Part shown: piece by piece, positions 1 to 64,000 of the stretch
Layout: each line of letters begins with the position of its first letter
Position numbering within the stretch: position 1 is the stretch's first letter
Origin: Octopus sinensis
Lineage: Eukaryota
Length of the DNA: 64,000 bases
Assembly (NCBI RefSeq): GCF_006345805.1
Contig: NW_021832529.1
Coordinates: 49,449 to 113,448 of the forward strand
Reading direction: 5' to 3'
Notes under the pieces: generated by a model
The model's input: only the letters and a program-made list of their open reading frames with translations
The model's database searches: none
What the model was told of the DNA's origin: nothing
Made by a program: the position numbers and the translations under genes

Positions 1-858
1 TCATTCGGAGACTGTTTCCGTGGACCGACTGAAGAAAGCATACTTTGAGGCGTCTTCATCTTTTGATGACAACGTTGCCACACCCACCTATGCACCTTTA
101 ACAACACCTTCACCAGCGCCGACACCTTCACCTGCACAAACACATTCACCTGCACAGACACCTTTGCCTTCACCGGCTCCCACAACACCACCTTCGCCGT
201 CAACGGTGCCCCGAGCACACCGTATGTTACAAGATCGGGCAGAACAGTGCATTGGCCAAAGAAACTCTCAAAGACAATTTATATTTGACTTTCTTTCTTT
301 CAAATTTCTTGTTTTTTGTATTATATTGTGTACCAAATCTTCTGGGGGATCGGCAAGCCGTCTGTTTTTCTGCAGCACCACTACAAATTTTCTTGTTTTC
401 GTACTTCCGCACTCGAGGGGTAGCCATGTAGTGATGCTGCTGTGTATGGTTCAGCGCGCATGCGCAGAATGGGACTACTTCCGGGTGGCCACCGGAAGTC
501 TTCCCCATGCACATGTGCGGGAAACTGACCCCTAAAACACCGTCCACTCACTCAGTCTCTCTGGCCCTGGCAGCCCTCGTGAACAGACGCGCATTGGCAG
601 TCTCTGAGAACTATGCAGCGACTTAGCAGCGGACCACATCGAACCACTTCGACCAGCCAACAAGAAGCAGTACAACAGATTCGGCTGTCGGTCCCCCTCA
701 GAAATACGTACACCAGATCTACACCATCACGAGTAATAAAACAACATTTGCTGTCTTTCCCAGATAACCTGACTTCGTCGGTTATATTTAACTAAATTGA
801 ATGTGACGGGATCGGATCGGACACCCCTTCAGTGATACCGATTCCAGATCCTGTTACA
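1..858 (+). mobile_element. 3' end of a Ty3/Gypsy LTR retrotransposon (integrase C-terminal tail, PPT, 3' LTR)
   Basis: Tail peptides ETVSVDRLKKAYF and YVTRSGRTVHWPKKLSKTIYI* (one frameshift between them) match the integrase tail at 2500-2784. Purine tract gaggggtagcca at 415-426 directly precedes LTR start TGTAG at 427. Confidence 0.9.
427..858 (+). repeat. Gypsy LTR (family 1), TGTAG...TTACA
   Basis: Canonical TG...CA ends; colinear with the solo LTR at 37463-37876. Confidence 0.92.
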
Positions 859-2798
859 GCTTCTTTTCCAGAGCTACTTGATATTACCTTTAAAATGGCA
901 AAACCCGTACACTCGACACTCCATTTTATTACAACTACTGGGCCGCCTGTTTTTTCGCGCCTACGGCGTCTTGCACCTGACCGTCTTAAAACGGCTAGGG
1001 CTGAGTTTGAGCATATGCTCCAGCTTGGTCTGATACGCCCATCCCCCAGTCCATGGGCTTCACCCCTTCATTTAGTTCGAAAAGGGGATACAGATTTTCG
1101 TCCGGTGGGAGATTATCGGCGTCTAAATTCCGGACAGATATCCAATTAGGAATCTCAATGACTTTTCAGCAAATCTCCATGGCTGTACCATTTTTTCTAA
1201 GGTTGACCTCATACGTGCTTATCATCAAATACCGGTCAACCCAGACGATGTTCCTAAAACGGCAATTACCACTCCTTTCGGTTGTTTCGAATTTCTATAC
1301 ATGAGTTTTGGTTTGCGGAACGCCTGTAGTACGCTCCAACGTTTTATAGATGAAGTTGTTCGTGGACTTGATTTTGTTTTCGCGTATGTCGATGATATTC
1401 TCATCGAAAGTGATACACATGAAAATCATCTCCAGCACTTGTCTCAGCTTTTTCAGCGTCTTCGCGACTATGGTGTTCGCATTAATCCAGACAAGTGTGT
1501 TTTTGGGCAATCATCTCTTGATTTTCTCGGTCATTATATTGATTCGAGTAGAATCAAACCACTCTCGTCTAAAGTCGATGCAATTCAGCGCATCGCACCA
1601 CCTTCTTCTTTGCGTCAACTTCGCCATTTTTTGGGTATAGTTAATTTCTATCGACGCTTCATAAACCGGTGTGCGGACAAGTTGTTTCCTTTAACGCAGA
1701 TGCTAAAGGGCAATTCTAAAAAGGACGCCCGTCTTACTCTTTCAGCTGAAGCACTGTCTGCCTTTGAGTTAGTTAAAAAGGAACTAGCTTCGGTTCCTGT
1801 TTTAGCACATCCGGCTCCTGATGCTCCACTTACTTTATCTGTGGACGCATCAGATTCTGCAGTTGGCGCTGTCTTGCAGCACACCATAGATGGTGAAACT
1901 AAACCTTTGGCTTTCTTCTCTTGCCAGCTAATTGGATTTCTAGGTATGGTGTACCGTCCAGTTTAACCACAGATCGTGGTCGAGAATTCGAAGCGGTTTT
2001 ATTTCGTGAGTAATCACGAATCCTGGGGATGCATCATATACGCACCACTAGTTACCATCCCGCTTCTAATGGGATGGTGGAGCGTTTCCACAGGCAACTT
2101 AAGGCCGCGTTGCGTGCCTCGCCGAATCCACAGTCGTGGACTGAATTTCTTCCTATCGTCCTGCTTGGATGTCGGACTGCGATTAAAACAGATCTTGGTT
2201 TTTCTTCTGCCGAGCTCTTGTATGGTACCACACTGGCATTGCCTGGTACGATGTTGGTGCCAGACAAGTCACAGTTTCTTAATTTAGAGTCTTATGTTGC
2301 TCGACTATGCAGATATTTTTCTGCCCTTCCTCCAATGGGCCCTCGACACCAAAATCCTCCTTCTAATGTGCCATCAGATCTTGATTCTTGGACGCATGTT
2401 TTTGTTCGTGATGATTCTGTCAAAGGACCTCTTGTTTCACCTTATAAAGGACCTTTTCGTGTGATTTCCCGAACGCCGAAAGTGTTAAAACTTGACATTA
2501 ACGGTCGTTCGGAGACCGTCTCCGTAGACCGTCTAAAAAGGGCATATTTTGAGGTGTCCACATCTTTTGATGACCCCACTTCCACAACCATCGTTGAACC
2601 TTCACATGCACCTTTGAGAACACCACCATTCACACATGCACCTTTGACAACACCACCATTTACACATGCAACTTTATCAACACCAACATCGTCGTCGCAG
2701 CCCGCATCGAACAAACCTTATGTTATGAGGTCAGGCAGAACTGTTCACTGGCCAAAGAAACTTTCAAAGACGATTTATATTTAACATTCTCAATTGAC
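859..2798 (+). mobile_element. Degenerate Ty3/Gypsy pol (RT, partial RNase H, integrase core and tail); frameshifted, internally deleted, 3' end lost
   Basis: RT motifs [39 protein letters not shown]. RNase H start [12 protein letters not shown]...PLAFFS. Integrase WISRYGVP...TDRG.EF, TTSYHPASNGMVERFHRQLK, GPF.V. Frameshift near 1130; in-frame TAA near 2011. Confidence 0.95.
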
Positions 2799-5700
2799 TA
2801 TATTGTAGATTTCTATAAGATACAAAGGGAGGCAGATAAAATCTGCCTTTTATAATAAGAGATCCCTTGGTTCTGGGCGTGCAAGGCTGAACTTTAACGC
2901 TGTAAGATTTTACAATGTTCAACTGCAAACAGAACTGGTCAAAATGGCGTCCTTAGGGAGCGAAGATAATACGCGTCTGCTTCAATGAAAGGCTTTCTGC
3001 TGTCTGCTGACTGCTATGTGTCCCTCTGGACGCTCAGTTGGTCAACGTTTTACGCTCCCTTGCCTCTTTGTTAAGGTTCGCATTCCCCTGCCATTCAACT
3101 AATGCCACGACAGCAAATCTGTTCTTCCGGTCATCGCGCATGCGCGAGAGGGCCCTTCCCTTCCGCCTTCGCGTATGCGCGAGAGAGCGTTGGGCGCACG
3201 CACCGTTGTATTGATCACTACAAATCTATTTACCACGCTCTGTATTTAGACACACACACATTTTCCGTTTTGTTGCTAGGAAACCATTAACTGTTGCAGA
3301 TAGTGTTCTATTTTTATAAGACATCAGTGCTAGTTGCTGGCCTCTTAAGACGCCCGACCGCTATTTTAAATACACTCAAGCCTGCTTGCTGCTTAGATAA
3401 TTTTATCGTCATGTCTGACTATCCTGTGAAAAAAGGACGTGAACCGGGGTACATGAGACACGGTGAGACAATATTATTATTAATAATTATTTGCACATAT
3501 AATTTGCCATTAATAGCCGACCAGAATGTATCGTGGCTCTCCACTCCGATATTCGAAACTTTGAGTACTATAATGACAACCTTTTACTGTTTGTTCTAAA
3601 TTATAATATACTAGCAGTATCGCCCGGCGTTGCTCGGGTTTGTAAGGGAAATAACTATATAAGCATTTTTAGAGAGTTATAGCCAAAAAATAGCAAAAAA
3701 AATGCATTAAAAATGGAAAAAAAATTAAGGTAAATTTTTTTTTAAATCGTTGACACATCGGAGATGTTTTTAGAGAGTTATTTCCCTTATATAATAGCGA
3801 AAAAATGCATTAAAATGGAAAAATATGATGGTAAATTTTTTTTAAATCGTAGACTCATCGTAGACGCGCGCTAATACCCAGTAGGGCTCGATATGACTCA
3901 CGACTATAAGATACCCGGTTTTGGTTACACTGCACCGCAAAATGTGGGAGTAGTTAGGAATCTAAATCGTAGGAGACAGACACACAACCTTTCTTTTATA
4001 TATAATATTTTCGTCCTAAAAGACTTTGTATGGATTGAATGGTTACCTCTATGGAAATATATACACGCACATTATACATACATGTGTGTATAGATGAATA
4101 TATAAATACATTTAAATATCTATTTACACTTTTGGGCGAACTTTCTGTTTCTTAGAGATAACTTTATCCCGTCCGATTCGCTCCAAAATTTACAGGGACA
4201 TGTAGAATGAGGTGATGATGCTCGTGGGCTACCTTAGAAATCCATATCTTAAAACGTGTGGTTGCTAGGGGCCATCTTCCTCACTCACCCTATTTCCTCC
4301 AGTACCCTGTCACTCCTCTTCATTGACAGGCCACTACGGTTATTTAATGTAAAGTCTTCCTCAAATCACTCTCTCGCTATTTACTCCTCTCTTCCAAGAA
4401 CATTTTCACTCACACTTATCTCTTAGCTTCCCATACATTTTACTCATGTATCTATCAGCGTCATAGACAGAAACAAATATTACATCGCCATCGCATTCTA
4501 TTGTCTACCTGTCAACACACACACAGTGAATTACTTTCACTTTATTCGTAGCACACTGTGTGTGTGCGTATGCGTGTGCTGTAGCCCACACTAAGAAAAG
4601 CATTTGACATACACACCACAATGTGTGTTTTCTCTAAATTTTGCTTAATTGGGGTTGACATTTTAAAAACTGGACCTGGCACGACCCGATGCATTCTACT
4701 CTTAAAAATGCTAGGTAAATTGTAATTGAAGAAATCCTATATTGTAGATTTCTATAAGATACAAAGGGAGGCAGATAAAATCTGCCTTTTATAATAAGAG
4801 ATCCCTTGGTTCTGGGCGTGCAAGGCTGAACTTTTACGCTGTAAGATTTTACAATGTTCAACTGCAAACAGAACTGGTCAAAATGGCGTCCTTAGGGAGC
4901 GAAGATAATACGCGTCTGCTTCAATGAAAGGCTTTCTGCTGTCTGCTGACTGCTATGTCCCTCTGGACGCTCAGTTGGTCAACGTTTTACGCTCCCTTGC
5001 CTCTTTGTTAAGGTTCGCCTTCCCCTGCCATTCAACTAATGCCACGACAGCAAATCTGTTCTTCCGGTCATCCCGCATGCGCGAGAGGGCCCTTCCCTCC
5101 GCCTTCGCGTATGCGCGAGAGAGAGCGTTGCGCGCGCGCACCGTTGTATTGATCACTACAAATCTATTTACCACGCTCTGTATTTAGACACACACACATT
5201 TTCCGTTTTGTTGCTAGGAAACCATTAACTGTTGCAGATAGTGTTCTATTTTTATAAGACATCAGTGCTAGTTGCTGGCCTCTTAAGACGCCCGACCGCT
5301 ATTTTAAATACACTCAAGCCTGCTTGCTGCTTAGATAATTTTATCGTCATGTCTGACTATCCTGTGAAAAAAGGACGTGAACCCGGGGTACATGAGACAC
5401 GGTGAGACAATATTATTATTAATAATTATTTGCACATATAATTTGCCATTAATAGCCGACCAGAATGTATCGTGGCTCTCCACTCCGATATTCGAAACTT
5501 TGAGTACTATAATGACAACCTTTTACTGTTTGTTCTAAATTATAATATACTAGCAGTATCGCCCGGCGTTGCTCGGGTTTGTAAGGGAAATAACTATATA
5601 AGCATTTTTAGAGAGTTATAGCCAAAAAATAGCAAAACAATGCATTAAAATGGAAAAAAAATTAAGGTAAATTTTTTTTAAATCGTTGACACATCGTAGA

Positions 5701-8700
5701 TATTTTTAGAGAGTTGTTTCCCTTATATAATAGCGAAAAAATGCATTAAAATGGAAAAATATGATGGTAAATTTTTTTTAAATCGTAGACTCATCGTAGA
5801 CGCGCGCTAATACCCAGTAGGGCTCGATATGACTCACGACTATAAGATACCCGGTTTTGGTTACACTGCACCGCAAAATGTGGGAGTAGTTAGGAATCTA
5901 AATCGTAGGAGACAGACACACAACCTTTCTTTTATATATAAATATTTTCGTCCTAAAAGACTTTGTATGGATTGAATGGTTACCTCTATGGAAATATACA
6001 CGCACATTATACATACATGTGTGTATAGATGAATATATAAATACATTTAAATATCTATATACACTTTTGGCGAACTTTCTGTTTCTTAGAGATAACTTTA
6101 TCCCGTCCGATTCGCTCCAAAATTTACAGGGACATGTAGAATGAGGTGACGATGCTCGTGGGCTACCTTAGAAATCCCTATCTTAAAAGGTGTGGTTGCT
6201 AGGGGCCATCTTCCTCACTCACCCTATTTCCTCCAGTACCCTGTCACTCCTCTTCATTTGACAGGCCACTACGGTTATTTAATGTAAAGTCTTCCTCAAA
6301 TCACTCTCTCGCTATTTACTCCTCTCTTCCAAGAACATTTTCACTCACACTTATCTCTTAGCTTCCCATACATTTTACTCATGTATCTATCAGCGTCATA
6401 GACAGAAACAAATATTACATCGCCATCGCATTCTATTGTCTACCTGTCAACACACACACAGTGAATTACTTTCACTTTATTCGTAGCACACTGTGTGTGT
6501 GCGTATGCGTGTGCTGTAGCCCACACTAAGAAAAGCATTTGACATACACACCACAATGTGAGTTTTCTCTAAATTTTGCTTAATTGGGGTTGACATTTTA
6601 AAAACTGGACCTGGCACGACCCGATGCATTCTACTCTTAAAAATGCTAGGTAAATTGCAATTGAAGAAATCCTATATTGTAGATTTCTATAAGATACAAA
6701 GGGAGGCAGATAAAATCTGCCTTATAATAAGAGATCCCTTGGTTCTGGGCGTGCAAGGCTGAATTTTAACGCTGTAAGATTTTACAATGTTCAACTGCAA
6801 ACAGAACTGGTCAAAATGGCGTCCTTAGGGAGCGAAGATAATACGCGTCTGCTTCAATGAAAGGCTTTCTGCTGTCTGCTGACTGCTATGTGTCCCTCTG
6901 GACGCTCAGTTGGTCAACGTTTTACGCTCCCTTGCCTCTTTGTTAAGGTTCGCCTTCCCCTGCCATTCAACTAATGCCACGACAGCAAATCTGTTCTTCC
7001 GGTCATCGCGCATGCGCGAGAGGGCCCTTCCCTTCCGCCTTCGCGTATGCGCGAGAGAGCGTTGCGCGCGCGCACCGTTGTATTGATCACTACAAATCTA
7101 TTTACCACGCTCTGTATTTAGACACACACACATTTTCCGTTTTGTTGCTAGGAAACCATTAACTGTTGCAGATAGTGTTCTATTTTTATAAGACATCAGT
7201 GCTAGTTGCTGGCCTCTTAAGACGCCCGACCGCTATTTTAAATACACTCAAGCCTGCTTGCTGCTTAGATAATTTTATCTTCATGTCTGACTATCCTGTG
7301 AAAAAAGGACGTGAACCCGGGGTACATGAGACATGGTGAGACAATATTATTATAAATTATTTGCACATATAATTTGCCATTAATAGCCGACGAGAATGTA
7401 TCGTGGCTCTCCACTCCGATATTCCAAACTTTGAGTACTATAATGACAACCTTTTACTGTTTGTTCTAAATTATAATATACTAGCAGTATCGCCCGGCGT
7501 TGCTCGGGTTTGTAAGGGAAATAACTATATAAGCATTTTTAGAGAGTTATAGCCAAAAAATAGCAAAACAATGCATTAAAAATGGAAAAAAAATTAAGGT
7601 AAATTTTTTTTTAAATCGTTGACACATCGTAGATATTTTTAGAGAGTTGTTTCCCTTATATAATGGCGAAAAAATGCATTAAAATGGAAAAATATGATGG
7701 TAAATTTTTTTTAATCGTAGACTCATCGTAGACGCGCGCTAATACCCAGTAGGGCTCGATATGACTCACGACTATAAGATACCCGGTTTTGGTTACACTG
7801 CACCGCAAAATGTGGGAGTAGTTAGGAATCTAAATCGTAGGAGACAGACACACAACCTTTCTTTTATATATAAATATTTTCGTCCTAAAAGACTTTGTAT
7901 GGATTGAATGGTTACCTCTATGGAAATATATACACGCACATTATACATACATGTGTGTATAGATGAATATATAAATACATTTTAAATCTATATACACTTT
8001 TGGGCGAACTTTCTGTTTCTTAGAGATAACTTTATCCCGTCCGATTCGCTCCAAAATTTACAGGGACATGTAGAATGAGGTGACGATGCTCGTGGGCTAC
8101 CTTAGAAATCCCTATCTTAAAAGGTGTGGTTGCTAGGGGCCATCTTCCTCACTCACCCTATTTCCTCCAGTACCCTGTCACTCCTCTTCATTTGACAGGC
8201 CACTACGGTTATTTAATGTAAAGTCTTCCTCAAATCACTCTCTCGCTATTTACTCCTCTCTTCCAAGAACATTTTCACTCACACTTATCTCTTAGCTTCC
8301 CATACATTTTACTCATGTATCTATCAGCGTCATAGACAGAAACAAATATTACATCGCCATCGCATTCTATTGTCTACCTGTCAACACACACACAGTGAAT
8401 TACTTTCACTTTATTCGTAGCACACTGTGTGTGTGCGTATGCGTGTGCTGTAGCCCACACTAAGAAAAGCATTTGACATACACACCACAATGTGAGTTTT
8501 CTCTAAATTTTGCTTAATTGGGGTTGAAATTTTAAAAAGTGGACCTGGTAAGACCCGATGCATTCTACTCTTAAAAATGCTAGGTAAATTGTAATTGAAG
8601 AAATCCTATATTGTAGATTTCTATAAGATACAAAGGGAGGCAGATAAAATCTGCCTTTTATAATAAGAGATCCCTTGGTTCTGGGCGTGCAAGGCTGAAC

Positions 8701-11700
8701 TTTAACGCTGTAAGATTTTACAATGTTCAACTGCAAACAGAACTGGTCAAAATGGCGTCCTTAGGGAGCGAAGATAATACGCGTCTGCTTCAATGAAAGG
8801 CTTTCTGCTGTCTGCTGACTGCTATGTGTCCCTCTGGACGCTCAGTTGGTCAACGTTTTACGCTCCCTTGCCTCCTTGTTAAGGTTCGCATTCCCCTGTC
8901 ATTCAAGTAATGCCACGACAGCAAATCTGTTCTTCCGGTCATCGCGCATGCGCGAGAGTGCCCTTCCCTTCCGCCTTCGCGTATGCGAGAGAGAGCGTTG
9001 CGCGCGCGCACCGTTGTATTGATCACTACAAATCTATTTACCACGCTCTGTATTTAGACACACACACATTTTCCGTTTTGTTGCTAGGAAACCATTAACT
9101 GTTGCAGATAGTGTTCTATTTTTATAAGACATCAGTGCTAGTTGCTGGCCTCTTAAGACGCCCGACCGCTATTTTAAATACACTCAAGCCTGCTTGCTGC
9201 TTAGATAATTTTATCGTCATGTCTGACTATCCTGTGAAAAAAGGACGTGAACCGGGGTACATGAGACACGGTGAGACAATATTATTATTAATAATTATTT
9301 GCACATATAATTTGCCATTAATAGCCGACGAGAATGAATCGTGCTCTCCACTCCGATATTCGAAACTTTGAGTACTATAATGACAACCTTTTACTGTTTG
9401 TTCTAAATTATAATATACTAAGCAGTATCGCCCGGCGTTGCTCGGGTTTGTAAGGGAAATAACTATATAAGCATTTTCAGAGAGTTATAGCCAAAAAATA
9501 GCAAAACAATGCATTAAAAATGGAAAAAAAATTAAGGTAAATTTTTTTTTAAATCGTTGACACACGATAGATATTTTTAGAGAGTTACTTCCCTTATATA
9601 ATAGCGAAAAAATGCATTAAAATGGAAAAATATGATGGTAAATTTGTTTTAGATCGTAGACTCATCGTAGACACGCGCTAAAACACAGTAGGGCTCGATA
9701 TGACTCACGACTATAAGATACCCCGTTTTGGTTACACTGCACCGCAAAATGTGGGAGTAGTTAGGAATCTAAATCGTAGGAGACAGACACACAAGCTTTC
9801 TTTTATATAAAAATTTTCGTCCTAAAAGACTTTGTATGGATTGAATGGTTACCTCTATGGAAATATATACACGCACATTATACATACATGTGTGTATAGA
9901 TGAATATATAATACATTTAAATATCTATATACACTTTTGGGCGAACTTTCTGTTTCTTAGAGATAACTTTATCCCGTCCGATTCGCTCCAAAATTTACAG
10001 GGACATGTAGAATGAGGTGACGATGCTCGTGGGCTACCTTAGAAATCCCTATCTTAAAAGGTGTGGTTGCTAGGGGCCATCTTCCTCACTCATCCTATTT
10101 CCTCCAGTACCCTGTCACTCTCTTCATTTGACAGGCCACTACGGTTATTTAATGTAAAGTCTCCTCAAATCACTCTCTCGCTATTTACTCTCTTCCAAGA
10201 ACATTTTAACTCACACTTATCTCTTAGCTTCCCATAGATTTTACTCATGTATCTATCAGCGTCATAGACAGACAAATATTACATCGCCATCGCATTCTAT
10301 TGTCTACCTGTCAACACACATACAGTGAATTACTTTCACTTTATTCGTAGCACACTGTGTGTGTGCGTATGCGTGTGCTGTAGCCCACACTAAAAGCATT
10401 TGACATACACACCACAATGTGAGTTTTCTCTAAATTTTGCTTAATTGGGGTTGACATTTTAAAAACTGGACTGGCACGACCCGATGCATTCTATTCTTAA
10501 AAATGCTGGGTAAATTGTAATTGAAGAAATCCTATATTGTAGATTTCTATAAGATACAAAGGGAGCAGATAAAATCTGCCTTTTATAATAAGAGATCCCT
10601 TGGTTCTGGCGTGCAAGGCTGAACTTTAACGCTGTAAGATTTTACAATGTTCAACTGCAAACAGAACTGGTCAAAATGGCGTCCTTAGGGAGCGAAGATA
10701 ATACGCGTCTGCTTCAATGAAAGGCTTTCTGCTGTCTGCTGACTGCTATGTGTCCCTCTGGACGCTCAGTTGGTCAACGTTTTACGCTCCCTTGCCTCTT
10801 TGTTAAGGTTCGCCTTCCCCTGCCATTCAACTAATGCCACGACAGCAAATCTGTTCTTCCGGTCATCGCGCATGCGCGAGAGGGCCCTTCCCTTCCGCCT
10901 TCGCGTATGCGCGAGAGAGCGTTGCGCGCGCGCACCGTTGTATTGATCACTACAAATCTATTTACCACGCTCTGTATTTAGACACACACACACATTTTCC
11001 GTTTTGTTGCTAGGAAACCATTAACTGTTGCAGATAGTGTTCTATTTTTATAAGACATCAGTGCTAGTTGCTGGCTCTCTAATAAGACGCCCGACCGCTA
11101 TTTTAAATACACTCAAGCCTGCTTGCTGCTTAGATAATTTTATCTTCATGTCTGATTATCCTGAAAAAAGGACGTGAACCCGGGGTACATGAGACACGGT
11201 GAGACAATATTATTATTAATAATTATTTGCACATAAATTTGCCATTAATAGCCGACCAGAATGTATCGTGGCTCTCCACTCCGATATTCGAAACTTTGAG
11301 TACTATAATGACAACCTTTTACTGTTTGTTCTAAATTATAATATACTAGCAGTATCGCCCGGCGTTGCTCGGGTTTGTAAGGGAAATAACTATATAAGCA
11401 TTTTTAGAGAGTTATAGCCAAAAAATAGCAAAACAATGCATTAAAAATGGAAAAAAAATTAAGGTAAATTTTTTTTTAAATCGTTGACACATCGTAGATA
11501 TTTTTAGAGAGTTGTTTCCCTTATATAATAGGGAAAAAATGCATTAAAATGGAAAAATATGATGGTAAATTTTTTTTAAATCGTAGACTCATCGTAGACG
11601 CGCGCTAATACCCAGTAGGGCTCGATATGACTCACGACTATAAGATACCCGGTTTTGGTTACACTGCACCGCAAAATGTGGGAGTAGTTAGGAATCTAAA

Positions 11701-13285
11701 TCGTAGGAGACAGACACACAACCTTTCTTTTATATATAAATATTTTCGTCCTAAAAGACTTTGTATGGATTGAATGGTTACCTCTATGGAAATATATACA
11801 CGCACATTATACATACATGTGTGTATAGATGAATATATAAATACATTTAAATATCTATATACACTTTTGGGCGAACTTTCTGTTTCTTAGAGATAACTTT
11901 ATCCCGTCCGATTCGCTCCAAAATTTACAGGGACATGTAGAATGAGGTGATGATGCTCGTGGGCTACCTTAGAAATCCCTATCTTAAAAGGTGTGGTTGC
12001 TAGGGGCCATCTTCCTCACTCACCCTATTTCCTCCAGTACCCTGTCACTCCTCTTCATTTGACAGGCCACTACGTTTATTTAATGTAAAGTCTTCCTCAA
12101 ATAACTCTCTCGCTATTTACTCCTATCTTCCAAGAACATTTTCACTCACACTTATCTCTTAGCTTCCCATACATTTTACTCATGTATCTATCAGCGTCAT
12201 AGACAGAAACAAATATTACATCGCCATCGCATTCTATTGTCTACCTGTCAACACACATACAGTGAATTACTTTCACTTTATTCGTAGCACACTGTGTGTG
12301 TGCGTATGCGTGTGCTGTAGCCCACACTAAGAAAAGCATTTGACATACACACCACAATGTGAGTTTTCTCTAAATTTTGCTTAATTGGGGTTGAAATTTT
12401 AAAAACTGGACCTGGCACGACCCGATGCATTCTACTCTTAAAAATGCTAGGTAAATTGTAATTGAAGAAATCCTATATTGTAGATTTCTATAAGATACAA
12501 AGGGAGGCAGATAAAATCTGCCTTTTATAATAAGAGATCCCTTGGTTCTGGGCGTGCAAGGCTGAACTTTAACGCTGTAAGATTTTACAATGTTCAACTG
12601 CAAACAGAACTGGTCAAAATGGCGTCCTTAGGGAGCGAAAATAATACGCGTCTGCTTCAATGAAAGGCTTTCTGCTGTCTGCTGACTGCTATGTGTCCCT
12701 CTGGACGCTCAGTTGGTCAACGTTTTACGCTCCTTTGCCTCTTTGTTAAGGTTCGCCTTCCCCTGCCATTCAACTAATGCCACGACAGCAAATCTGTTCT
12801 TCCGGTCATCGCGCATGCGCGAGAGGGTCTTCCCTTCCGCCTTCGCGTATGCGCGAGAGAGCGTTGCGCGCTCGCACCGTTGTATTGATCACTACAAATC
12901 TATTTACCACGCTCTGTATTTAGACACACACACATTTTCCGTTTTGTTGCTAGGAAACCATTAACTGTTGCAGATAGTGTTCTATTTTTATAAGACATCA
13001 GTGCTAGTTGCTGGCCTCTTAAGACGCCCGACCGCTATTTTAAATACACTCAAGCCTGCTTGCTGCTTAGATAATTTTATCGTCATGTCTGACTATCCTG
13101 TGAAAAAAGGACGTGAACCCGGGGTACATGAGACACGGTGAGACAATATTATTATTAATAATTATTTGCACATATAATTTGCCATTAATAGCCGACGAGA
13201 ATGTATCGTGGCTCTCCACTCCGATATTCGAAACTTTGAGTACTATAATGACAACCTTTTACTGTTTGTTCTAAATTATAATATA

Positions 13286-13681
13286 CTAGCAGTATCGCCC
13301 GGCGTTGCTCGGGTTTGTAAGGGAAATAACTATATAAGCATTTTTAGAGAGTTATAGCCAAAAAATAGCAAAACAATGCATTAAAAATGGAAAAAAAATT
13401 AAGGTAAATTTTTTTTAAATCGTTGACACATCGTAGATATTTTTAGAGAGTTACTTCCCTTATATAATAGCGAAAAAATGCATTAAAATGGAAAAATATG
13501 ATGGTAAATTTTTTTTAAATCGTAGACTCATCGTAGACGCGCGCTAATATCCAGAAGGGCTCGATATGACTCATGACTATAAGATACCCGGTTTTGGTTA
13601 CACTGCACCGCAAAATGTGGGAGTAGTTAGGAATCTAAATCGTAGGAGACAGACACACAACTTCAGTTTTATATATAAAGA
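13286..13681 (-). mobile_element. Short non-autonomous Helitron with both termini intact
   Basis: Minus strand reads A|TCTTTATATATAAAA... at 13681 and hairpin plus CTAG|T at 13286, matching the Helitron A|T insertion rule. Confidence 0.75.
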
Positions 13682-14087
13682 TATAAGCCACGTAGTTGTA
13701 TACACATACTTTGTTATATACACATTCTTAAAAGAAAATGTTATTTTGAACACAACATTTATAAAGAATAAAATATTTTTTGGTTTTCCTAAACCCTTTC
13801 GTTACTATATTTCTGACCAAATTCACCCCTTATGTGTTTCAATTATTTTCTAACGTAATCATAAATTTAGTCTGGTTTCATTAAACAACAATAACTTTTT
13901 TATTTATCAATATATTAATCTGGTTTTTGGAAGATAATCTAATGAAATGTTCTCAACCAATTCTATACTATAATTTTTGTCACAAAGTGACTCTAATTGC
14001 AGGTAGATACAGGTAAATTCAACAATATATAAAATTATTAAAATTTTGTTCAAACATCGCTATAGAAAATGGGTTATTAGCTAATAT

Positions 14088-14276
14088 TCAGTTGGGTATA
14101 CCAGAAAATTTTACGATAGAATTTGTTATTCTGGGCAACTTTCTGATACCCATAATAATATTTATGGCAAAATAGGCCTTAATTTCATTTAAGGTTGTGG
14201 GAAACCACAAACTATCGTTTCTTTCGTTTTGTTTACATTTTAGCGTAACAGTTCGTTTCTGCCGTAATGATTTCAA
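14088..14276 (-). pseudogene. piggyBac-type transposase fragment inside the array
   Basis: WFPTTLNEIKAYFAINIIMGIRKLPRI resembles the N-terminal W..tt..E+kaf+g+.i.MG+.klP motif of piggyBac/PGBD transposases. Confidence 0.6.
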
Positions 14277-14760
14277 ATAGGCTTATTCGAAAAAGTAAAA
14301 AGAAATAGTCTAAGGCTTTACTCTCCTGGGAAAGTCTGTGGCTTGGTCCAGTTTCTTCAAAAGAATCACCGAAAGAAACAGTTTTTAAATTTTCACTCCA
14401 TTCAGGTGCCAATTCATTTTCTTTATCGCTGTCGGATTCACTGTTTTCACTTTAATCGTTGCAAACAGAAAGGAGAAATTAGAGTGATAGCGTCAGTGAA
14501 ACAGTTCGCTCCGTTTGTGTGTGTGTGCGTATGCGTGTGCTGTAGCCCAAACTAAGAAAAGCATTTGACATACACACCACAATGTGAGTTTTCTCTAAAT
14601 TTTGCTTAATTGGGGTTGAAATTTTAAAAACTGGATCTGGCACGACCCGATGCATTCTACTCTTAAAAATGCTAGGTAAATTGTAATTGAAGAAATCCTA
14701 TATTGTAGATTTCTATAAGATACAAAGGGAGGCAGATAAAATCTGCCTTTTATAATAAGA

Positions 14761-15595
14761 CTAGCAGAATTGCCCGGCGTTGCTCGGAGCTGAATTGCTT
14801 GAAAGTACTGTTAATGATTGCACTGAATTATGATGATTATTCAGGCAAATATTGATATAAGTTTACGGACTTAACGATCAAACGTGTGCCATTGCATTGT
14901 TTTGGGGGAACCAAATTTCTGATGAGCATTAGAGGGGCACCAACTTTAAGTTTGAGAAAGTGTGGTGGTAGTCCGGGGTGCTCAAAGGAATTGAGTACCT
15001 CTATTGGATAGTTGATGACGTCCTCTGGGTCAGGAGTTGTATTGATAGACTGATATACATAGACATCCCCAGGAATGAGTGTTAGCATTTCATCATTAAT
15101 ATGGTGAACAGTTTTATTCCTCGGGGCCAGTATAGCCTTTTTGCCAATCCAATCCATATTCTGATAATTAGCTTGTAGATCTGGGAACACTGCATCTGTG
15201 AGATCAGAAGGCGTCTTAAAAATGGTACAAATAGAATCGATGGCAATATTACCATTTTCATCCCCTGGTATTTTGCCTTCGCCAAGTGCAAGGAGGGTGT
15301 GAGGAAATGCTGCTGATGTGAAATTACGTCGCATATGAGCACGCATATTGGTGTGAAGTTTGAGAGTTACTTCCCTTTATTAAAAAAAATATGCATTAAA
15401 ATGGGAAAAAATGAGGGTAAATTATTTGTAAAATCACAGACTCATCGTAGACGCGCGCTAATACCCAGAAGGGCTCGATATGAATCACGACTATAAGATA
15501 CCCGGTTTTGGTTAAACTGCACCGCAAAATGTGGGAGTAGTTAGGAATCTAAATCGTAGGAGACAGACACACAACCTTTCTTTTATATATAAATA
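14761..15595 (-). mobile_element. Helitron deletion derivative retaining a PIF1-like helicase fragment (ORF 14837-15346)
   Basis: KAILAPRNKTVHHIN, YPIEVLNSFEHPGLPPHFLKLKVGAPLMLIRNL and CNGTRLIV are hallmark RepHel helicase motifs; same hairpin plus CTAG 3' end. Confidence 0.92.
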
Positions 15596-16678
15596 TTTTC
15601 GTCCTAAAAGACTTTGTATGGATTGAATGGTTACCTCTATGGAAATATATACACGCACATTATACATACATGTGTGTATAGATGAATATATAAATACATT
15701 TAAATATCTATATACACTTTTGGGCGATCTTTCTGTTTCTTAGAGATAACTTTATCCCGTCCGATTCGCTCCAAAATTTACAGGGACATGTAGAATGAGG
15801 TGACGATGCTCGTGGGCTACCTTAGAAATCCCTATCTTAAAAGGTGTGGTTGCTAGGGGCCATCTTCCTCACTCACCCTATTTCCTCCAGTACCCTGTCA
15901 CTCCTCTTCATTTGACAGGCCACTACGGTTATTTAATGTAATGTCTTCCTCAAATCACTCTCTCGCTATTTACTCCTCTCTTCCAAGAACATTTTCACTC
16001 ACTCTTATCTCTTAGCTTCCCATACATTTTACTCATGTATCTATCAGCGTCATAGACAGAAACAAATATTACATCGCCATCGCCATCGCATTCTATTGTC
16101 TACCTGTCAACACACACACAGTGAATTACTTTCACTTTATTCGTTGCACACTGTGTGTGTGCGTGTGCGTGTGCTGTATCCCACACTAAGAAAAGCATTT
16201 GACTCATACACCACAATGTGAGTTTTCTCTAAATTTTGCTTAATTGGGGTTGAAATTTTAAAAAGTGGACCTGGTAAGACCCGATGCATTCTACTCTTAA
16301 AAATGCTAGGTAAATTGTAATTGAAGAAATCCTATATTGTAGATTTCTATAAGATACAAAGGGAGGCAGATAAAATCTGCCTTTTATAATACTTGGTACT
16401 AAAAAATAACAATTCAATCTTACAAAGTTCAAAACCTTTGCGGTTTCATTTATTATTTATATCCCATACACGTGTAAATAATGAAATTATGCTTGGCATT
16501 ATTCAGACTTTTGGCGGACTTTTCCAAAACTCAGTCGGACTTTACTGCCACTTAAACACCGGTAGATTTCCGAAACAACGGAGATCAACAGGCGAGTGAA
16601 GTGGTGTCGAGATTCCATTTGTTTTCTAGTCTGTCAAATTTTCTTATACTGATGGTAAAAGACCAGATGGTATGATTT

Positions 16679-17452
16679 TCTTCACCCGTTAGCCAAAAAA
16701 AAAAAACCCACCTGCTGGGTGTTAACAACTGTGTAGAAAACGAATATGAGAAAAAAAAAATTTGCGCAAACGAACCGGCGGGTGGGGACAGGACTTTCGG
16801 AAAATTCACAAGATCCGATTTTTCGTCAACTTTGGGGAAAATGTATATATATTGATTTTTTTTTTTACTAGATCCAGTCCCATATTTTTGGTTATGGAGG
16901 ATCCGATTCTGAAATATTTTTTTTTTCAAAACTTCAATTCAGACAAAACAACCGTTAATTTTCAGTGGGGAACTTTGGGTCGCAGTTTTTCATAAAAATT
17001 TGAATTTGTGTTTATTTTTTCCATATTCTTCATCTCCGTACTTTCCCACATAGATTGATTGAAAAAAAACTTTAATTTCATATTACTGCGGGAAATTAAT
17101 CTGAAAGAAATCTTTACAGAAAGGCGAGTGGATCGATTATATATTTCTTTCATTATGTTACCGAAGTTTTGTGAGATTTGGCTCTTATTTCTAGCATGCT
17201 TGAAGGCCAAGGCCGGAGAATAGAGATTTTGAAAATGCGATTTTTGAAATTTTCTTTGCAGAATCGGATCCTCCATAACCAAAAATAAAACCGTAAAAAA
17301 AAATCGAAATATATATCTATTTTCCCGAAAGTTATGATGGAAAAATCAGATCTTGTGAATTTCCCCACACCCCTGATCATTTGCACAATTTTTTTTCTCA
17401 TATTCGTTTTCTACACAGTTGGTTTTTTTTTGTTTTTGTTAACGGGTGAAGA
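16679..17452. mobile_element. MITE-like element with long (~230 bp) imperfect terminal inverted repeats
   Basis: tcttcacccgtta... / ...taacgggtgaaga ends; internal blocks acaactgtgtagaaaacgaatatgagaaaa, aaattcacaagatc and ttttggttatggaggatccgattctg recur inverted. Confidence 0.75.
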
Positions 17453-18099
17453 TCTTTATATTAACACTTTTATGTGTCCTTACACTGATGGACACCCTCT
17501 ATTCTCCAATATAGTACTATGTAAGATTCTTTTGTTACATGCCTGGTCCTTTTACTGTTCTTGCCAGTTGGTTTTCTTACTGTTGTCGACAGAACAAATT
17601 TCAGAATATTCAGTGTTACCTACCAACTATATTTTGCAACTATTGTTATTGAAACCACTGGTATTTGTGAGCAAATAACAAAAAGGGAAAAAATAATAAA
17701 TCCTGGAAACCCTTATTCTAATTACAAAGCACATGGCTCTGTGAAAACCCTTTACCAAATTACATTGTTGCAGACAATTCTGTTACAGTCTCGTCTCCGC
17801 TATTGTCTTTTGAAATGCCCCTTTTGTTAAAAACAAAATTACTATGCACGTATATTTTATGCCAACTGTTCATATATGACAATGGAATTATTTTAAACAT
17901 TTAGGCTGCAGTGACGAGTGGTTATTTACCTAAATTTAGGGATAAGTTAGTTAAAAGTTAGCTCTACAACCACGTGGGCTCGGAGTTTATACATAAAACC
18001 TTAAATTTTCAAAAATGTTTCAGCCCGAAAGCTGCAGCCATGCTGGGGCACTAGCGTTGAATGTACTACACTAGTATGTGAAACCACCTCTGATACGTG

Positions 18100-19100
18100 G
18101 CACTTGCTCAACAAGGGAGCTCAACCCTCCTGCTGAGAGGTAGGTTCATCTGGAACCCCTGACAAGAAGAGATCGAGTTTAGTTTTAAAGAAACCCACAT
18201 CCACACCATGCAGGTCTCTGAGGCATTTAGGAAAAATATTGAAGAGCTGTGGTCCCCTGAAACCCAAGCTGTTGCAGTATCTGGTCCTGTATTTTGATGG
18301 TGATGTTGGGATTTTTTTTTTAGCCCCATGAAGTGGCGCCCTGTTCTGCTGTTGGGGTAACTTTCAATGACAAAATTCGGGACAAGGCCCTCCAGGATTT
18401 TCCAGATGTATATCACTGAATATCGCTCCTGCCTTCGCTCCAGGGAGAAGAGTTTTAATATTTTCATGTCAGGGCCCAGGTCATGCACTGATTTTGACTC
18501 AGGAATTGCAGTTCTTCCTGGGCCAGTGTATCCAGTTTGCATGTTGTTCAGCTTTGTGTGCTGGTAGCGCAGGGCTTGGAACTTTCCTGCATTAAACTGC
18601 ATGTTGTTGTCCTCAGCCAACCTGTATATTGTATCCAACTCCTGTTGCAGATGTGCAATATTTCCAGGGTTTTGTATTGTCTGAGAGAGTTTTGTGTCAT
18701 CTGCATAGCTAGCAAGGGTGGCCATCTTAGCAACTGAGGGCATGTCTGAAAGGGCCACTATGAACAGCAGTGGCCCCAAGACAGTGCCCTGTGGAACAAC
18801 ACTTGTTATTTGTGTTTCCTTGGAGGTGGCTCCATTGGCCATCACTGCCTGCCTTCTAACTTTTAGGAAGTTGTACAGCCATTCTCCAAGTTTTCTGCCT
18901 ATGCCGAGATCATGCAGTTTGTGACAGATCATGCCATGGTTGACTTTATCAGAGGCTTTTGCAAAGTCAAGATATATCACATTCACACTCGAGTCATTTA
19001 GTAGCTGTTTTAACACTGTCATAGTGTTGCAGGAGCTGTGTTAGACAGCTTCTACCTGGTCAAAATCCATGGTGGGTGTCAGTCAGCAAGTCATTTTCTT
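18100..19100 (-). mobile_element. CR1/L2-group LINE reverse transcriptase fragment (degenerate)
   Basis: VIYLDFAKASDKVNH, VPQGTVLGPLLF, YADDTKL, MQFNAGKFQ, SLERRQERY in ORF 18108-19022. Confidence 0.9.
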
Positions 19101-19152
19101 CAAGGAACATGCATATATGTATATGCATATATATACATATACATGTATATAC

Positions 19153-19261
<109 letters not shown>

Positions 19262-19264
19262 TTT

Positions 19265-19795
19265 ATTTATTATATAGAAGGAGCTTCTACAGGACTAGTA
19301 CTGTTTCATTCAAGAGAAATCTTCAGGAAGCTATTTAACAAGAATTGTATTAGCATTTATACATTTAGGCAGGTTTAAAGGAGTGGTGGTGGGGGACTTT
19401 TTTGGGGGTAGGCATAGCGCAAAATATCATACTTGGGGGAGTGGTCAAGGAGTCAGTGGTAAGTTAGATGAAAGAATAGATAAATAAAAAAATAAAAAAA
19501 TAAAAAAATAAAAAAATAAAAATAAAAAAAAAATAAAATAAAAAAATAAAAAAATAAAAATAAAAAAATAAAATAAAAAAATAAAAAAATAAAAAAATAA
19601 AAAAATAAAATAAAAAAATAAATAAATAAAAAAATAAAAAAATAAAAAATATATATAAAAAAATATATATATAAAAAAATATATATATAAAAAAAAGGGG
19701 GGATAGAGTTATAGGTAAATAAGGAGATTCTCACTTATACCTATACACACATGTATACGTATCTACACACATATATATATACACATATATATATG

Positions 19796-19849
<54 letters not shown>

Positions 19850-20299
19850 ATATATATTATGTGTATATATATATGTGTGTAGATACGTATACATGTGTGT
19901 ATAGGTATAAGTGAGAATCTCCTTATTTACCTATAACTCTATCCCCCCTTTTTTTATATATATATTTTTTTATATATATATTTTTTTATATATATTTTTT
20001 ATTTTTTTATTTTTTTATTTTTTATTTTTTATTTTTTTATTTTTTTATTTTTTTAATTTTTTATTTTTTTATTTTTTTATTTATCTATTCTTTCATCTAA
20101 CTTACCACTGACTCCTTGACCACTCCCCCAAGTATGATATTTTGCGCTATGCCTACCCCCAAAAAAGTCCCCCACCACCACTCCTTTAAACCTGCCTAAA
20201 TGTATAAATGCTAATACAATTCTTGTTAAATAGCTTCCTGAAGATTTCTCTTGAATGAAACAGTACTAGTCCTGTAGAAGCTCCTTCTATATAATAAAT
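19265..20299. repeat. Near-perfect foldback palindrome (~500-bp arms) centred on a (TA)n tract
   Basis: 19265-~19770 is the reverse complement of ~19875-20299, including (A6T)n tracts. Confidence 0.92.
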
Positions 20300-20393
20300 T
20301 AATTTACTCTGCTATGTATTGAGTACCTTACTTACTGTGGTTAACCCCGAATCAATCCGGGACCTACATATATATATATATATATATATATAT

Positions 20394-21484
20394 CATCATC
20401 ATCATCATCATCATCATCATTGTTTAGCGTCCGCTTTCCATGCTAGCATGGGTTGGATGGTTTAACTGGGGTCTGGGATGCTAGAAGGCTGCACCAGGCC
20501 CAGTTTGATCTGGCAATGTTTCTACGGCTGGATGCCCTTCCTAACGCCAACCACTCCATGAGTGTAGTGTGTGCTTTTTACGTGCCAGATGAGTCTGGCA
20601 AACGGCCACGATCGGATGGTACTTTTTATGTGCCACCGGCACGGGGGCCAGGCGAGGCTGGCAACGGCCATGAACGGATGGTGCTTTTTACGTGCCACCA
20701 GCAAGTGGCCAGTCGGGGCGGCGCTGGCAACAGCCACGAAACGGATGGTGCTTTTTACGTGCCACCGGCACGAGGCCAGTCGGAGCGGCGCTGGCAACGG
20801 CCACGTTCTGATGGTTCTCTTACGTTGCACCGGCACTGGTAACTCAGCTGCAATTTCCTTTGATCGATTTCGATTCTGATTCTCACTTGCCTCAACAGGT
20901 CTTCACGAGTAGAGTTTTGTGTCCCAAGAAGGGAAGGTATGCATAAGTGGGCTGACTACATCCCATGTAGAAGGCCACGGGTTATGGTCTCACTTGTCCT
21001 GCCGGGTCTTCTCACGCACAGCATACTTCCAGAGGTCTTGGTCTCTAGTCATTTCCTCAGTGAGACCTAAAGTTCGAAGGTCGTGCTTCACCACCTCGTC
21101 CCAGGTTTTCCTGGGTCTGCCTCTTCCACAGGTCCCCTCAACCGCTAGGGTGTGGCACTTTTTCACACAACTATCTTCATCCATTCTCGCCACATGTCCA
21201 TACCAGCGCAAACGTCTCTCTTGCACACCACATCTAATGCTTCTTAGGTCCAACTTTTCTCTCAAGGTACTTACACTCCGTCGGGTATGAACACTGACAT
21301 TACACATCTATTGGAGCATACTGGCTTCATTTCTTGCGAGCTTACGCATATCCTCAGCAGTCACGGCCCATGTTTCACTGCCATGTAGCATGGCTGTTCA
21401 TACACACGCGTCATACAGTCTGCCTTTTACTCTATACGAGAGGCCTTTTGTCACCAGCAGAGGCAAGAGCGCTGCTGGTGACAA
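20394..21484 (-). mobile_element. 5'-truncated RTE-clade LINE: RT C-terminus, 3' UTR with tandem hairpin units and (ATG)n tail
   Basis: RRLRWYGHVARM...RGRPRKTWDEVVKHDL (ORF 20990-21307); tail reads (cat)n on the + strand at 20394-20420. Confidence 0.92.
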
Positions 21485-21502
21485 TATATATATATATATA
21501 TT

Positions 21503-21544
<42 letters not shown>

Positions 21545-21610
21545 GGTCCCGGGTTGATTCGGGGTTAACCACAGTAAATAAGGTACTCAATACATAGCAG
21601 AGTAAAATTA

Positions 21611-22021
21611 ATTTATTATATAGAAGGAGCTTCTACAGGACTAGAACTGTTTCATTCAAGAGAAATCTTCAGGAAGCTAGTTAACAAGAATTGTATTGGC
21701 ATTTATACATTTAGGCAGGTTTAAAGGGGTGGTGGTGGGGGACTATTTGAGGGTAGGCATAGCGCAAAAAAATCACTCTTGGGGGAGTGGTCAAGGAGTC
21801 AGTGGTAAATTCTTCTATCTACTTTACCACTGACTCCTTGACCACTCCCCCAAGTATGATTTTTTTGCGCTATGCCTACCCCCAAATAGTCCCCCACCAC
21901 CACCCCTTTAAACCTGCCTAAATGTATAAATGCCAATACAATTCTTGTTAACTAGCTTCCTGAAGATTTCTCTTGAATGAAACAGTTCTAGTCCTGTAGA
22001 AGCTCCTTCTATATAATAAAT
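21611..22021. repeat. Second foldback palindrome of the same family (~200-bp arms, 13-nt loop 21810-21822)
   Basis: Arms are reverse complements of each other and homologous to 19265-19470. Confidence 0.92.
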
Positions 22022-22073
<52 letters not shown>

Positions 22074-22117
22074 TATATACATGTACATACATATATACAT
22101 ATACATATATATATATA

Positions 22118-22520
22118 GGCGCAGGAGTGGCTGTGTGGTAAGTAGCTTGCTAACCAACCACATGGTTCCGGGTTCAGTCCCACTGCGTGGCATCTTGGGC
22201 AAGTGTCTTCTGCTATAGCCCCGGGCCGACCAATGCCTTGTGAGTGGATTTCGTAGACGGAAACTGAAAGAAGCCTGTCGTATATATGTATATATATATA
22301 TATATGTGTGTTTGTGTGTATATGTTTGTATGTCCGTGTTTGTCCCCCTAGCATTGCTTGACAACCGATGCTGGTGTGTTTACGTCCCCGTAACTTAGCG
22401 GTTCGGCAAAAGAGACCGATAGAATAAGTCCCGTGGTCGATTTGCTCGACTAAAGGTGGTGCTCCAGCATGGCCGCAGTCAAATGACTGAAACAAGTAAA
22501 AGAGTAAAAGAGTAAAAGAG
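22118..22520 (+). mobile_element. tRNA-derived SINE (CORE-like); further copies at ~30192-30360 and ~32770-33150
   Basis: A-box-like TGGCTGTGTGG, B-box-like GGTTCAGTCC, ttgggcaagt core-like block, (gagtaaaa)n tail; three colinear copies. Confidence 0.85.
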
Positions 22521-22617
22521 TATATATATATATATATATATATACATATACACACACACATATATATATATACATATACATACATACATATATAAATATA
22601 GTATCATTATATATAGG

Positions 22618-22684
<67 letters not shown>

Positions 22685-22831
22685 AATATATATTTATATA
22701 TACAAACTATACTACTCAAAACACCATACCTTCCCACTGCTTCCCCCAAAGAATGTGTCTATATGTGTTTAAAATGTTGAAGTATGTATGTATACATCCA
22801 TAATATGTGCATGTATGTGTATATGTGTGCC

Positions 22832-22864
<33 letters not shown>

Positions 22865-23976
22865 CACCTCAGTTTATGGCGGGTGTTTTGCTTGCACATG
22901 GGATCATAGTGCCCTCACATTGGCATTTGATAGCTTGTCCTGGCGTGTCTCTGGATCATGTCAACAGGGTGCAAAGGATCAGTAAGGGGTCAGCCAAGCC
23001 TTATTGGATTTAAAATTCTAGGTTGTACAATCGCTAGGTAAGTGTCATTTACGATACTTGGTCAATTAGGTGGGCCCTGCGGCATGCATGAAGGCCACAG
23101 CTGCGAATCTGAATAAAGCTGACCATGAACACAATACTACTTAGAACTGTCCTTGCAGAAATTTCACATGGTAGATGGTCATTGATGGCCTTTTTTACTC
23201 ATGAGTGGATAACCATCGTCATCTTCACCATATATACATACACGAAAAATTCATGTTTACATATATACATAACTACAAACAATCATACATACACGTATAA
23301 ATCCAAACATAGGTATACACACACACACATATGTGTGCAAACGTAAACAACAACATACTTAAATACAAATACAACTGTACACATACACCCACGTACATTC
23401 ATACACATGTATTTATATCCGTATATATGTACATATACATAGCTATCTGCGTACCTGCCATTTCTTACACAATGAAACACACATTCAAATGCTGACTCAC
23501 TATTTCTTTTCTTTAACAATTCTAAAATATCTCAATTTATTGTCATTGAATTTCTTATCCCTATTCAAATCTTAGGTCAACCTTTTCCGTCAATTTAGAA
23601 ACACGTATGTATGAATGTATGTGGGTGTATGTATTTAGAAAAAATAGGTAAGACCGAAATATGTATACGCTCACACCTATCCATCAATTCATCTATCTGT
23701 CTATACATACATGCATATACTCATATATACATATATATATAAATTGAATGTATATACATATAAGTATATAATTAGGGGATATGTTAACCTTGTGAAGGGA
23801 TGGTTGCATTCAAGGAAACACTGGTATTTTGGGGCAATGAAATACCTTTAAAACAATAGGTATATATTAAGAATATAGTTTATATCCATTTCAAAAAAGA
23901 AAAGAAAATGGAGATAAGGAAGTTGATAGTTGTTTATTGCTTACAAAGTGGTCATCTTCGCTGCTTACAATTGTTT

Positions 23977-24525
23977 TGTAGTGACGCTATCCAACAGCGC
24001 GCGCGCGCAACGCCCTCTCGCGCATACGCGAAGACCGGAAGAGGGAATTAGCTTATGTGTCGTTAGCTGATTGGGCGAAGGAACCCCTTGACAGGGCGTA
24101 CAGAGACGGAGAGAGAAATAGCAGCAGTCAGCGGCGACTTGAGGCACAGCGGTCGAAGGCACCAGACGTGTAACTCTCTCTCTCTCTCCGGATTTGTTAT
24201 AGCAGCAGTCAGCAGAAGACTTTCAACCTGACATTTGTTGCAGACCACATCATCTTCTCCCTCCGGACGCCATCTTGGCCAGTGTTGTTTGCATTTGAAC
24301 ATTGTAAAAGCTTACAAGCGATAAAGTTCAGCTCTGACACATCCATACCAAGCGGAACCAGATATACCACTTATTTCTTACCGTTATAAGAGAATAAAGT
24401 ATATATATTTTTTACGTTTGCGTCTTGTTGTTTCTGACTGGTAGAATCTGGATATTAAAAGCAACGGAAAGTGATTGCACCACTTGCACCCAGCAAGTGC
24501 AGGAGGTATATTAGTTCCCGTTACA
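23977..24525 (+). repeat. Solo Gypsy-type LTR (family 2) with 4-bp TSD GTTT
   Basis: gttt|TGTAGTGA...CCCGTTACA|gttt; homologous to the LTR fragment in each Helitron array unit. Confidence 0.85.
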
Positions 24526-24695
24526 GTTTCAATAAATTAATTTACAAATTTGTACATTAATATTGCATTTATGTGACATGAGTATAATTTCATCAGAGAA
24601 AAAAAGCTGCTCCTTTTGATGTTATATATGGACCCATCTTCTTTTTTCCTTTTAAATGGATATAAACTGTGTGTGTGTATATATACATATGTATG

Positions 24696-24728
<33 letters not shown>

Positions 24729-24739
24729 ATGTATATGTA

Positions 24740-26399
24740 TATATCTGTACATGTCTCTCATTGGACACTAAACTTCGCTTCTCTCCAGGGAGTAGAGTCT
24801 TAAGTGTTTCAAACTTTCCCAGTAGCTGAGCTGTTACAAAGAGACGATCTTCTTTGTGAATCTTCTCTGGATTGCTTCAAGGTCCACTGTTAATTTCACA
24901 CTGGTGGGTGGCCGTAGCTGTGAGCAATAATCTAGGCGGCTGAGGACGAATGTCTGCTAGTGGACCATCATGGTTTCCTTATCTCTGGTTCGGAATGTTC
25001 TTAGGATCCATCCAGCCAGTCGTCTGCACTTTGTCGCCATCCTGGTAATGAGCACTTGGAAAGAGGTATCATCACTCATGTCTATACCCAGGTCCCTCAC
25101 TGACTTAGGCTCTGGGGTTGAAATTCCCTGTGGACCAGTGTACCCTGTAAGTTAGGTTTTGATGCTGGTGGCGCAGGGCTTGGAATTTTTTGGCATTAAC
25201 CCTTTCGTTACCAAACCGCCCAAAGCCGCCCGAAAAAATTTTGGTTAATGTGACCAAACAGCCCAAAGCCGCCCCAAAAAAATTTTGGTTAATGTGACCA
25301 AACCACCCAAAGCTGCCCGAATTTACCTATTCATATTTAAATGAGAATATCAGAGCAAATCTCTTTCGTACATTCATGAAAACACGTAATTATACTTCGT
25401 AAACAGTTCATCTACAGTTTTGTACAAAGATCGACGTGTAATTTTAATTCCCTGAATTTTGGGAGATTTTTTTCCACATTTTTTTCGAAATGGATTGGAG
25501 TTTCATGTTATCAAGCATTGATTCTGATTTGGAAAATTTGTGAAGCAAATACTGGGTACTGTTGTGGATTTAGTTTTTATACAGGGAAACTAATGTTAGT
25601 CAGCATGGCTTAGGGTATGATGTGGTCTGGAAGTTATTGTTTGAAGCGATCAATGCGGAAACAAACTTACGCAAAATGTAAACAAAGACAAAATGGGGGT
25701 TCAAATTTCGGAAAATTTGTGAAGCAAATACTGGGTACTGTTGTGGATTTAGTTTTTATACAGGGAAAATAATGTTAGTCATCATGGCCTAGGGAACGAT
25801 GTGGTCTGGAATTTATCACTTCCATACCATAACCAGAGCCGTATATTATTTTTTGACCGATTTCTTTAGTTCGGTCAAACTTGCGGTGAATTCCAGTATT
25901 TCACTTTATTCCACCTTTATGGTACATCTGTTGTGCATTAAATTCAACTGATGATATAGTGATGTGCACAATTCTTCTTTATCAAAATTTTGTTGCATAC
26001 CCATTTGAATATTAGTTGATGATTCATTTTCTATGGTGATGTTGAAACAAAATTTTAATATTTTTACCTTTTGTTCAATTTAAAATTTTAATATTTTTAC
26101 CTTTTGCTCAATTTACCTCGATTTACCTGTAATTAAAGTCACTTTGAGACAAAAGTTATGCAATAGAATTGATTAAGAAACCTTTCTTTAATTATGTTCC
26201 AAATATCACATTAAAATGTTGATAAGTAAAAAAGTTACAGTTATTTAATGAAACAAGCCTAGATTCATGATTATTTTAGAATTTAATTGAAACTCATGAG
26301 GGGTGTATTTTGGTCAGAAATATAGTAATGAAAGGGTTAAACTGCATATTATTATCCTCAGCCAATCTATAAATGGAGTCCAACTCCTGCTGCTTATAC

Positions 26400-26400
<1 letters not shown>
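24740..26400 (-). mobile_element. CR1-group LINE fragment split by a piggyBac MITE
   Basis: 24740-25195 and 26341-26400 join into a sequence colinear with 18440-18640. Confidence 0.75.
25200..26336. mobile_element. Non-autonomous piggyBac element with TTAA TSD
   Basis: TTAA|CCCTTTCGTTAC ... GTAATGAAAGGG|TTAA; empty-site homologue gcattaaactgcat at ~18590. Confidence 0.9.
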
Positions 26401-26890
<490 letters not shown>

Positions 26891-26891
26891 A

Positions 26892-27375
26892 ATATGTTTT
26901 ATGATCTAAAATGCTCCAGCTAGGGCGTGGTTGAACAAATCTTAGGAAATTGAACCATATTCATTATTGAATAGAAATCTAATCTGTTTCTCCTCTAAAT
27001 ATTTAACTTTCTAAGTAAAGCTGCAACGTGACTTAACTATGAAAATGAGAGGGAGAGACTAAGAGTGAGAGGGCGGGGAGGGAGGGAGAGGCAGACAGAC
27101 AGGCAGAGGGTGGGTGCAATAAAGCCTAGAGAGATATAACAACGCAACAACTAAAAAATATCGGACAATGCCTGTCTGTCTGCCTCTCCCTCCCTCCCCG
27201 CCCTCTTACTCTTAGTCTCTCCCTCTCATTCTCATAGTTAAGTCACGTTGCCGCTTTACTTAGAAAGTTAAATATTTAGGGGAGAAAGAGATTAGATTTC
27301 TATTCAATAATGAATATGTTTCAATTTCGTAAGATTTGTTCAACCACGCCCTAGCTGGAGCATTTTAGATCATAA

Positions 27376-27382
<7 letters not shown>
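26892..27382. mobile_element. Foldback/MITE element (~215-bp arms, short spacer) embedded in (TA)n
   Basis: atatgttttatgatctaaaatgctccagctagggcgtgg... / ...ccacgccctagctggagcattttagatcataaaacatat. Confidence 0.88.
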
Positions 27383-27430
<48 letters not shown>

Positions 27431-27432
<2 letters not shown>

Positions 27433-29620
27433 TCCTCATCATCATCATCATCATTTAGCGTCCGTTTTCCATGCTAGCATGGGTTGGACGGTTCTACTGG
27501 GGTCTGTGAAGCCGGAAGTCTGCATCAGGCCCAGTCAGATCTGACAGTGTTTCTACGGCTGGATGCCCTTCCTAACGCCAACCACTCCGTGAGTGTAGTA
27601 GGTGCTTTTTACATGCCACCCGCACAGGTGCCAGACGGAGCTGGCAAACGGCCACGAACGGATGGTGCTTTTACGTGCCACTGGCACAGGGGCCGGGCGA
27701 GGCTGGCAATGGACATGAGCGGATGGTGCTTTTTACGTGCCACCGGCACGGGGGCCAGGCGAGGCTGGCAGCAGACACGAACGGAAGGTGCTTTTATGTG
27801 CCACCGGCACGGAGGCCAGTTGGGGCGGCGCCGGCAACGGCCACGATCGGATGGTTCGCTTAACCACAGCTGCAACTTCCACTGATGCTGATCGACCTCA
27901 ATTTTGGTTCTGCTTTCTGATATCTGATTTGATTTGGTTTGATTTTCATTTTGATTTTGATTCTGACTGTTCTCATTGGTCTTGCCGGGTCTTCTCACGC
28001 ACAGCATACTTCCAAAGGTCTCGGTTCCTTAGTGAGACCTAAAGTTCGAAGGTCGTGCTTCACCACCTCGTCCCAGGTTTTCCTGGGTCTACCTCTTCCA
28101 CAGGTCCCCTCAACTGCCAGGGTGTGGCACTTTTTCACACCCCTATCTTCATCCATTCTCGCCACATGACCATACCAGCGCAATCGTCTCTCTTGCACAC
28201 AACAACTGATGCTTCTTAGGTCCAACTTTTCTCTCAAGGTACTTACACTCTGTCGATTATGAACACTGACATTACACATCCATCGGAGCATACTAGCTTC
28301 ATTTCTTGCGAGCTTACGCAAATCCTCAGCAGTCACAGCCCATGTTTCACTACCATGTAGCATGGCTGTACGTACACATGCATCATACAGTCTGCCTTTT
28401 ACTCTGAGCGAGAGGCCTTTTGTCACCAGCAGGGGTTAAGAGCTCTATAAACTTTGCCCAGGCTATTCTTGCTCTAGCAGTTACACTTTCAGCACACCCA
28501 CCCCCGCTACTGACTTGGTCACCTAGGTAACGGAAGCTATCAACTACTTCTAGTTTTTCTCCCTGGAACGTGGTAGAAGTTGGTCTCTGCATATTTTCAG
28601 AGTTTATTGCTCCTGAGCATCTGCCACAGATAAAAACTATTTTCCTAGTTAGTCTTCCTTTGACATTACTACATCTCTTATGTGTCCATAGCTTACATTT
28701 AGTGCATCTTATAGAGTTTCTACCTACGCCTTTTCTACAGATCAAGCAGGGCCATCTACCTGAAGGCGTTTGTGATTGGTCTACCTTCCTACATATTAGG
28801 ACTTTGGTTTTGGCTAGGTTGATTCTAAGGCCCTTCGATTCTAAACCTTGCTTCCACACCTGAAACTTCTCCTCCAGTTCTGATAGAGACTCAGCAATTA
28901 GAGCAAGGTCATCAGCATAGAGGAGCTCCCAGGGGCATCCTGTCTTGAATTCCTCCGTTATTGCCTGGAGGACTATGATAAATAGGAGGGGACTGAGGAC
29001 TGAACCTTGGTGGACCCCAACCTCTACCCGGAATTCTTCACTGTACTCGATGCCAACCCTCACCTTGCTAGCAGCATCTCTGTACATGGCTTGTACAGCT
29101 CTCACTAACCATTCATCTATCCCTAGTTTCCTCATTGACCACCAGATAAGAGATCGGGGGACCCTGTCGAAGGCTTTCTCCATATCAACAAAAGCCAGGT
29201 ATTGGGGCTTGTCTTTGGCTAGGTATTTCTCCTGCAGCTGTCTTACCAGGAATATAGCATCAGTAGTATTTTTCCCTGGCACGAACCCAAACTGCATCTC
29301 ATCTAAGCTAACTCTCTCTCTAATTAGTTGGGCTATAACCCTCTCCGTAACCTTCATTACCTGATCCAACAGCTTGATACCCCTGTAGTTATTTGTATCA
29401 AGGGCGTCACCTTTACCTTTGTAACAGTTGACTATTATGCTGCTACACCAGTCATTGGGTATGACTCCTTCGTGTATCACCTGGTTAACTATACGAGTGA
29501 CTAGGCTATAGCCGACACTACCAGATATTTTGAGCATCTCTGCAGTAATTCCTGATGGGCCTGGGGCTTTCCCTGTTTTCATGCTTGTAATTGCCTTAAC
29601 TACTAAGGAACTGTTCCTTT
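27431..29620 (-). mobile_element. 5'-truncated RTE-clade LINE with nearly complete RT domain (one frameshift near 28430)
   Basis: KAPGPSGI, NYRGIKLL, QFGFVPGK.TTDAIF, AFVDMEKAFDRVP, GVHQGSVLSPLLF, LYADDL, FRYLG, LRWYGHVARM; same 3' UTR and (ATG)n tail as 20394. Confidence 0.95.
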
Positions 29621-29846
29621 CTAATAGATTTTTTCCTCTTATCTGCATGATAAGAGGAAAAAATCTATCAGAAAGGAACTCTAATCTCTCTTTAAAAAAT
29701 ATATTTTGATAAGCATAACAAATGCGCAACCGGAAAAAAGAACTTCACCTAATTAAATTACTTAAATTACTTAAATTATTTTGTCAGCATTTTCTTCATT
29801 TCCTTTTTTATATATCACAACTCGTGTTCCACTTCTCCTTTTTTAA

Positions 29847-29898
<52 letters not shown>

Positions 29899-30144
29899 GA
29901 TCGTTGTGGTCCTCAATAAAGAGTCCTGTGAATTCCATTTTCTGTCTATTTTATATATATGAAAGCATTTGGTGGGGGGGGGGGAACTATACTGCCTATA
30001 CTGTTTTACATTTATTTACAATATATCCAGGTTTTCTGTTACATTGTAAGGTTTATTTGTTTTAGGTGGAATTGATATTTGTTGTCTCTAAGTAGGGTGT
30101 GGTTGGCTTTTGCAAACATTTCACATGAGTATAAATGGGTGTTA

Positions 30145-30176
<32 letters not shown>

Positions 30177-30399
30177 ATATATATATATATAAGGTGCAGG
30201 AGTGGCTGTGTGGTAAGTAGCTTGCTAACCAACCACATGGTTCCAGGTTCAGTCCCACTGCGTGGCACTTTGGGCAAGTGTCTTCTGCTATAGCCCCGGG
30301 CCGACCAATGTCTTGTGAGTGGATTTGGTAGACGGAAACTGAAAGAAGCCCATCGTATATATGTATATATATATGTGTGTGTGTGTGTGTGTACATACA

Positions 30400-31410
30400 T
30401 AGTAGTTGATAGCTTCTGTTACCTAGGTAACCAAGTCAGTAGTGGGGAGCGGGTGTGCTGAAAGTGTAACTACTGGAATAAGAATAGCCTGGGCAAAGTT
30501 CAGAGAACCCTTACCTCTGCTGGTGACAAAGGGCCTCTCACTCAGAGTAAAAGGCAGACTGTATGACGCATGTGTACAAACAGCCATACTACATGGCAGT
30601 GAAACATGGGCCGTGACTGCTGAGGACATGCGTAAGCTCGCAAGGAATGAAGCCAGTATGCTCCGATGGATGTGTAATGTCAGTGTACATACTCGACAGA
30701 GTGTAAGTACCTTGAGAGAAAAGTTGGACCTAAGAAGCATCAGATGGGGTGTGCAAGAGAGACAATTGCGCTAGTATGGTCATGTAGCGAGAATGGATGA
30801 AGATAGTTGTGTTAAAAAGTGCCACACCCTAGTGGTTGAGGGAATCTGTGGAAGAGGTAGACCCAGGAAAACCTGGGATGAGGTGGTAAAGCACGACCTT
30901 TGAACATTAGGCCTCACCGTGGCAATGACTAGTGACTGAGACCTTTGGAAATATGCTGTGTGGGAGAAGACCCTGCAGGACAAATGAGACCATAACTCAA
31001 GGCCTTTATCAGGGATGTAGCCAGCCCACTTATGCATACCTTTCCTTCTTTGGACACTAAACTCTGCTTGCGAAGACCTGTTGAGGCAAGTGAAATCGAA
31101 ATTGAACCAAATTCGATGACTGCCACCTGTGCCAGTGGAGCGCTAACAGCTTCATCCAAGCAAGATCACTGCCAGAGCAGCTGTCATGTTTCCGTGCCGG
31201 TGGGCACGTAAAAATCACCATTTGAGTGTGATCGTTACCTGCATTGCCTTACTGGCACATGAACAAAACATTCGAGCGAGGTCATTACCAGTGCCCCTGG
31301 ACTGACTCCTGTGCAGGTGGCACGTAAAAAACACCATTTCGAGTGTGGCCGTTGCCAGTTCCGCCAGACTGGCCCTCGTGCTGGTGGCACGTAAAAGCAC
31401 CCACTACACT
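30400..31410 (+). mobile_element. RTE-clade LINE 3' fragment with stops and diverged 3' UTR
   Basis: ORF 30442-30774 AWAKFRE...LHGSETW...LRWMC; colinear with the 28000-28500 region. Confidence 0.88.
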
Positions 31411-34400
31411 TTCGGAGTGGTTAGGGTTTGTTTAAAGAAGTCTTGCCCTGGTATGTGATGTGTTTTTTATTTTCCCTTGGCGAAGGAGTAATTATCGTAA
31501 TGCACCTTCATGCATTAAATATGGTAATGAACCCCTGGAATGGCCATAGGGAATGTAAATATGGTTTCTTCTTTTTTGCTTGGACACTGTCTTTTCCTAA
31601 TAGGTCTTCCCCTTATCTTAAAAAATAATTTTTAATCGAAAAAATTTCTAAACGATGAACTTTTATCTTACCTTATATATTATATATGTATATATATATG
31701 TGTATATATATATGTGTGTATATATATATATGTGCACACACACACACACTCATGTGTATTTTACTGTCTTGAGAGGATCGTTACACCAATAACACACACA
31801 CACACACACACACAAGTTCAATGCCACTTCTCATACAATGTAAACATGAACATAGTAATAGTGGACTTATGATAATGAACAATATGTCTCTTCTGTGTGA
31901 ACTATATGAAATAGGACTTCATGCACTGCATGCAGTTCTCTAGAAAGGAATTAGATATAAGGATGCCAGTGGAACCTGCTCTAGACATTGGGGCAAACAT
32001 TGGAGCAAAATACAGAGGATTTGTGACTGAGCAAACACTTGGTATAAAGCAGATGAATATCAAGGAGTGATGTTTGTAGAGGCTGTGCTGCATTAGAAGT
32101 TTAGAAAGGCCCTGAAGGACACCAAACTCAATGTTAAGATTGTTGAGAAACTAGTGAGATCCACAATTATGAAAGATGTGCCCCTTTGATAAGATCACAT
32201 GCACTGATAAGAACTGTAGTTTATACTTTTAACTCCACTATTAACTGTAAGACCAGGAATGTGGTCTGCAGCATAAAACGCATGGAGATGGTGTACAAGA
32301 TACATTTGGAGAGAGGAAATGGACAATGGTGGAAGTATGACAGGAGACAGCCATCTATACTCTATCAATATGGTGGCATGGTTGACTGAATTAACATTGA
32401 TATTTTGTCTAAACATCCAAGAGACCCTTTGATTAGACAAATACATTAGAATATCCTCATAAACAAAACATTACCAATACTGAATAGAAAATACAGATAA
32501 TAGGTTGTAGAAATTCAACGTTACTATTACCACTCATGTAATATGCATACATGGGTGTGTCCATGTGGGTGGATTGGTAGGCATGTGTATGATGATATAG
32601 GCAGGTATAAAAAAGGTTGGGGTAGAATAACAGTAGAATGCAAGTAAACCCATACAAATAGATACATGTAAGTATGCACAATTGCACATGTATAGGCATG
32701 GGTAAGTATAGATAATGTAGGAAATATGACAGAAGGCTATCAGGGAATGCATACAAATAAATACATATAGGCGTAGGAGTGGCTGTGTGGTAAGTAGCTT
32801 GCCTACGAACCACATGGTTCCGGCTTCGGTCCCACTGCGTGGCACCTTAGGCAAGTGTCTCCTGCTATAGCCTCAGGCTGACCAAAGCCTTGTGAGTGGA
32901 TTTGGTAGATGGAAACTGAAAGAAGCCTGTCGTATATATGTATATATATATGTCTGTGTTTGTCCCCCCAACATCGCTTGATAACTGATGCTGGTGTGTT
33001 TATGTCCCCATAACTTAGCGGTTCGGCAAATGAGAATGATAGAATAAGTACTAGTCTTACAAAGAATAAGTTCTGGGGGTCGATTTGCTCGACTAAAGGT
33101 GATGCTCCAGCATGGCCGCAGTCAAATGACTGAAACAAAAGAGTAAAGAGTATATAGGTGTGAACAATGCCTATACACAACCATACACATGCACACATAA
33201 ACACACAGAGGAACACAACCACACACATACATGCAAGCATACACACAGATTCTTGCTTATTTAAAAAACTGCCAGATATGCACACACACATGCTGGAATA
33301 CACTCAGATAATACACACATACACACATACATACTCACTGAACTGACTAAACCACACAAATATGCATGCTAGACCACACACTTGTGCACGATCAGATGCT
33401 CACACGTACATCATCCCTGTTCTCCCCTCCCCCTCCCTACATAAAGAGCTACACTTCTTCACTAATGGGATCCAAACACTGCAATGTTGATGGAAGAAGT
33501 GTGTGGACCACAAGAAGGACTATGTTGAAAAATAAATCCCATTTGATCACATTCCATGAGAGTTTTTTGGTTAGCCAAAGAACTTTTCAACTGGTCCTTG
33601 GGATCAGTGTTACTGCAGTAAAATAGATTTATTTTGACCAAACATGCAATATTAGTTATATCACTCTAGGTACTGAGTTCAAATCACACTGGAAATGTCT
33701 TGGCTTTTTGTTTTTATAGAATCGGTAAAATAAACGGAAGACATATATTGAAGTTTATTGAAGCCAGTGTCCTCCCTCAAAATAGGTGGTATTGTGCTAG
33801 CAAGCTGGCAGAATCGTTATTGTGGCAGACAAAATGCTTAGCTGTGTTTTTTCCAGTTTTATGTTTTGAGTTCAAATGTTGCTATAGTTGATAGTGCTTT
33901 CATCTAAATCATTAAATGACTACCAGTTGAGGATTGGAGTTGATGTAATTGACTAGCCCCCTCTCCTAAAAATATTTCAGGCCTAGTACCGTTAGTAGAA
34001 AGAATCATTATGACTCTCTAATTCCATATAATTAAGTGGCTTCTCAAGTAGGCCTCTTAAAATGTCAGATTACTAATCCAACTTGTTTGATTTTCCAACA
34101 ATCATCAAGTGTTCTTGGTTTGCTAAACTAGAACCTGATTGATTATGCCAGTGGTGCTTATCTCCCTAAAACAAAAGAAATGGTAACACTGACTATCACT
34201 GATTTACTTCCTGTCTTAAACATATCTTCTCTGATGTTGATGCACCAATGGAAGCACTCCGAACAAAATTATGTAAGGGAAATAATCAATATAGCTATCT
34301 TTTACAGTCATTGGATTGTGACCATGCTGGGGTACCACCTTCAAGAATTTAGTGGATCAAATTGACCCCAATTCTTATTTTTAAGTCTGTTACTTATTCT

Positions 34401-34424
34401 ATCTATCTCTTACTGTAATAATGT

Positions 34425-34721
34425 ACTGCCGAAGATCTTCAATACTTGGCTTCCTCTGATTTACAAACTTGGTTTCCTTGACTTACAAACTGTTCAAAAA
34501 ATTGAGACTTGCGATCAGGATCATCCTTCAGAAGTCCATGAATTAGGCGCGGAATGTAAAGTTTCATATTGAGTTTTGTAAATATTTTATGTAATGATGT
34601 TTGTTTGATACCAATTTCTGAACTACCACTGTGAATTGATTTCTTTGGGCTTCTTACATATACCTCAGCAACTGTAGTCATATTTTCTTCAGCCTAACTA
34701 TATACTAACTTTATGGATGCC

Positions 34722-34724
<3 letters not shown>
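34425..34724 (-). mobile_element. Tc1/mariner-superfamily transposase N-terminal fragment with one TIR
   Basis: RSPKKSI...SLHKIF.KL.MKLY..RLIHGLL.DDPDR..QF; terminus TA|CAGGGCATCCATAAAG on the minus strand. Confidence 0.65.
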
Positions 34725-34761
<37 letters not shown>

Positions 34762-35089
34762 TAGAGATAAAACCACTATTAGGCAACTCAAGCAGTGATA
34801 GACATAAACTAATACATAAATAACAAAAAATATAAATATAATTAATATAATATATATATATAAAATATAAAATTTTAATTTTTATATTTTTTTTAATAAC
34901 CAAAAAGTATAAAAAAAGATAAATATAATATGAGTAACTTTTCCCTGCAAGTTTGGATATAATCCCTAATATTGTTATTATATATATATATAATATATAT
35001 ATATATATAGGTTGAGTACAGAAATTCGGGGTGAGTACTTGATAAATGTAAGCACCTGTATATACCGTTAGGTGGTGTAGGTGGTGGAG

Positions 35090-35544
35090 TAAAATGATCA
35101 AAATAAAAACATGATGCCAAGGATTCAGCGGTACATATGTTTCGGGCCTTTATTAGACAGATTTATAACAATGCATAATGTATGTCTGTGGCCTTCTTCA
35201 GCCGCGCACAACAACTTCTTCCACAAGGACATGTGTTACATCAAAAATTCTTGGTTGGGGATGCAAATCCTCTCATTCGCGTACGACATAATGCGGCAAC
35301 AGCATAGAAGTGAAGCGTCCATCTCGTTATGCTGTTGCCGCATTATGTCGTACTCGAATGAGAGGATTTGCATCCCCAACCAAGAATTTTTGATGTAACA
35401 CATGTCCTTGTGGAAGAAGTTGTTGTGCGCGGCTGAAGAAGGCCACAGACATACATTATGCATTGTTATAAATCTGTCTAATAAAGGCCTGAAACATATG
35501 TACCGCTGAATCCTTGGCATCATGTTTTTATTTTGATCATTTTA
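35090..35544. repeat. Almost perfect foldback palindrome (~217-bp arms, ~20-nt spacer)
   Basis: ORFs 35111-35398 (+) and 35236-35523 (-) translate almost identically; only a few arm mismatches. Confidence 0.95.
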
Positions 35545-37462
35545 TATATATATATATATATAATATTGTTGACATCATAAGAATTTATAAAGTTTCTAGA
35601 TAACATGGAATAACTCTTTTTAGGAATTGGTTCTTGAAGTACACCTAAAACTATAAGTAATATCATATAAATATTGGGTTGAAAAACCCTTTTTTGATAG
35701 GAAAAATCAAAGGCTGCCCCTATGAATCGAACCCACATCTCCTGTAGACATGACAAGCATTCTACTGTTGTATGAAAACAATCCTTCGAATTTTTTTATC
35801 CATTTTAGAAACTGTATTCTCACCAGTGTCAATTGTATGCTTGTGTGGGTTGGATGGGTTAGCCAACTCTGAGTCAGTTCTTATTTATGTCCTCTTAGAC
35901 AAATCAGAATACCATGTCTCTCACTTGTATATTACATTTTTGGCTTGTTTTCTACAGTTGCAGACATTGCAGTAATGATTTCCATCATTTGGGAGTAGAT
36001 TAGACCCAGCTATACCCTGTTTTTTTTTTTTTCCTTCGGGAAGCCTTCTTATCTCCCTCAATACTGCACACCCTCAATTTAGGGGTCTTGTCTTGTGAGT
36101 TACCTAGAAACTTCACTGTCAGTGCTGCATGAAAGCACCCTGTACACACTGTAAAGTGGCTGGTATTAGAAAGGGTATCAAGCTGTAAAAATCATGCTAA
36201 AGCAGACATTTGAGTTTGGCATAGTCTTCTGGCATATCTACTTCTGTCAAACTGTCCAACCCCTGCCAGCATGGGATATGGATGTTAAATGATGATGGAG
36301 AGAAAAATTTCATTTCAAATCACAAGTGTTAAACACATTGCCAAATTTCTTTTAGTAATATGTTAGATTATTTATATATATATATATATGTGTGTGTGTA
36401 TAATGTAAAGCAGATTGTATGATGCTTGTGTATGAACGGTTGTACTTCATTGTAGTGGGACAGGGACTCTAAATGCAGAAGACATGCATAAACTCGAGAG
36501 TAATGAAGCTAGTATGTTGTAATGCACATGTAACATAAATGTGCATGTACAATAAAGTGTAATAGAGATAAAGAAGTGTCAATCATTTAAAGTTGATGGC
36601 AAATATGGAAGAAGACATGGGATGAAGTAGTGAGGACTGATTACAAGATGTTAGGCTTCACAGACTGAGATGTCTGGTTTTATGAGGTTCTTGAGAAGAC
36701 CCACCCACCTCAGCAAAACTGAATTCTAGAAGTACTGTGTTACACCCATATGTAACATTAAAAAGCTTTTCACACACCTTACCCTAATAAACGAAACTAC
36801 ATCTCCCCTTCGCCTCTTCCTCACTCCTGCAGCCCAGTTCTGTCCTCACTGCCCCACCCACTGTATCATTGTGATCCTGTTTCCCTCCACCCAACCACTC
36901 TGTATAACCAAGGTTTCACTAGATGCTGCATTCCACCCTCCCCGCTTTGCATTCTCATGAACTCTCTACTCATGCACCCTTAGCAATGCTCTACCATCGA
37001 ATTTGTATTCTCATCTCTATACCTTAAGAGTATCTCCTGGCATATCACCACCATCTCTCTCACTCTCGTTCTCTTCCACTCTTGCTTTCCCTCATTCTCA
37101 ATTACTCTCTCTATCTCTCTCTCTCCAACAATGGTAACCATATATCTCTTCTACAGCAAGACACCTGCTTCTGACCCTCTTTTATACTCTAATCCCTCAT
37201 CACCAGGCACAAAGCGACCTCCTTCAATACCATCCCACCTCTCAGAGGACTTTTGTCTTGCAAGTTACTTGGTAACCTCACTGGTGTTGGTGCCACATAA
37301 AAAGCATTCAGTCCACATTGTAAAGTGGTTGGCATTAGGAAGAGCATCCTGCTGTAAAAGCCATATGCAAAGTAGACCTTACCAGTGCTGGTGCCATGTG
37401 AAAAGCATTCAGTTCACATTATAAAGTGATTGGCATTAGGAAAGGCATCCAGCTGTAAAAAC

Positions 37463-37876
37463 TGTAGTGATGCTACTGTGTAGGGTTCACCGCGCATGCG
37501 CAGAATGGGACTACTTCCGGGTGGCCACCGGAAGTCTTCCCCATGCACATGTGCGGGAAACGATCCCTAAGGCCCGCTAAACTCGATTCATTCTCTCTGG
37601 CCGTCAGCCCTCGTGAACAGACGTGCATTCGTAGACTCTGATAATTACACCGACTTAGCCGCGGACGACATCGAACCACTTCAACCAACGAACAAGAAGC
37701 TGTACAACAGATTCGGCTGTCGTTTTCCCATCAGATATACGTACACCATCGCAATTAATAAACAAACTGCTGTCTTTCACCGATAACCTGACTTCGTCCG
37801 TTATATCTTACTAAATTGTATGTGACAGGATCGGATCGACACCCTTTCAGTGATACCGATACCAGATCCTGTTACA
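37463..37876 (+). repeat. Solo Gypsy LTR (family 1) with 4-bp TSD AAAC, inserted in an RTE-tail repeat
   Basis: aaac|TGTAGTGATG...CCTGTTACA|aaac; uninterrupted host sequence ctgtaaaaaccatgcc at ~53900. Confidence 0.93.
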
Positions 37877-39006
37877 AAACCATGCCAAAACAGACAGTGA
37901 GGCTTTGTGTAGTCCTCTGGCTTGCCAGCTCCTGTTGAGCTGTCCAACACATTGGCATGGACAAATGGATGTTAAATGATAATGATATATAATCCAAATA
38001 AGAGAAAGAAAGACTTTGACACATCTTTAATGATCAGTACCAACTCTTTTCTGTACCAACTCTGCTTTGAATGCCAGTTTATGCAAAAGTTCAAAGTGAA
38101 AATTTATGTAATATTTGTGATCTTAGACATTAGAGTAGCACTTTCTCAGACCTTTATCAAATGTGCACTTTTACATGGTGTGTCTGCCAGACTTTGCATT
38201 TTGCTTATATCAGGAAGAAACAAAAAGTAAATAAAAGCATGGTTAGGAGATGAAAGAAAAAAATGATGACGAAAGAGGACAAGAACATTAAGAAGTTAAA
38301 GATGGAGAATTGGTAGAAGCAGAAGAAAGAGAAAGCTAAACAAATAGTTGAATGGTAGAAGTGAGTTAGTGTTTACAATTACAAGTAAACCGACAGACGC
38401 CAGTATCAAATTACAATTGATGGGTGAAATATCATTTCAGTTTAGTACAAGCGACAAAATTAAAAAGGCTAAAAGGGAAAGAAGGATGAAATTAAAAACA
38501 ATAGCAATACTAATAATAGGAAAAGGATAATCCTTACTACTAAATTATGGGGGAATGGACTAGTTGATTATATTGATCCCAATGTTTCACTGGTACTTAA
38601 TTTATTGACCTCGAAAGGATGAAAGGCAAAGTCAACCTTGATGGAATTTGAACTCAGAATGTAAAGACACAAAGCATTTTGCCTGGCATGCTAACGATTC
38701 TGCCAGCTCACTGCCTTGATAATAATAATGATACTATTAATAATAAGGACAATAATACTAGTATTATAAATAATGACAATAGCAATGATAATAATCCTTT
38801 CTACAAGGCCTGAAATTTTGGGTAGGGGTCTAGTTGATTACATTGACCCCAGTGTGTGACTGGTACTTATTTTATCAACCCCAATAGGATGGAAGACAGA
38901 GTCGACTGGGGCGGAATTTGAACTCAGACTGTAAGGCAGGAAGAGATACCACTAAGCATTTTGCCTGGCATGCTAATGATTCTGCTAGCTCTCTGCCTTA
39001 ACAACG

Positions 39007-39061
<55 letters not shown>

Positions 39062-39139
39062 CACTATTAATAATAATAAAGACAGTAATACTAGTATTAT
39101 AAATAATGGCAATAACAATAATATGAATAATGATAATGT

Positions 39140-40040
39140 TCATTAACCACTAAGGGTTCACAAAAACATTGGGGACAGTACAGGACAATACAATGTGGGG
39201 TTAGATAAAAGGCATGTAAAAAATAAAACAATCTCAATGTAAATTATAACAATGAATAATTCCCCAAAAGAAGGAGACTTCTTAGGGCTGCTTGTGGAGA
39301 TCCCACAAAAACCAGGATTGTGCTGACCACTAGGACAAGTGCTCTCTTTACATTGTCCTCCTTCAACTAACAGGTGCATGCTTAGTTGGACCATTCACTT
39401 GGACCATTCTTGCAACATTCACCCACCTTTTAGTAAAATTATGGGGAAGCAGCACTTCCCTTTCCACCCGCACTTTCCATTAAGTTGAAGGCTTGGCCAA
39501 AGAGGAAAGTGTCTGTCTTCAGCCCTTTCAATATGGTCCACCACACAACCTCGTTTGCTAAGGCTATCAAGCAAAGAAAGACAATCCTGCCACCTTCCTT
39601 CCTTTCGCTGGGAAGTCCTGCCAGGTACCCCCTGGTAGTACTGCAAAGTCAAGGATTTCTGGAAATTATCCGTAGGCCCTGGCTCAAAACCTTGAAACAG
39701 ACCAACCAGTTGATTCTAACCAATGCCCAGAATCTCCCCGAGAACATCATTGTACTCGTCTGCCACTAACCCTCTATAGAAAGCCAGAGTGGATCTTCCA
39801 CTGACTACTTTTCCTGATTGACAGAGGACTGTGAGCACCTGACAACACTCTGTTTATGCTTGATCCAAGACTGCAGCTCAGTCAAAGAGACAAACTGCGG
39901 AAAATCCCATCTGAAAAACTATGACCATACCTTCTCACCATCAAGGAAGTACTGGAGATGCCATAACTTCAGCACATGTTTGTACATCAGTAGCCACAGC
40001 ATGCCCAGCCCTCCATTCAGCAGATGTTGATAGCAAATGG
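39140..40040 (-). mobile_element. Degenerate L1/Tx1-like LINE ORF2 C-terminal region
   Basis: Minus-strand peptides NGGLGM.WL, FPQFVSLTELQSWIK and DNFQKSL..QYY.G with stops and frameshifts; recognised by resemblance only. Confidence 0.5.
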
Positions 40041-40442
40041 AGCACCTGAACAAAGGAACTCATTCCTTTCACAAAAAAAACAGAAGGGTGGAAAGTAAGC
40101 TAGCAGAAGTATTCTGCCGACCTTAGAATGTGACATGCAGAGACATAACAGAAAAGGAGAAAAAGAGGGAAGAAGTTAGTAAGGGGTAGGGTGTGCCTTA
40201 AAGAGTTAGAGTAGAAACTTAAAATTAAGGAAGAAACCAAAATTTGGTTGGGATATTTATAAAATATTTAGTTTTGAATAAACATACAGCTGGTAATGAA
40301 ATAGGGTGAATTGAAATAAGATACAATTCAAAATTAAAATATGTCTCGGAACAGTGGTAGAGTACCAAGACAGAGTTGTAAAATAAGGAGAAAAGTATAT
40401 AGTGTTGCTATTGCTATATGTAAGAATATAGATACTTATATA

Positions 40443-42189
40443 CAGGGGTTGGACAAAATAATGGAAACATCTTAAAATTTCTAACAAATTTATTTTAATA
40501 TGGGGTAGGACCGCTTTTGGCAGTATTTACAGCTTGAATTCTATGAGGTATGGACTCATACAAATTTTGATTTGTTTGCAAAGAAATTTTTGTCTATTCT
40601 TTAGCTAAATCAGTCTCCAGTTCTTGTAGTGATGATGGTTAGGATATCAACTCCTTACTTGTTTTTCTAAAATGCACCATAAATGTTCAATAATATTGAG
40701 ATCTGGGGACTGTGGTAGCCAGATAAGATGTTCAACTTCACTAGAATTTTCCTCATGCCATTCAGTAATAATTTTAGCTGTGTGAATTGGTGCATTATCA
40801 TCCTGAAAGATTGCGTTTCCCTCAAGAAACAGTTCCACAACCATAGGATGAATTTGATCAGATAAAATGCTTAAATAGTCTTGACTATTAATTCTGCCTT
40901 GAAGAGAAACCATTGGGCCAGCGGATTTCCAAGATATAGACCCCCAGGTCATCACAGATCCTCCTCCATGTTTAACAGTTGGAAGAAGGTAGTCTGGGTC
41001 AAATGCTTCTTTTGGCTGTCTCCACACATATACTTGACTGGTGGTTGGAAATAAGATAAAGGATGACTTGTCTGAGAAAATAACATTCTTCTACTGCTCT
41101 AGGGACCAATTCTGTAGGTTTTTACTCCACTCTAAATGCTTTGCAATGTTTGTTTTTGAAAGTAGTAGTTTTCTGATTGCAGCCCTCCCATGAAATCCAG
41201 TTTCATGCAGCTCCTGGTGAACAGTTTTTGTGGAAACTGGGTTCTCGAGGTGGTCATTAAGCTCTGCAGTAATTTTGGGAGATGTACTGTTGTGATCCTT
41301 TCTAACAATTCACATAAGAGTTCGATGGTCCCCATCTGAAAGTTTTCGTTTTCTTCCAGAGTTTTGTTTTGACGAGATTTTTCCCTCTTTCTCAAAGGCT
41401 GTCATTACTTTCGTGATAGTACTTTTTGATACACCAAACATTTCGGCTGTTTTCATTACACTAGTGCCTGCCATATGAGCACCAACAATTTGACCTCTTT
41501 GAAAGTCCGATAGATCTGTCATTTTAATGAATTTTAATTACCTTTTTATGATGATATCTGAAAAGAAACGGCAATTTTAGCAAAACATTAAGCAATACTA
41601 ATAATAAATCAAGAAACATAAAAATAAACAAGCTTTTGACAGTTTTATAGATATTTCAAAATTATGATGCTATTCGAAATCAAAATTAAATTCAATGACT
41701 GGCATCCATGCTAGTGGAGCGCTGAGAGTACCATACGAGCGTGATCATTGCCAGAGCAACAAGCAGGCCTCTGTGCCGATGGCACATAAAATGCACCATT
41801 TGAGCATGATCGTTACCTACGTCGCCTTACTGGCATTTGCCCTGGTGGCACACGAAAAAACATTCAAACGAGGTTCTTGCCAATGCTGCTGGACTGGCTC
41901 CTGTGCAGGTGGCACATAAAAAGTACCTGTTGAGCGTGGCCAATGCCAGTACCGCCTGACTGGCCCTCGTGCCGGTGGCATGTAAAAGCACCCACTACAC
42001 TCTCGGAGTGGTTAGCATTAGGAAGGGCATCCAGCTGTAGAAACTCTGCCAGATCAGATTGGAGTCTGGTGCAGCCATCTGGTTCGCAAGACCTCAGTCA
42101 AATCATCCAACACATGCTAGCATGGAAAGCGGACGTTAAACGATGATGATGTTGATGCTAGGTGTTTCCATTATTTTGTCCAACCCCTG
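40443..42189 (-). mobile_element. Tc1-type (DD34E) transposon with both TIRs and TA TSD; frameshifted transposase; RTE-tail insertion at ~41690-42157
   Basis: TA|CAGGGGTTGGACAAAATAATGGAAAC ... GTTTCCATTATTTTGTCCAACCCCTG|TA; HTH MTDLSDFQRGQIVGA, TVKHGGGSVM.WG, QDDNAPIH, SPDLNIIEHLW. Confidence 0.95.
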
Positions 42190-43217
42190 TATATCCATCT
42201 GTTTAGTTTGTTTTGAGCAAAAGCCTCAGAATGTTCTCTTAAAAGCTCCTATGCTTCTTGTTGTCAGCTACCACCTGTCAGTCTCATCTCCCAGTGGAAT
42301 GGTTATACAGGTGGAACTCCTTTCAGCTAAGGATAAATATAATAATAATAATAACTTGTGGATGGAAATTCGAAGGTTATCCTACATGTCTATTAGTTAG
42401 GAAGTTTTCATATTCATAAGATATCTATCATAATAATGAGCTTGTTTGTAAGTTTGTCCAAAATCATGCAACAAGAGAGTAGACGTCAGCATAAGTAAGA
42501 GTAAAAAAAAGGGAAGAGACAAAATGGTAATAACAATGAGAGAGGGATTGGTATCAAACACCTCTCGCCCTCTCCCTCTCTCTTTCTCTCTCTGAACAAA
42601 AGCCTTTTCACTTTATTGATGAACACTGCCTCGCTCTTTCTCTCACTTTCTATTTACAAATGCGCACACACACTCTCTCTTTGTCTCTCACTCTTTTCAC
42701 TCACTCTCTTTCTCTCTCTCAGCAACATTTTCATTTTTATTCAATGAACACTGATTTTTTTCTGATAAACATTAATAACAATATATAAGATAAGTAAATA
42801 AGATTTTTGCACCTCAAAATTATATTTTTTGTGTCTCTATGGATGTTTGACTTTTCTGGAAGATTTTTTTGTTTAAAAGACTGCAGCAAAGTTAATAGAA
42901 TATAAGATAAGTAAATAAGTAGTAATTTTTAAGTCATAAAATTAAAATATTGTCTATTGAAAGAAAGCTTGATAATTGTAGTGGGCTGGATGTGATGTAC
43001 CCACATCCTTTTTTCCAAGCTGAGATTTGAAATCAAATCTAAGGATTCTCACTCATCTGATCCTCCACTAGCCAAACAGGTGTGAAAGAAATTTCTTTGT
43101 CCTGTCAAAAAGTGATGAATGGGTTTCCCTTCAACCTATGACCTGAGCTGTGTCATTTAAGCTTCAAGTGGACAGGAGGTGACCTACATTGGTAGAAATT
43201 ACTCTTGTGGTATGTCT

Positions 43218-43445
43218 GGCGGCGAGCTGGCAGAAACATTAGCACGCCAGGCAAAATGCTTAGTGGTATTTCATCTGCCGCTACGTTCTGAGTTCAAATT
43301 CCGCCAAAGTCGACTTTGCCTTTCAACCTTTCAGGGTCGATTAAATAAGTACCAGTTACGCATTGGGGTCGATATAATCGACTTAATCCGTTTGTCTGTC
43401 CTTGTTTGTCCTCTCTGTGTTTAACCCCTTATGGGTAGTAAAGAA
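43218..43445 (+). mobile_element. Second tRNA-derived SINE family (inverted, diverged copies at ~38530-38720 and ~38820-39000)
   Basis: ggcggcgagctggcagaa...gagttcaaattcc (B-box-like), then gcctttca.ccttt...ggtcgat.aaataagtaccag body. Confidence 0.75.
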
Positions 43446-43489
43446 AAAGTATGTCTGTCCTTCTAGCTGTCATGACAACTATAAATACA

Positions 43490-44330
43490 GTCAGACATAC
43501 GACAGATGACAAACTGCGGCTAGCGCGATGTAGCGGCAGGCCTGTGCAAGGCCTGTGCCGTTCGCCCGCGTCTCCGCCGCCGAACCGTGCGTGAAATCGA
43601 AAGCACGAAACTAAGCGGGCGGTGTCGGCCACGTACGCGTGGACCTAGCCGCGACCGATGTTGCGAGGTACAGGCGTTCGATACGGCGACGTGGTCCGTC
43701 TCGTAAATTCCCGAAAGATGACAAACTGCGGCCGCTGCCGGTAGCAGCGGGCCTGCGCCTGCCTTCGCCCGCGCCTCCGCCGCGCTACCGCGAGGCTGAA
43801 GTGCGGCTTGAGCGAAGCTGGCGCTCTCGCCCACGTACACGTGGACGTAGGCGCGATCGATGCCGTCAGTCGCCGGGAGTGCGTGGCGATATGCACCGGG
43901 TAAAAACAGCGACGTGGTCCGACCCGTGAGTTAAGGAGGTGCTCGGACCGTAAGCAACGGATCGGCCCCGGCTGGATAGTCACGCCTCTAGGTGACCGTC
44001 GCACCCCAAGGGGGTCCAGACTAATATGTAGGGTTGTGGTTGATCGGCATAGGTTAGCGTCTCGGAGGGATGTCCTCGTAGCTCCTTTTCTGACGACGGT
44101 TAGCTCCCCGTTTGCCGGTGCAAGATCGATTCTACACGGCCGGCGCGTCCTCGAATTTCCGCCGCCGAACCGCCCGCCTTTCAGACGCTGCGTTCGCCCG
44201 CCCGTTGACGCCCGCGTTTGCCCGCCTTCGCCCGCCTTTTGAAGCTCGCCTTTGTCCGCCTTCGCCCGCCTCTGGACGTCCGCTTCTTCACGCCCGCCTA
44301 TTAGACGACCAATTTTTTGGTGTATCCAAG
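43490..44330. other. Unexplained CpG/GC-rich island with a diverged ~212-223-bp dimer and (cgcc)-rich tail
   Basis: agatgacaaactgcggc at 43504 and 43716; gcgacgtggtccg at 43686 and 43909; composition differs sharply from the AT-rich flanks. Confidence 0.8.
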
Positions 44331-44804
44331 AAGTAAATGCAAGTGTTGAGTAAATAAATTATTTAAAACACAATCCGATGCTTTCCCATTGTTTTACTTT
44401 GATGTCATCCACATGCCTATTTTATTTGCTACCTCAGCATTTTTTGCTACACCATCTCACTACATAATATTGTCTGTTTAAAGAAAGCTAAATAGAAAAG
44501 GAAGGTAATTATAAATATTTACAAATACTTGCCGATACAGTGATGTTTGTAAATATTTATGAATGAAGAATTTTGCTAAGGTGGTAAGAGTGTGAAAGAG
44601 ACAGAGATAGAGAATGTGTAGATCTTGCTTGGAAAAAAAAAGTCTCTGTGTATGCCATTAATATAATCCTGTGTAATTTTATACTTTGTATGGTTGTGTA
44701 TAGAAATATAAACAAATTAACGTACATACACACACGCACACAAATATACTCATTGTTTTGAAGTTTGTAATCTGTTGTATTAAATATATTTATCCACCTG
44801 CTAT

Positions 44805-45280
44805 GGAGAATGAATCTGATAGAAGGCGATGGTTAGCCAGAGAGAGAGACAAAGGTGAAGAACAGCCAGTCTCACTCAGGAAGAACTGGATGCAAGAAGA
44901 TTAAACAATACATTAAGGTTATTAAATCAATCACGAGAAGTGAGACAAGAGAGATGAGTGCAAAATGCAAGAAGACAGGCTTGAAGATGTCAAAATGAAA
45001 AGGAGCACCTAATTGCACAAAGGAGAGATATCCAAAAAGAGGGAGAGTGGCACAAAAGTGCCGAGATGAAACAGAAGAGAAAGCAGCAGTGAGGAGAGAA
45101 TATCTAAGAATGAGAGTATCACAAAGGCGACGATGAAACAGAAGAGGAAGCAGCACAAAGGAGAGAAATCAAGGAGAAGAATGGAAGAATTAAACGGACC
45201 ATCCAAAACAAGGCAAACTCATTGCTGGTAGGGTTTTCACTAGAAACGTACTGCTGAAGCAATTACTGAGATAAAAGTTG
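44805..45280 (+). pseudogene. Probable degenerate Helitron RepHel N-terminal (R/E-rich) region
   Basis: MENESDRRRWLARER...SLTQEELDARRLNNTLRLLNQSREVRQER, broken by frameshifts; resemblance only. Confidence 0.4.
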
Positions 45281-46435
45281 TAATGTTTTTATTTTAATTT
45301 TATTATCTGTATCATTTTCATGCTGTCATTTCTGACGGCACGGGTACACAAGTATCTAAGATTATTCTTAATACACACAAACACAACTCACATAATACAT
45401 ATCCACAAGCAATCCCACTTGATTCAATAAGTGAATACCAGTTGCTTGACCTGCTAAAAATAACAACTGGATCTGTTCAGTTAAGTATGGCTGTGGAAGT
45501 TAAGTTTGCTTTGCAACTAAGTGGTTTTGAGTTTGATCCTGCTGTGCAGCACCTTGGACAAGTGTTTTCTATCTTACCCTTAGGTCAATCAGAGCTTCTG
45601 GAATAAAAACTGGTATATGGAAGCTATATGGATCCCATTAAAGGGGCCATTCTTGGTGATAACGGTAGACTTAATCCTTAACACAACTACCTAATCCTTG
45701 AGGAACCTTCAACAGAGTCTGCTCTTCTGCTCTGATTTCAGGATAACCTCTTCCCTTCAGTTACATGGGTTCCTGAAATTAATAATGGATACTGTCCTTC
45801 TTCTTAATCATTAAAAAGAAAAAAGCTTCTAATAGTCCCTGAGGAATCAAAGTGAGCCATAATGGCCAATTCTGTTTGCTTGTATTCACTGCAATCATCA
45901 GTACTGTACACCAACTAAAATGAAATACGTTCCGATAGTCATGATAAGCACTGCATATATACATGTGCAATGTGGGCCCAGACTAGAACTAAACCTTAAC
46001 AACAGTCAAGTCAGTCACTTTATTGACTGATGGACAAAACTACAGGTTTAGTTTGACTGCTAGAAATAGGGAGAAATCTCCCTCAAATCACACCTTACAG
46101 TCTGCTTGGTCAAGGATAACATTGGACTAAACAACTACTGCTACTATTGTTGCAACAGATAAGATTGAAGATATATTTGCTATGTCACCTGGCACTCATG
46201 AATAATGATTTCTCTGAAACACAAAATCAGAAATGTGGAAGAGAAAATAAAAGTTTTAAGAACTGAAACTTTATCCTTATGTTTCACTCTGTCTACTATT
46301 TCCCAGTTTCAGTGCATTTATCACTTCCAGTCACCTCATTACTTTTAAATCCTGCCCAATTCACTACCACTCCAATCTTTGTTTTAAACAATAATTGAAA
46401 TTAAACATTTACAGAAGATATTTCTTCTTTTTCAG

Positions 46436-46536
46436 GACTGAATGTCAAGAACAGATAAAAGGTTTCTATGGCGCCAAGTTTAAGAAGTTCAGTACAGAAG
46501 AGGAAGCTCTGGCTTTTGCAGAAATTCCGGCATCAG
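46436..46536 (+). CDS. RNASEH1-like: RNase H1-like exon: hybrid-binding (Cauli_VI-type) domain, C-terminal half
   Basis: ttcttctttttcag| acceptor, |gtgaat donor; W.EC..Q+.GF.GAKFKKF.T.EEA.AF motif. Confidence 0.92.
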
Positions 46537-49500
46537 GTGAATAGAATTTTAGTGCTGTTTGGTATAATCAGTAGAGTGTTGAATGAATATCTTGTGGTAT
46601 TTAGCTCAGTTTTTTATGTTCTGAGTTCAAATCCTAGTTAGGTCAAATTAACTTTCATCCTTCTGGGGCTCAATAATGGTCCAGTACTGAGATTGATATA
46701 GTCAGCTGTTCTCTCATTGTGACTTTGTGTCTGTATCAAAAAATAATTATTGTGCAGGTTTGGTTGTGTTGTGAAGAAGCTTGCTTTGCAATCATATGAT
46801 TTCAGGTTCAGTCCTACAATGCTTGCATTTTGGGCAAGTGTCTTATACTATAGTCCAGGCTGACCAATACCTTGTGAGTGAATTTGGTAAACAGAACATG
46901 GACGATGCCAGCGCCGCCTTGACTGGATTCCGTGCCGGTGGCATGTAAAAAGCACCAATCCAATTGTGGCTGTTGTCAGCCTCACCTGGCACCTGTGCTG
47001 GTGGCACGTAAAAAGCACCCACTACACTCACGGAGTGGTTAGCATTAGGAAGGACATCCAGCTGTAGAAACATTGCCAGATCAGACTGGAGCCTGGTGCA
47101 GCCTTCTGGCTTCCTAGATCCCCGGTTGAACCATCAAACCCATGCTAGCATGGAGAACGGACGTTAAACGATGATGATGATGAAACTGAAGCCCATCACA
47201 CAAAGTGTGTCTGTCTTGTGTTTCTGCTTGACAACCAGAGTTAGTTTGTTTATGTGCCCATAACTTTGTAGTTTGACAAAAGAAACTGATGTAGTAAGTA
47301 CCAGACTTTTAAAAAATTAGTACTGGCTCACTTTGTTCAACTAAATCGTTCAAGGCAGTGCATGGCTGCAATCCAAAAGCTGAAACAAATAAAGATGAAA
47401 GATTGCTGTTGTGGCAGGATTAGTAGTGTCAGACAAAATGCTGTGCAGGTTTTGTTCCATCTCTTTCTATTGTGAGTTTAAATCCCACTATGATAAACTT
47501 TGTCTTTCATTTGTTGAGGGCCAATAAAAACAAAGTTCCAGTTAAGTACTATATTGGGCCACCATTAGTCAAGGTTAACCACATATCTGCTCTCGTGTGT
47601 ATGTTTGGACAAGATTTTTGAAGAAGACTAGCAGATACCTATTCCAGTCACCCCATCAACTTGATGCCCTTGTTATTTGCAACCCTTAAGCAAGGTAATA
47701 TTTTCCCTCATAGCCAGACATGTTTTTCACAGGAGATTAGAGATAAATAGCATTGTTTTAATGATGGAGATGTTCATTTACAATCATCACATCACACACA
47801 CACAAGGAACTTCTTTTAGTTTCCATCTTACAAATTCATTCATAAAGCTTTCTTTGGCCCAGGACTATAGCAGAAGATATTTGGTCTAGGTGCCACTGAA
47901 CCTGAAACCATGTGGATGACTAACAAATTTCTTAAATACACACACACTCTCTCTGTCTCTCAGTGGATATATATTTAATAGTCTTTTCCCATTTTTGCTC
48001 TCCCAAGTAATTAGTGTTTTTTTGTTAATATTATGTAACTAATTTGCTATTTTATTTATATATTAACAGACAAAACTCTCTCCAGTGTAGCAAAATCTAT
48101 TCAACCGATTGTGAAAAAACTCATGTCCAGAGTGAACGAATTCTCTCTTCTCTGTCAGACACTGGTGTCAATGCTGGCTGATTTGGATGACTCAGAAGAA
48201 AGCAAAGAATTTTCAACATTAGCATGTAATGTTGAAAATGATTTGGCTAAGTTGACAACAAGTGTTAAACTGGTAATTGATTCTAAGCTTTTGACAGGAA
48301 CTACTTCATCTGAAGATGCATCAGAATCTCCTGAAAAGAAAAAGAGTGTTCAAAAAGGAGGTTTTACTGGTAATGTATCATGTTTTCATTCTCCTTTTAA
48401 GAGATTGTTAATATTTTATTATTATTTTTTTTAAATGAAAACTTGCAGCTTATTTTGCTTGGTATGATAAAAAGTGTCAGCTTCTCCTAGCCAGCAGGCT
48501 AAAGTGACACTTGTTTACTGATCATGGTTCAAGAACCCTGTGGAGAACTCTTGCAGTTCCAAGCAATGCTGATTTTTACAGGTGTTCTATTTTTACATTT
48601 GTACCAATCTTCTTGAGCTGTATTGGTATTTGATAACTGCTGATTCTTCCACCTGCACCAATCACTATTTGTATCATGTCCACTCTCTCCATTGCCCATA
48701 ACCTGTGTATTTCCCACTTCAATTCATCATAGTTGTTCACTTTTTCTTTTTCTTTCTCTTCGATCCTGTTATCACCAGACATGCTTGTCAATTATCAGGC
48801 ATATTTTATTTTATTTTCTGTTCACCACAACAATGTTAGGTTTCCATTGTCTAATCTGATGATCACACTGAATCATTGTATTTCACAGGGTTTTGCAATC
48901 TTCATTCGCAGTAATTCCCTCTGAAATTTGGTCATACCATGTCTGATCTTTCTAGGCCATAATTTCCACAAATCTCCAATGGATCATTCTTGCCTCATTG
49001 TCTTGTCGTCTTTGTATTTACAGTGTGCTGATTTTGGTTATTCACTAACAATGCACACTGTTTCACTCCTCTCACCATTCATTTGGCATTTGTCACTCTT
49101 AGTTGTGCTATCAATTTTGCACTTTAAATAGTTTGTCCTCAATGCTTGTTCTTGTGCTGTGCATATAAGTGCTTCTGTGTCTGTCTTGGAGCTCATATCT
49201 CTTGCAAACTGACTGTACTTTTTTTTTTGTGTTCTTTTCTTCTTTAGATTTCTCTTTCTTAACACAATTATCAATTTTGATGATTTTGGACTTCTTCACA
49301 TGTATCAGCAATGGTTCGGTGGCATTTTTTACATATCATCCTAAGCTGCTTTTCTCTGCTTCAACACAATCCCAGCAACTGATCAAATCCTTCCCATCCT
49401 TTCTTCTGGACAAGTACAACCTATATGTATCACTCTTGGAATAAATTGCTCCATGCACTGTCAATAGTTTCCATGACTTCATAATCATACTCATCAGTCA

Positions 49501-51920
49501 ATAGTTTCTGTGTCTTTGAATCCATACTCATCATCATCATCATCATTATTATTATTGCAATCCCTACCAAGATCTACTTTGCCATTCACCTCTCCATGGT
49601 TAATAAAATAATGTACTTGTCAGTTACAAGGCAGGTTTTGTGCCTATACTAGAAACAATTATTATTATTAGGGATTGGTAGAATCAGTAGAGCATCAAGA
49701 AAATTTCTCACATGTGTTTGCTCTGGCTCTTTATGTCCTGAGTTCAAATTCTGCCAATGCCAACTTTGTCTTTCATCCTTTCAGAGTTGACCTTGAACTC
49801 ACCAATCAAGTAAGTTTAAGGTCAATGGTTTTGACTAACCTGCTCCCCTCAAAAATGTTGGCCTTGTGCCAAAATTAAAATCATTGGTATAGTCTCTCAC
49901 CAACGCTTCTCAGCCTCTGGGTCACAAACATGCTATTCCTTCACTCTGCCTTTTCTACCACTGATGCTGTGGTTTCTGCTCTTTGGAGCTGGCTGGTCTC
50001 AAGCCAATTTCTCTCATCTCTATCTTACTCTCCTCTGCCATATTCTGTCTAACTACTATGCCCAAGCCTACTTCACCAGGACATCAGTCTTTTGAAATCT
50101 ACTTGCTACTCTTCTTTTCCTGAAGTTGTATATAAACATAAACCACATTGATCTCATTGGTTTTGGAAGATTTGTCAGATATTCGTAGAGCCCTTCCTCA
50201 CAGTAAAATTGATAAAAAAGAAACAGCTTAACAATTACATTCACTCATTTGTCTCACCCTAAATATTCTCCCTAGAGATTACACTCTCCATAATTTCTAG
50301 CCAGTTCATAGATGATTTATATAAAGAGCCAGGCAACAATATATTTTTTATAATTTCTATAAAGAGCCAAGCTGCAATATATTTTTATATATAATTTATG
50401 CAAATTTTTTATTTACAGGGAAAAAATTGGCTGATGATGATAAAGATGTTTTCATTGCTGGCAGCTGTCTCAACAATGGTAAACCTGATGCCTCAGCTGG
50501 ACTTGGTGTCTACTGGGGAGAAAGAGAAAAGTAAGTTTTTTGTTGTTGTTTTGTTTCTTGTTAGCGCTTGACTAATAGTCACATAACAACATGGGATGGA
50601 TGGGGATAGAGCTAGAAATATAGAATGTGGTCCCCCATTTCTATTTATTCTTTGGGAACAGAAGGATTATTGTGCCTTTATAGATTTGAATTGTTTCAAT
50701 ATATCGCTTAGTAATGTTTCTATAAGCCATAACCTATCTGTCTTTTGTATATTTAGGACTACTTTATATAGTTTATCTTTTATGTAAAACAGTAAGGCTG
50801 TGATATGATGGGAAGAAACTTAGCAGATTTTCCTAGGAGATTGAGTGGGTAGAAACAACAAGGATGAGGGGGAATAATTTCTTTGGCATCAAGGAGGAAT
50901 TGCAAGTGAAAAAGCATCTGTTGGGGTACATCTGTGTTGAGGAAAATAAGGAGTCTCCGATTTTACAAATTTATAGTTATGTCACATTAAATTACTCTTT
51001 TGGACTTAAGGGTTGAACTTAGTTTTATATGGGGTTTTTTTAGGTTACATCAGTGGCTGGTTTCAAATTTCCCCCTCAGGTAATGTGTGGTCCATCCATC
51101 ACATATAGATTCCTTTGTTTGCTCAGTTGAAGATTTTGTCAGTGTCAGGAACAACATTGCCTGGACTGAGTTGCAGTATGGTGGTCATATTAAGATAATG
51201 GCACCTAATTTACTCCTTTGATTCATGTATATCTTTGTCATAATAAATATCCCTCACCCCTCATACTCTCCATCACAAATTAACTGGTAAGTCTTTACTT
51301 TATGTATTGAAGTTTGTTAAAATGTTGGTTTGTATATTGATAGGCGTTTCAGGGTGTGAACATTGTATATACTCTTTTTGTGTATGAATGTGTGTATATA
51401 GTGTGTGTAAATGTGTATATTTGTATGTCTGTAAATGTGTATCAGTCGTATCATTTTTGTGAAACCTGTCTTCCAGTTCGCTTTACTCACCCCTCTCTGC
51501 ATGTATATTTGTATGAACACAGATTGGCGGGGAGGCCTAGTAGTTAGTGTTGAACTTGTGAATGTGAGATCATTTCCTGGACTGGGCTGCTTGTTGTGTT
51601 CTTGAGTAAAACATTTTGTCTCACGTTGCTCTGCAATCACTTTGACATCTGATGTATGACACATCATCCATCTGTACAAACAGTGTCAATTTGATGGAGG
51701 GAGTGACCTAATGTGCAGTACAAACTTTTGATCTCTATAAGCATCATCTGTGCAGGTGTTTCATTGAGAGTCCATGTATGTACAGACACACATATATTTC
51801 TCAGCACTATTTTTAACATAAAAATATGAATCGCTATTCTGTTCACATATCTCTTTCTTTCCCCCTCTCTCTCTCTGTTTGTCTTTCTCTGTATAATGAC
51901 ATGTGTATACACATTCACAC

Positions 51921-51980
<60 letters not shown>

Positions 51981-54900
51981 GTATGAATATGACACAATAT
52001 TATCTATCTGTCTGTATACATATGTATGTTTATACAGAAACTCATTTATCAACAAAATCATTAAAGATATTTAGTCAATTGGAGATATGACGATAGAAAG
52101 CATGAAATGTTTTATTTTCAAAAGCATTAGCTTTATTTAACTAAATGTTTCTAACAATCACATAGAGAAATTTGTGTTTATCTGTGTACATACATTCACA
52201 CATACTGAGAAAGAGTTACACAATGAATACAGTTATATTCATAAGAATGTGTATGTGTGTAGTGTATCATTGTATAGGGAATGAAAGACTTGACAGACTG
52301 AAAGAATGGAGATTCTTATTTTTTTCCTTCCAATATTGCAATAAGCTACTTCTTCTAAAAGATCAGTCTGTCTGTCTATCTACTTACCAGCTATCTACTT
52401 ATCACAATTTTTTTACTTTGAATGTGCACGATGGTGTATAGTGTGTGTGTGTGTATGATGATATATGTCGGATTGTGTGTATGTCTGTAGGTGAGTATAT
52501 ATGATGGTGTATGTTGCTTTGTGTATGTATATGATTGTATTTGAAGATGTATGTTGGTTTATTGCTTCATATGATGAAAAGCAGTGTAATTTTTATTAGT
52601 CAGCAGAATTACTAAGTCTAGCATGCTCTGTTTTTACAGGAACACAAGTGAAAGACTTGGTGGCAAACAAACAAACAATCGCGCTGTATTATATGTAAGC
52701 TATTCTATTTAAGTTTTCAAGTGAAAATACTGAGAGAATTATTTGTTGGGAAGCTCCTCATTAATTGACACCTTGTGTGTGGAGTGGGGGTGACTTCATC
52801 TGAAGGCACAAAAACTCTTCCCCCTTCTTGCTATTGTAACTTCAACCTTTATATTTAAGCATCTAGAGATGTTTTTTTGTTTTTGTTTAGTCTTTTTCTA
52901 AAATGAAATTATTTTGTTTGCAGGCTGCCATTAGAGCTGTTGAACAAGCAAAGGCCAAAAATATTTCAAACCTTACTATCAACACTAGTAGTGAGTTCAT
53001 AATGAACAGTAAGTTATGTTTGTTTCTCCTATGAATCAACTAATCCTTAACCTATTTAGTGTTTGTGGATGTTATTCCCTAACTTCTTTCATTTGGAACC
53101 CAAGTATTTTACTTCTATCAGTGAATGTCCAGAGGATCTCTTAGTGTTGTGTGTGACTGCATCCTATTGCAAAATTACTATATGTTAAGGTTGAAGAAGA
53201 AAATTGTGCATATTATTTTAGCACCAGATCGATGCTGATTGAACAAAGCAGACTATCCTGTTTTGTTTTGTTTTTTTATTTCTTAAATGTATCTAGAACT
53301 ACATTTATCCAATGTGTCTATCCATTTTTAAGATGGTAGGGAGTGATTTGAGGGAGATCAGATTGCTATTTCTAGCATGTTAAGTAATTATAGAGCCTCC
53401 CTCATTGGCCTGGGGATTAGGTATTTCCAGAATACCTCTTTTACAATATTCACCTTTAGCAGCAGGGCTTTTTACATGTAGTCTTCCAGGAACAAATTGG
53501 CAGGACTTACTACAGATGTTTATATTGTTTATTGGTCAGCTTCATTGTAGCAAATAACAGCTGGAGCTACACTTATCTTTGCTCTTCACAAAATATTTGT
53601 ACAAGTAAATCTGTTACAGGTAATATTTATGTGGAATACTTTTGTTTTTATTTTTCAGTTTGTTTATCTACTTCTCATTCATCATAATATTGTTATTTCT
53701 GTTTGTATAGCTGTGCATGGGGAGACTCATTGAACCAAGTGACACCATAGTCACGACCATTGCCAGTGTCATGTGAATGGCACCTGTGAAATCGTAGTCA
53801 TGGCTGTTACTGGTGTCATGTAAAAGGTGCCCATGCCAGTGGCACATAAAAAAGCACCCATTACACTTTCGGAGTGGTTGGTATTAGAAAGGGCATCCAC
53901 CTGTAAAAACCATGCCAAATCAGACTGGAATCTGGTGCAGCTTTCCAGCATGCTACTTCCAGTCAAACCATCGAACCCATGCCAGCATGGTAAACAGACA
54001 TTAAATGATGATGATAATGATGATAGCCACACCCACATCTCTCATGTCACAGGTGTTATTTTATTAACCATACATATCTTGGAACTATTGGGTCATGCCA
54101 TAAATAATGTGGTTTTTTGTACTTCTTTCATTTTTCAAAATTAAGATAAACAAAATTCTTTTCCAGTCTAAAATATACTCTCCTTCATTTTCTACAATGC
54201 TCTTCCATATATCTGGTACACTTGCCCCTCTTCCAAAATTCACTTGTCTGTGACGAAAAATACTCCTCCAGTACAGTTCTGACCTCATCTGCAGAATTCC
54301 TATTTTTTAGCCCAAATAATTTTGAAGACTGCAGAATAAATGATAATCAGATGGGGCAATGTCCGGTGAATATGGTTTCCCATTCAAACTGCTCAAGCCT
54401 TTGGAATGTCATCCTTGCTATATGTGGCTGAGCATTATTCTGATGGAAGAACACCTTTCGTCTTGAAACCAAAAATAGTTGTTTTTCTTTTAGTGCTGAC
54501 TTAAGTTGCTCAAGCTGCTCACAGTAGATCTCCTTTGTTACTGTTTGGTTTGGGTTTAAAAGTTCAATGTGGACTAAACCTTTCATATCCCACCATACAG
54601 ATAACAACACATTATGTGGTGCCAGTGTTTCTCCTTTTCCTACCCACTGTCTTCAGTGCTTGACATGTTTATAGAGAACCCATTTCTTGTCACCAGTCAC
54701 TACTTGGTCCAAAAAAGTTCATTTGTGAGATGTAACAGCAAAGAAGAACACCCATTCACTCTCTGCGCGCAATTAGACTCAGGAAGTTTGTGGGGGACCC
54801 ATTGACCCAATTTGCTGACTTTTCTAATGGCACACAGGTGTTGATGAATGGTTGAATGACCAAATCCAAGTTTCTCTGCTAGTTCCTCAACAGTTACAAT

Positions 54901-55838
54901 GGGATTTTGTTCCACCAGGGTTTGCAGGATGTCCTTGTTGGGCTCTACAGATCTTCCAGAATGAGGCTCGTCTTCTAGGCTGTAGTTTCTGGCTCGGAAT
55001 TTCTGGAACCACTGTTGATACTGGCTTATGCTTATTTCTGAACCCCATATACTGCATTAATATACCTTGCAATTTCTGTTGCTTTGTTGCCTTTATTGAA
55101 CTTATAAAGCATAATATACCGAATATGCTCCTTTGTCATTTCCATAACAGCTTTGACAAAATAACTGTTAAAATTGCACTGTACTCTTCAAAACTTGCAC
55201 TAAGAATAAGCACAAGGTAAAATTAGAAACAAAGTGAGGGTTGACAATAGGAAATACATCTGGCTGTAGAAAATCTGCCTTAACTATTTCAGTCTGATCC
55301 ATGCAAGTATGGAAAAATGGATGTTAAATTATGATGATGGTGGTTTCTCTGGTGTTTGCTGTCATTATTGACTTCCATGATAATTACTTTGTGTATTTGT
55401 GTATCTTAATCATGAGAGAAGTGGGGCCTTAACCTGAGCATCAACACTTCAGAGCTTGCAATAAATTTAAATTAAAAGGAACCAAGAGATTAACACAAAT
55501 ACTTGCAACAGAATAAGTTAGAGGCCATTAGTGACCAGAGGGTAGTGTTACGCTGGGTGGGATTTTAAATGTAACACCAAAAAGTTAGGCCTAAGACAAT
55601 AATGTTAAATCTGTTCCTTCTCTCCCTCACACCAGGTATAACTAAATGGTTGGAGGGTTGGAAAAAGAATAACTGGATGAAATCAAATGGAAAAGAAGTG
55701 ATAAACAAAGAAGAACTGCAGGAATTGGATAAGAAATTGGAGGGAATCAATGTTAAATGGGTAAGTTTAAGCAGGACGAACTGGGAAGCTAAAAGAAAAC
55801 TCTATCATGACATCTAAACCAACTGAAGGATTTTATTC

Positions 55839-55875
<37 letters not shown>

Positions 55876-58072
55876 AAACATGTTTGATTGTGTGCTTTGT
55901 TTTTTTTTTCCATTGTGGTCTAATTAGAAGAGGTTAAGATTACTTATCAAGGTTTGCAAAGATTTTGGTAAGAGATTAGAAAATCTGACTGTAATTTTGG
56001 AGGAGAAAAAATTTTTCAGTCTGTGTGCTTTTCACCTTTCCTACTGATCATCTTGATGATATAGTAGAAGTTGATGATGGTATGAGGGGTTTCTTCCATA
56101 TGTTGCAGACTGTTAGGTTTGGTTGTGTGAGCAGTGTGGAAGGACATATCTAGGAGAATGGTTTCAGTCCCACATTTAACTGTCTGATGAGTCAGAGGTG
56201 AAACATGTGTTGTGAAGGGTCATCAGTGTAGAACTGGTAGAGTGTCAACCAGTGAGTTGAGGTACCAGAGAACTGGCAAGGGTTGTTGTGCTTTGATTAG
56301 CTGTAAGTTGGAGCATTCTGTGAGGTGCAACTCTAAAAATGTTGTTGTTTTAACCCTAATTGAACAGACTTATGATCAAAGGTATTCTAGCCAAGGCCAT
56401 GCATCTTTTCTGAAGTATGTCCTATTCCAAGACAGCAGGGTGTGATTTAAGAGAAATTTGGCTTTTTCTAGCAAGTTGTTACTACTTAGATGCTCTCTCC
56501 TCCCTTTTCTCTGATAATGAAGTAAAAGCTTTGAGGTGAGAAATAGATCAATAATTTTTTAATATTTAATTTTATGGATTTGGGCAGGTGACAACACAAA
56601 TTAGTGCAAAATTTAGGGATGGAAAACTGCTCATCCTCAACAGTAGCTGCATTGGTGTAGGAGGAGTGAGAGAGGAAAGAAATGTGATGAGAATAAGTAC
56701 AAAGAAAGGTGAGGCAAGATGTCATCAGTGTAAAATAATTGGTAGTTGAACTACTGTTGATGTTGGAGAGGTTTGAAGAAAAGTAGTGGCTATAAAGAAA
56801 CTTAGCAGGGAGACTTAGAGCCACAGTAACTGGAAGTCTTTTTGCTTCCACTCTCTCCTCTTCTCATCTGGTTATCAACCAAATAATACTTTTCAGTGTG
56901 TGAAGGTGGAATATAGAATGTAGTCTGAACAACAGATGAACTGGAAATAGATGAGAAATAGCTGGCACAGAAAAGAATAAAATTTGAATGAGGGAGGAGA
57001 AAAGCAAGTATGCATATGTACACCCCTGCCACACACATCCTTAACTCTCTTAAGTTTGTTTCAACTACTGAATGAACTAGCACAAAGAATTACAATGTTC
57101 CAGATGATCTATTCTCATTGACAGATTGTCAAAGAACTCTAGAAGAATTAAATGTCATTTTAATCTCTCATCAAAAATTTGAGTAGATGCCTAGAAAATT
57201 TTTCATGTCTAAAAATGTTAGTAATAACTTTCTATTATTCAAAGAAACAAGAAACTTTTCTTTAATAACCAATGAAAATAGTCATAAACAGTTGTTATTA
57301 TATATTGCCTAGCACTTAGAAGAAAGGGGTTTTAAAGAAAATAGTGTATTTGAATGGTTGTTTTTAATTTAAAAAAACACTATTTTATGAATGAATCAAT
57401 GCTTAAAATTTTAGACATGAATTTGAAACAGAAAAGGCAAGATACCTACTTAACTCTTTTGAGAGAAATATTAGTATAATTTGTAACTTGATTAACCAAG
57501 GAATGGTCAGTACTTAATAACAAACCAGTGGGACTGGTTTATTGTAATTAGAATTATTATTAAAAGAAAGAAAAGTGTTGGCCTTGTGCGAAAATTAGAA
57601 AGAATTATCAATATGAATTGTGTTCATGGCCCATGTAGGCCCTCTAAGAGTGGTTAAGTTGGCTGCTTCAAGTTGATTGCTACAGAAAGAACTAGGGCAG
57701 GAAGGGAATTCCAATGGGATGTTATTCAGGGAAGGGAGGGAGTTGGAAATGATTATTGTAGGCCTGGGAATACAATATGCATGTTTCAAATTGGTACTAA
57801 TAATGTTTAGAGATTTTTAAAATTATTATTTTATTTAATTTTATAGTTTAATGAGAGTTTCTCTAATTTCTATTCTCAGTCTCCGCATAGGAGAATAAAA
57901 ATAGATAGGCTGTGGATAGCCTCCTCCTCTTTACATCAACAAATAAATATAAAAATTATTTTGATTGTATATTATTTCTATTTCCTAGGTCCATGTGGAT
58001 AAATGTTGTGCTGGAAACGAAGCTGCTGACAAATTGGCCAATAAAGGAGCAAAACTTCCTCTACCTGAGTAG
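46436..58072 (+). CDS. RNASEH1-like: Spliced RNase H1-like gene (hybrid-binding domain, long linker, RNase H fold) with catalytic residues substituted; 5'-incomplete. Exons 46436-46536, 48070-48369, 50419-50530, 52640-52694, 52924-53008, 55636-55760, 57989-58072
   Basis: All introns GT-AG with compatible phases (2,1,1,2,0,1,0) and no stops. Spliced protein: (W)TECQEQIKGFYGAKFKKFSTEEEALAFAEIPAS-D-[99-aa linker]-GKKLADDDKDVFIAGSCLNNGKPDASAGLGVYWGEREKNTSERLGGKQTNNRAVLYAAIRAVEQAKAKNISNLTINTSSEFIMNSITKWLEGWKKNNWMKSNGKEVINKEELQELDKKLEGINVKWVHVDKCCAGNEAADKLANKGAKLPLPE*. Confidence 0.93.
48070..48369 (+). CDS. RNASEH1-like: RNase H1-like exon: 300-nt connection/linker exon
   Basis: Open 300 nt between taacag| and |gtaatg with phases 1/1, fitting both neighbouring exons; overlaps ORF 48111-48434. 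Confidence 0.78.
48415..49530 (-). mobile_element. R4/Dong-type (REL endonuclease) non-LTR retrotransposon 3' fragment in intron
   Basis: TEALICTAQEQALRTNY.KCKID...DKC...GE.SETV..IVSEC (CCHC region), GDNRIEEKEKEKVNNYDELKWEI, IVIGA.G, then (TAA)n-like tail near 48415-48430. Confidence 0.8.
50419..50530 (+). CDS. RNASEH1-like: RNase H1-like exon: first strand of RNase H domain (catalytic D replaced by A)
   Basis: atttacag| and |gtaagt; VFIAGSCLNNG...AGLGVYWG versus canonical VYTDGxCxxNG...AGxGVYWG. Confidence 0.93.
52640..52694 (+). CDS. RNASEH1-like: RNase H1-like exon: QTNNRA helix (catalytic E replaced by V)
   Basis: tttttacag| and |gtaagc; RLGGKQTNNRAVLY versus canonical RLPGxQTNxRAEI. 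Confidence 0.93.
52924..53008 (+). CDS. RNASEH1-like: RNase H1-like exon: AA..A+EQA...TDS region (catalytic D replaced by S)
   Basis: tttgtttgcag| and |gtaagt; LTINTSSEFIMN versus canonical LxxxTDSxFxxN. Confidence 0.93.
54086..55220 (-). mobile_element. Degenerate mariner (DD34D-type) transposon in intron
   Basis: GQWVPHKL, LLSVWWDMKG+VH.ELL, FHQNNAQPH motifs; TIR-like tattgggtcatgccataaat at 54086. Confidence 0.85.
55636..55760 (+). CDS. RNASEH1-like: RNase H1-like exon: basic protrusion (W..GWKKN.W...NGK.V.NK)
   Basis: ctccctcacaccag| and |gtaagt; overlaps ORF 55602-55817. Confidence 0.95.
57989..58072 (+). CDS. RNASEH1-like: RNase H1-like last coding exon (HV...GNE.AD.LA..GA, stop TAG)
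   Basis: tttctatttcctag| acceptor; several AATAAA hexamers within ~270 nt downstream. Confidence 0.93.
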   Translation, partial: VHVDKCCAGNEAADKLANKGAKLPLPE

Positions 58073-58977
58073 ATTTTCCTGCATGTTGTTAATTGGAATG
58101 TCAACAAATAAATCATAAAGTCACACACACACAAACACAGTCTCTCTCTCTTGCACAGATATAGTGATAAGCATAATCTTACAATAATACTTTCCAAACA
58201 TCCTCTCACAAAGATATATAGTAGTATTTCTACAATAAAAGATATATGCATTCATAATTTAGTTCATGTGGTTATTTCTTGTTGGTGCGTCAAATAATTA
58301 TGATAAAAGTGGCATAATTGAAATATGTTTACAATAAAATAGCAGAGAAAATATAAAGACTCCAGTTACAAAGAAAAAGTGATTAGCCAGTCATCTGGCA
58401 AACAATGTGCTATTCTGATACTTTCTGTGGGTCTGTTTCTCTTTTCTAACCAAAATTAGTTTTTATGTCTGTGTATCATCATTATTTTTATATCCCATTT
58501 TTCAGACAGACATAGGTTGGACAAGACTACAACACTAGCAAATCTACCCATCTATGATGGGGACATAAAATGAGGGAGGGCGGTCACAAGAGCAGTATGT
58601 ATTGAGAAATGTATAAATGGACTTGATAGATTATTGGGTGATGTCTTAAAGAAATCACATTATTGTTGGTGATGCAGCATTCTATTGCAGCTACATGACA
58701 TGTTTGCGACTAAGTGACGTGATGACAATTCACTCCCGAACTGAAATAAGCTCCTAGCCCCTGTATCCTGAATGGTTATGGGGACCACACCTAACAAAAG
58801 CCAGACCTTCCTTCAATCACTACACAAAAAGTATTAAGAAAAAAAATGTTATTTAGATATACTTTTATTTTAGTTGTTTACGCTATTTTATGCAGGCTTA
58901 TAGTCTTAAACATTCAAAGTTCACAAATTTCCTTATTTAAATTGTGAATCATATTCCTTTCGATAATATCAATATGA

Positions 58978-59170
58978 TTACAAAACTTCTTTGTAGACGA
59001 TATTTTCTCTTTGGTCGACACTAATTTTCAAATTACTGGAGTCCTTTTCTCTACTCATGGCGACATATAACTGGCTGTGTGTAAACATCAGAACAGGTAA
59101 AAATACTCCTACACGATCTAAAGTCTGGCCTTGTGCCTTGTTTGCTGTGAATGCATGCACAAGTAGAATC
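58978..59170 (-). pseudogene. Helitron RepHel/PIF1 helicase C-terminal fragment
   Basis: NKAQGQTLDRVGVFLP...FTHSQLYVAMSR...NIVYKEVL. Confidence 0.88.
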
Positions 59171-59779
59171 TTTAGGTATCTGCCCATCTACGATGGGAAA
59201 TAAAGGGATAGTATCGCAAGTCTAAACCCTCAAAATTCATGAACTATATAGTGAGGGGAATCCAGAGTTAATCCTCGTCACAGGAATTTAAAAAAAAAAA
59301 AATCAAAGGTGATTTATTGATACAAAACTCGATATACAATAAATAATCATACTTCTTCACATTTTTCCCTATTTACCTCCTTTGTAATCCAGCCATTTGA
59401 CCATGAATAGGGAACAGGCAGAAGGACATAACACTCATTATAAGAAGTTGACTTACTTCTTTTATTAGTTATCTCCCCTGTAATTATTATTTACGCCTGT
59501 GAACTGAAATGAACCATTACCTTCAATATCCAATAATAATCGTAATTTTTCATGTTTTTTTCACTAAAAACTTCCCTGATTTCCTCCTTCATAATCCTGA
59601 AAAACACTGGTCCAGCTCTTTGACCATGAAGAGGGCAGAGACAGATGGATATAACGCCCATTATAGTAAAATGATATCCTTCCTGTCACCAACTCTTGTT
59701 TTTTTCTTTTTTTAAGTAAGGTATTTTTATTCCATTAGTATTAACATGTTGCTGCCAATGAAACTTGAGCTACAGGATG

Positions 59780-60195
59780 CATTGTTTACCTTGGTAGATA
59801 AAGCAATTAAGGGTATGAAGACAGGGAAAGCTTCTAGCCCATCAGGAATCACCACAGAGATGCTTAAAATATCTAGCAGTGTTGGCTATAGTCTAGTCAC
59901 CCGTATAGTCAATCAGGTGACACATGAAAGAGGAGCAGCACCATAGTCAACTGCTACAAAAGTAAAGGTGATGATGTATTAGATACGAATAATAATAGAG
60001 GTATTAAGTTGTTGGATCAGGTAATGAAAGTCACGGAGAGGGTCAGTTTAGATGAGATGCAGTTTGGGTTTGTGCCAGGAAAAAGCACCACTAATGCTAT
60101 ATTTCTGGTAAGACAACTGCGGGAGAAATACCCAGCCAAAGATAAATCTCTGTACCTGGCTTTTATTGACATAGAGAAAGCCTTTGAAAGACCTG
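59780..60195 (+). mobile_element. RTE LINE RT fragment (degenerate)
   Basis: KAIKGMKTGKASSPSGITTEMLK, QFGFVPGKSTTNAIFLVRQL, LAFIDIEKAF. Confidence 0.88.
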
Positions 60196-60364
60196 GGATG
60201 AGGTGGGCCTCACAGTGGCGTTGACAAGTTTCTCCTCCCATTCATTCTCCACATTCAGCAGTCTTTCATAATAACATTTTGAAGCCTCTTTCTTTGCATA
60301 ATCATTAAATACAAGTGCACCATCATCCATGCAGACACATTTATCTCCTATGACATCACGATTT

Positions 60365-61075
60365 CTCTCATAAACTGTCTTGAAATCCGAAACACTCTGT
60401 ATTTAAGAGCAACAATGCATCCTGCTGCTTGGTGAGAATGTAATCAATCTGGCTAGCGTAGCCACCTGATTGGTAGGTTATCAGCTGGCTGGTCAGCTTC
60501 TTGAAGTTAGTGTTGCAGATCAATAGGTTATTTGCATTACAGAACACCAGTAACCCTGTTCCCTCCAATTCCATGGCCCCCATGTACATCATGGAAAATA
60601 CCGGGCTGCCGTTTGATATGCTCATTGAAATACCCAGCCACAAAGATGAGATTCTTGTCATTTGTCTTGGAGGTAGCCTGCAGGAGAATATCATAAAAAT
60701 AGTCCTTCTGTTCATTTAGTAGGCTTGCTTGTAGGGTATAGACAGAGATAATTGATGCTATGCTATTCTGCAAGACTAGCCCAAGCTTAAGCACTCTATT
60801 GCTCACTCTGACTACTTCTATGACCTTATCTACCCATTTCTCTGCAAGAAGTATACCTACACGTCTTGCCTGTGAGGAACATGGCTGAAGCTCCTCCCCA
60901 CCTTACCTCCTGAATGCAGCATACAACAACATGCCTCCATTCAAGCAGCTCAACAATCTTGCAAGATCTACTTTTCAATGTGCCTATATTCACAGTGCCA
61001 ACCCTGAGAACTGGGTAAGGGACACTGGAGGTTACATGGGCAGGAGAGATGGTATTGGGCACCTGAAAAGAAAGT
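60365..61075 (-). mobile_element. RTE LINE apurinic endonuclease fragment (degenerate)
   Basis: LRVGTVNIGTL, CCIQEVRW, IISVY, VAGYFNEHI, SQIDYIL. Confidence 0.85.
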
Positions 61076-63034
61076 TTCAGTGATTGTTTGGCAACCGAAA
61101 TGTCACATCGGTTCGTCTCGCTTTAACCTACCATCATTCAAACATGTTAAAATTGTTGTCCCTATTGGTAGTGAGTAGCGTTGTAAATATAAGCATTACT
61201 GCCGCAAATATAAATAGGTCAATGTATAAATTAATTAAATAAATGATCTGCCATGGTTATTCCGTTATATATAGGGAGAAAGAGGTAGGTGGCATGTTAA
61301 TTTACTAATAATTTCCTAAGTAACATATCACCCTTTGGTGCATGCAGTTTTGTTGGAAGGAGGGAAGAAGGTATGTAAGTCTTCTGGTTCAGAAGCAAGG
61401 CAGAGCCCTGTAGGGGTTTCCAGTATAGGTGGTGGGGGCACTGCAGACAAGCAATGGCCAATTTACTATTGTTGGGGAGAGAGACATGACTATATTGAGA
61501 GACATAAGTAAAACAAGAATGCATACAAATTTTAGAGAACAATGTCGAAAACATTATGAAACAGTGACAGAGAACTAAGATTTTAGGGAATTACAGTTTG
61601 AAGGTTATTTGAAGAATCAAACATGTAATATAAACATGATAGTACATGTTGGTATTACGGGTTACATGAGTGAATGAATGAATGAGGCAATTGAGAAAAT
61701 GAGAGAAAAATTCTTAGCTATGCATATTGCAAAACAACAGTGAATCAAGTGGCGTAAAAGTCTAAGAAAACATGTGCTAAAGATCCTTTATAAGAACTAC
61801 AGCCGGAAGTGGTCAAATAAGATGGTCAGTTTTATTTAAGGAAAAGTTTGGTAACAAAACTAAAATCAAAAAGGAAAATTTTTTGTTTTTAGATTGAAAC
61901 AATAAATCAGATTCATTTCTTTAAAATAATAATTTACATATTTTATTTACAGTTGGTAAAGAAACTTTGTTTGGACAGTATGAAATCTCTGATTTTGGCT
62001 ATTCTGGTCAGTATTGTATTGGTCATGTTAGATGTTTCATTTAATTATATTCTCAGTCAAATATACTTAGAAACCAAAGGAGTTCCTATCCACAATCTTG
62101 GTTATGTTTCTGACTAACATTAATAATATCTATGAGAAAAGCATGTATATCACATCTCATTCCCTTATGAAATTTTTGGGGGACAAAAACAGTTAAAAGA
62201 CATTAGTATTTATTTACTTATATGAAGCATTGTAGCTTGATTTTATTATTACAGGTACAACATTGATTTTCTGAAAACTTTCAGATGACTGATTTTTCCA
62301 AACCAGGGGTGGTCACCTCTATATTAAACAAATATTAAATTTACTTAATTAAATGAAATATAGAGCTACCAAGTAAGCTAGTCTGGCAACTGTGAGAATT
62401 TGAAGTTCCTGTTCATAAAGCAGAGTGGATTACAAGAGGTTCTGGACCATCAGAGTCCGGAAAGTCAGTGTTGTACCTATTTAGAACTTAAATATTACAA
62501 AAGATAGGGGATGGGAGCAAATATTTGATAATTCTTGTTTGTCACAAAGCTGGACTTCTCTCCAAACTATGTCAACATAAAAATATCTTTCAACTAGATG
62601 TAGGGCGTTGTGTAAGATGGTGTACCAAATTCAGTGTATTACTGGTATGTATCTTGGCACAAAGCCAAGGAAATGGGATGCAATATATGACCTGGTGACT
62701 ATTTTTTCAACCTGCAAGGCTGAAAGAGTCTCGGTGAGATTTGAACTCAGAAAATAGATATATCTAAATATTGTCATCAACCACTTTTATGTGTAATTCT
62801 ATTTTTAAACAGATACAAGAACACATTTCTAGGGAGGAGTGTAATTGACTCAATTGATTCCTCCAGTAATTCATTGGTCCCAGAAGGATGAAGGGAAAAT
62901 CTGTCTTGGCTGAATTTCAATGAAAAAAGTTAAATTGTTGTAACTAAATTGTCATTTCAATTTAGAGAAGTGTTGATTACAGCAACCCCATTATTTGACA
63001 AGAAATTTATTTTATCAATCAAAATCAAAGTGAA

Positions 63035-63548
63035 ATTCGATGACAGGCACCCGTGCTAGCGGGGTGCAAAGAGCACCATATGAGCATGATCGTTGACAGA
63101 GCAGCTAACTGGCTTCTGTGCCAGTGGCACATAAAAGGCACCATTCGAGTGTGATCGTTACCAGTGTCGCCTTACTGGCACTTGTGCCCCGTGATAGTAG
63201 GGTGCTAAGAGCACCATCCGAGCGTGATCGCTGCCAGAGTGGCTAACTGGCTTCGGTGCCGGTGGCATGTAAAAGGCACCATTCGAGCAGGATCGTTACC
63301 AGTATTGCCTTACTGGCACCTGTGCCGGTGACATATGTAAAAAGATTTGAGCGAGGTCGTTGCCATTACTGCCTGACACGTAAAAGCACCCACTACACTC
63401 TTGGAGTGGTTGGCATTAGGAAGGGCATCCAGCTGTAGAAACTCTGCCAGATCAAGACTGGAGCCTGGTGCAGCCATCTGGTTCGCCAGCCCTCAGTCAA
63501 ACTGTCCAACCCATGCTAGCATGGAAAGTGGATGTTAAACGATGATGA
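63035..63548 (+). mobile_element. ORF-less RTE 3'-UTR repeat with tandem hairpin units; similar copies at ~41690-42157, ~46905-47183, ~53745-54020
   Basis: Repeated gtgccggtggcac.taaaa.gcacc units, then ggcattaggaagggcatccagctgt...catgctagcatggaaag..gttaaacgatgatga. Confidence 0.85.
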
Positions 63549-64000
63549 ACCCTCGGAAGGACAATAGGCAAAGTTCATCTCAGAGGGATTTAATTGCAAA
63601 ACGTTAAACGGCTTTAACTAAATGCAGCAAAGCATTTTGTCCAACACTAAAGATTCTCCCATTCATCATCCTCTAATAATTGCTTCCAATATAGGCACAA
63701 GGCCAGACATTTAGATTGAGGAAACAGTTAATTATATTGCCTCCATATTACTTACCAAAAACTTTATTTTCCTTAACCACACCAAAGAATGGAAGGTAAA
63801 GTTGACACCAGGGGATTTAAACTTAGAATCTAAAAGGTTGTATTGAAACACCACAAGGTATTTTATTTGCTATGAATCCACATCCCTCTAGTATTAAAAG
63901 TCAGTCAGAGTTCATATTTAGAATGGAGAGATAGGAAGTTGTGACATTTAGATATATTAGCAAAGTAGGTTAAGTACTTTCTGCATAAAACTGAAACTAA

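Follow-up and report, generated by a model that had tools for sequence, protein, structure and literature searches.

Laboratories routinely detect RNA:DNA hybrids and map R-loops with the engineered dead RNase H1 carrying D210N, and W43A/K59A/K60A/D210N serves as the binding-deficient control of this probe. In the reverse transcriptases of retroviruses and Ty3/gypsy elements, the connection (or "tether") domain is a degenerate, non-catalytic RNase H fold. Rapidly evolving inactive paralogues are known from defence systems, namely OASL, the PARP-like domain of ZAP and the N-terminal domain of APOBEC3G, while accelerated coding exons flanked by conserved introns are known from snake-venom phospholipase A2 and conotoxins. 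Faster-than-neutral amino-acid change usually marks genes involved in conflict: immunity, selfish elements, reproduction. In the paper on the human RNase H1 structure 2QK9, the phosphate-binding pocket reportedly consists of R179, T181 and N240, and the DNA-binding channel of W221, W225 and S233. In the human enzyme's hybrid-binding domain, the W43A replacement abolishes hybrid binding (PMC10639055). The Arabidopsis paralogues RNH1A/B/C keep canonical activity and are split between cell compartments (bioRxiv 10.1101/662080).

The stretch of DNA analysed here (the window) is the final 64 kb of VCDQ01002521.1, an unplaced scaffold of the Octopus sinensis assembly (positions 49449-113448). Eight exons on its + strand translate exactly into the O. 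sinensis RefSeq protein XP_036355017.1 (304 aa, P0040), named "ribonuclease H1-like". The question whether the gene was already annotated can thus be answered: automatic RefSeq annotation models the window copy as a separate gene with five isoforms, X1-X5 (XP_036355017-21). An earlier note on this DNA had described seven GT-AG exons at 46436-58072 (+), joined in compatible phases and open to the TAG at 58070-58072. These exons were all confirmed, but they do not make up the complete coding gene, since the first coding exon (13085-13137) lies 33 kb upstream. A scan for the FYAV..G motif at the start of the hybrid-binding domain missed this exon, the sequence having diverged to SDYPVKKG, and it was located by tblastn with the RefSeq protein as query. 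Rfam and tRNA scans of the whole window found nothing. The gene comprises the following features:

13085-13137, + strand: coding exon 1 of RefSeq isoform X1, MSDYPVKKGREPGVHET followed by CG, N-terminal half of the hybrid-binding domain (exact translation)
13138-46435, + strand: intron 1 of the gene model, about 33.3 kb, with transposon remnants (reverse-transcriptase and helicase ORF fragments)
46436-46536, + strand: exon 2, TECQEQIKGFYGAKFKKFSTEEEALAFAEIPAS, C-terminal half of the hybrid-binding domain, with Phe58, Lys59 and Lys60 retained
48070-48369, + strand: exon 3, linker (connection) region, two long helices predicted
50419-50530, + strand: exon 4, encoding RNase H domain strands beta1-beta2; GCT at 50457-50459 places Ala at D145
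52640-52694, + strand: exon 5, start of helix A; GTA at 52686-52688 places Val at E186 (NRAV, compared to NRAE)
52924-53008, + strand: exon 6; AGT at 52987-52989 places Ser at D210 (TSS, compared to TDS)
55636-55760, + strand: exon 7, basic protrusion and DNA-binding channel, equivalents of Trp221, Trp225, Ser233 and Asn240 retained (alignment to human RNase H1)
57989-58072, + strand: exon 8; His264 lost, GAC at 58028-58030 retains Asp274, stop codon TAG at 58070-58072
58107-58112, + strand: AATAAA polyadenylation signal, 35 nt past the stop codon

Like canonical RNase H1 (human RNASEH1, 2QK9/6VRD; O. bimaculoides XP_014778914; Argonauta hians GAB1604283), the window protein has both Pfam domains, and its gene shares with that of O. 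bimaculoides the eight exons and their splice positions. The RNase_H domain (PF00075) matched at 4.7e-27 with 95 bits (cut-off 25.8; another Pfam search gave 3e-27), and the hybrid-binding domain (PF01693, Cauli_VI) at 2.9e-15 with 57 bits, compared to 76 bits in canonical octopus proteins. By alignment, the closest solved structure is human RNase H1 6vrd (4e-44). AlphaFold2 modelled the RNase H domain with a pLDDT of 92-98, and Foldseek placed human RNase H1 at the top of the matches to the predicted fold (TM 0.92-0.94, rmsd 1.1-1.2 A); the best of these are crystal structures of the human enzyme on a hybrid, themselves D210N mutants.

The catalytic residues have fared differently from the fold. 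At the positions of human D145, E186, D210 and D274 the alignment to 6vrd places Ala, Val, Ser and Asp, in codons identical to the four given in the earlier note, whereas among the best representatives from the database 163 domains of RNase H1 type have DEDD. Exon 4 reads VFIAG in place of the V[YF]TDG of canonical octopus copies, and in the AGT codon of exon 6 all three bases are changed from the ancestral GAC. The flexible-loop His264 was removed by a 6-bp in-frame deletion (2 residues) together with a CAT to TGT change (VDKCCAGNE, compared to VPGHSGFIGNE); the O. vulgaris copy L006 retains this loop histidine. With the loop histidine gone and a single one of the four metal-binding carboxylates left, the window protein would almost certainly be incapable of cleaving RNA:DNA hybrids. 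The description of an intron-containing RNase H1 homologue with its catalytic carboxylates replaced and its fold and frame intact is supported, and no disabling lesion was found in exons 1 (copy w6) to 8; exon 3 carries an 18-bp in-frame deletion relative to its sister copies. Among the phosphate-pocket and channel positions aligned with the human enzyme, the window copy has Lys for R179 and retains T181, N240, W221, W225 and S233. The pocket residues differ among copies (GKQTNNR, GRQKSNR, GRQTNIQ).

Substrate recognition by the N-terminal domain is a separate matter. The window copy's hybrid-binding domain retains Tyr29, Phe58, Lys59 and Lys60, but its N-terminal half is heavily altered, and Trp43 is Arg in the annotated isoforms. 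This half is encoded by exon 1, which is itself part of a tandem array:

2798-15900, + strand: tandem array of about 1.94-kb units, one coding exon 1 copy each (repeat families spaced 1.93-1.94 kb)
3411-11198, + strand: the five exon-1 copies other than that at 13085-13137
3411-3462 and 9219-9270, + strand: exon-1 copies with a 1-bp deletion in each
5349-5401, + strand: exon-1 copy, intact
7283-7335, + strand: exon-1 copy, intact, Trp retained
11148-11198, + strand: exon-1 copy with a 2-bp deletion

The array contains six exon-1 copies detected by tblastn and a partial seventh unit, and its chromosomal counterpart, L003, has seven copies. Homology to the ancestral exon-1 region of O. bimaculoides and O. 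vulgaris extends over only about 380 bp of each unit. Three of the six copies (w1, w4, w5) are frameshifted. Alignment with the same two species indicated that the split codon at Trp43 changed from TGG to CGG (Arg) in the copy at 13085-13137, and exon 1 has accumulated 8 substitutions in 53 coding nt, compared to 7 in 153 flanking nt. An upstream ATG, the ancestral start of the mitochondrial isoform, is intact in the alignment in O. bimaculoides and O. vulgaris L006 but reads AAG in all six window copies, so that the window gene has lost this start codon. In the annotated isoforms, the losses of Trp43 and of this start weaken a simple role as a hybrid or R-loop reader.

These features set the window protein apart from its closest described relatives. 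Unlike canonical RNase H1, it lacks Asp145, Glu186, Asp210 and His264, has Arg in place of Trp43, and has no mitochondrial start. With the engineered D210N protein it shares an RNase H1 scaffold and a predicted loss of cleavage, but the octopus protein is natural, evolves rapidly, and combines three catalytic substitutions with a missing histidine. By analogy, the isoforms in which Trp43 is changed may resemble the binding-deficient negative control as much as the D210N probe. As with Arabidopsis RNH1A/B/C, duplication of RNase H1 in octopus is lineage-specific; unlike the plant paralogues, the octopus copies lose catalytic residues and the mitochondrial start.

The earlier note had presented the window gene as a candidate natural dead RNase H1. 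It does not stand alone as a conserved gene of this kind but belongs to a tandem family that is young and recombining. Several tandem RNASEH1 duplicates exist in both O. sinensis and O. vulgaris, while the loci fetched from O. bimaculoides and Argonauta each hold a single canonical gene, adjoining RPS7 in the former and lying between RPS7 and COMMD in the latter. Between RPS7 and COMMD, O. vulgaris carries at least three copies; in O. sinensis a parental copy is accompanied by dead copies, on chromosome CM016872.1 and on two unplaced scaffolds. The family therefore occupies the ancestral RPS7-RNASEH1-COMMD neighbourhood of canonical RNASEH1; human RNASEH1 presumably also adjoins RPS7. Among the species examined, the duplicate family is, judged from these sequences, confined to the O. 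vulgaris / O. sinensis lineage. The earlier note had proposed to look for an active DEDD paralogue and for relatives sharing the substitutions; an active relative with DEDD was found, as were others in which the Ala and Ser changes recur. Exon types are reshuffled between copies, and the residues at catalytic positions vary among family members (Ala/Tyr, Val/Glu, Ser/Asn, Asp/Glu/Asn). No one dead pattern is common to all copies, and thus there is no sign of one new active surface being conserved. At 98-99% identity, the window and the chromosomal locus are colinear. Since duplicated BUSCOs also amount to 5.2% in the O. sinensis assembly (PMC10700109), some of the copies may be haplotigs.

Introns of the copies are about 99% identical, and their coding sequence differs 4-6 times more. 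Exon and flank divergence were 4.2% and 0.7% for the window and L001, 5.2% and 0.8% for the window and L004, and 5.1% and 1.1% for the window and L003. The excess is confined to coding sequence, as the 3'UTR shows 0 differences between copies in the 400 nt past the stop codon. Pairwise dN/dS among the dead copies was 2.4-9.5 by NG86, LWL85 and ML, although synonymous counts are small (2-7) and each single value is thus imprecise; against O. bimaculoides the copies gave 1.2-1.9. For the canonical gene the O. bimaculoides-Argonauta pair gave 0.04-0.10, about 0.06, a value from which this multi-copy family with its dN/dS above 1 clearly departs. Pooling minimum changes over six copies yielded 106 nonsynonymous and 7 synonymous changes (p = 1e-5), and within O. 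sinensis 57 and 4 (p = 0.002). Expressed per site, the rates were 2.2% synonymous, 1.8% flank and 8.4% nonsynonymous. The O. vulgaris assembly alone gave 43 nonsynonymous and 2 synonymous differences between L006 and L007, and the 11 differences that separate the window from L003 in exon 4 are all nonsynonymous. Substitutions concentrate in the catalytic codons, with 9 minimum changes compared to 2.1 expected (p = 4e-4). In a relative-rate test, 37 nonsynonymous changes fell on the window lineage and 12 on O. bimaculoides (p = 5e-4). Argonauta could not be used to polarise synonymous changes, synonymous sites being saturated (dS 1.1-2.5); lineage omega values were for this reason set aside and the nonsynonymous relative-rate test alone was used.

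Several non-selective causes of the exon excess were considered. Genome-encoded RNA editing or cDNA-mediated conversion was rejected on the counts of A>G (11) and G>A (14) changes and on the identical 3'UTR, and GC-biased gene conversion because strong-to-weak changes equal or exceed weak-to-strong ones. Old, diverged exons with introns homogenised by conversion were rejected as a neutral cause, given that exon synonymous sites are as similar as introns. Clusters of multi-nucleotide mutation were considered as well: merging changes within 3 or 10 bp left a 2.5-5.7-fold exon excess in most pairs, and merging substitutions at most 10 bp apart left 2.5-4.4-fold in the window pairs, although the excess between L003 and L004 became non-significant once nearby changes were merged. 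Such events could inflate nonsynonymous counts, yet without explaining an excess in coding sequence only.

Selection is probably acting on the window protein, and the substitution pattern indicates that it is positive and diversifying, not purifying. The proposal that the gene is a selected pseudo-enzyme and not a decaying pseudogene is favoured as far as selection is concerned, with dN/dS between copies well above the value near 1 that would have spoken against it; the idea that selection conserves the protein is not. In our assessment the window gene is, on balance, probably a selected, rapidly diversifying pseudo-enzyme in a young tandem RNASEH1 family, which accounts for it better than a neutral pseudogene does. 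The most likely role of such a pseudo-enzyme would be that of a non-cleaving binder in the nucleus or cytosol. Its target could be RNA:DNA hybrids, gripped by those DNA-side contacts that the catalytic domain has kept, or else a normal binding partner of RNase H1. This mechanism is conjectural, and it would be set in a genetic conflict involving retroelements, viruses, or antagonism of the active enzyme. It is tempting, if speculative, to go further and suppose that an arms race drives the recombining dead RNase H1 family of the O. vulgaris group, its members acting, for example, as non-cleaving binders or decoys directed at RNA:DNA intermediates of retroelements or viruses, or at factors targeting RNase H1, with parental transcripts perhaps also ending in dead-copy exons. 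Like the genes for venom phospholipase A2 and conotoxins, the octopus copies form a young tandem family with exons diverging beyond introns and dN/dS above 1. Like OASL, ZAP and APOBEC3G, they lose catalysis and keep a nucleic-acid-binding fold. Both likenesses serve as leads only. The octopus copies are known here from RefSeq and ENA gene models.

The dead exons might alternatively belong to no autonomous gene. One big transcription unit could splice the parental RNASEH1 5' exons to alternative downstream sets, of which the dead exons would be alternative cassettes or the sole 3' end at hand. Two gene models are arranged in this way: XP_036364734 of O. sinensis (P0045, 134-kb range) and CAI9732839 of O. 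vulgaris (P0003, 113-kb range) both connect parental-type exons (FTDG, NRAE) with 3' exons from downstream dead copies, L003 and L006 respectively. Moreover, not one annotated protein of O. sinensis or O. vulgaris has the complete D-E-D-D set with the histidine. If parental transcripts do end in dead-copy exons, the RNase H1 active site of this clade would be altered, to D-E-D-E without the histidine in O. sinensis and to D-E-S-D in O. vulgaris. Chimeric models are, however, a frequent annotation artefact in tandem duplicates, and the parental 3' exons may sit in the approximately 47 kb (O. sinensis) or 59 kb (O. vulgaris) of the parental locus not covered here. A gene model of 99 aa, situated between the parental copy and the dead ones, was rejected as parental exons 7-8, since it is absent among RNase H1 homologues. 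The window copy, for its part, possesses first exons of its own, complete with start codon and splice donor, along with a full exon set and a polyadenylation signal, and RefSeq models it separately. We consider the single-unit arrangement unlikely as an account of the window copy.

Neutral decay appears less likely again. It would make the copies redundant, unprocessed pseudogenes of a recent segmental duplication, under relaxed constraint and with stop codons yet to arise. Damage to catalytic, hybrid-binding and targeting features alike would fit, as would the frameshifts in exon-1 copies w1, w4 and w5, the 1-bp frameshift in the last exon (exon 8) of L003, and catalytic-position residues that are not alike across copies. 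Decay predicts, however, that coding and intron divergence are equal and dN/dS is near 1, and neither agrees with a coding divergence several times that of introns, with a dN/dS above 2 between copies, or with a synonymous rate equal to the intron rate. As 6.7% of nonsynonymous changes would create a stop codon, about 7 would be expected among the 106, and none was seen in the six copies. Four of the five coding indels (18, 3, 3 and 6 bp) are multiples of three, in line with the claim that the frame has been kept. An assembly artefact, with the Ala/Val/Ser codons or the exon-confined differences arising from errors or mis-polishing, is highly improbable despite the unplaced scaffold, the many duplicated BUSCOs and the identity to the chromosomal locus, because L006 and L007 of the independent, nanopore-based O. 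vulgaris assembly share with the window its GCT (Ala) and AGT (Ser) codons and its exon-4 and exon-6 variants, and because sequencing error would neither favour nonsynonymous coding sites alone nor preserve the frame.

Our searches of the literature (RNase H1 with pseudoenzyme; ribonuclease H1 with these octopus species) found no natural counterpart of the dead RNase H1, and the homologues returned from run-level transcript assemblies included no octopus-derived entries. Read as a selected pseudo-enzyme family, the copies would mean that several dead RNase H1 proteins arose in less than about 34 million years and stayed open while their amino acids changed faster than neutral DNA. If expressed, they would amount to a natural experiment on the non-cleaving capacities of the RNase H1 scaffold, possibly to a new class of cephalopod retroelement or R-loop regulator, and to a clear example, from a field other than venoms and immune receptors, of accelerated evolution specific to exons. 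Two octopus reference genomes in wide use thus have an RNASEH1 locus that is either mis-modelled or genuinely unusual. Retention of the RNase H fold after loss of the carboxylates is common to the octopus copies, to the tether domains and to two proteins with tandem RNase H1 domains, P0047 and P0011, in which a DEDHD domain is followed by VESHR/HEDHE or SDDES domains. In all of the latter the degenerate domain lies within one polypeptide, whereas the octopus duplicates are separate genes derived from cellular RNASEH1.

Seven exons had been read by an earlier note within window positions 46436-58072 (+), and their AG/GT borders and compatible phases were verified, as were the codons GCT (Ala), GTA (Val), AGT (Ser) and GAC (Asp) at the four catalytic positions. 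That gene model was nevertheless incomplete, since its first coding exon is found 33 kb upstream, where it completes an eight-exon translation:

13085-13137, + strand: coding exon 1, 33 kb upstream
46436-46536, + strand: coding exon 2, AG/GT borders
48070-48369, + strand: coding exon 3, AG/GT borders
50419-50530, + strand: coding exon 4, AG/GT borders
52640-52694, + strand: coding exon 5, AG/GT borders
52924-53008, + strand: coding exon 6, AG/GT borders
55636-55760, + strand: coding exon 7, AG/GT borders
57989-58072, + strand: coding exon 8, AG/GT borders

Joined, the eight exons give the exact sequence of XP_036355017.1 (304 aa), and in a search of 5.8 billion proteins the translation was identical to the Octopus sinensis RefSeq "ribonuclease H1-like" isoforms XP_036355017 to XP_036355021. 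The window, which corresponds to positions 49449-113448 of the unplaced scaffold VCDQ01002521.1 (assembly GCA_006345805.1), thus holds a gene that is annotated already, though only automatically. In full-text literature searches, no paper mentioned these octopus species together with ribonuclease H1 or paired RNase H1 with "pseudoenzyme".

Both domains claimed for the protein, the RNase H domain (3e-27) and the N-terminal hybrid-binding domain of RNase H1, are recognised by Pfam, and among solved structures human RNase H1 (6vrd, 4e-44) is the best match. In a residue-by-residue alignment, Ala, Val and Ser sit at Asp145, Glu186 and Asp210 of the human enzyme and Asp sits at Asp274, as the earlier note had proposed; the loop histidine His264 is removed by a two-residue deletion. 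An AlphaFold2 model built with 29 homologues has a pLDDT of 92-98 throughout the catalytic domain, and its top Foldseek matches are human RNase H1-hybrid complexes (TM 0.92-0.94, normalised to the target; rmsd 1.1-1.2 A). Given the residue alignment, the pLDDT values and the Foldseek matches, the protein has kept the fold and lost the active site. In the window copy, the residues by which the catalytic domain contacts the DNA strand are conserved in the alignment (Lys/Thr/Asn of the phosphate pocket, and Trp221, Trp225 and Ser233), and the changes cluster in the strands and helix forming the catalytic and RNA-side groove. The connection region of cephalopod RNase H1 (linker residues 50-126; exon 3, 48070-48369) is predicted to form two long helices, at a pLDDT of about 76-83, instead of a disordered linker.

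Architecture, fold and genomic neighbourhood are all like those of canonical RNase H1. The defining set of catalytic residues was looked for and is not complete; we file the gene as an RNase H1-derived paralogue and not as an RNase H1 enzyme.

In Argonauta hians, a single canonical RNASEH1 lies between RPS7 and a COMM-domain gene, and the fetched part of the O. bimaculoides locus, with the downstream neighbour outside it, has a single canonical RNASEH1 beside RPS7. Downstream of its real exon 4, at a distance of about 190 nt, this O. bimaculoides gene carries a duplicated fragment of that exon (VVFTDGCCFHNGKHGASAGLGVF; 37206-37274 of locus L005). In O. vulgaris, at least two copies with replaced catalytic residues, hereafter dead copies (L006, L007), share the RPS7-COMMD interval with a parental-type copy. 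On O. sinensis chromosome CM016872.1, L003 (CM016872.1:33271047-33368012), a dead copy whose exon-1 array has seven units, comes after a parental-type copy; a second dead copy (L001, XP_029655422) lies upstream on the window's own scaffold, and a further one (L004, XP_036355104) on another scaffold. L003 is colinear with the window at 98-99% identity, and because 5.2% of BUSCOs are duplicated in the O. sinensis assembly (PMC10700109), the window copy may be a haplotig of L003. L001 and the window share one scaffold and are therefore certainly separate loci. The split from O. bimaculoides dates to about 34 My and that between O. vulgaris and O. sinensis to about 2.5 My (PMC10700109); from the distribution of copies across these species, the duplication is therefore younger than the former and older than the latter.

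Over 19.7 kb the window matches L001 at 98.55% identity, and the differences are concentrated in exons. Substitution levels were compared by aligning each exon with 400-nt flanks.

Substitution levels in exons and their flanks
Window-L001: exons 4.2%, flanks 0.7%
Window-L004: exons 5.2%, flanks 0.8%
Window-L003: exons 5.1%, flanks 1.1%
Window-O. bimaculoides: exons 8.4%, flanks 6.4%

The excess is limited to coding sequence: between the window and L003, 11 of 112 nt differ in exon 4 versus only 4 of 800 nt in its flank, and zero differences occur in the 400 nt after the stop codon. After merging of neighbouring substitutions (10-bp window) the exon excess is 2.5-4.4-fold (p <= 1e-3 for most pairs). 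Among the four O. sinensis copies, minimum-change counting gives 57 nonsynonymous and 4 synonymous substitutions (binomial p = 0.002); over the six dead copies together it gives 106 and 7 (binomial p = 1e-5). The independent O. vulgaris assembly repeats the pattern (43 nonsynonymous and 2 synonymous between L006 and L007). Per site, the synonymous rate (2.2%) is about that of the flanks (1.8%), and the nonsynonymous rate is 8.4%. The dN/dS check that the earlier note had called for gave 2.4-9.5 for pairs of dead copies by three methods; the ratio is 1.2-1.9 for the window versus the active O. bimaculoides gene and 0.04-0.10 for the canonical O. bimaculoides and Argonauta genes. By lineage, 37 nonsynonymous changes fall to the window versus 12 to O. 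bimaculoides, a threefold difference (p = 5e-4). Four of five coding indels are in frame (18, 3, 3 and 6 bp). Under neutral decay of the copies as pseudogenes, exons and introns would diverge equally, dN/dS would be near 1 and stop codons would appear. None of these three predictions holds, stop codons being absent from every copy where about 7 were predicted (6.7% of possible nonsynonymous changes create one), and we regard such decay as improbable. We could not reject positive, diversifying selection on an open reading frame with a dismantled catalytic centre.

The substitution spectrum has neither GC bias nor A-to-G excess. Conversion tracts, cDNA-mediated conversion, RNA-editing effects, GC-biased conversion and clustered mutation were each considered, and none of them accounts for an excess seen only at the nonsynonymous sites of translated sequence.

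The catalytic positions (human numbering) vary among copies:

D145: replaced by Ala (GCT) or Tyr (TAT)
E186: replaced by Val, or kept as Glu
D210: replaced by Ser (AGT, all three bases of GAC changed) or Asn (AAT)
D274: kept as Asp, or replaced by Glu or Asn
H264: replaced by Cys, or kept as His

Together the five codons took 9 minimum changes versus 2.1 expected (p = 4e-4). All four combinations of the exon-4 variant (IA/IY) with the exon-6 variant (TSS/TNN) are present among the four O. sinensis copies, and some exon variants are common to O. sinensis and O. vulgaris; recombination or gene conversion thus reshuffles exon variants between copies. The earlier note had favoured a selected pseudo-enzyme over a pseudogene. 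The nonsynonymous-only excess and the open frame support this; what they describe is a young, variable, recombining family and not one conserved dead enzyme.

Exon 1 of the window gene belongs to an array:

about 2798-15900: six copies of coding exon 1, each in its own tandem unit of about 1.94 kb
5349, 7283 and 13085: intact exon-1 copies (three of the six)
3411 and 9219: frameshifted exon-1 copies, each with a 1-bp deletion
11148: further damaged exon-1 copy, likewise frameshifted (three of the six in all)

The chromosomal counterpart L003 has seven exon-1 copies and O. vulgaris one, and homology to the ancestral exon-1 region (O. bimaculoides, O. vulgaris) covers only about 380 bp per unit. 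The ancestral upstream start codon, which opens a mitochondrial presequence in other octopods, reads AAG in all six window copies, so that only the downstream start is left. The translated part of exon 1 has changed from MPFYAVKKGRVPGVYETW to MSDYPVKKGREPGVHET(R/W), with substitutions at 8 of 53 translated nt versus 7 of 153 adjoining untranslated nt (p = 0.026). The split last codon, at the Trp43 position, encodes Arg in five of six copies, including the one used by RefSeq, and Trp in the other; W43A in the human domain abolishes hybrid binding (PMC10639055). Directly upstream of the array, LTR-retrotransposon pol remnants occupy window 1-2784 (+), with a reverse-transcriptase ORF (1301-1966) and an integrase-like ORF (2029-2784); L003 has the same arrangement.

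Kept DNA-side contacts and changes that gather in the catalytic and RNA-side groove fit a non-cleaving nucleic-acid binder of altered specificity that would act outside mitochondria. A plain "hybrid reader" is argued against by the loss of Trp43 from the annotated isoforms, by phosphate-pocket residues that vary among sister copies, and by the lack of a replacement pattern common to all copies. We rate the gene as a natural, diversifying, almost certainly catalytically dead RNase H1 derivative. The descriptive and evolutionary account of the dead family is likely to hold; a non-cleaving binder or decoy in genetic conflict, as the specific mechanism, is put forward tentatively, and the selected, diversifying family together with this mechanism is slightly favoured as a whole. 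The selection signal is strong and unexpected. The gene occurs in a narrow clade only, and the copy structure may be haplotypic in part.

In venom phospholipases and conotoxins, exons are more divergent than introns, and OASL, the PARP-like domain of ZAP and the N-terminal domain of APOBEC3G are rapidly evolving inactive paralogues; their likeness to the octopus copies is a lead only. The ~190 best representatives drawn from 1.84 billion library proteins include 163 RNase H1-type domains with DEDD; degenerate catalytic sets outside these octopus genes are rare there and are mostly extra tandem domains within one protein. Two such proteins, P0047 (ENA contig, 538 aa) and P0011 (JGI contig, 474 aa), contain RNase H1-type domains in tandem (two or three), of which the first reads DEDHD and the later ones are degenerate (VESHR, HEDHE; SDDES). 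Unlike the octopus copies, Arabidopsis RNase H1 duplicates stay active and are split among compartments (10.1101/662080).

The full D-E-D-D plus His set is present in no annotated O. sinensis or O. vulgaris protein, because the parental-type models of both species draw their last exons from downstream dead copies. XP_036364734 (O. sinensis, spanning 134 kb) reads D-E-D-E without the His and has a frameshifted tail; CAI9732839 (O. vulgaris, spanning 113 kb) reads D-E-S-D. The borrowed 3' exons may come from misannotation of the tandem duplicates or from real read-through splicing; the DNA read at these loci covers neither the ~47 kb upstream in O. sinensis nor the ~59 kb upstream in O. vulgaris.

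The introns of the window gene also hold several elements:

14837-15346 (-), 18108-19022 (-) and 27995-29729 (-): a Pif1/Helitron-like helicase fragment and two non-LTR reverse-transcriptase fragments, in intron 1
43480-44320: about 0.85 kb of GC-rich sequence that contains GCCTTCGCCCGCC-type repeats, in an AT-rich intron; present in the window and L003, absent from L001 and L004
41700-42160, 46900-47190 and 53740-54020: recurring SINE-like element with GACGTTAAACGATGATGATG-type tails

Follow-up and report, generated by a model that had tools for sequence, protein, structure and literature searches.

The question raised by this locus is whether an octopus relative of ribonuclease H1 (RNase H1) that has lost catalytic residues still holds the substrate of the enzyme. 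RNase H1 is normally single-copy and strongly conserved, and its catalytically dead form is familiar chiefly from the laboratory, where it serves to map R-loops. The DNA analyzed (the window) is a stretch of 64 kb at the very end of an unplaced 113-kb scaffold of Octopus sinensis, VCDQ01002521.1. An RNase H1-like gene of eight exons lies on the + strand at window positions 13085–58072. All of its introns are GT-AG, and the translation of the joined eight-exon CDS is identical to RefSeq protein XP_036355017.1 (P0058), annotated as 'ribonuclease H1-like X1'; RefSeq isoform models exist for the locus. The locus probably belongs to a young family of dead, tandemly duplicated RNase H1 copies in the O. 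sinensis / O. vulgaris lineage, the products of which would be non-cleaving nucleic-acid binders under diversifying selection.

The domain plan of the enzyme is retained, with a hybrid-binding domain (HBD), a helical linker and an RNase H domain. Matches were obtained to Pfam PF00075 (RNase_H; 95.3 bits, cut-off 25.8) and PF01693 (HBD, the RNase H1 N-terminal domain; 56.6 bits). The N-terminal half of the HBD is encoded by coding exon 1, in the RefSeq choice at 13085–13137 (+; MSDYPVKKGREPGVHET), the second half by exon 2 (46436–46536, +) and the linker, predicted to form two long helices, by exon 3 (48070–48369, +). The RNase H domain shares 46% identity with its human catalytic counterpart, and its fold is predicted with confidence to be preserved: pLDDT was 93–98 throughout the domain in the AlphaFold model, and superposition on human RNase H1-hybrid complexes (6vrd, 8swc, 2qk9), which the earlier note had proposed as a check, gave TM scores of 0.91–0.94 and rmsd values of 1.1–2.2 Å.

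Residue positions follow human numbering and were assigned from a HMMER alignment with human RNase H1 (PDB 6vrd, 2qk9). Exon 4 (50419–50530, +) encodes beta1–beta3 of the RNase H domain and contains FIAGSC, in which D145 is replaced by A (GCT at 50457), and NNG with N151 (50472). Exon 5 (52640–52694, +) contains KQTNN (52665), with T181, N182 and a conservative R179K change in the phosphate pocket, followed by RAVLY with E186V (GTA at 52686); exon 6 (52924–53008, +) contains INTSSEF with D210S (AGT at 52987). The basic protrusion is encoded by exon 7 (55636–55760, +), with W221 and W225 (55647), S233 in KSNG (55680) and N240 in VINK (55698). The coding part of exon 8 (57989–58072, +) reads VHVDKCCAGNEAADKLANKGAKLPLPE and then a stop; it carries H264C (TGT at 58004), a 2-residue deletion after this position, and D274 (GAC at 58028). 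The loss of catalytic residues claimed in the earlier note was borne out at D145, E186, D210 and H264; D274 is kept, and the DEDD tetrad (D145, E186, D210, D274) reads A, V, S, D. Across 56 canonical homologues the substituted catalytic positions are 95–100% invariant, and those of the tetrad 98–100%. Against a background of 31 of 153 RNase H-domain sites that differ from the canonical sequence (~20%), loss of four of the five catalytic residues is above chance (P=0.007). The protein is almost certainly non-catalytic, judging from its sequence: with the loop His and three of the four carboxylates that bind metal replaced, it should be unable to cleave the RNA strand of RNA:DNA hybrids by the two-metal-ion mechanism.

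The motifs listed in the earlier note as gripping the substrate (FKKF, NNG, KQTNN, W..GWKKN.W, KSNG and VINK) are all present on the + strand, with FKKF (F58, K59, K60) at 46479 in exon 2, outside the interval 50419–55760 to which it had been assigned. That all contact residues have an identical or conservative counterpart holds for N151, T181, N182, W221, W225, S233, N240, K59, K60 and, as Lys, R179, and fails at W43 of the annotated protein; Y29 and F58 are also retained. The contrast between kept contacts and lost catalysis had been offered as the best argument for a binding-only function, and here the claim did not stand: because the duplicate is very young and 31/153 RNase H sites have changed, retention of seven of the eight listed binding residues is the default expectation (P of one change or fewer = 0.50). 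Conserved non-catalytic sites were changed at 3 of 37 positions in the window copy, versus 24 of 111 less conserved sites (p=0.085), and the three changes are all conservative and all beside the active site. Free variation of these positions among orthologues had been named in the earlier note as a sign against its claim, and this was partly observed, contact positions being variable in sister copies: T181K and N182S in locus L001, Q183I in L002, and S211N and F213N in both L001 and L003, while position 179 alternates between R and K and the substrate-contact position M212 is also variable. Preservation of hybrid recognition is thus not uniform across the copies. A binding-only role is still the leading idea, partly supported by a non-catalytic sequence in which the DNA-strand-holding residues are kept.

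The HBD was examined together with an array of exon-1 copies located by self-BLAST and tblastn at 2798–13679 (+), which comprises ~5.7 tandem units of 1,936 bp that are 97–100% identical to one another (self-BLAST). Coding exon 1 is repeated in each unit together with the DNA upstream of it, giving six exon-1 ATGs (3411, 5349, 7283, 9219, ~11149 for the copy labelled 11161, and 13085); O. vulgaris (L002) and O. bimaculoides (L004) each have this segment once. A 1-bp deletion shifts the frame of the copies at 3411 and 9219, and the copy at 11161 lacks 2 bp of its coding part. The earlier note had deduced a Trp at residue 43 from the xx|G junction with exon 2. The exon chosen by RefSeq ends in CG|, so that residue 43 is Arg (CG|G), as it is with the copies at 5349 and 11161; only the copy at 7283, one of the six, supplies Trp (TG|G). 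The RefSeq exon 1 also carries F28D, A30P and Y40H. In human HBD, W43A abolishes heteroduplex binding (PMC6846478), and strong hybrid binding by the annotated protein, with its W43R, is therefore doubtful. Upstream, all six exon-1 copies have AAG in place of the ATG of the mitochondrial presequence, and the presequence differs from that of O. vulgaris at 4 of 93 nt, this change included. The product would thus be expected to stay in the nucleus or cytoplasm, because the start codon of the presequence is gone.

Comparison among octopuses places the duplication in one lineage. O. bimaculoides has a single intact RNase H1 gene, which adjoins RPS7 as the ancestral chromosomal locus does, and Argonauta a single intact RNase H1 protein; the dead-copy family was not found at the single O. 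bimaculoides locus. Several tandem dead copies with introns ~99% identical are present in O. sinensis and O. vulgaris. The window copy and L001 lie 87 kb apart on the same scaffold. Non-coding DNA of L001 and L003 is only 0.7% divergent, and these two could be alleles instead of separate loci. The chromosomal sister models have a frameshifted tail at the C-terminus, the RefSeq chromosomal models splice together exons of different copies, and degeneration has gone further in the O. vulgaris X3 model. A search of the Logan protein collection returned no transcript-derived protein in the clusters of these copies.

Divergence between copies was 0.7–1.0% in non-coding DNA and 4–5% in exons. In the exons of the RNase H domain 38 of 461 sites (8.2%) were variable, versus 5 of 985 (0.5%) in flanking 100-bp intron segments (p=8e-15); divergence is ~10 times that of introns and drops sharply at the exon edges. 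Among four copies 61 nonsynonymous and 2 synonymous variable sites were counted (binomial p=9e-5; p=3e-21 for the nonsynonymous excess tested against the intron rate), and between the window copy and L003 the RNase H domain alone has 34 nonsynonymous differences and no synonymous one. For the RNase H domain, comparisons of copies give dN/dS values of 3 to infinity; values are ~1.1–1.8 for exon 3, which also shows in-frame deletions of 18 nt and 3 nt relative to sister copies. The most divergent exon is exon 6 (11–13 of 85 nt differ, every difference nonsynonymous). Positions no more than 5 residues from a catalytic residue have an excess of changes (odds ratio 2.7, p=0.006); D145 has been replaced in two ways, by A in some copies and by Y in others (either codon is a single step away from GAT), and D210 by N and then by S. 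Exons 2–8 contain no stop codon and no frameshift and have intact splice sites in all four sequenced copies. The copies look like a young family of dead enzymes on which positive or diversifying selection has acted repeatedly, because replacement of coding bases has far outpaced change at silent sites and in introns. Of the features expected of a pseudoenzyme, a homologous fold, loss of catalytic residues and signs of selection on the coding sequence are present.

In the most likely mode of action the protein, predicted to be unable to cleave RNA:DNA hybrids, would be a nucleic-acid binder that reuses the substrate groove of RNase H1. The window copy still has the DNA-strand channel of this groove and most of its phosphate pocket, and replacement among the copies has been strongest around the former active site and along the substrate face. 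Hybrid binding without cleavage is plausible, and such a protein could occupy and shield RNA:DNA hybrids or compete against the active enzyme. The groove may instead have been remodelled in a functional dead paralogue for another ligand (a protein, dsRNA or another nucleic-acid structure), hybrids no longer being bound. This is rather unlikely, though it accounts for positive selection centred on the former active site and substrate face, for variation of T181, N182, Q183, M212 and F213 among copies, and for the missing W43 in the annotated transcript; an arms-race pattern also fits a protein partner better, because a nucleic acid cannot 'escape'. It sits less easily with the contacts N151, T181, N182, W221, W225, S233, N240, K59 and K60 kept in the window copy, and with a predicted fold that superposes on the hybrid-bound human domain to within ~1.1–2.2 Å.

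That the gene is a decaying duplicate, a pseudogene already or in the making, in which catalysis happened to be lost first and which is too young to be broken, is quite unlikely. The duplicates are indeed very young (~1% intron divergence), and frameshifted exon-1 copies in the array, W43R, the frameshifted C-terminus of the chromosomal sister models, the more degenerate X3 model and the lack of Logan transcript-derived proteins in these clusters would all suit decay. Neutrality, however, predicts equal divergence of exons and introns and a dN/dS of ~1, whereas nonsynonymous divergence of the RNase H domain exceeds the intron rate ~10-fold, nonsynonymous sites dominate the variable ones (61 versus 2) and divergence is confined sharply to exons. 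Frameshifts are limited to some of the redundant exon-1 copies, exons 2–8 being free of them and of stops in four copies, and the CDS of the window copy is intact with GT-AG introns throughout.

It is very improbable that there is one real gene and that the copy differences arose in assembly or annotation, for instance from collapsed haplotypes, sequencing errors or chimeric scaffolds. Such an origin is suggested by the unplaced 113-kb scaffold, by the possibly allelic L001 and L003 and by RefSeq chromosomal models that clearly combine exons of different copies; against it, the window copy and L001 are separated by 87 kb of one scaffold, exon 6 of the window copy is identical to that of O. vulgaris L002 (0/85 nt different) in an independent assembly of another species, and errors would not spare synonymous sites and introns. 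A nuclease still working through D274 and newly gained residues is scarcely credible, for although D274 is kept and a new Cys and Ser are close to the site, three of the four two-metal-ion carboxylates are now A, V and S, and a single D210N change already gives the standard non-cleaving human RNase H1 (PMC6868509).

Under the favoured reading of non-cleaving binders, the selection pattern would suggest genetic conflict, for example with retroelements. The full proposal, that RNase H1 of the O. vulgaris group has become a set of multi-copy, diversifying, non-cleaving binders of hybrids or related structures used in genetic conflict, is unlikely as it stands; if true, the proteins might clamp reverse-transcription intermediates of retroelements or viruses or act as decoys for an RNase H1 inhibitor, and they would represent a new type of innate nucleic-acid 'reader'. 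A natural, lineage-specific dead family under strong positive selection would be evidence that evolution can turn the hybrid-recognition scaffold to a non-enzymatic job, and the substrate grooves of its copies would form a natural series of variants in which to probe the determinants of hybrid recognition. The locus is also a very clean example of exons outpacing introns outside venom and immune genes, and it lies in a cephalopod genome rich in active retroelements. No paper on an octopus dead RNase H1 family was found in a literature search.

Compared with eukaryotic RNase H1 (human RNASEH1; O. bimaculoides P0066), the octopus copy has the same order of HBD, linker and RNase H domain, an exon structure identical to that of the O. 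bimaculoides gene, and the DNA-channel and phosphate-pocket residues; it differs in the replacement of D145, E186, D210 and H264, in the missing mitochondrial start codon and the Arg at annotated W43, in being multi-copy and tandem, and in a dN/dS far above 1 in place of purifying selection. An animal-genome precedent for more than one RNase H1-type gene is provided by C. elegans, for which Arudchandran et al. are said to have described multiple RNase H1-related genes in 2002; to our knowledge, tandem dead RNase H1 copies under positive selection have not been reported there. Snake venom PLA2 and conotoxin genes show accelerated evolution, with exons diverging faster than introns. The octopus copies resemble them in near-identical paralogue introns, far more divergent exons and almost exclusively nonsynonymous substitutions, whereas the octopus protein is intracellular, derives from a housekeeping enzyme and has no signal peptide. 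The OAS family has undergone tandem duplication and includes catalytically dead copies that still bind, OASL and Oas1b being its inactive paralogues. Positive selection has acted on cGAS and OAS1 (PMC4420275). The shared feature is a nucleic-acid-binding enzyme under recurrent positive selection at its nucleic-acid or antagonist interface; fold and chemistry differ. A further parallel is engineered: D210N human RNase H1, the standard non-cleaving form used in R-ChIP, binds hybrids stably (PMC6868509). The octopus protein, predicted to be likewise unable to cut, is natural and has four active-site changes instead of one, and would, if the full proposal of a conflict role is true, be part of a natural counterpart of this laboratory probe. 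Because its annotated HBD is altered at W43, one of the three binding positions mutated in the non-binding 'WKKD' control (W43A/K59A/K60A/D210N), it may stand somewhere between the D210N probe and that control.

By protein search the gene is Octopus sinensis 'ribonuclease H1-like', and it lies on unplaced scaffold VCDQ01002521.1; its range placed the window at scaffold positions 49449-113448. The window has the make-up of eukaryotic DNA: its introns are long, and microsatellites and transposon fragments occur in it. The gene was rebuilt as eight plus-strand coding exons at 13085-13137, 46436-46536, 48070-48369 (exon 3, the linker), 50419-50530, 52640-52694, 52924-53008, 55636-55760 and 57989-58072; the introns were GT-AG in every case, and the joined exons gave a translation identical to P0058 (RefSeq isoform X1, 304 aa). 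The interval 50419-55760, to which an earlier note had assigned its motifs, spans exons 4-7, and FKKF sits in exon 2 at 46479. RefSeq isoforms X3 and X5 (P0059 and P0002) lack 36 nt of exon 2 (46485-46520, encoding KKFSTEEEALAF and including K59 and K60); this gap lies between TTT direct repeats, has no GT-AG, and may derive from transcripts of a different copy or from misalignment. Transposon fragments were located 5' of the gene and within its first intron, at 1301-1966 (+), 14837-15346 (-), 18108-19022 (-) and 28383-29729 (-); the fragments in the window include an LTR-type reverse transcriptase with RT-linked RNase H, two more reverse-transcriptase ORFs and a Helitron-like Pif1 helicase 2B-domain fragment. 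Intron 6 carries a degraded mariner-like transposase on the minus strand (about 54050-55200), its reading frame broken over three frames, and the segment 54331-55223 (about 890 bp) is unmatched in L002, the O. vulgaris copy, and may be an insertion.

In O. bimaculoides a single intact RNase H1 is present (P0066, at locus L004), with the metal-binding tetrad (D145, E186, D210, D274) and the flexible-loop histidine H264 complete; its 39-kb gene adjoins RPS7. Argonauta hians likewise has one intact RNase H1 protein. The RNase H1 region beside RPS7 extends to 134 kb in O. sinensis and 113 kb in O. vulgaris, with additional copies on unplaced scaffolds, and the RefSeq models at both chromosomal regions (proteins P0055, P0057 and P0065) splice together exons from different tandem copies. 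The DNA comparison took in four dead copies, namely the window copy, L001 (same scaffold and strand, 87 kb upstream), L003 (O. sinensis scaffold VCDQ01002559.1) and L002 (O. vulgaris chromosome). Alignments among them extend over ~20-28 kb with 96-99% identity, and two of them, L001 and L003, are possibly allelic. A 6-nt deletion beside H264 was present in every exon 8 seen from O. sinensis and O. vulgaris, the chromosomal loci being represented by their RefSeq protein models. The O. sinensis 'canonical' model retains D145, E186 and D210, but has Cys at 264, Glu at 274 and a frameshifted tail. Within intron 4 of the O. bimaculoides locus, ~190 bp downstream of the true exon 4, lies a 64-bp fragment (L004 37204-37267) that matches a portion of exon 4 (encoding VVFTDGCCFHNGKHGASAGLGV) at 98% identity and is without splice sites, together with a further partial repeat. 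No transcript-derived proteins from the Logan assemblies were found in the protein clusters holding these copies.

Residues were mapped by HMMER alignment to human RNase H1 structures and by a 57-sequence alignment, using human numbering. In the window copy D145 is replaced by Ala, E186 by Val, D210 by Ser, and H264 by Cys followed by a 2-residue deletion; D274 is unchanged. The carboxylates are required for two-metal-ion catalysis, and their loss would be expected to abolish cleavage. This expectation is strengthened by the D210N substitution, which alone already yields a non-cleaving binder (PMC6868509). By descent the protein is a member of the RNase H1 family, and it is not to be classed as an RNase H1 enzyme because the family-defining catalytic features are not preserved.

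The earlier note had argued for a binding-only function from the retention of substrate-gripping residues alongside the loss of catalytic ones. All of its listed motifs were found in the window sequence, and the alignments bore out its residue assignments in the RNase H domain (N151, T181, N182, W221, W225, S233 and N240 identical, R179 replaced by Lys) and at K59 and K60 of the hybrid-binding domain (HBD), where Y29 and F58 are also retained; W43, which it had taken to be implied by the xx|G exon junction, is Arg in the annotated gene, since the exon 1 used by RefSeq (13085) ends in CG|G. The asymmetry by itself did not sustain the inference to function. Against the canonical sequence, 31 of 153 positions in the RNase H domain were changed; four of the five catalytic positions were among them (P = 0.007, unlikely by chance), whereas one change in the eight binding residues named is the background expectation (P of one or fewer changes = 0.50). 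Conserved non-catalytic positions were changed in 3 of 37 cases, all conservative and adjoining the active site, versus 24 of 111 less conserved positions (p = 0.085), a suggestive depletion. The gripping residues are kept in the window copy, yet sister copies differ at and around them: T181K and N182S in L001, Q183I in L002 and chromosomal copy B, S211N and F213N in L001 and L003, and R or K alternating at 179. Because change at the binding residues is at background level and sister copies vary there, conservation of these residues alone is an unsound argument for function.

The AlphaFold model had a mean pLDDT of 87 (93-98 in the RNase H domain), and this domain superposed on hybrid-bound human RNase H1 (6vrd, 8swc, 2qk9), the structural comparison proposed in the earlier note, with TM scores of 0.91-0.94 and rmsd of 1.1-2.2 A; on this basis the substrate-holding scaffold is predicted to be intact. 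In the model the linker consists of two long helices, at residues 50-88 and 94-129, and a disordered stretch at 130-148. This linker (P0058 residues 50-129), with pLDDT of ~66-86 for the helices, is conserved across cephalopod RNase H1 proteins and may be a protein-interaction module.

The HBD is damaged in the part encoded by exon 1. This exon of the window gene also carries F28D, A30P and Y40H; compared with the O. vulgaris copy, its coding part has 8 differences in 53 nt, every one of them nonsynonymous, and the 93 nt immediately upstream have 4. In the human HBD, W43A abolishes heteroduplex binding and K59A/K60A lower binding ~tenfold (PMC6846478), and the W43A/K59A/K60A/D210N mutant is the standard non-binding control (PMC6868509). 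Coding exon 1 and its upstream region form a 1,936-bp unit repeated in tandem ~5.7 times at 2798-13679 with 97-100% identity, as detected by BLAST (the maximum period of Tandem Repeats Finder being 500); O. vulgaris (L002) and O. bimaculoides (L004) each have one copy of the corresponding segment. The array could provide several alternative first exons or promoters, or could be an expansion introduced in assembly. Three exon-1 copies, including that at 13085, end in CG|G (Arg at 43) and only the copy at 7283 ends in TG|G (Trp); those at 3411 and 9219 each lack 1 bp, and an indel is also present in the copy near 11149. In each of the six exon-1 copies AAG stands where O. vulgaris and O. bimaculoides have the ATG that starts the mitochondrial presequence, 93 nt upstream of the exon-1 ATG (e.g. 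12992-12994), with the presequence otherwise nearly unchanged, so that the window copy is predicted to be unable to make a mitochondrial isoform.

Divergence among the O. sinensis copies was 0.7-1.0% in non-coding sequence and 2-5% overall in exons, reaching 13-15% in single exons. Among the three, 38 of 461 exon sites in the RNase H domain varied versus 5 of 985 flanking intron sites (100 bp each side; p = 8e-15), and the excess ended at the exon edges. In this domain the window copy and L003 differ by 34 nonsynonymous and 0 synonymous changes, and pairwise dN/dS ranged from 3.1 to infinity, as obtained by counting methods on recombining copies rather than a full codon model. Across the four copies 61 variable sites were nonsynonymous and 2 synonymous, where ~20% synonymous would be expected (p = 9e-5), and nonsynonymous divergence exceeded the intron rate (p = 3e-21). 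An excess of changes lay no more than five residues from catalytic positions (odds ratio 2.7, p = 0.006), distance being taken along the sequence. Nine sites have two different derived residues, among them D145 (to Ala or Tyr, either one step from GAT) and D210 (to Asn, then Ser). The copies show reassortment of exon variants: the window copy shares an identical exon 4 with L001, an identical exon 5 with L003 and an identical exon 6 with the O. vulgaris copy. The linker exon has dN/dS of ~1.1-1.8 and in-frame indels.

These data are best read as showing RNase H1 paralogues that are catalytically dead and form a young, lineage-specific family on which positive or diversifying selection acts, the present copy, as judged from its presequence, being without mitochondrial targeting. 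An artefact is improbable, since a second species, assembled independently, has identical exon variants and since silent sites are largely spared by the differences. An old duplication masked by homogenised introns was ruled out, as dN in the RNase H domain exceeds dS even against O. bimaculoides (dN 0.115-0.14; dS 0.085-0.092, equal to the intron divergence of ~0.09); with 11 nonsynonymous differences interspersed in one 85-bp exon, contiguous conversion tracts cannot be what spared the differences. Gene conversion from an old diverged donor or cDNA was rejected because the exon variants are nearly free of synonymous differences (2 of 63). The selection pattern rules out a neutral pseudogene. 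An ADAR- or APOBEC-like mutational process was rejected as the source of the exon excess, all 12 change types being present with no single-type bias; the transition fraction was 0.42 in exons versus 0.69 in introns.

For the window copy, hybrid binding without cleavage would be the most economical function, given that the DNA channel and phosphate pocket are kept. The damaged HBD and the variable groove in sister copies nevertheless leave real room for a changed ligand, and the pattern, which resembles an arms race, hints at a conflict whose other party may be retroelements or viruses. Literature searches found no paper on RNase H1 duplicates in octopus or on naturally occurring dead RNase H1 paralogues subject to positive selection. 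The window copy resembles the dead RNase H1 probes made by engineering. In its manner of evolution the family may be likened to OAS-type sensor families, which include inactive paralogues, and to venom genes, whose exons outpace their introns.
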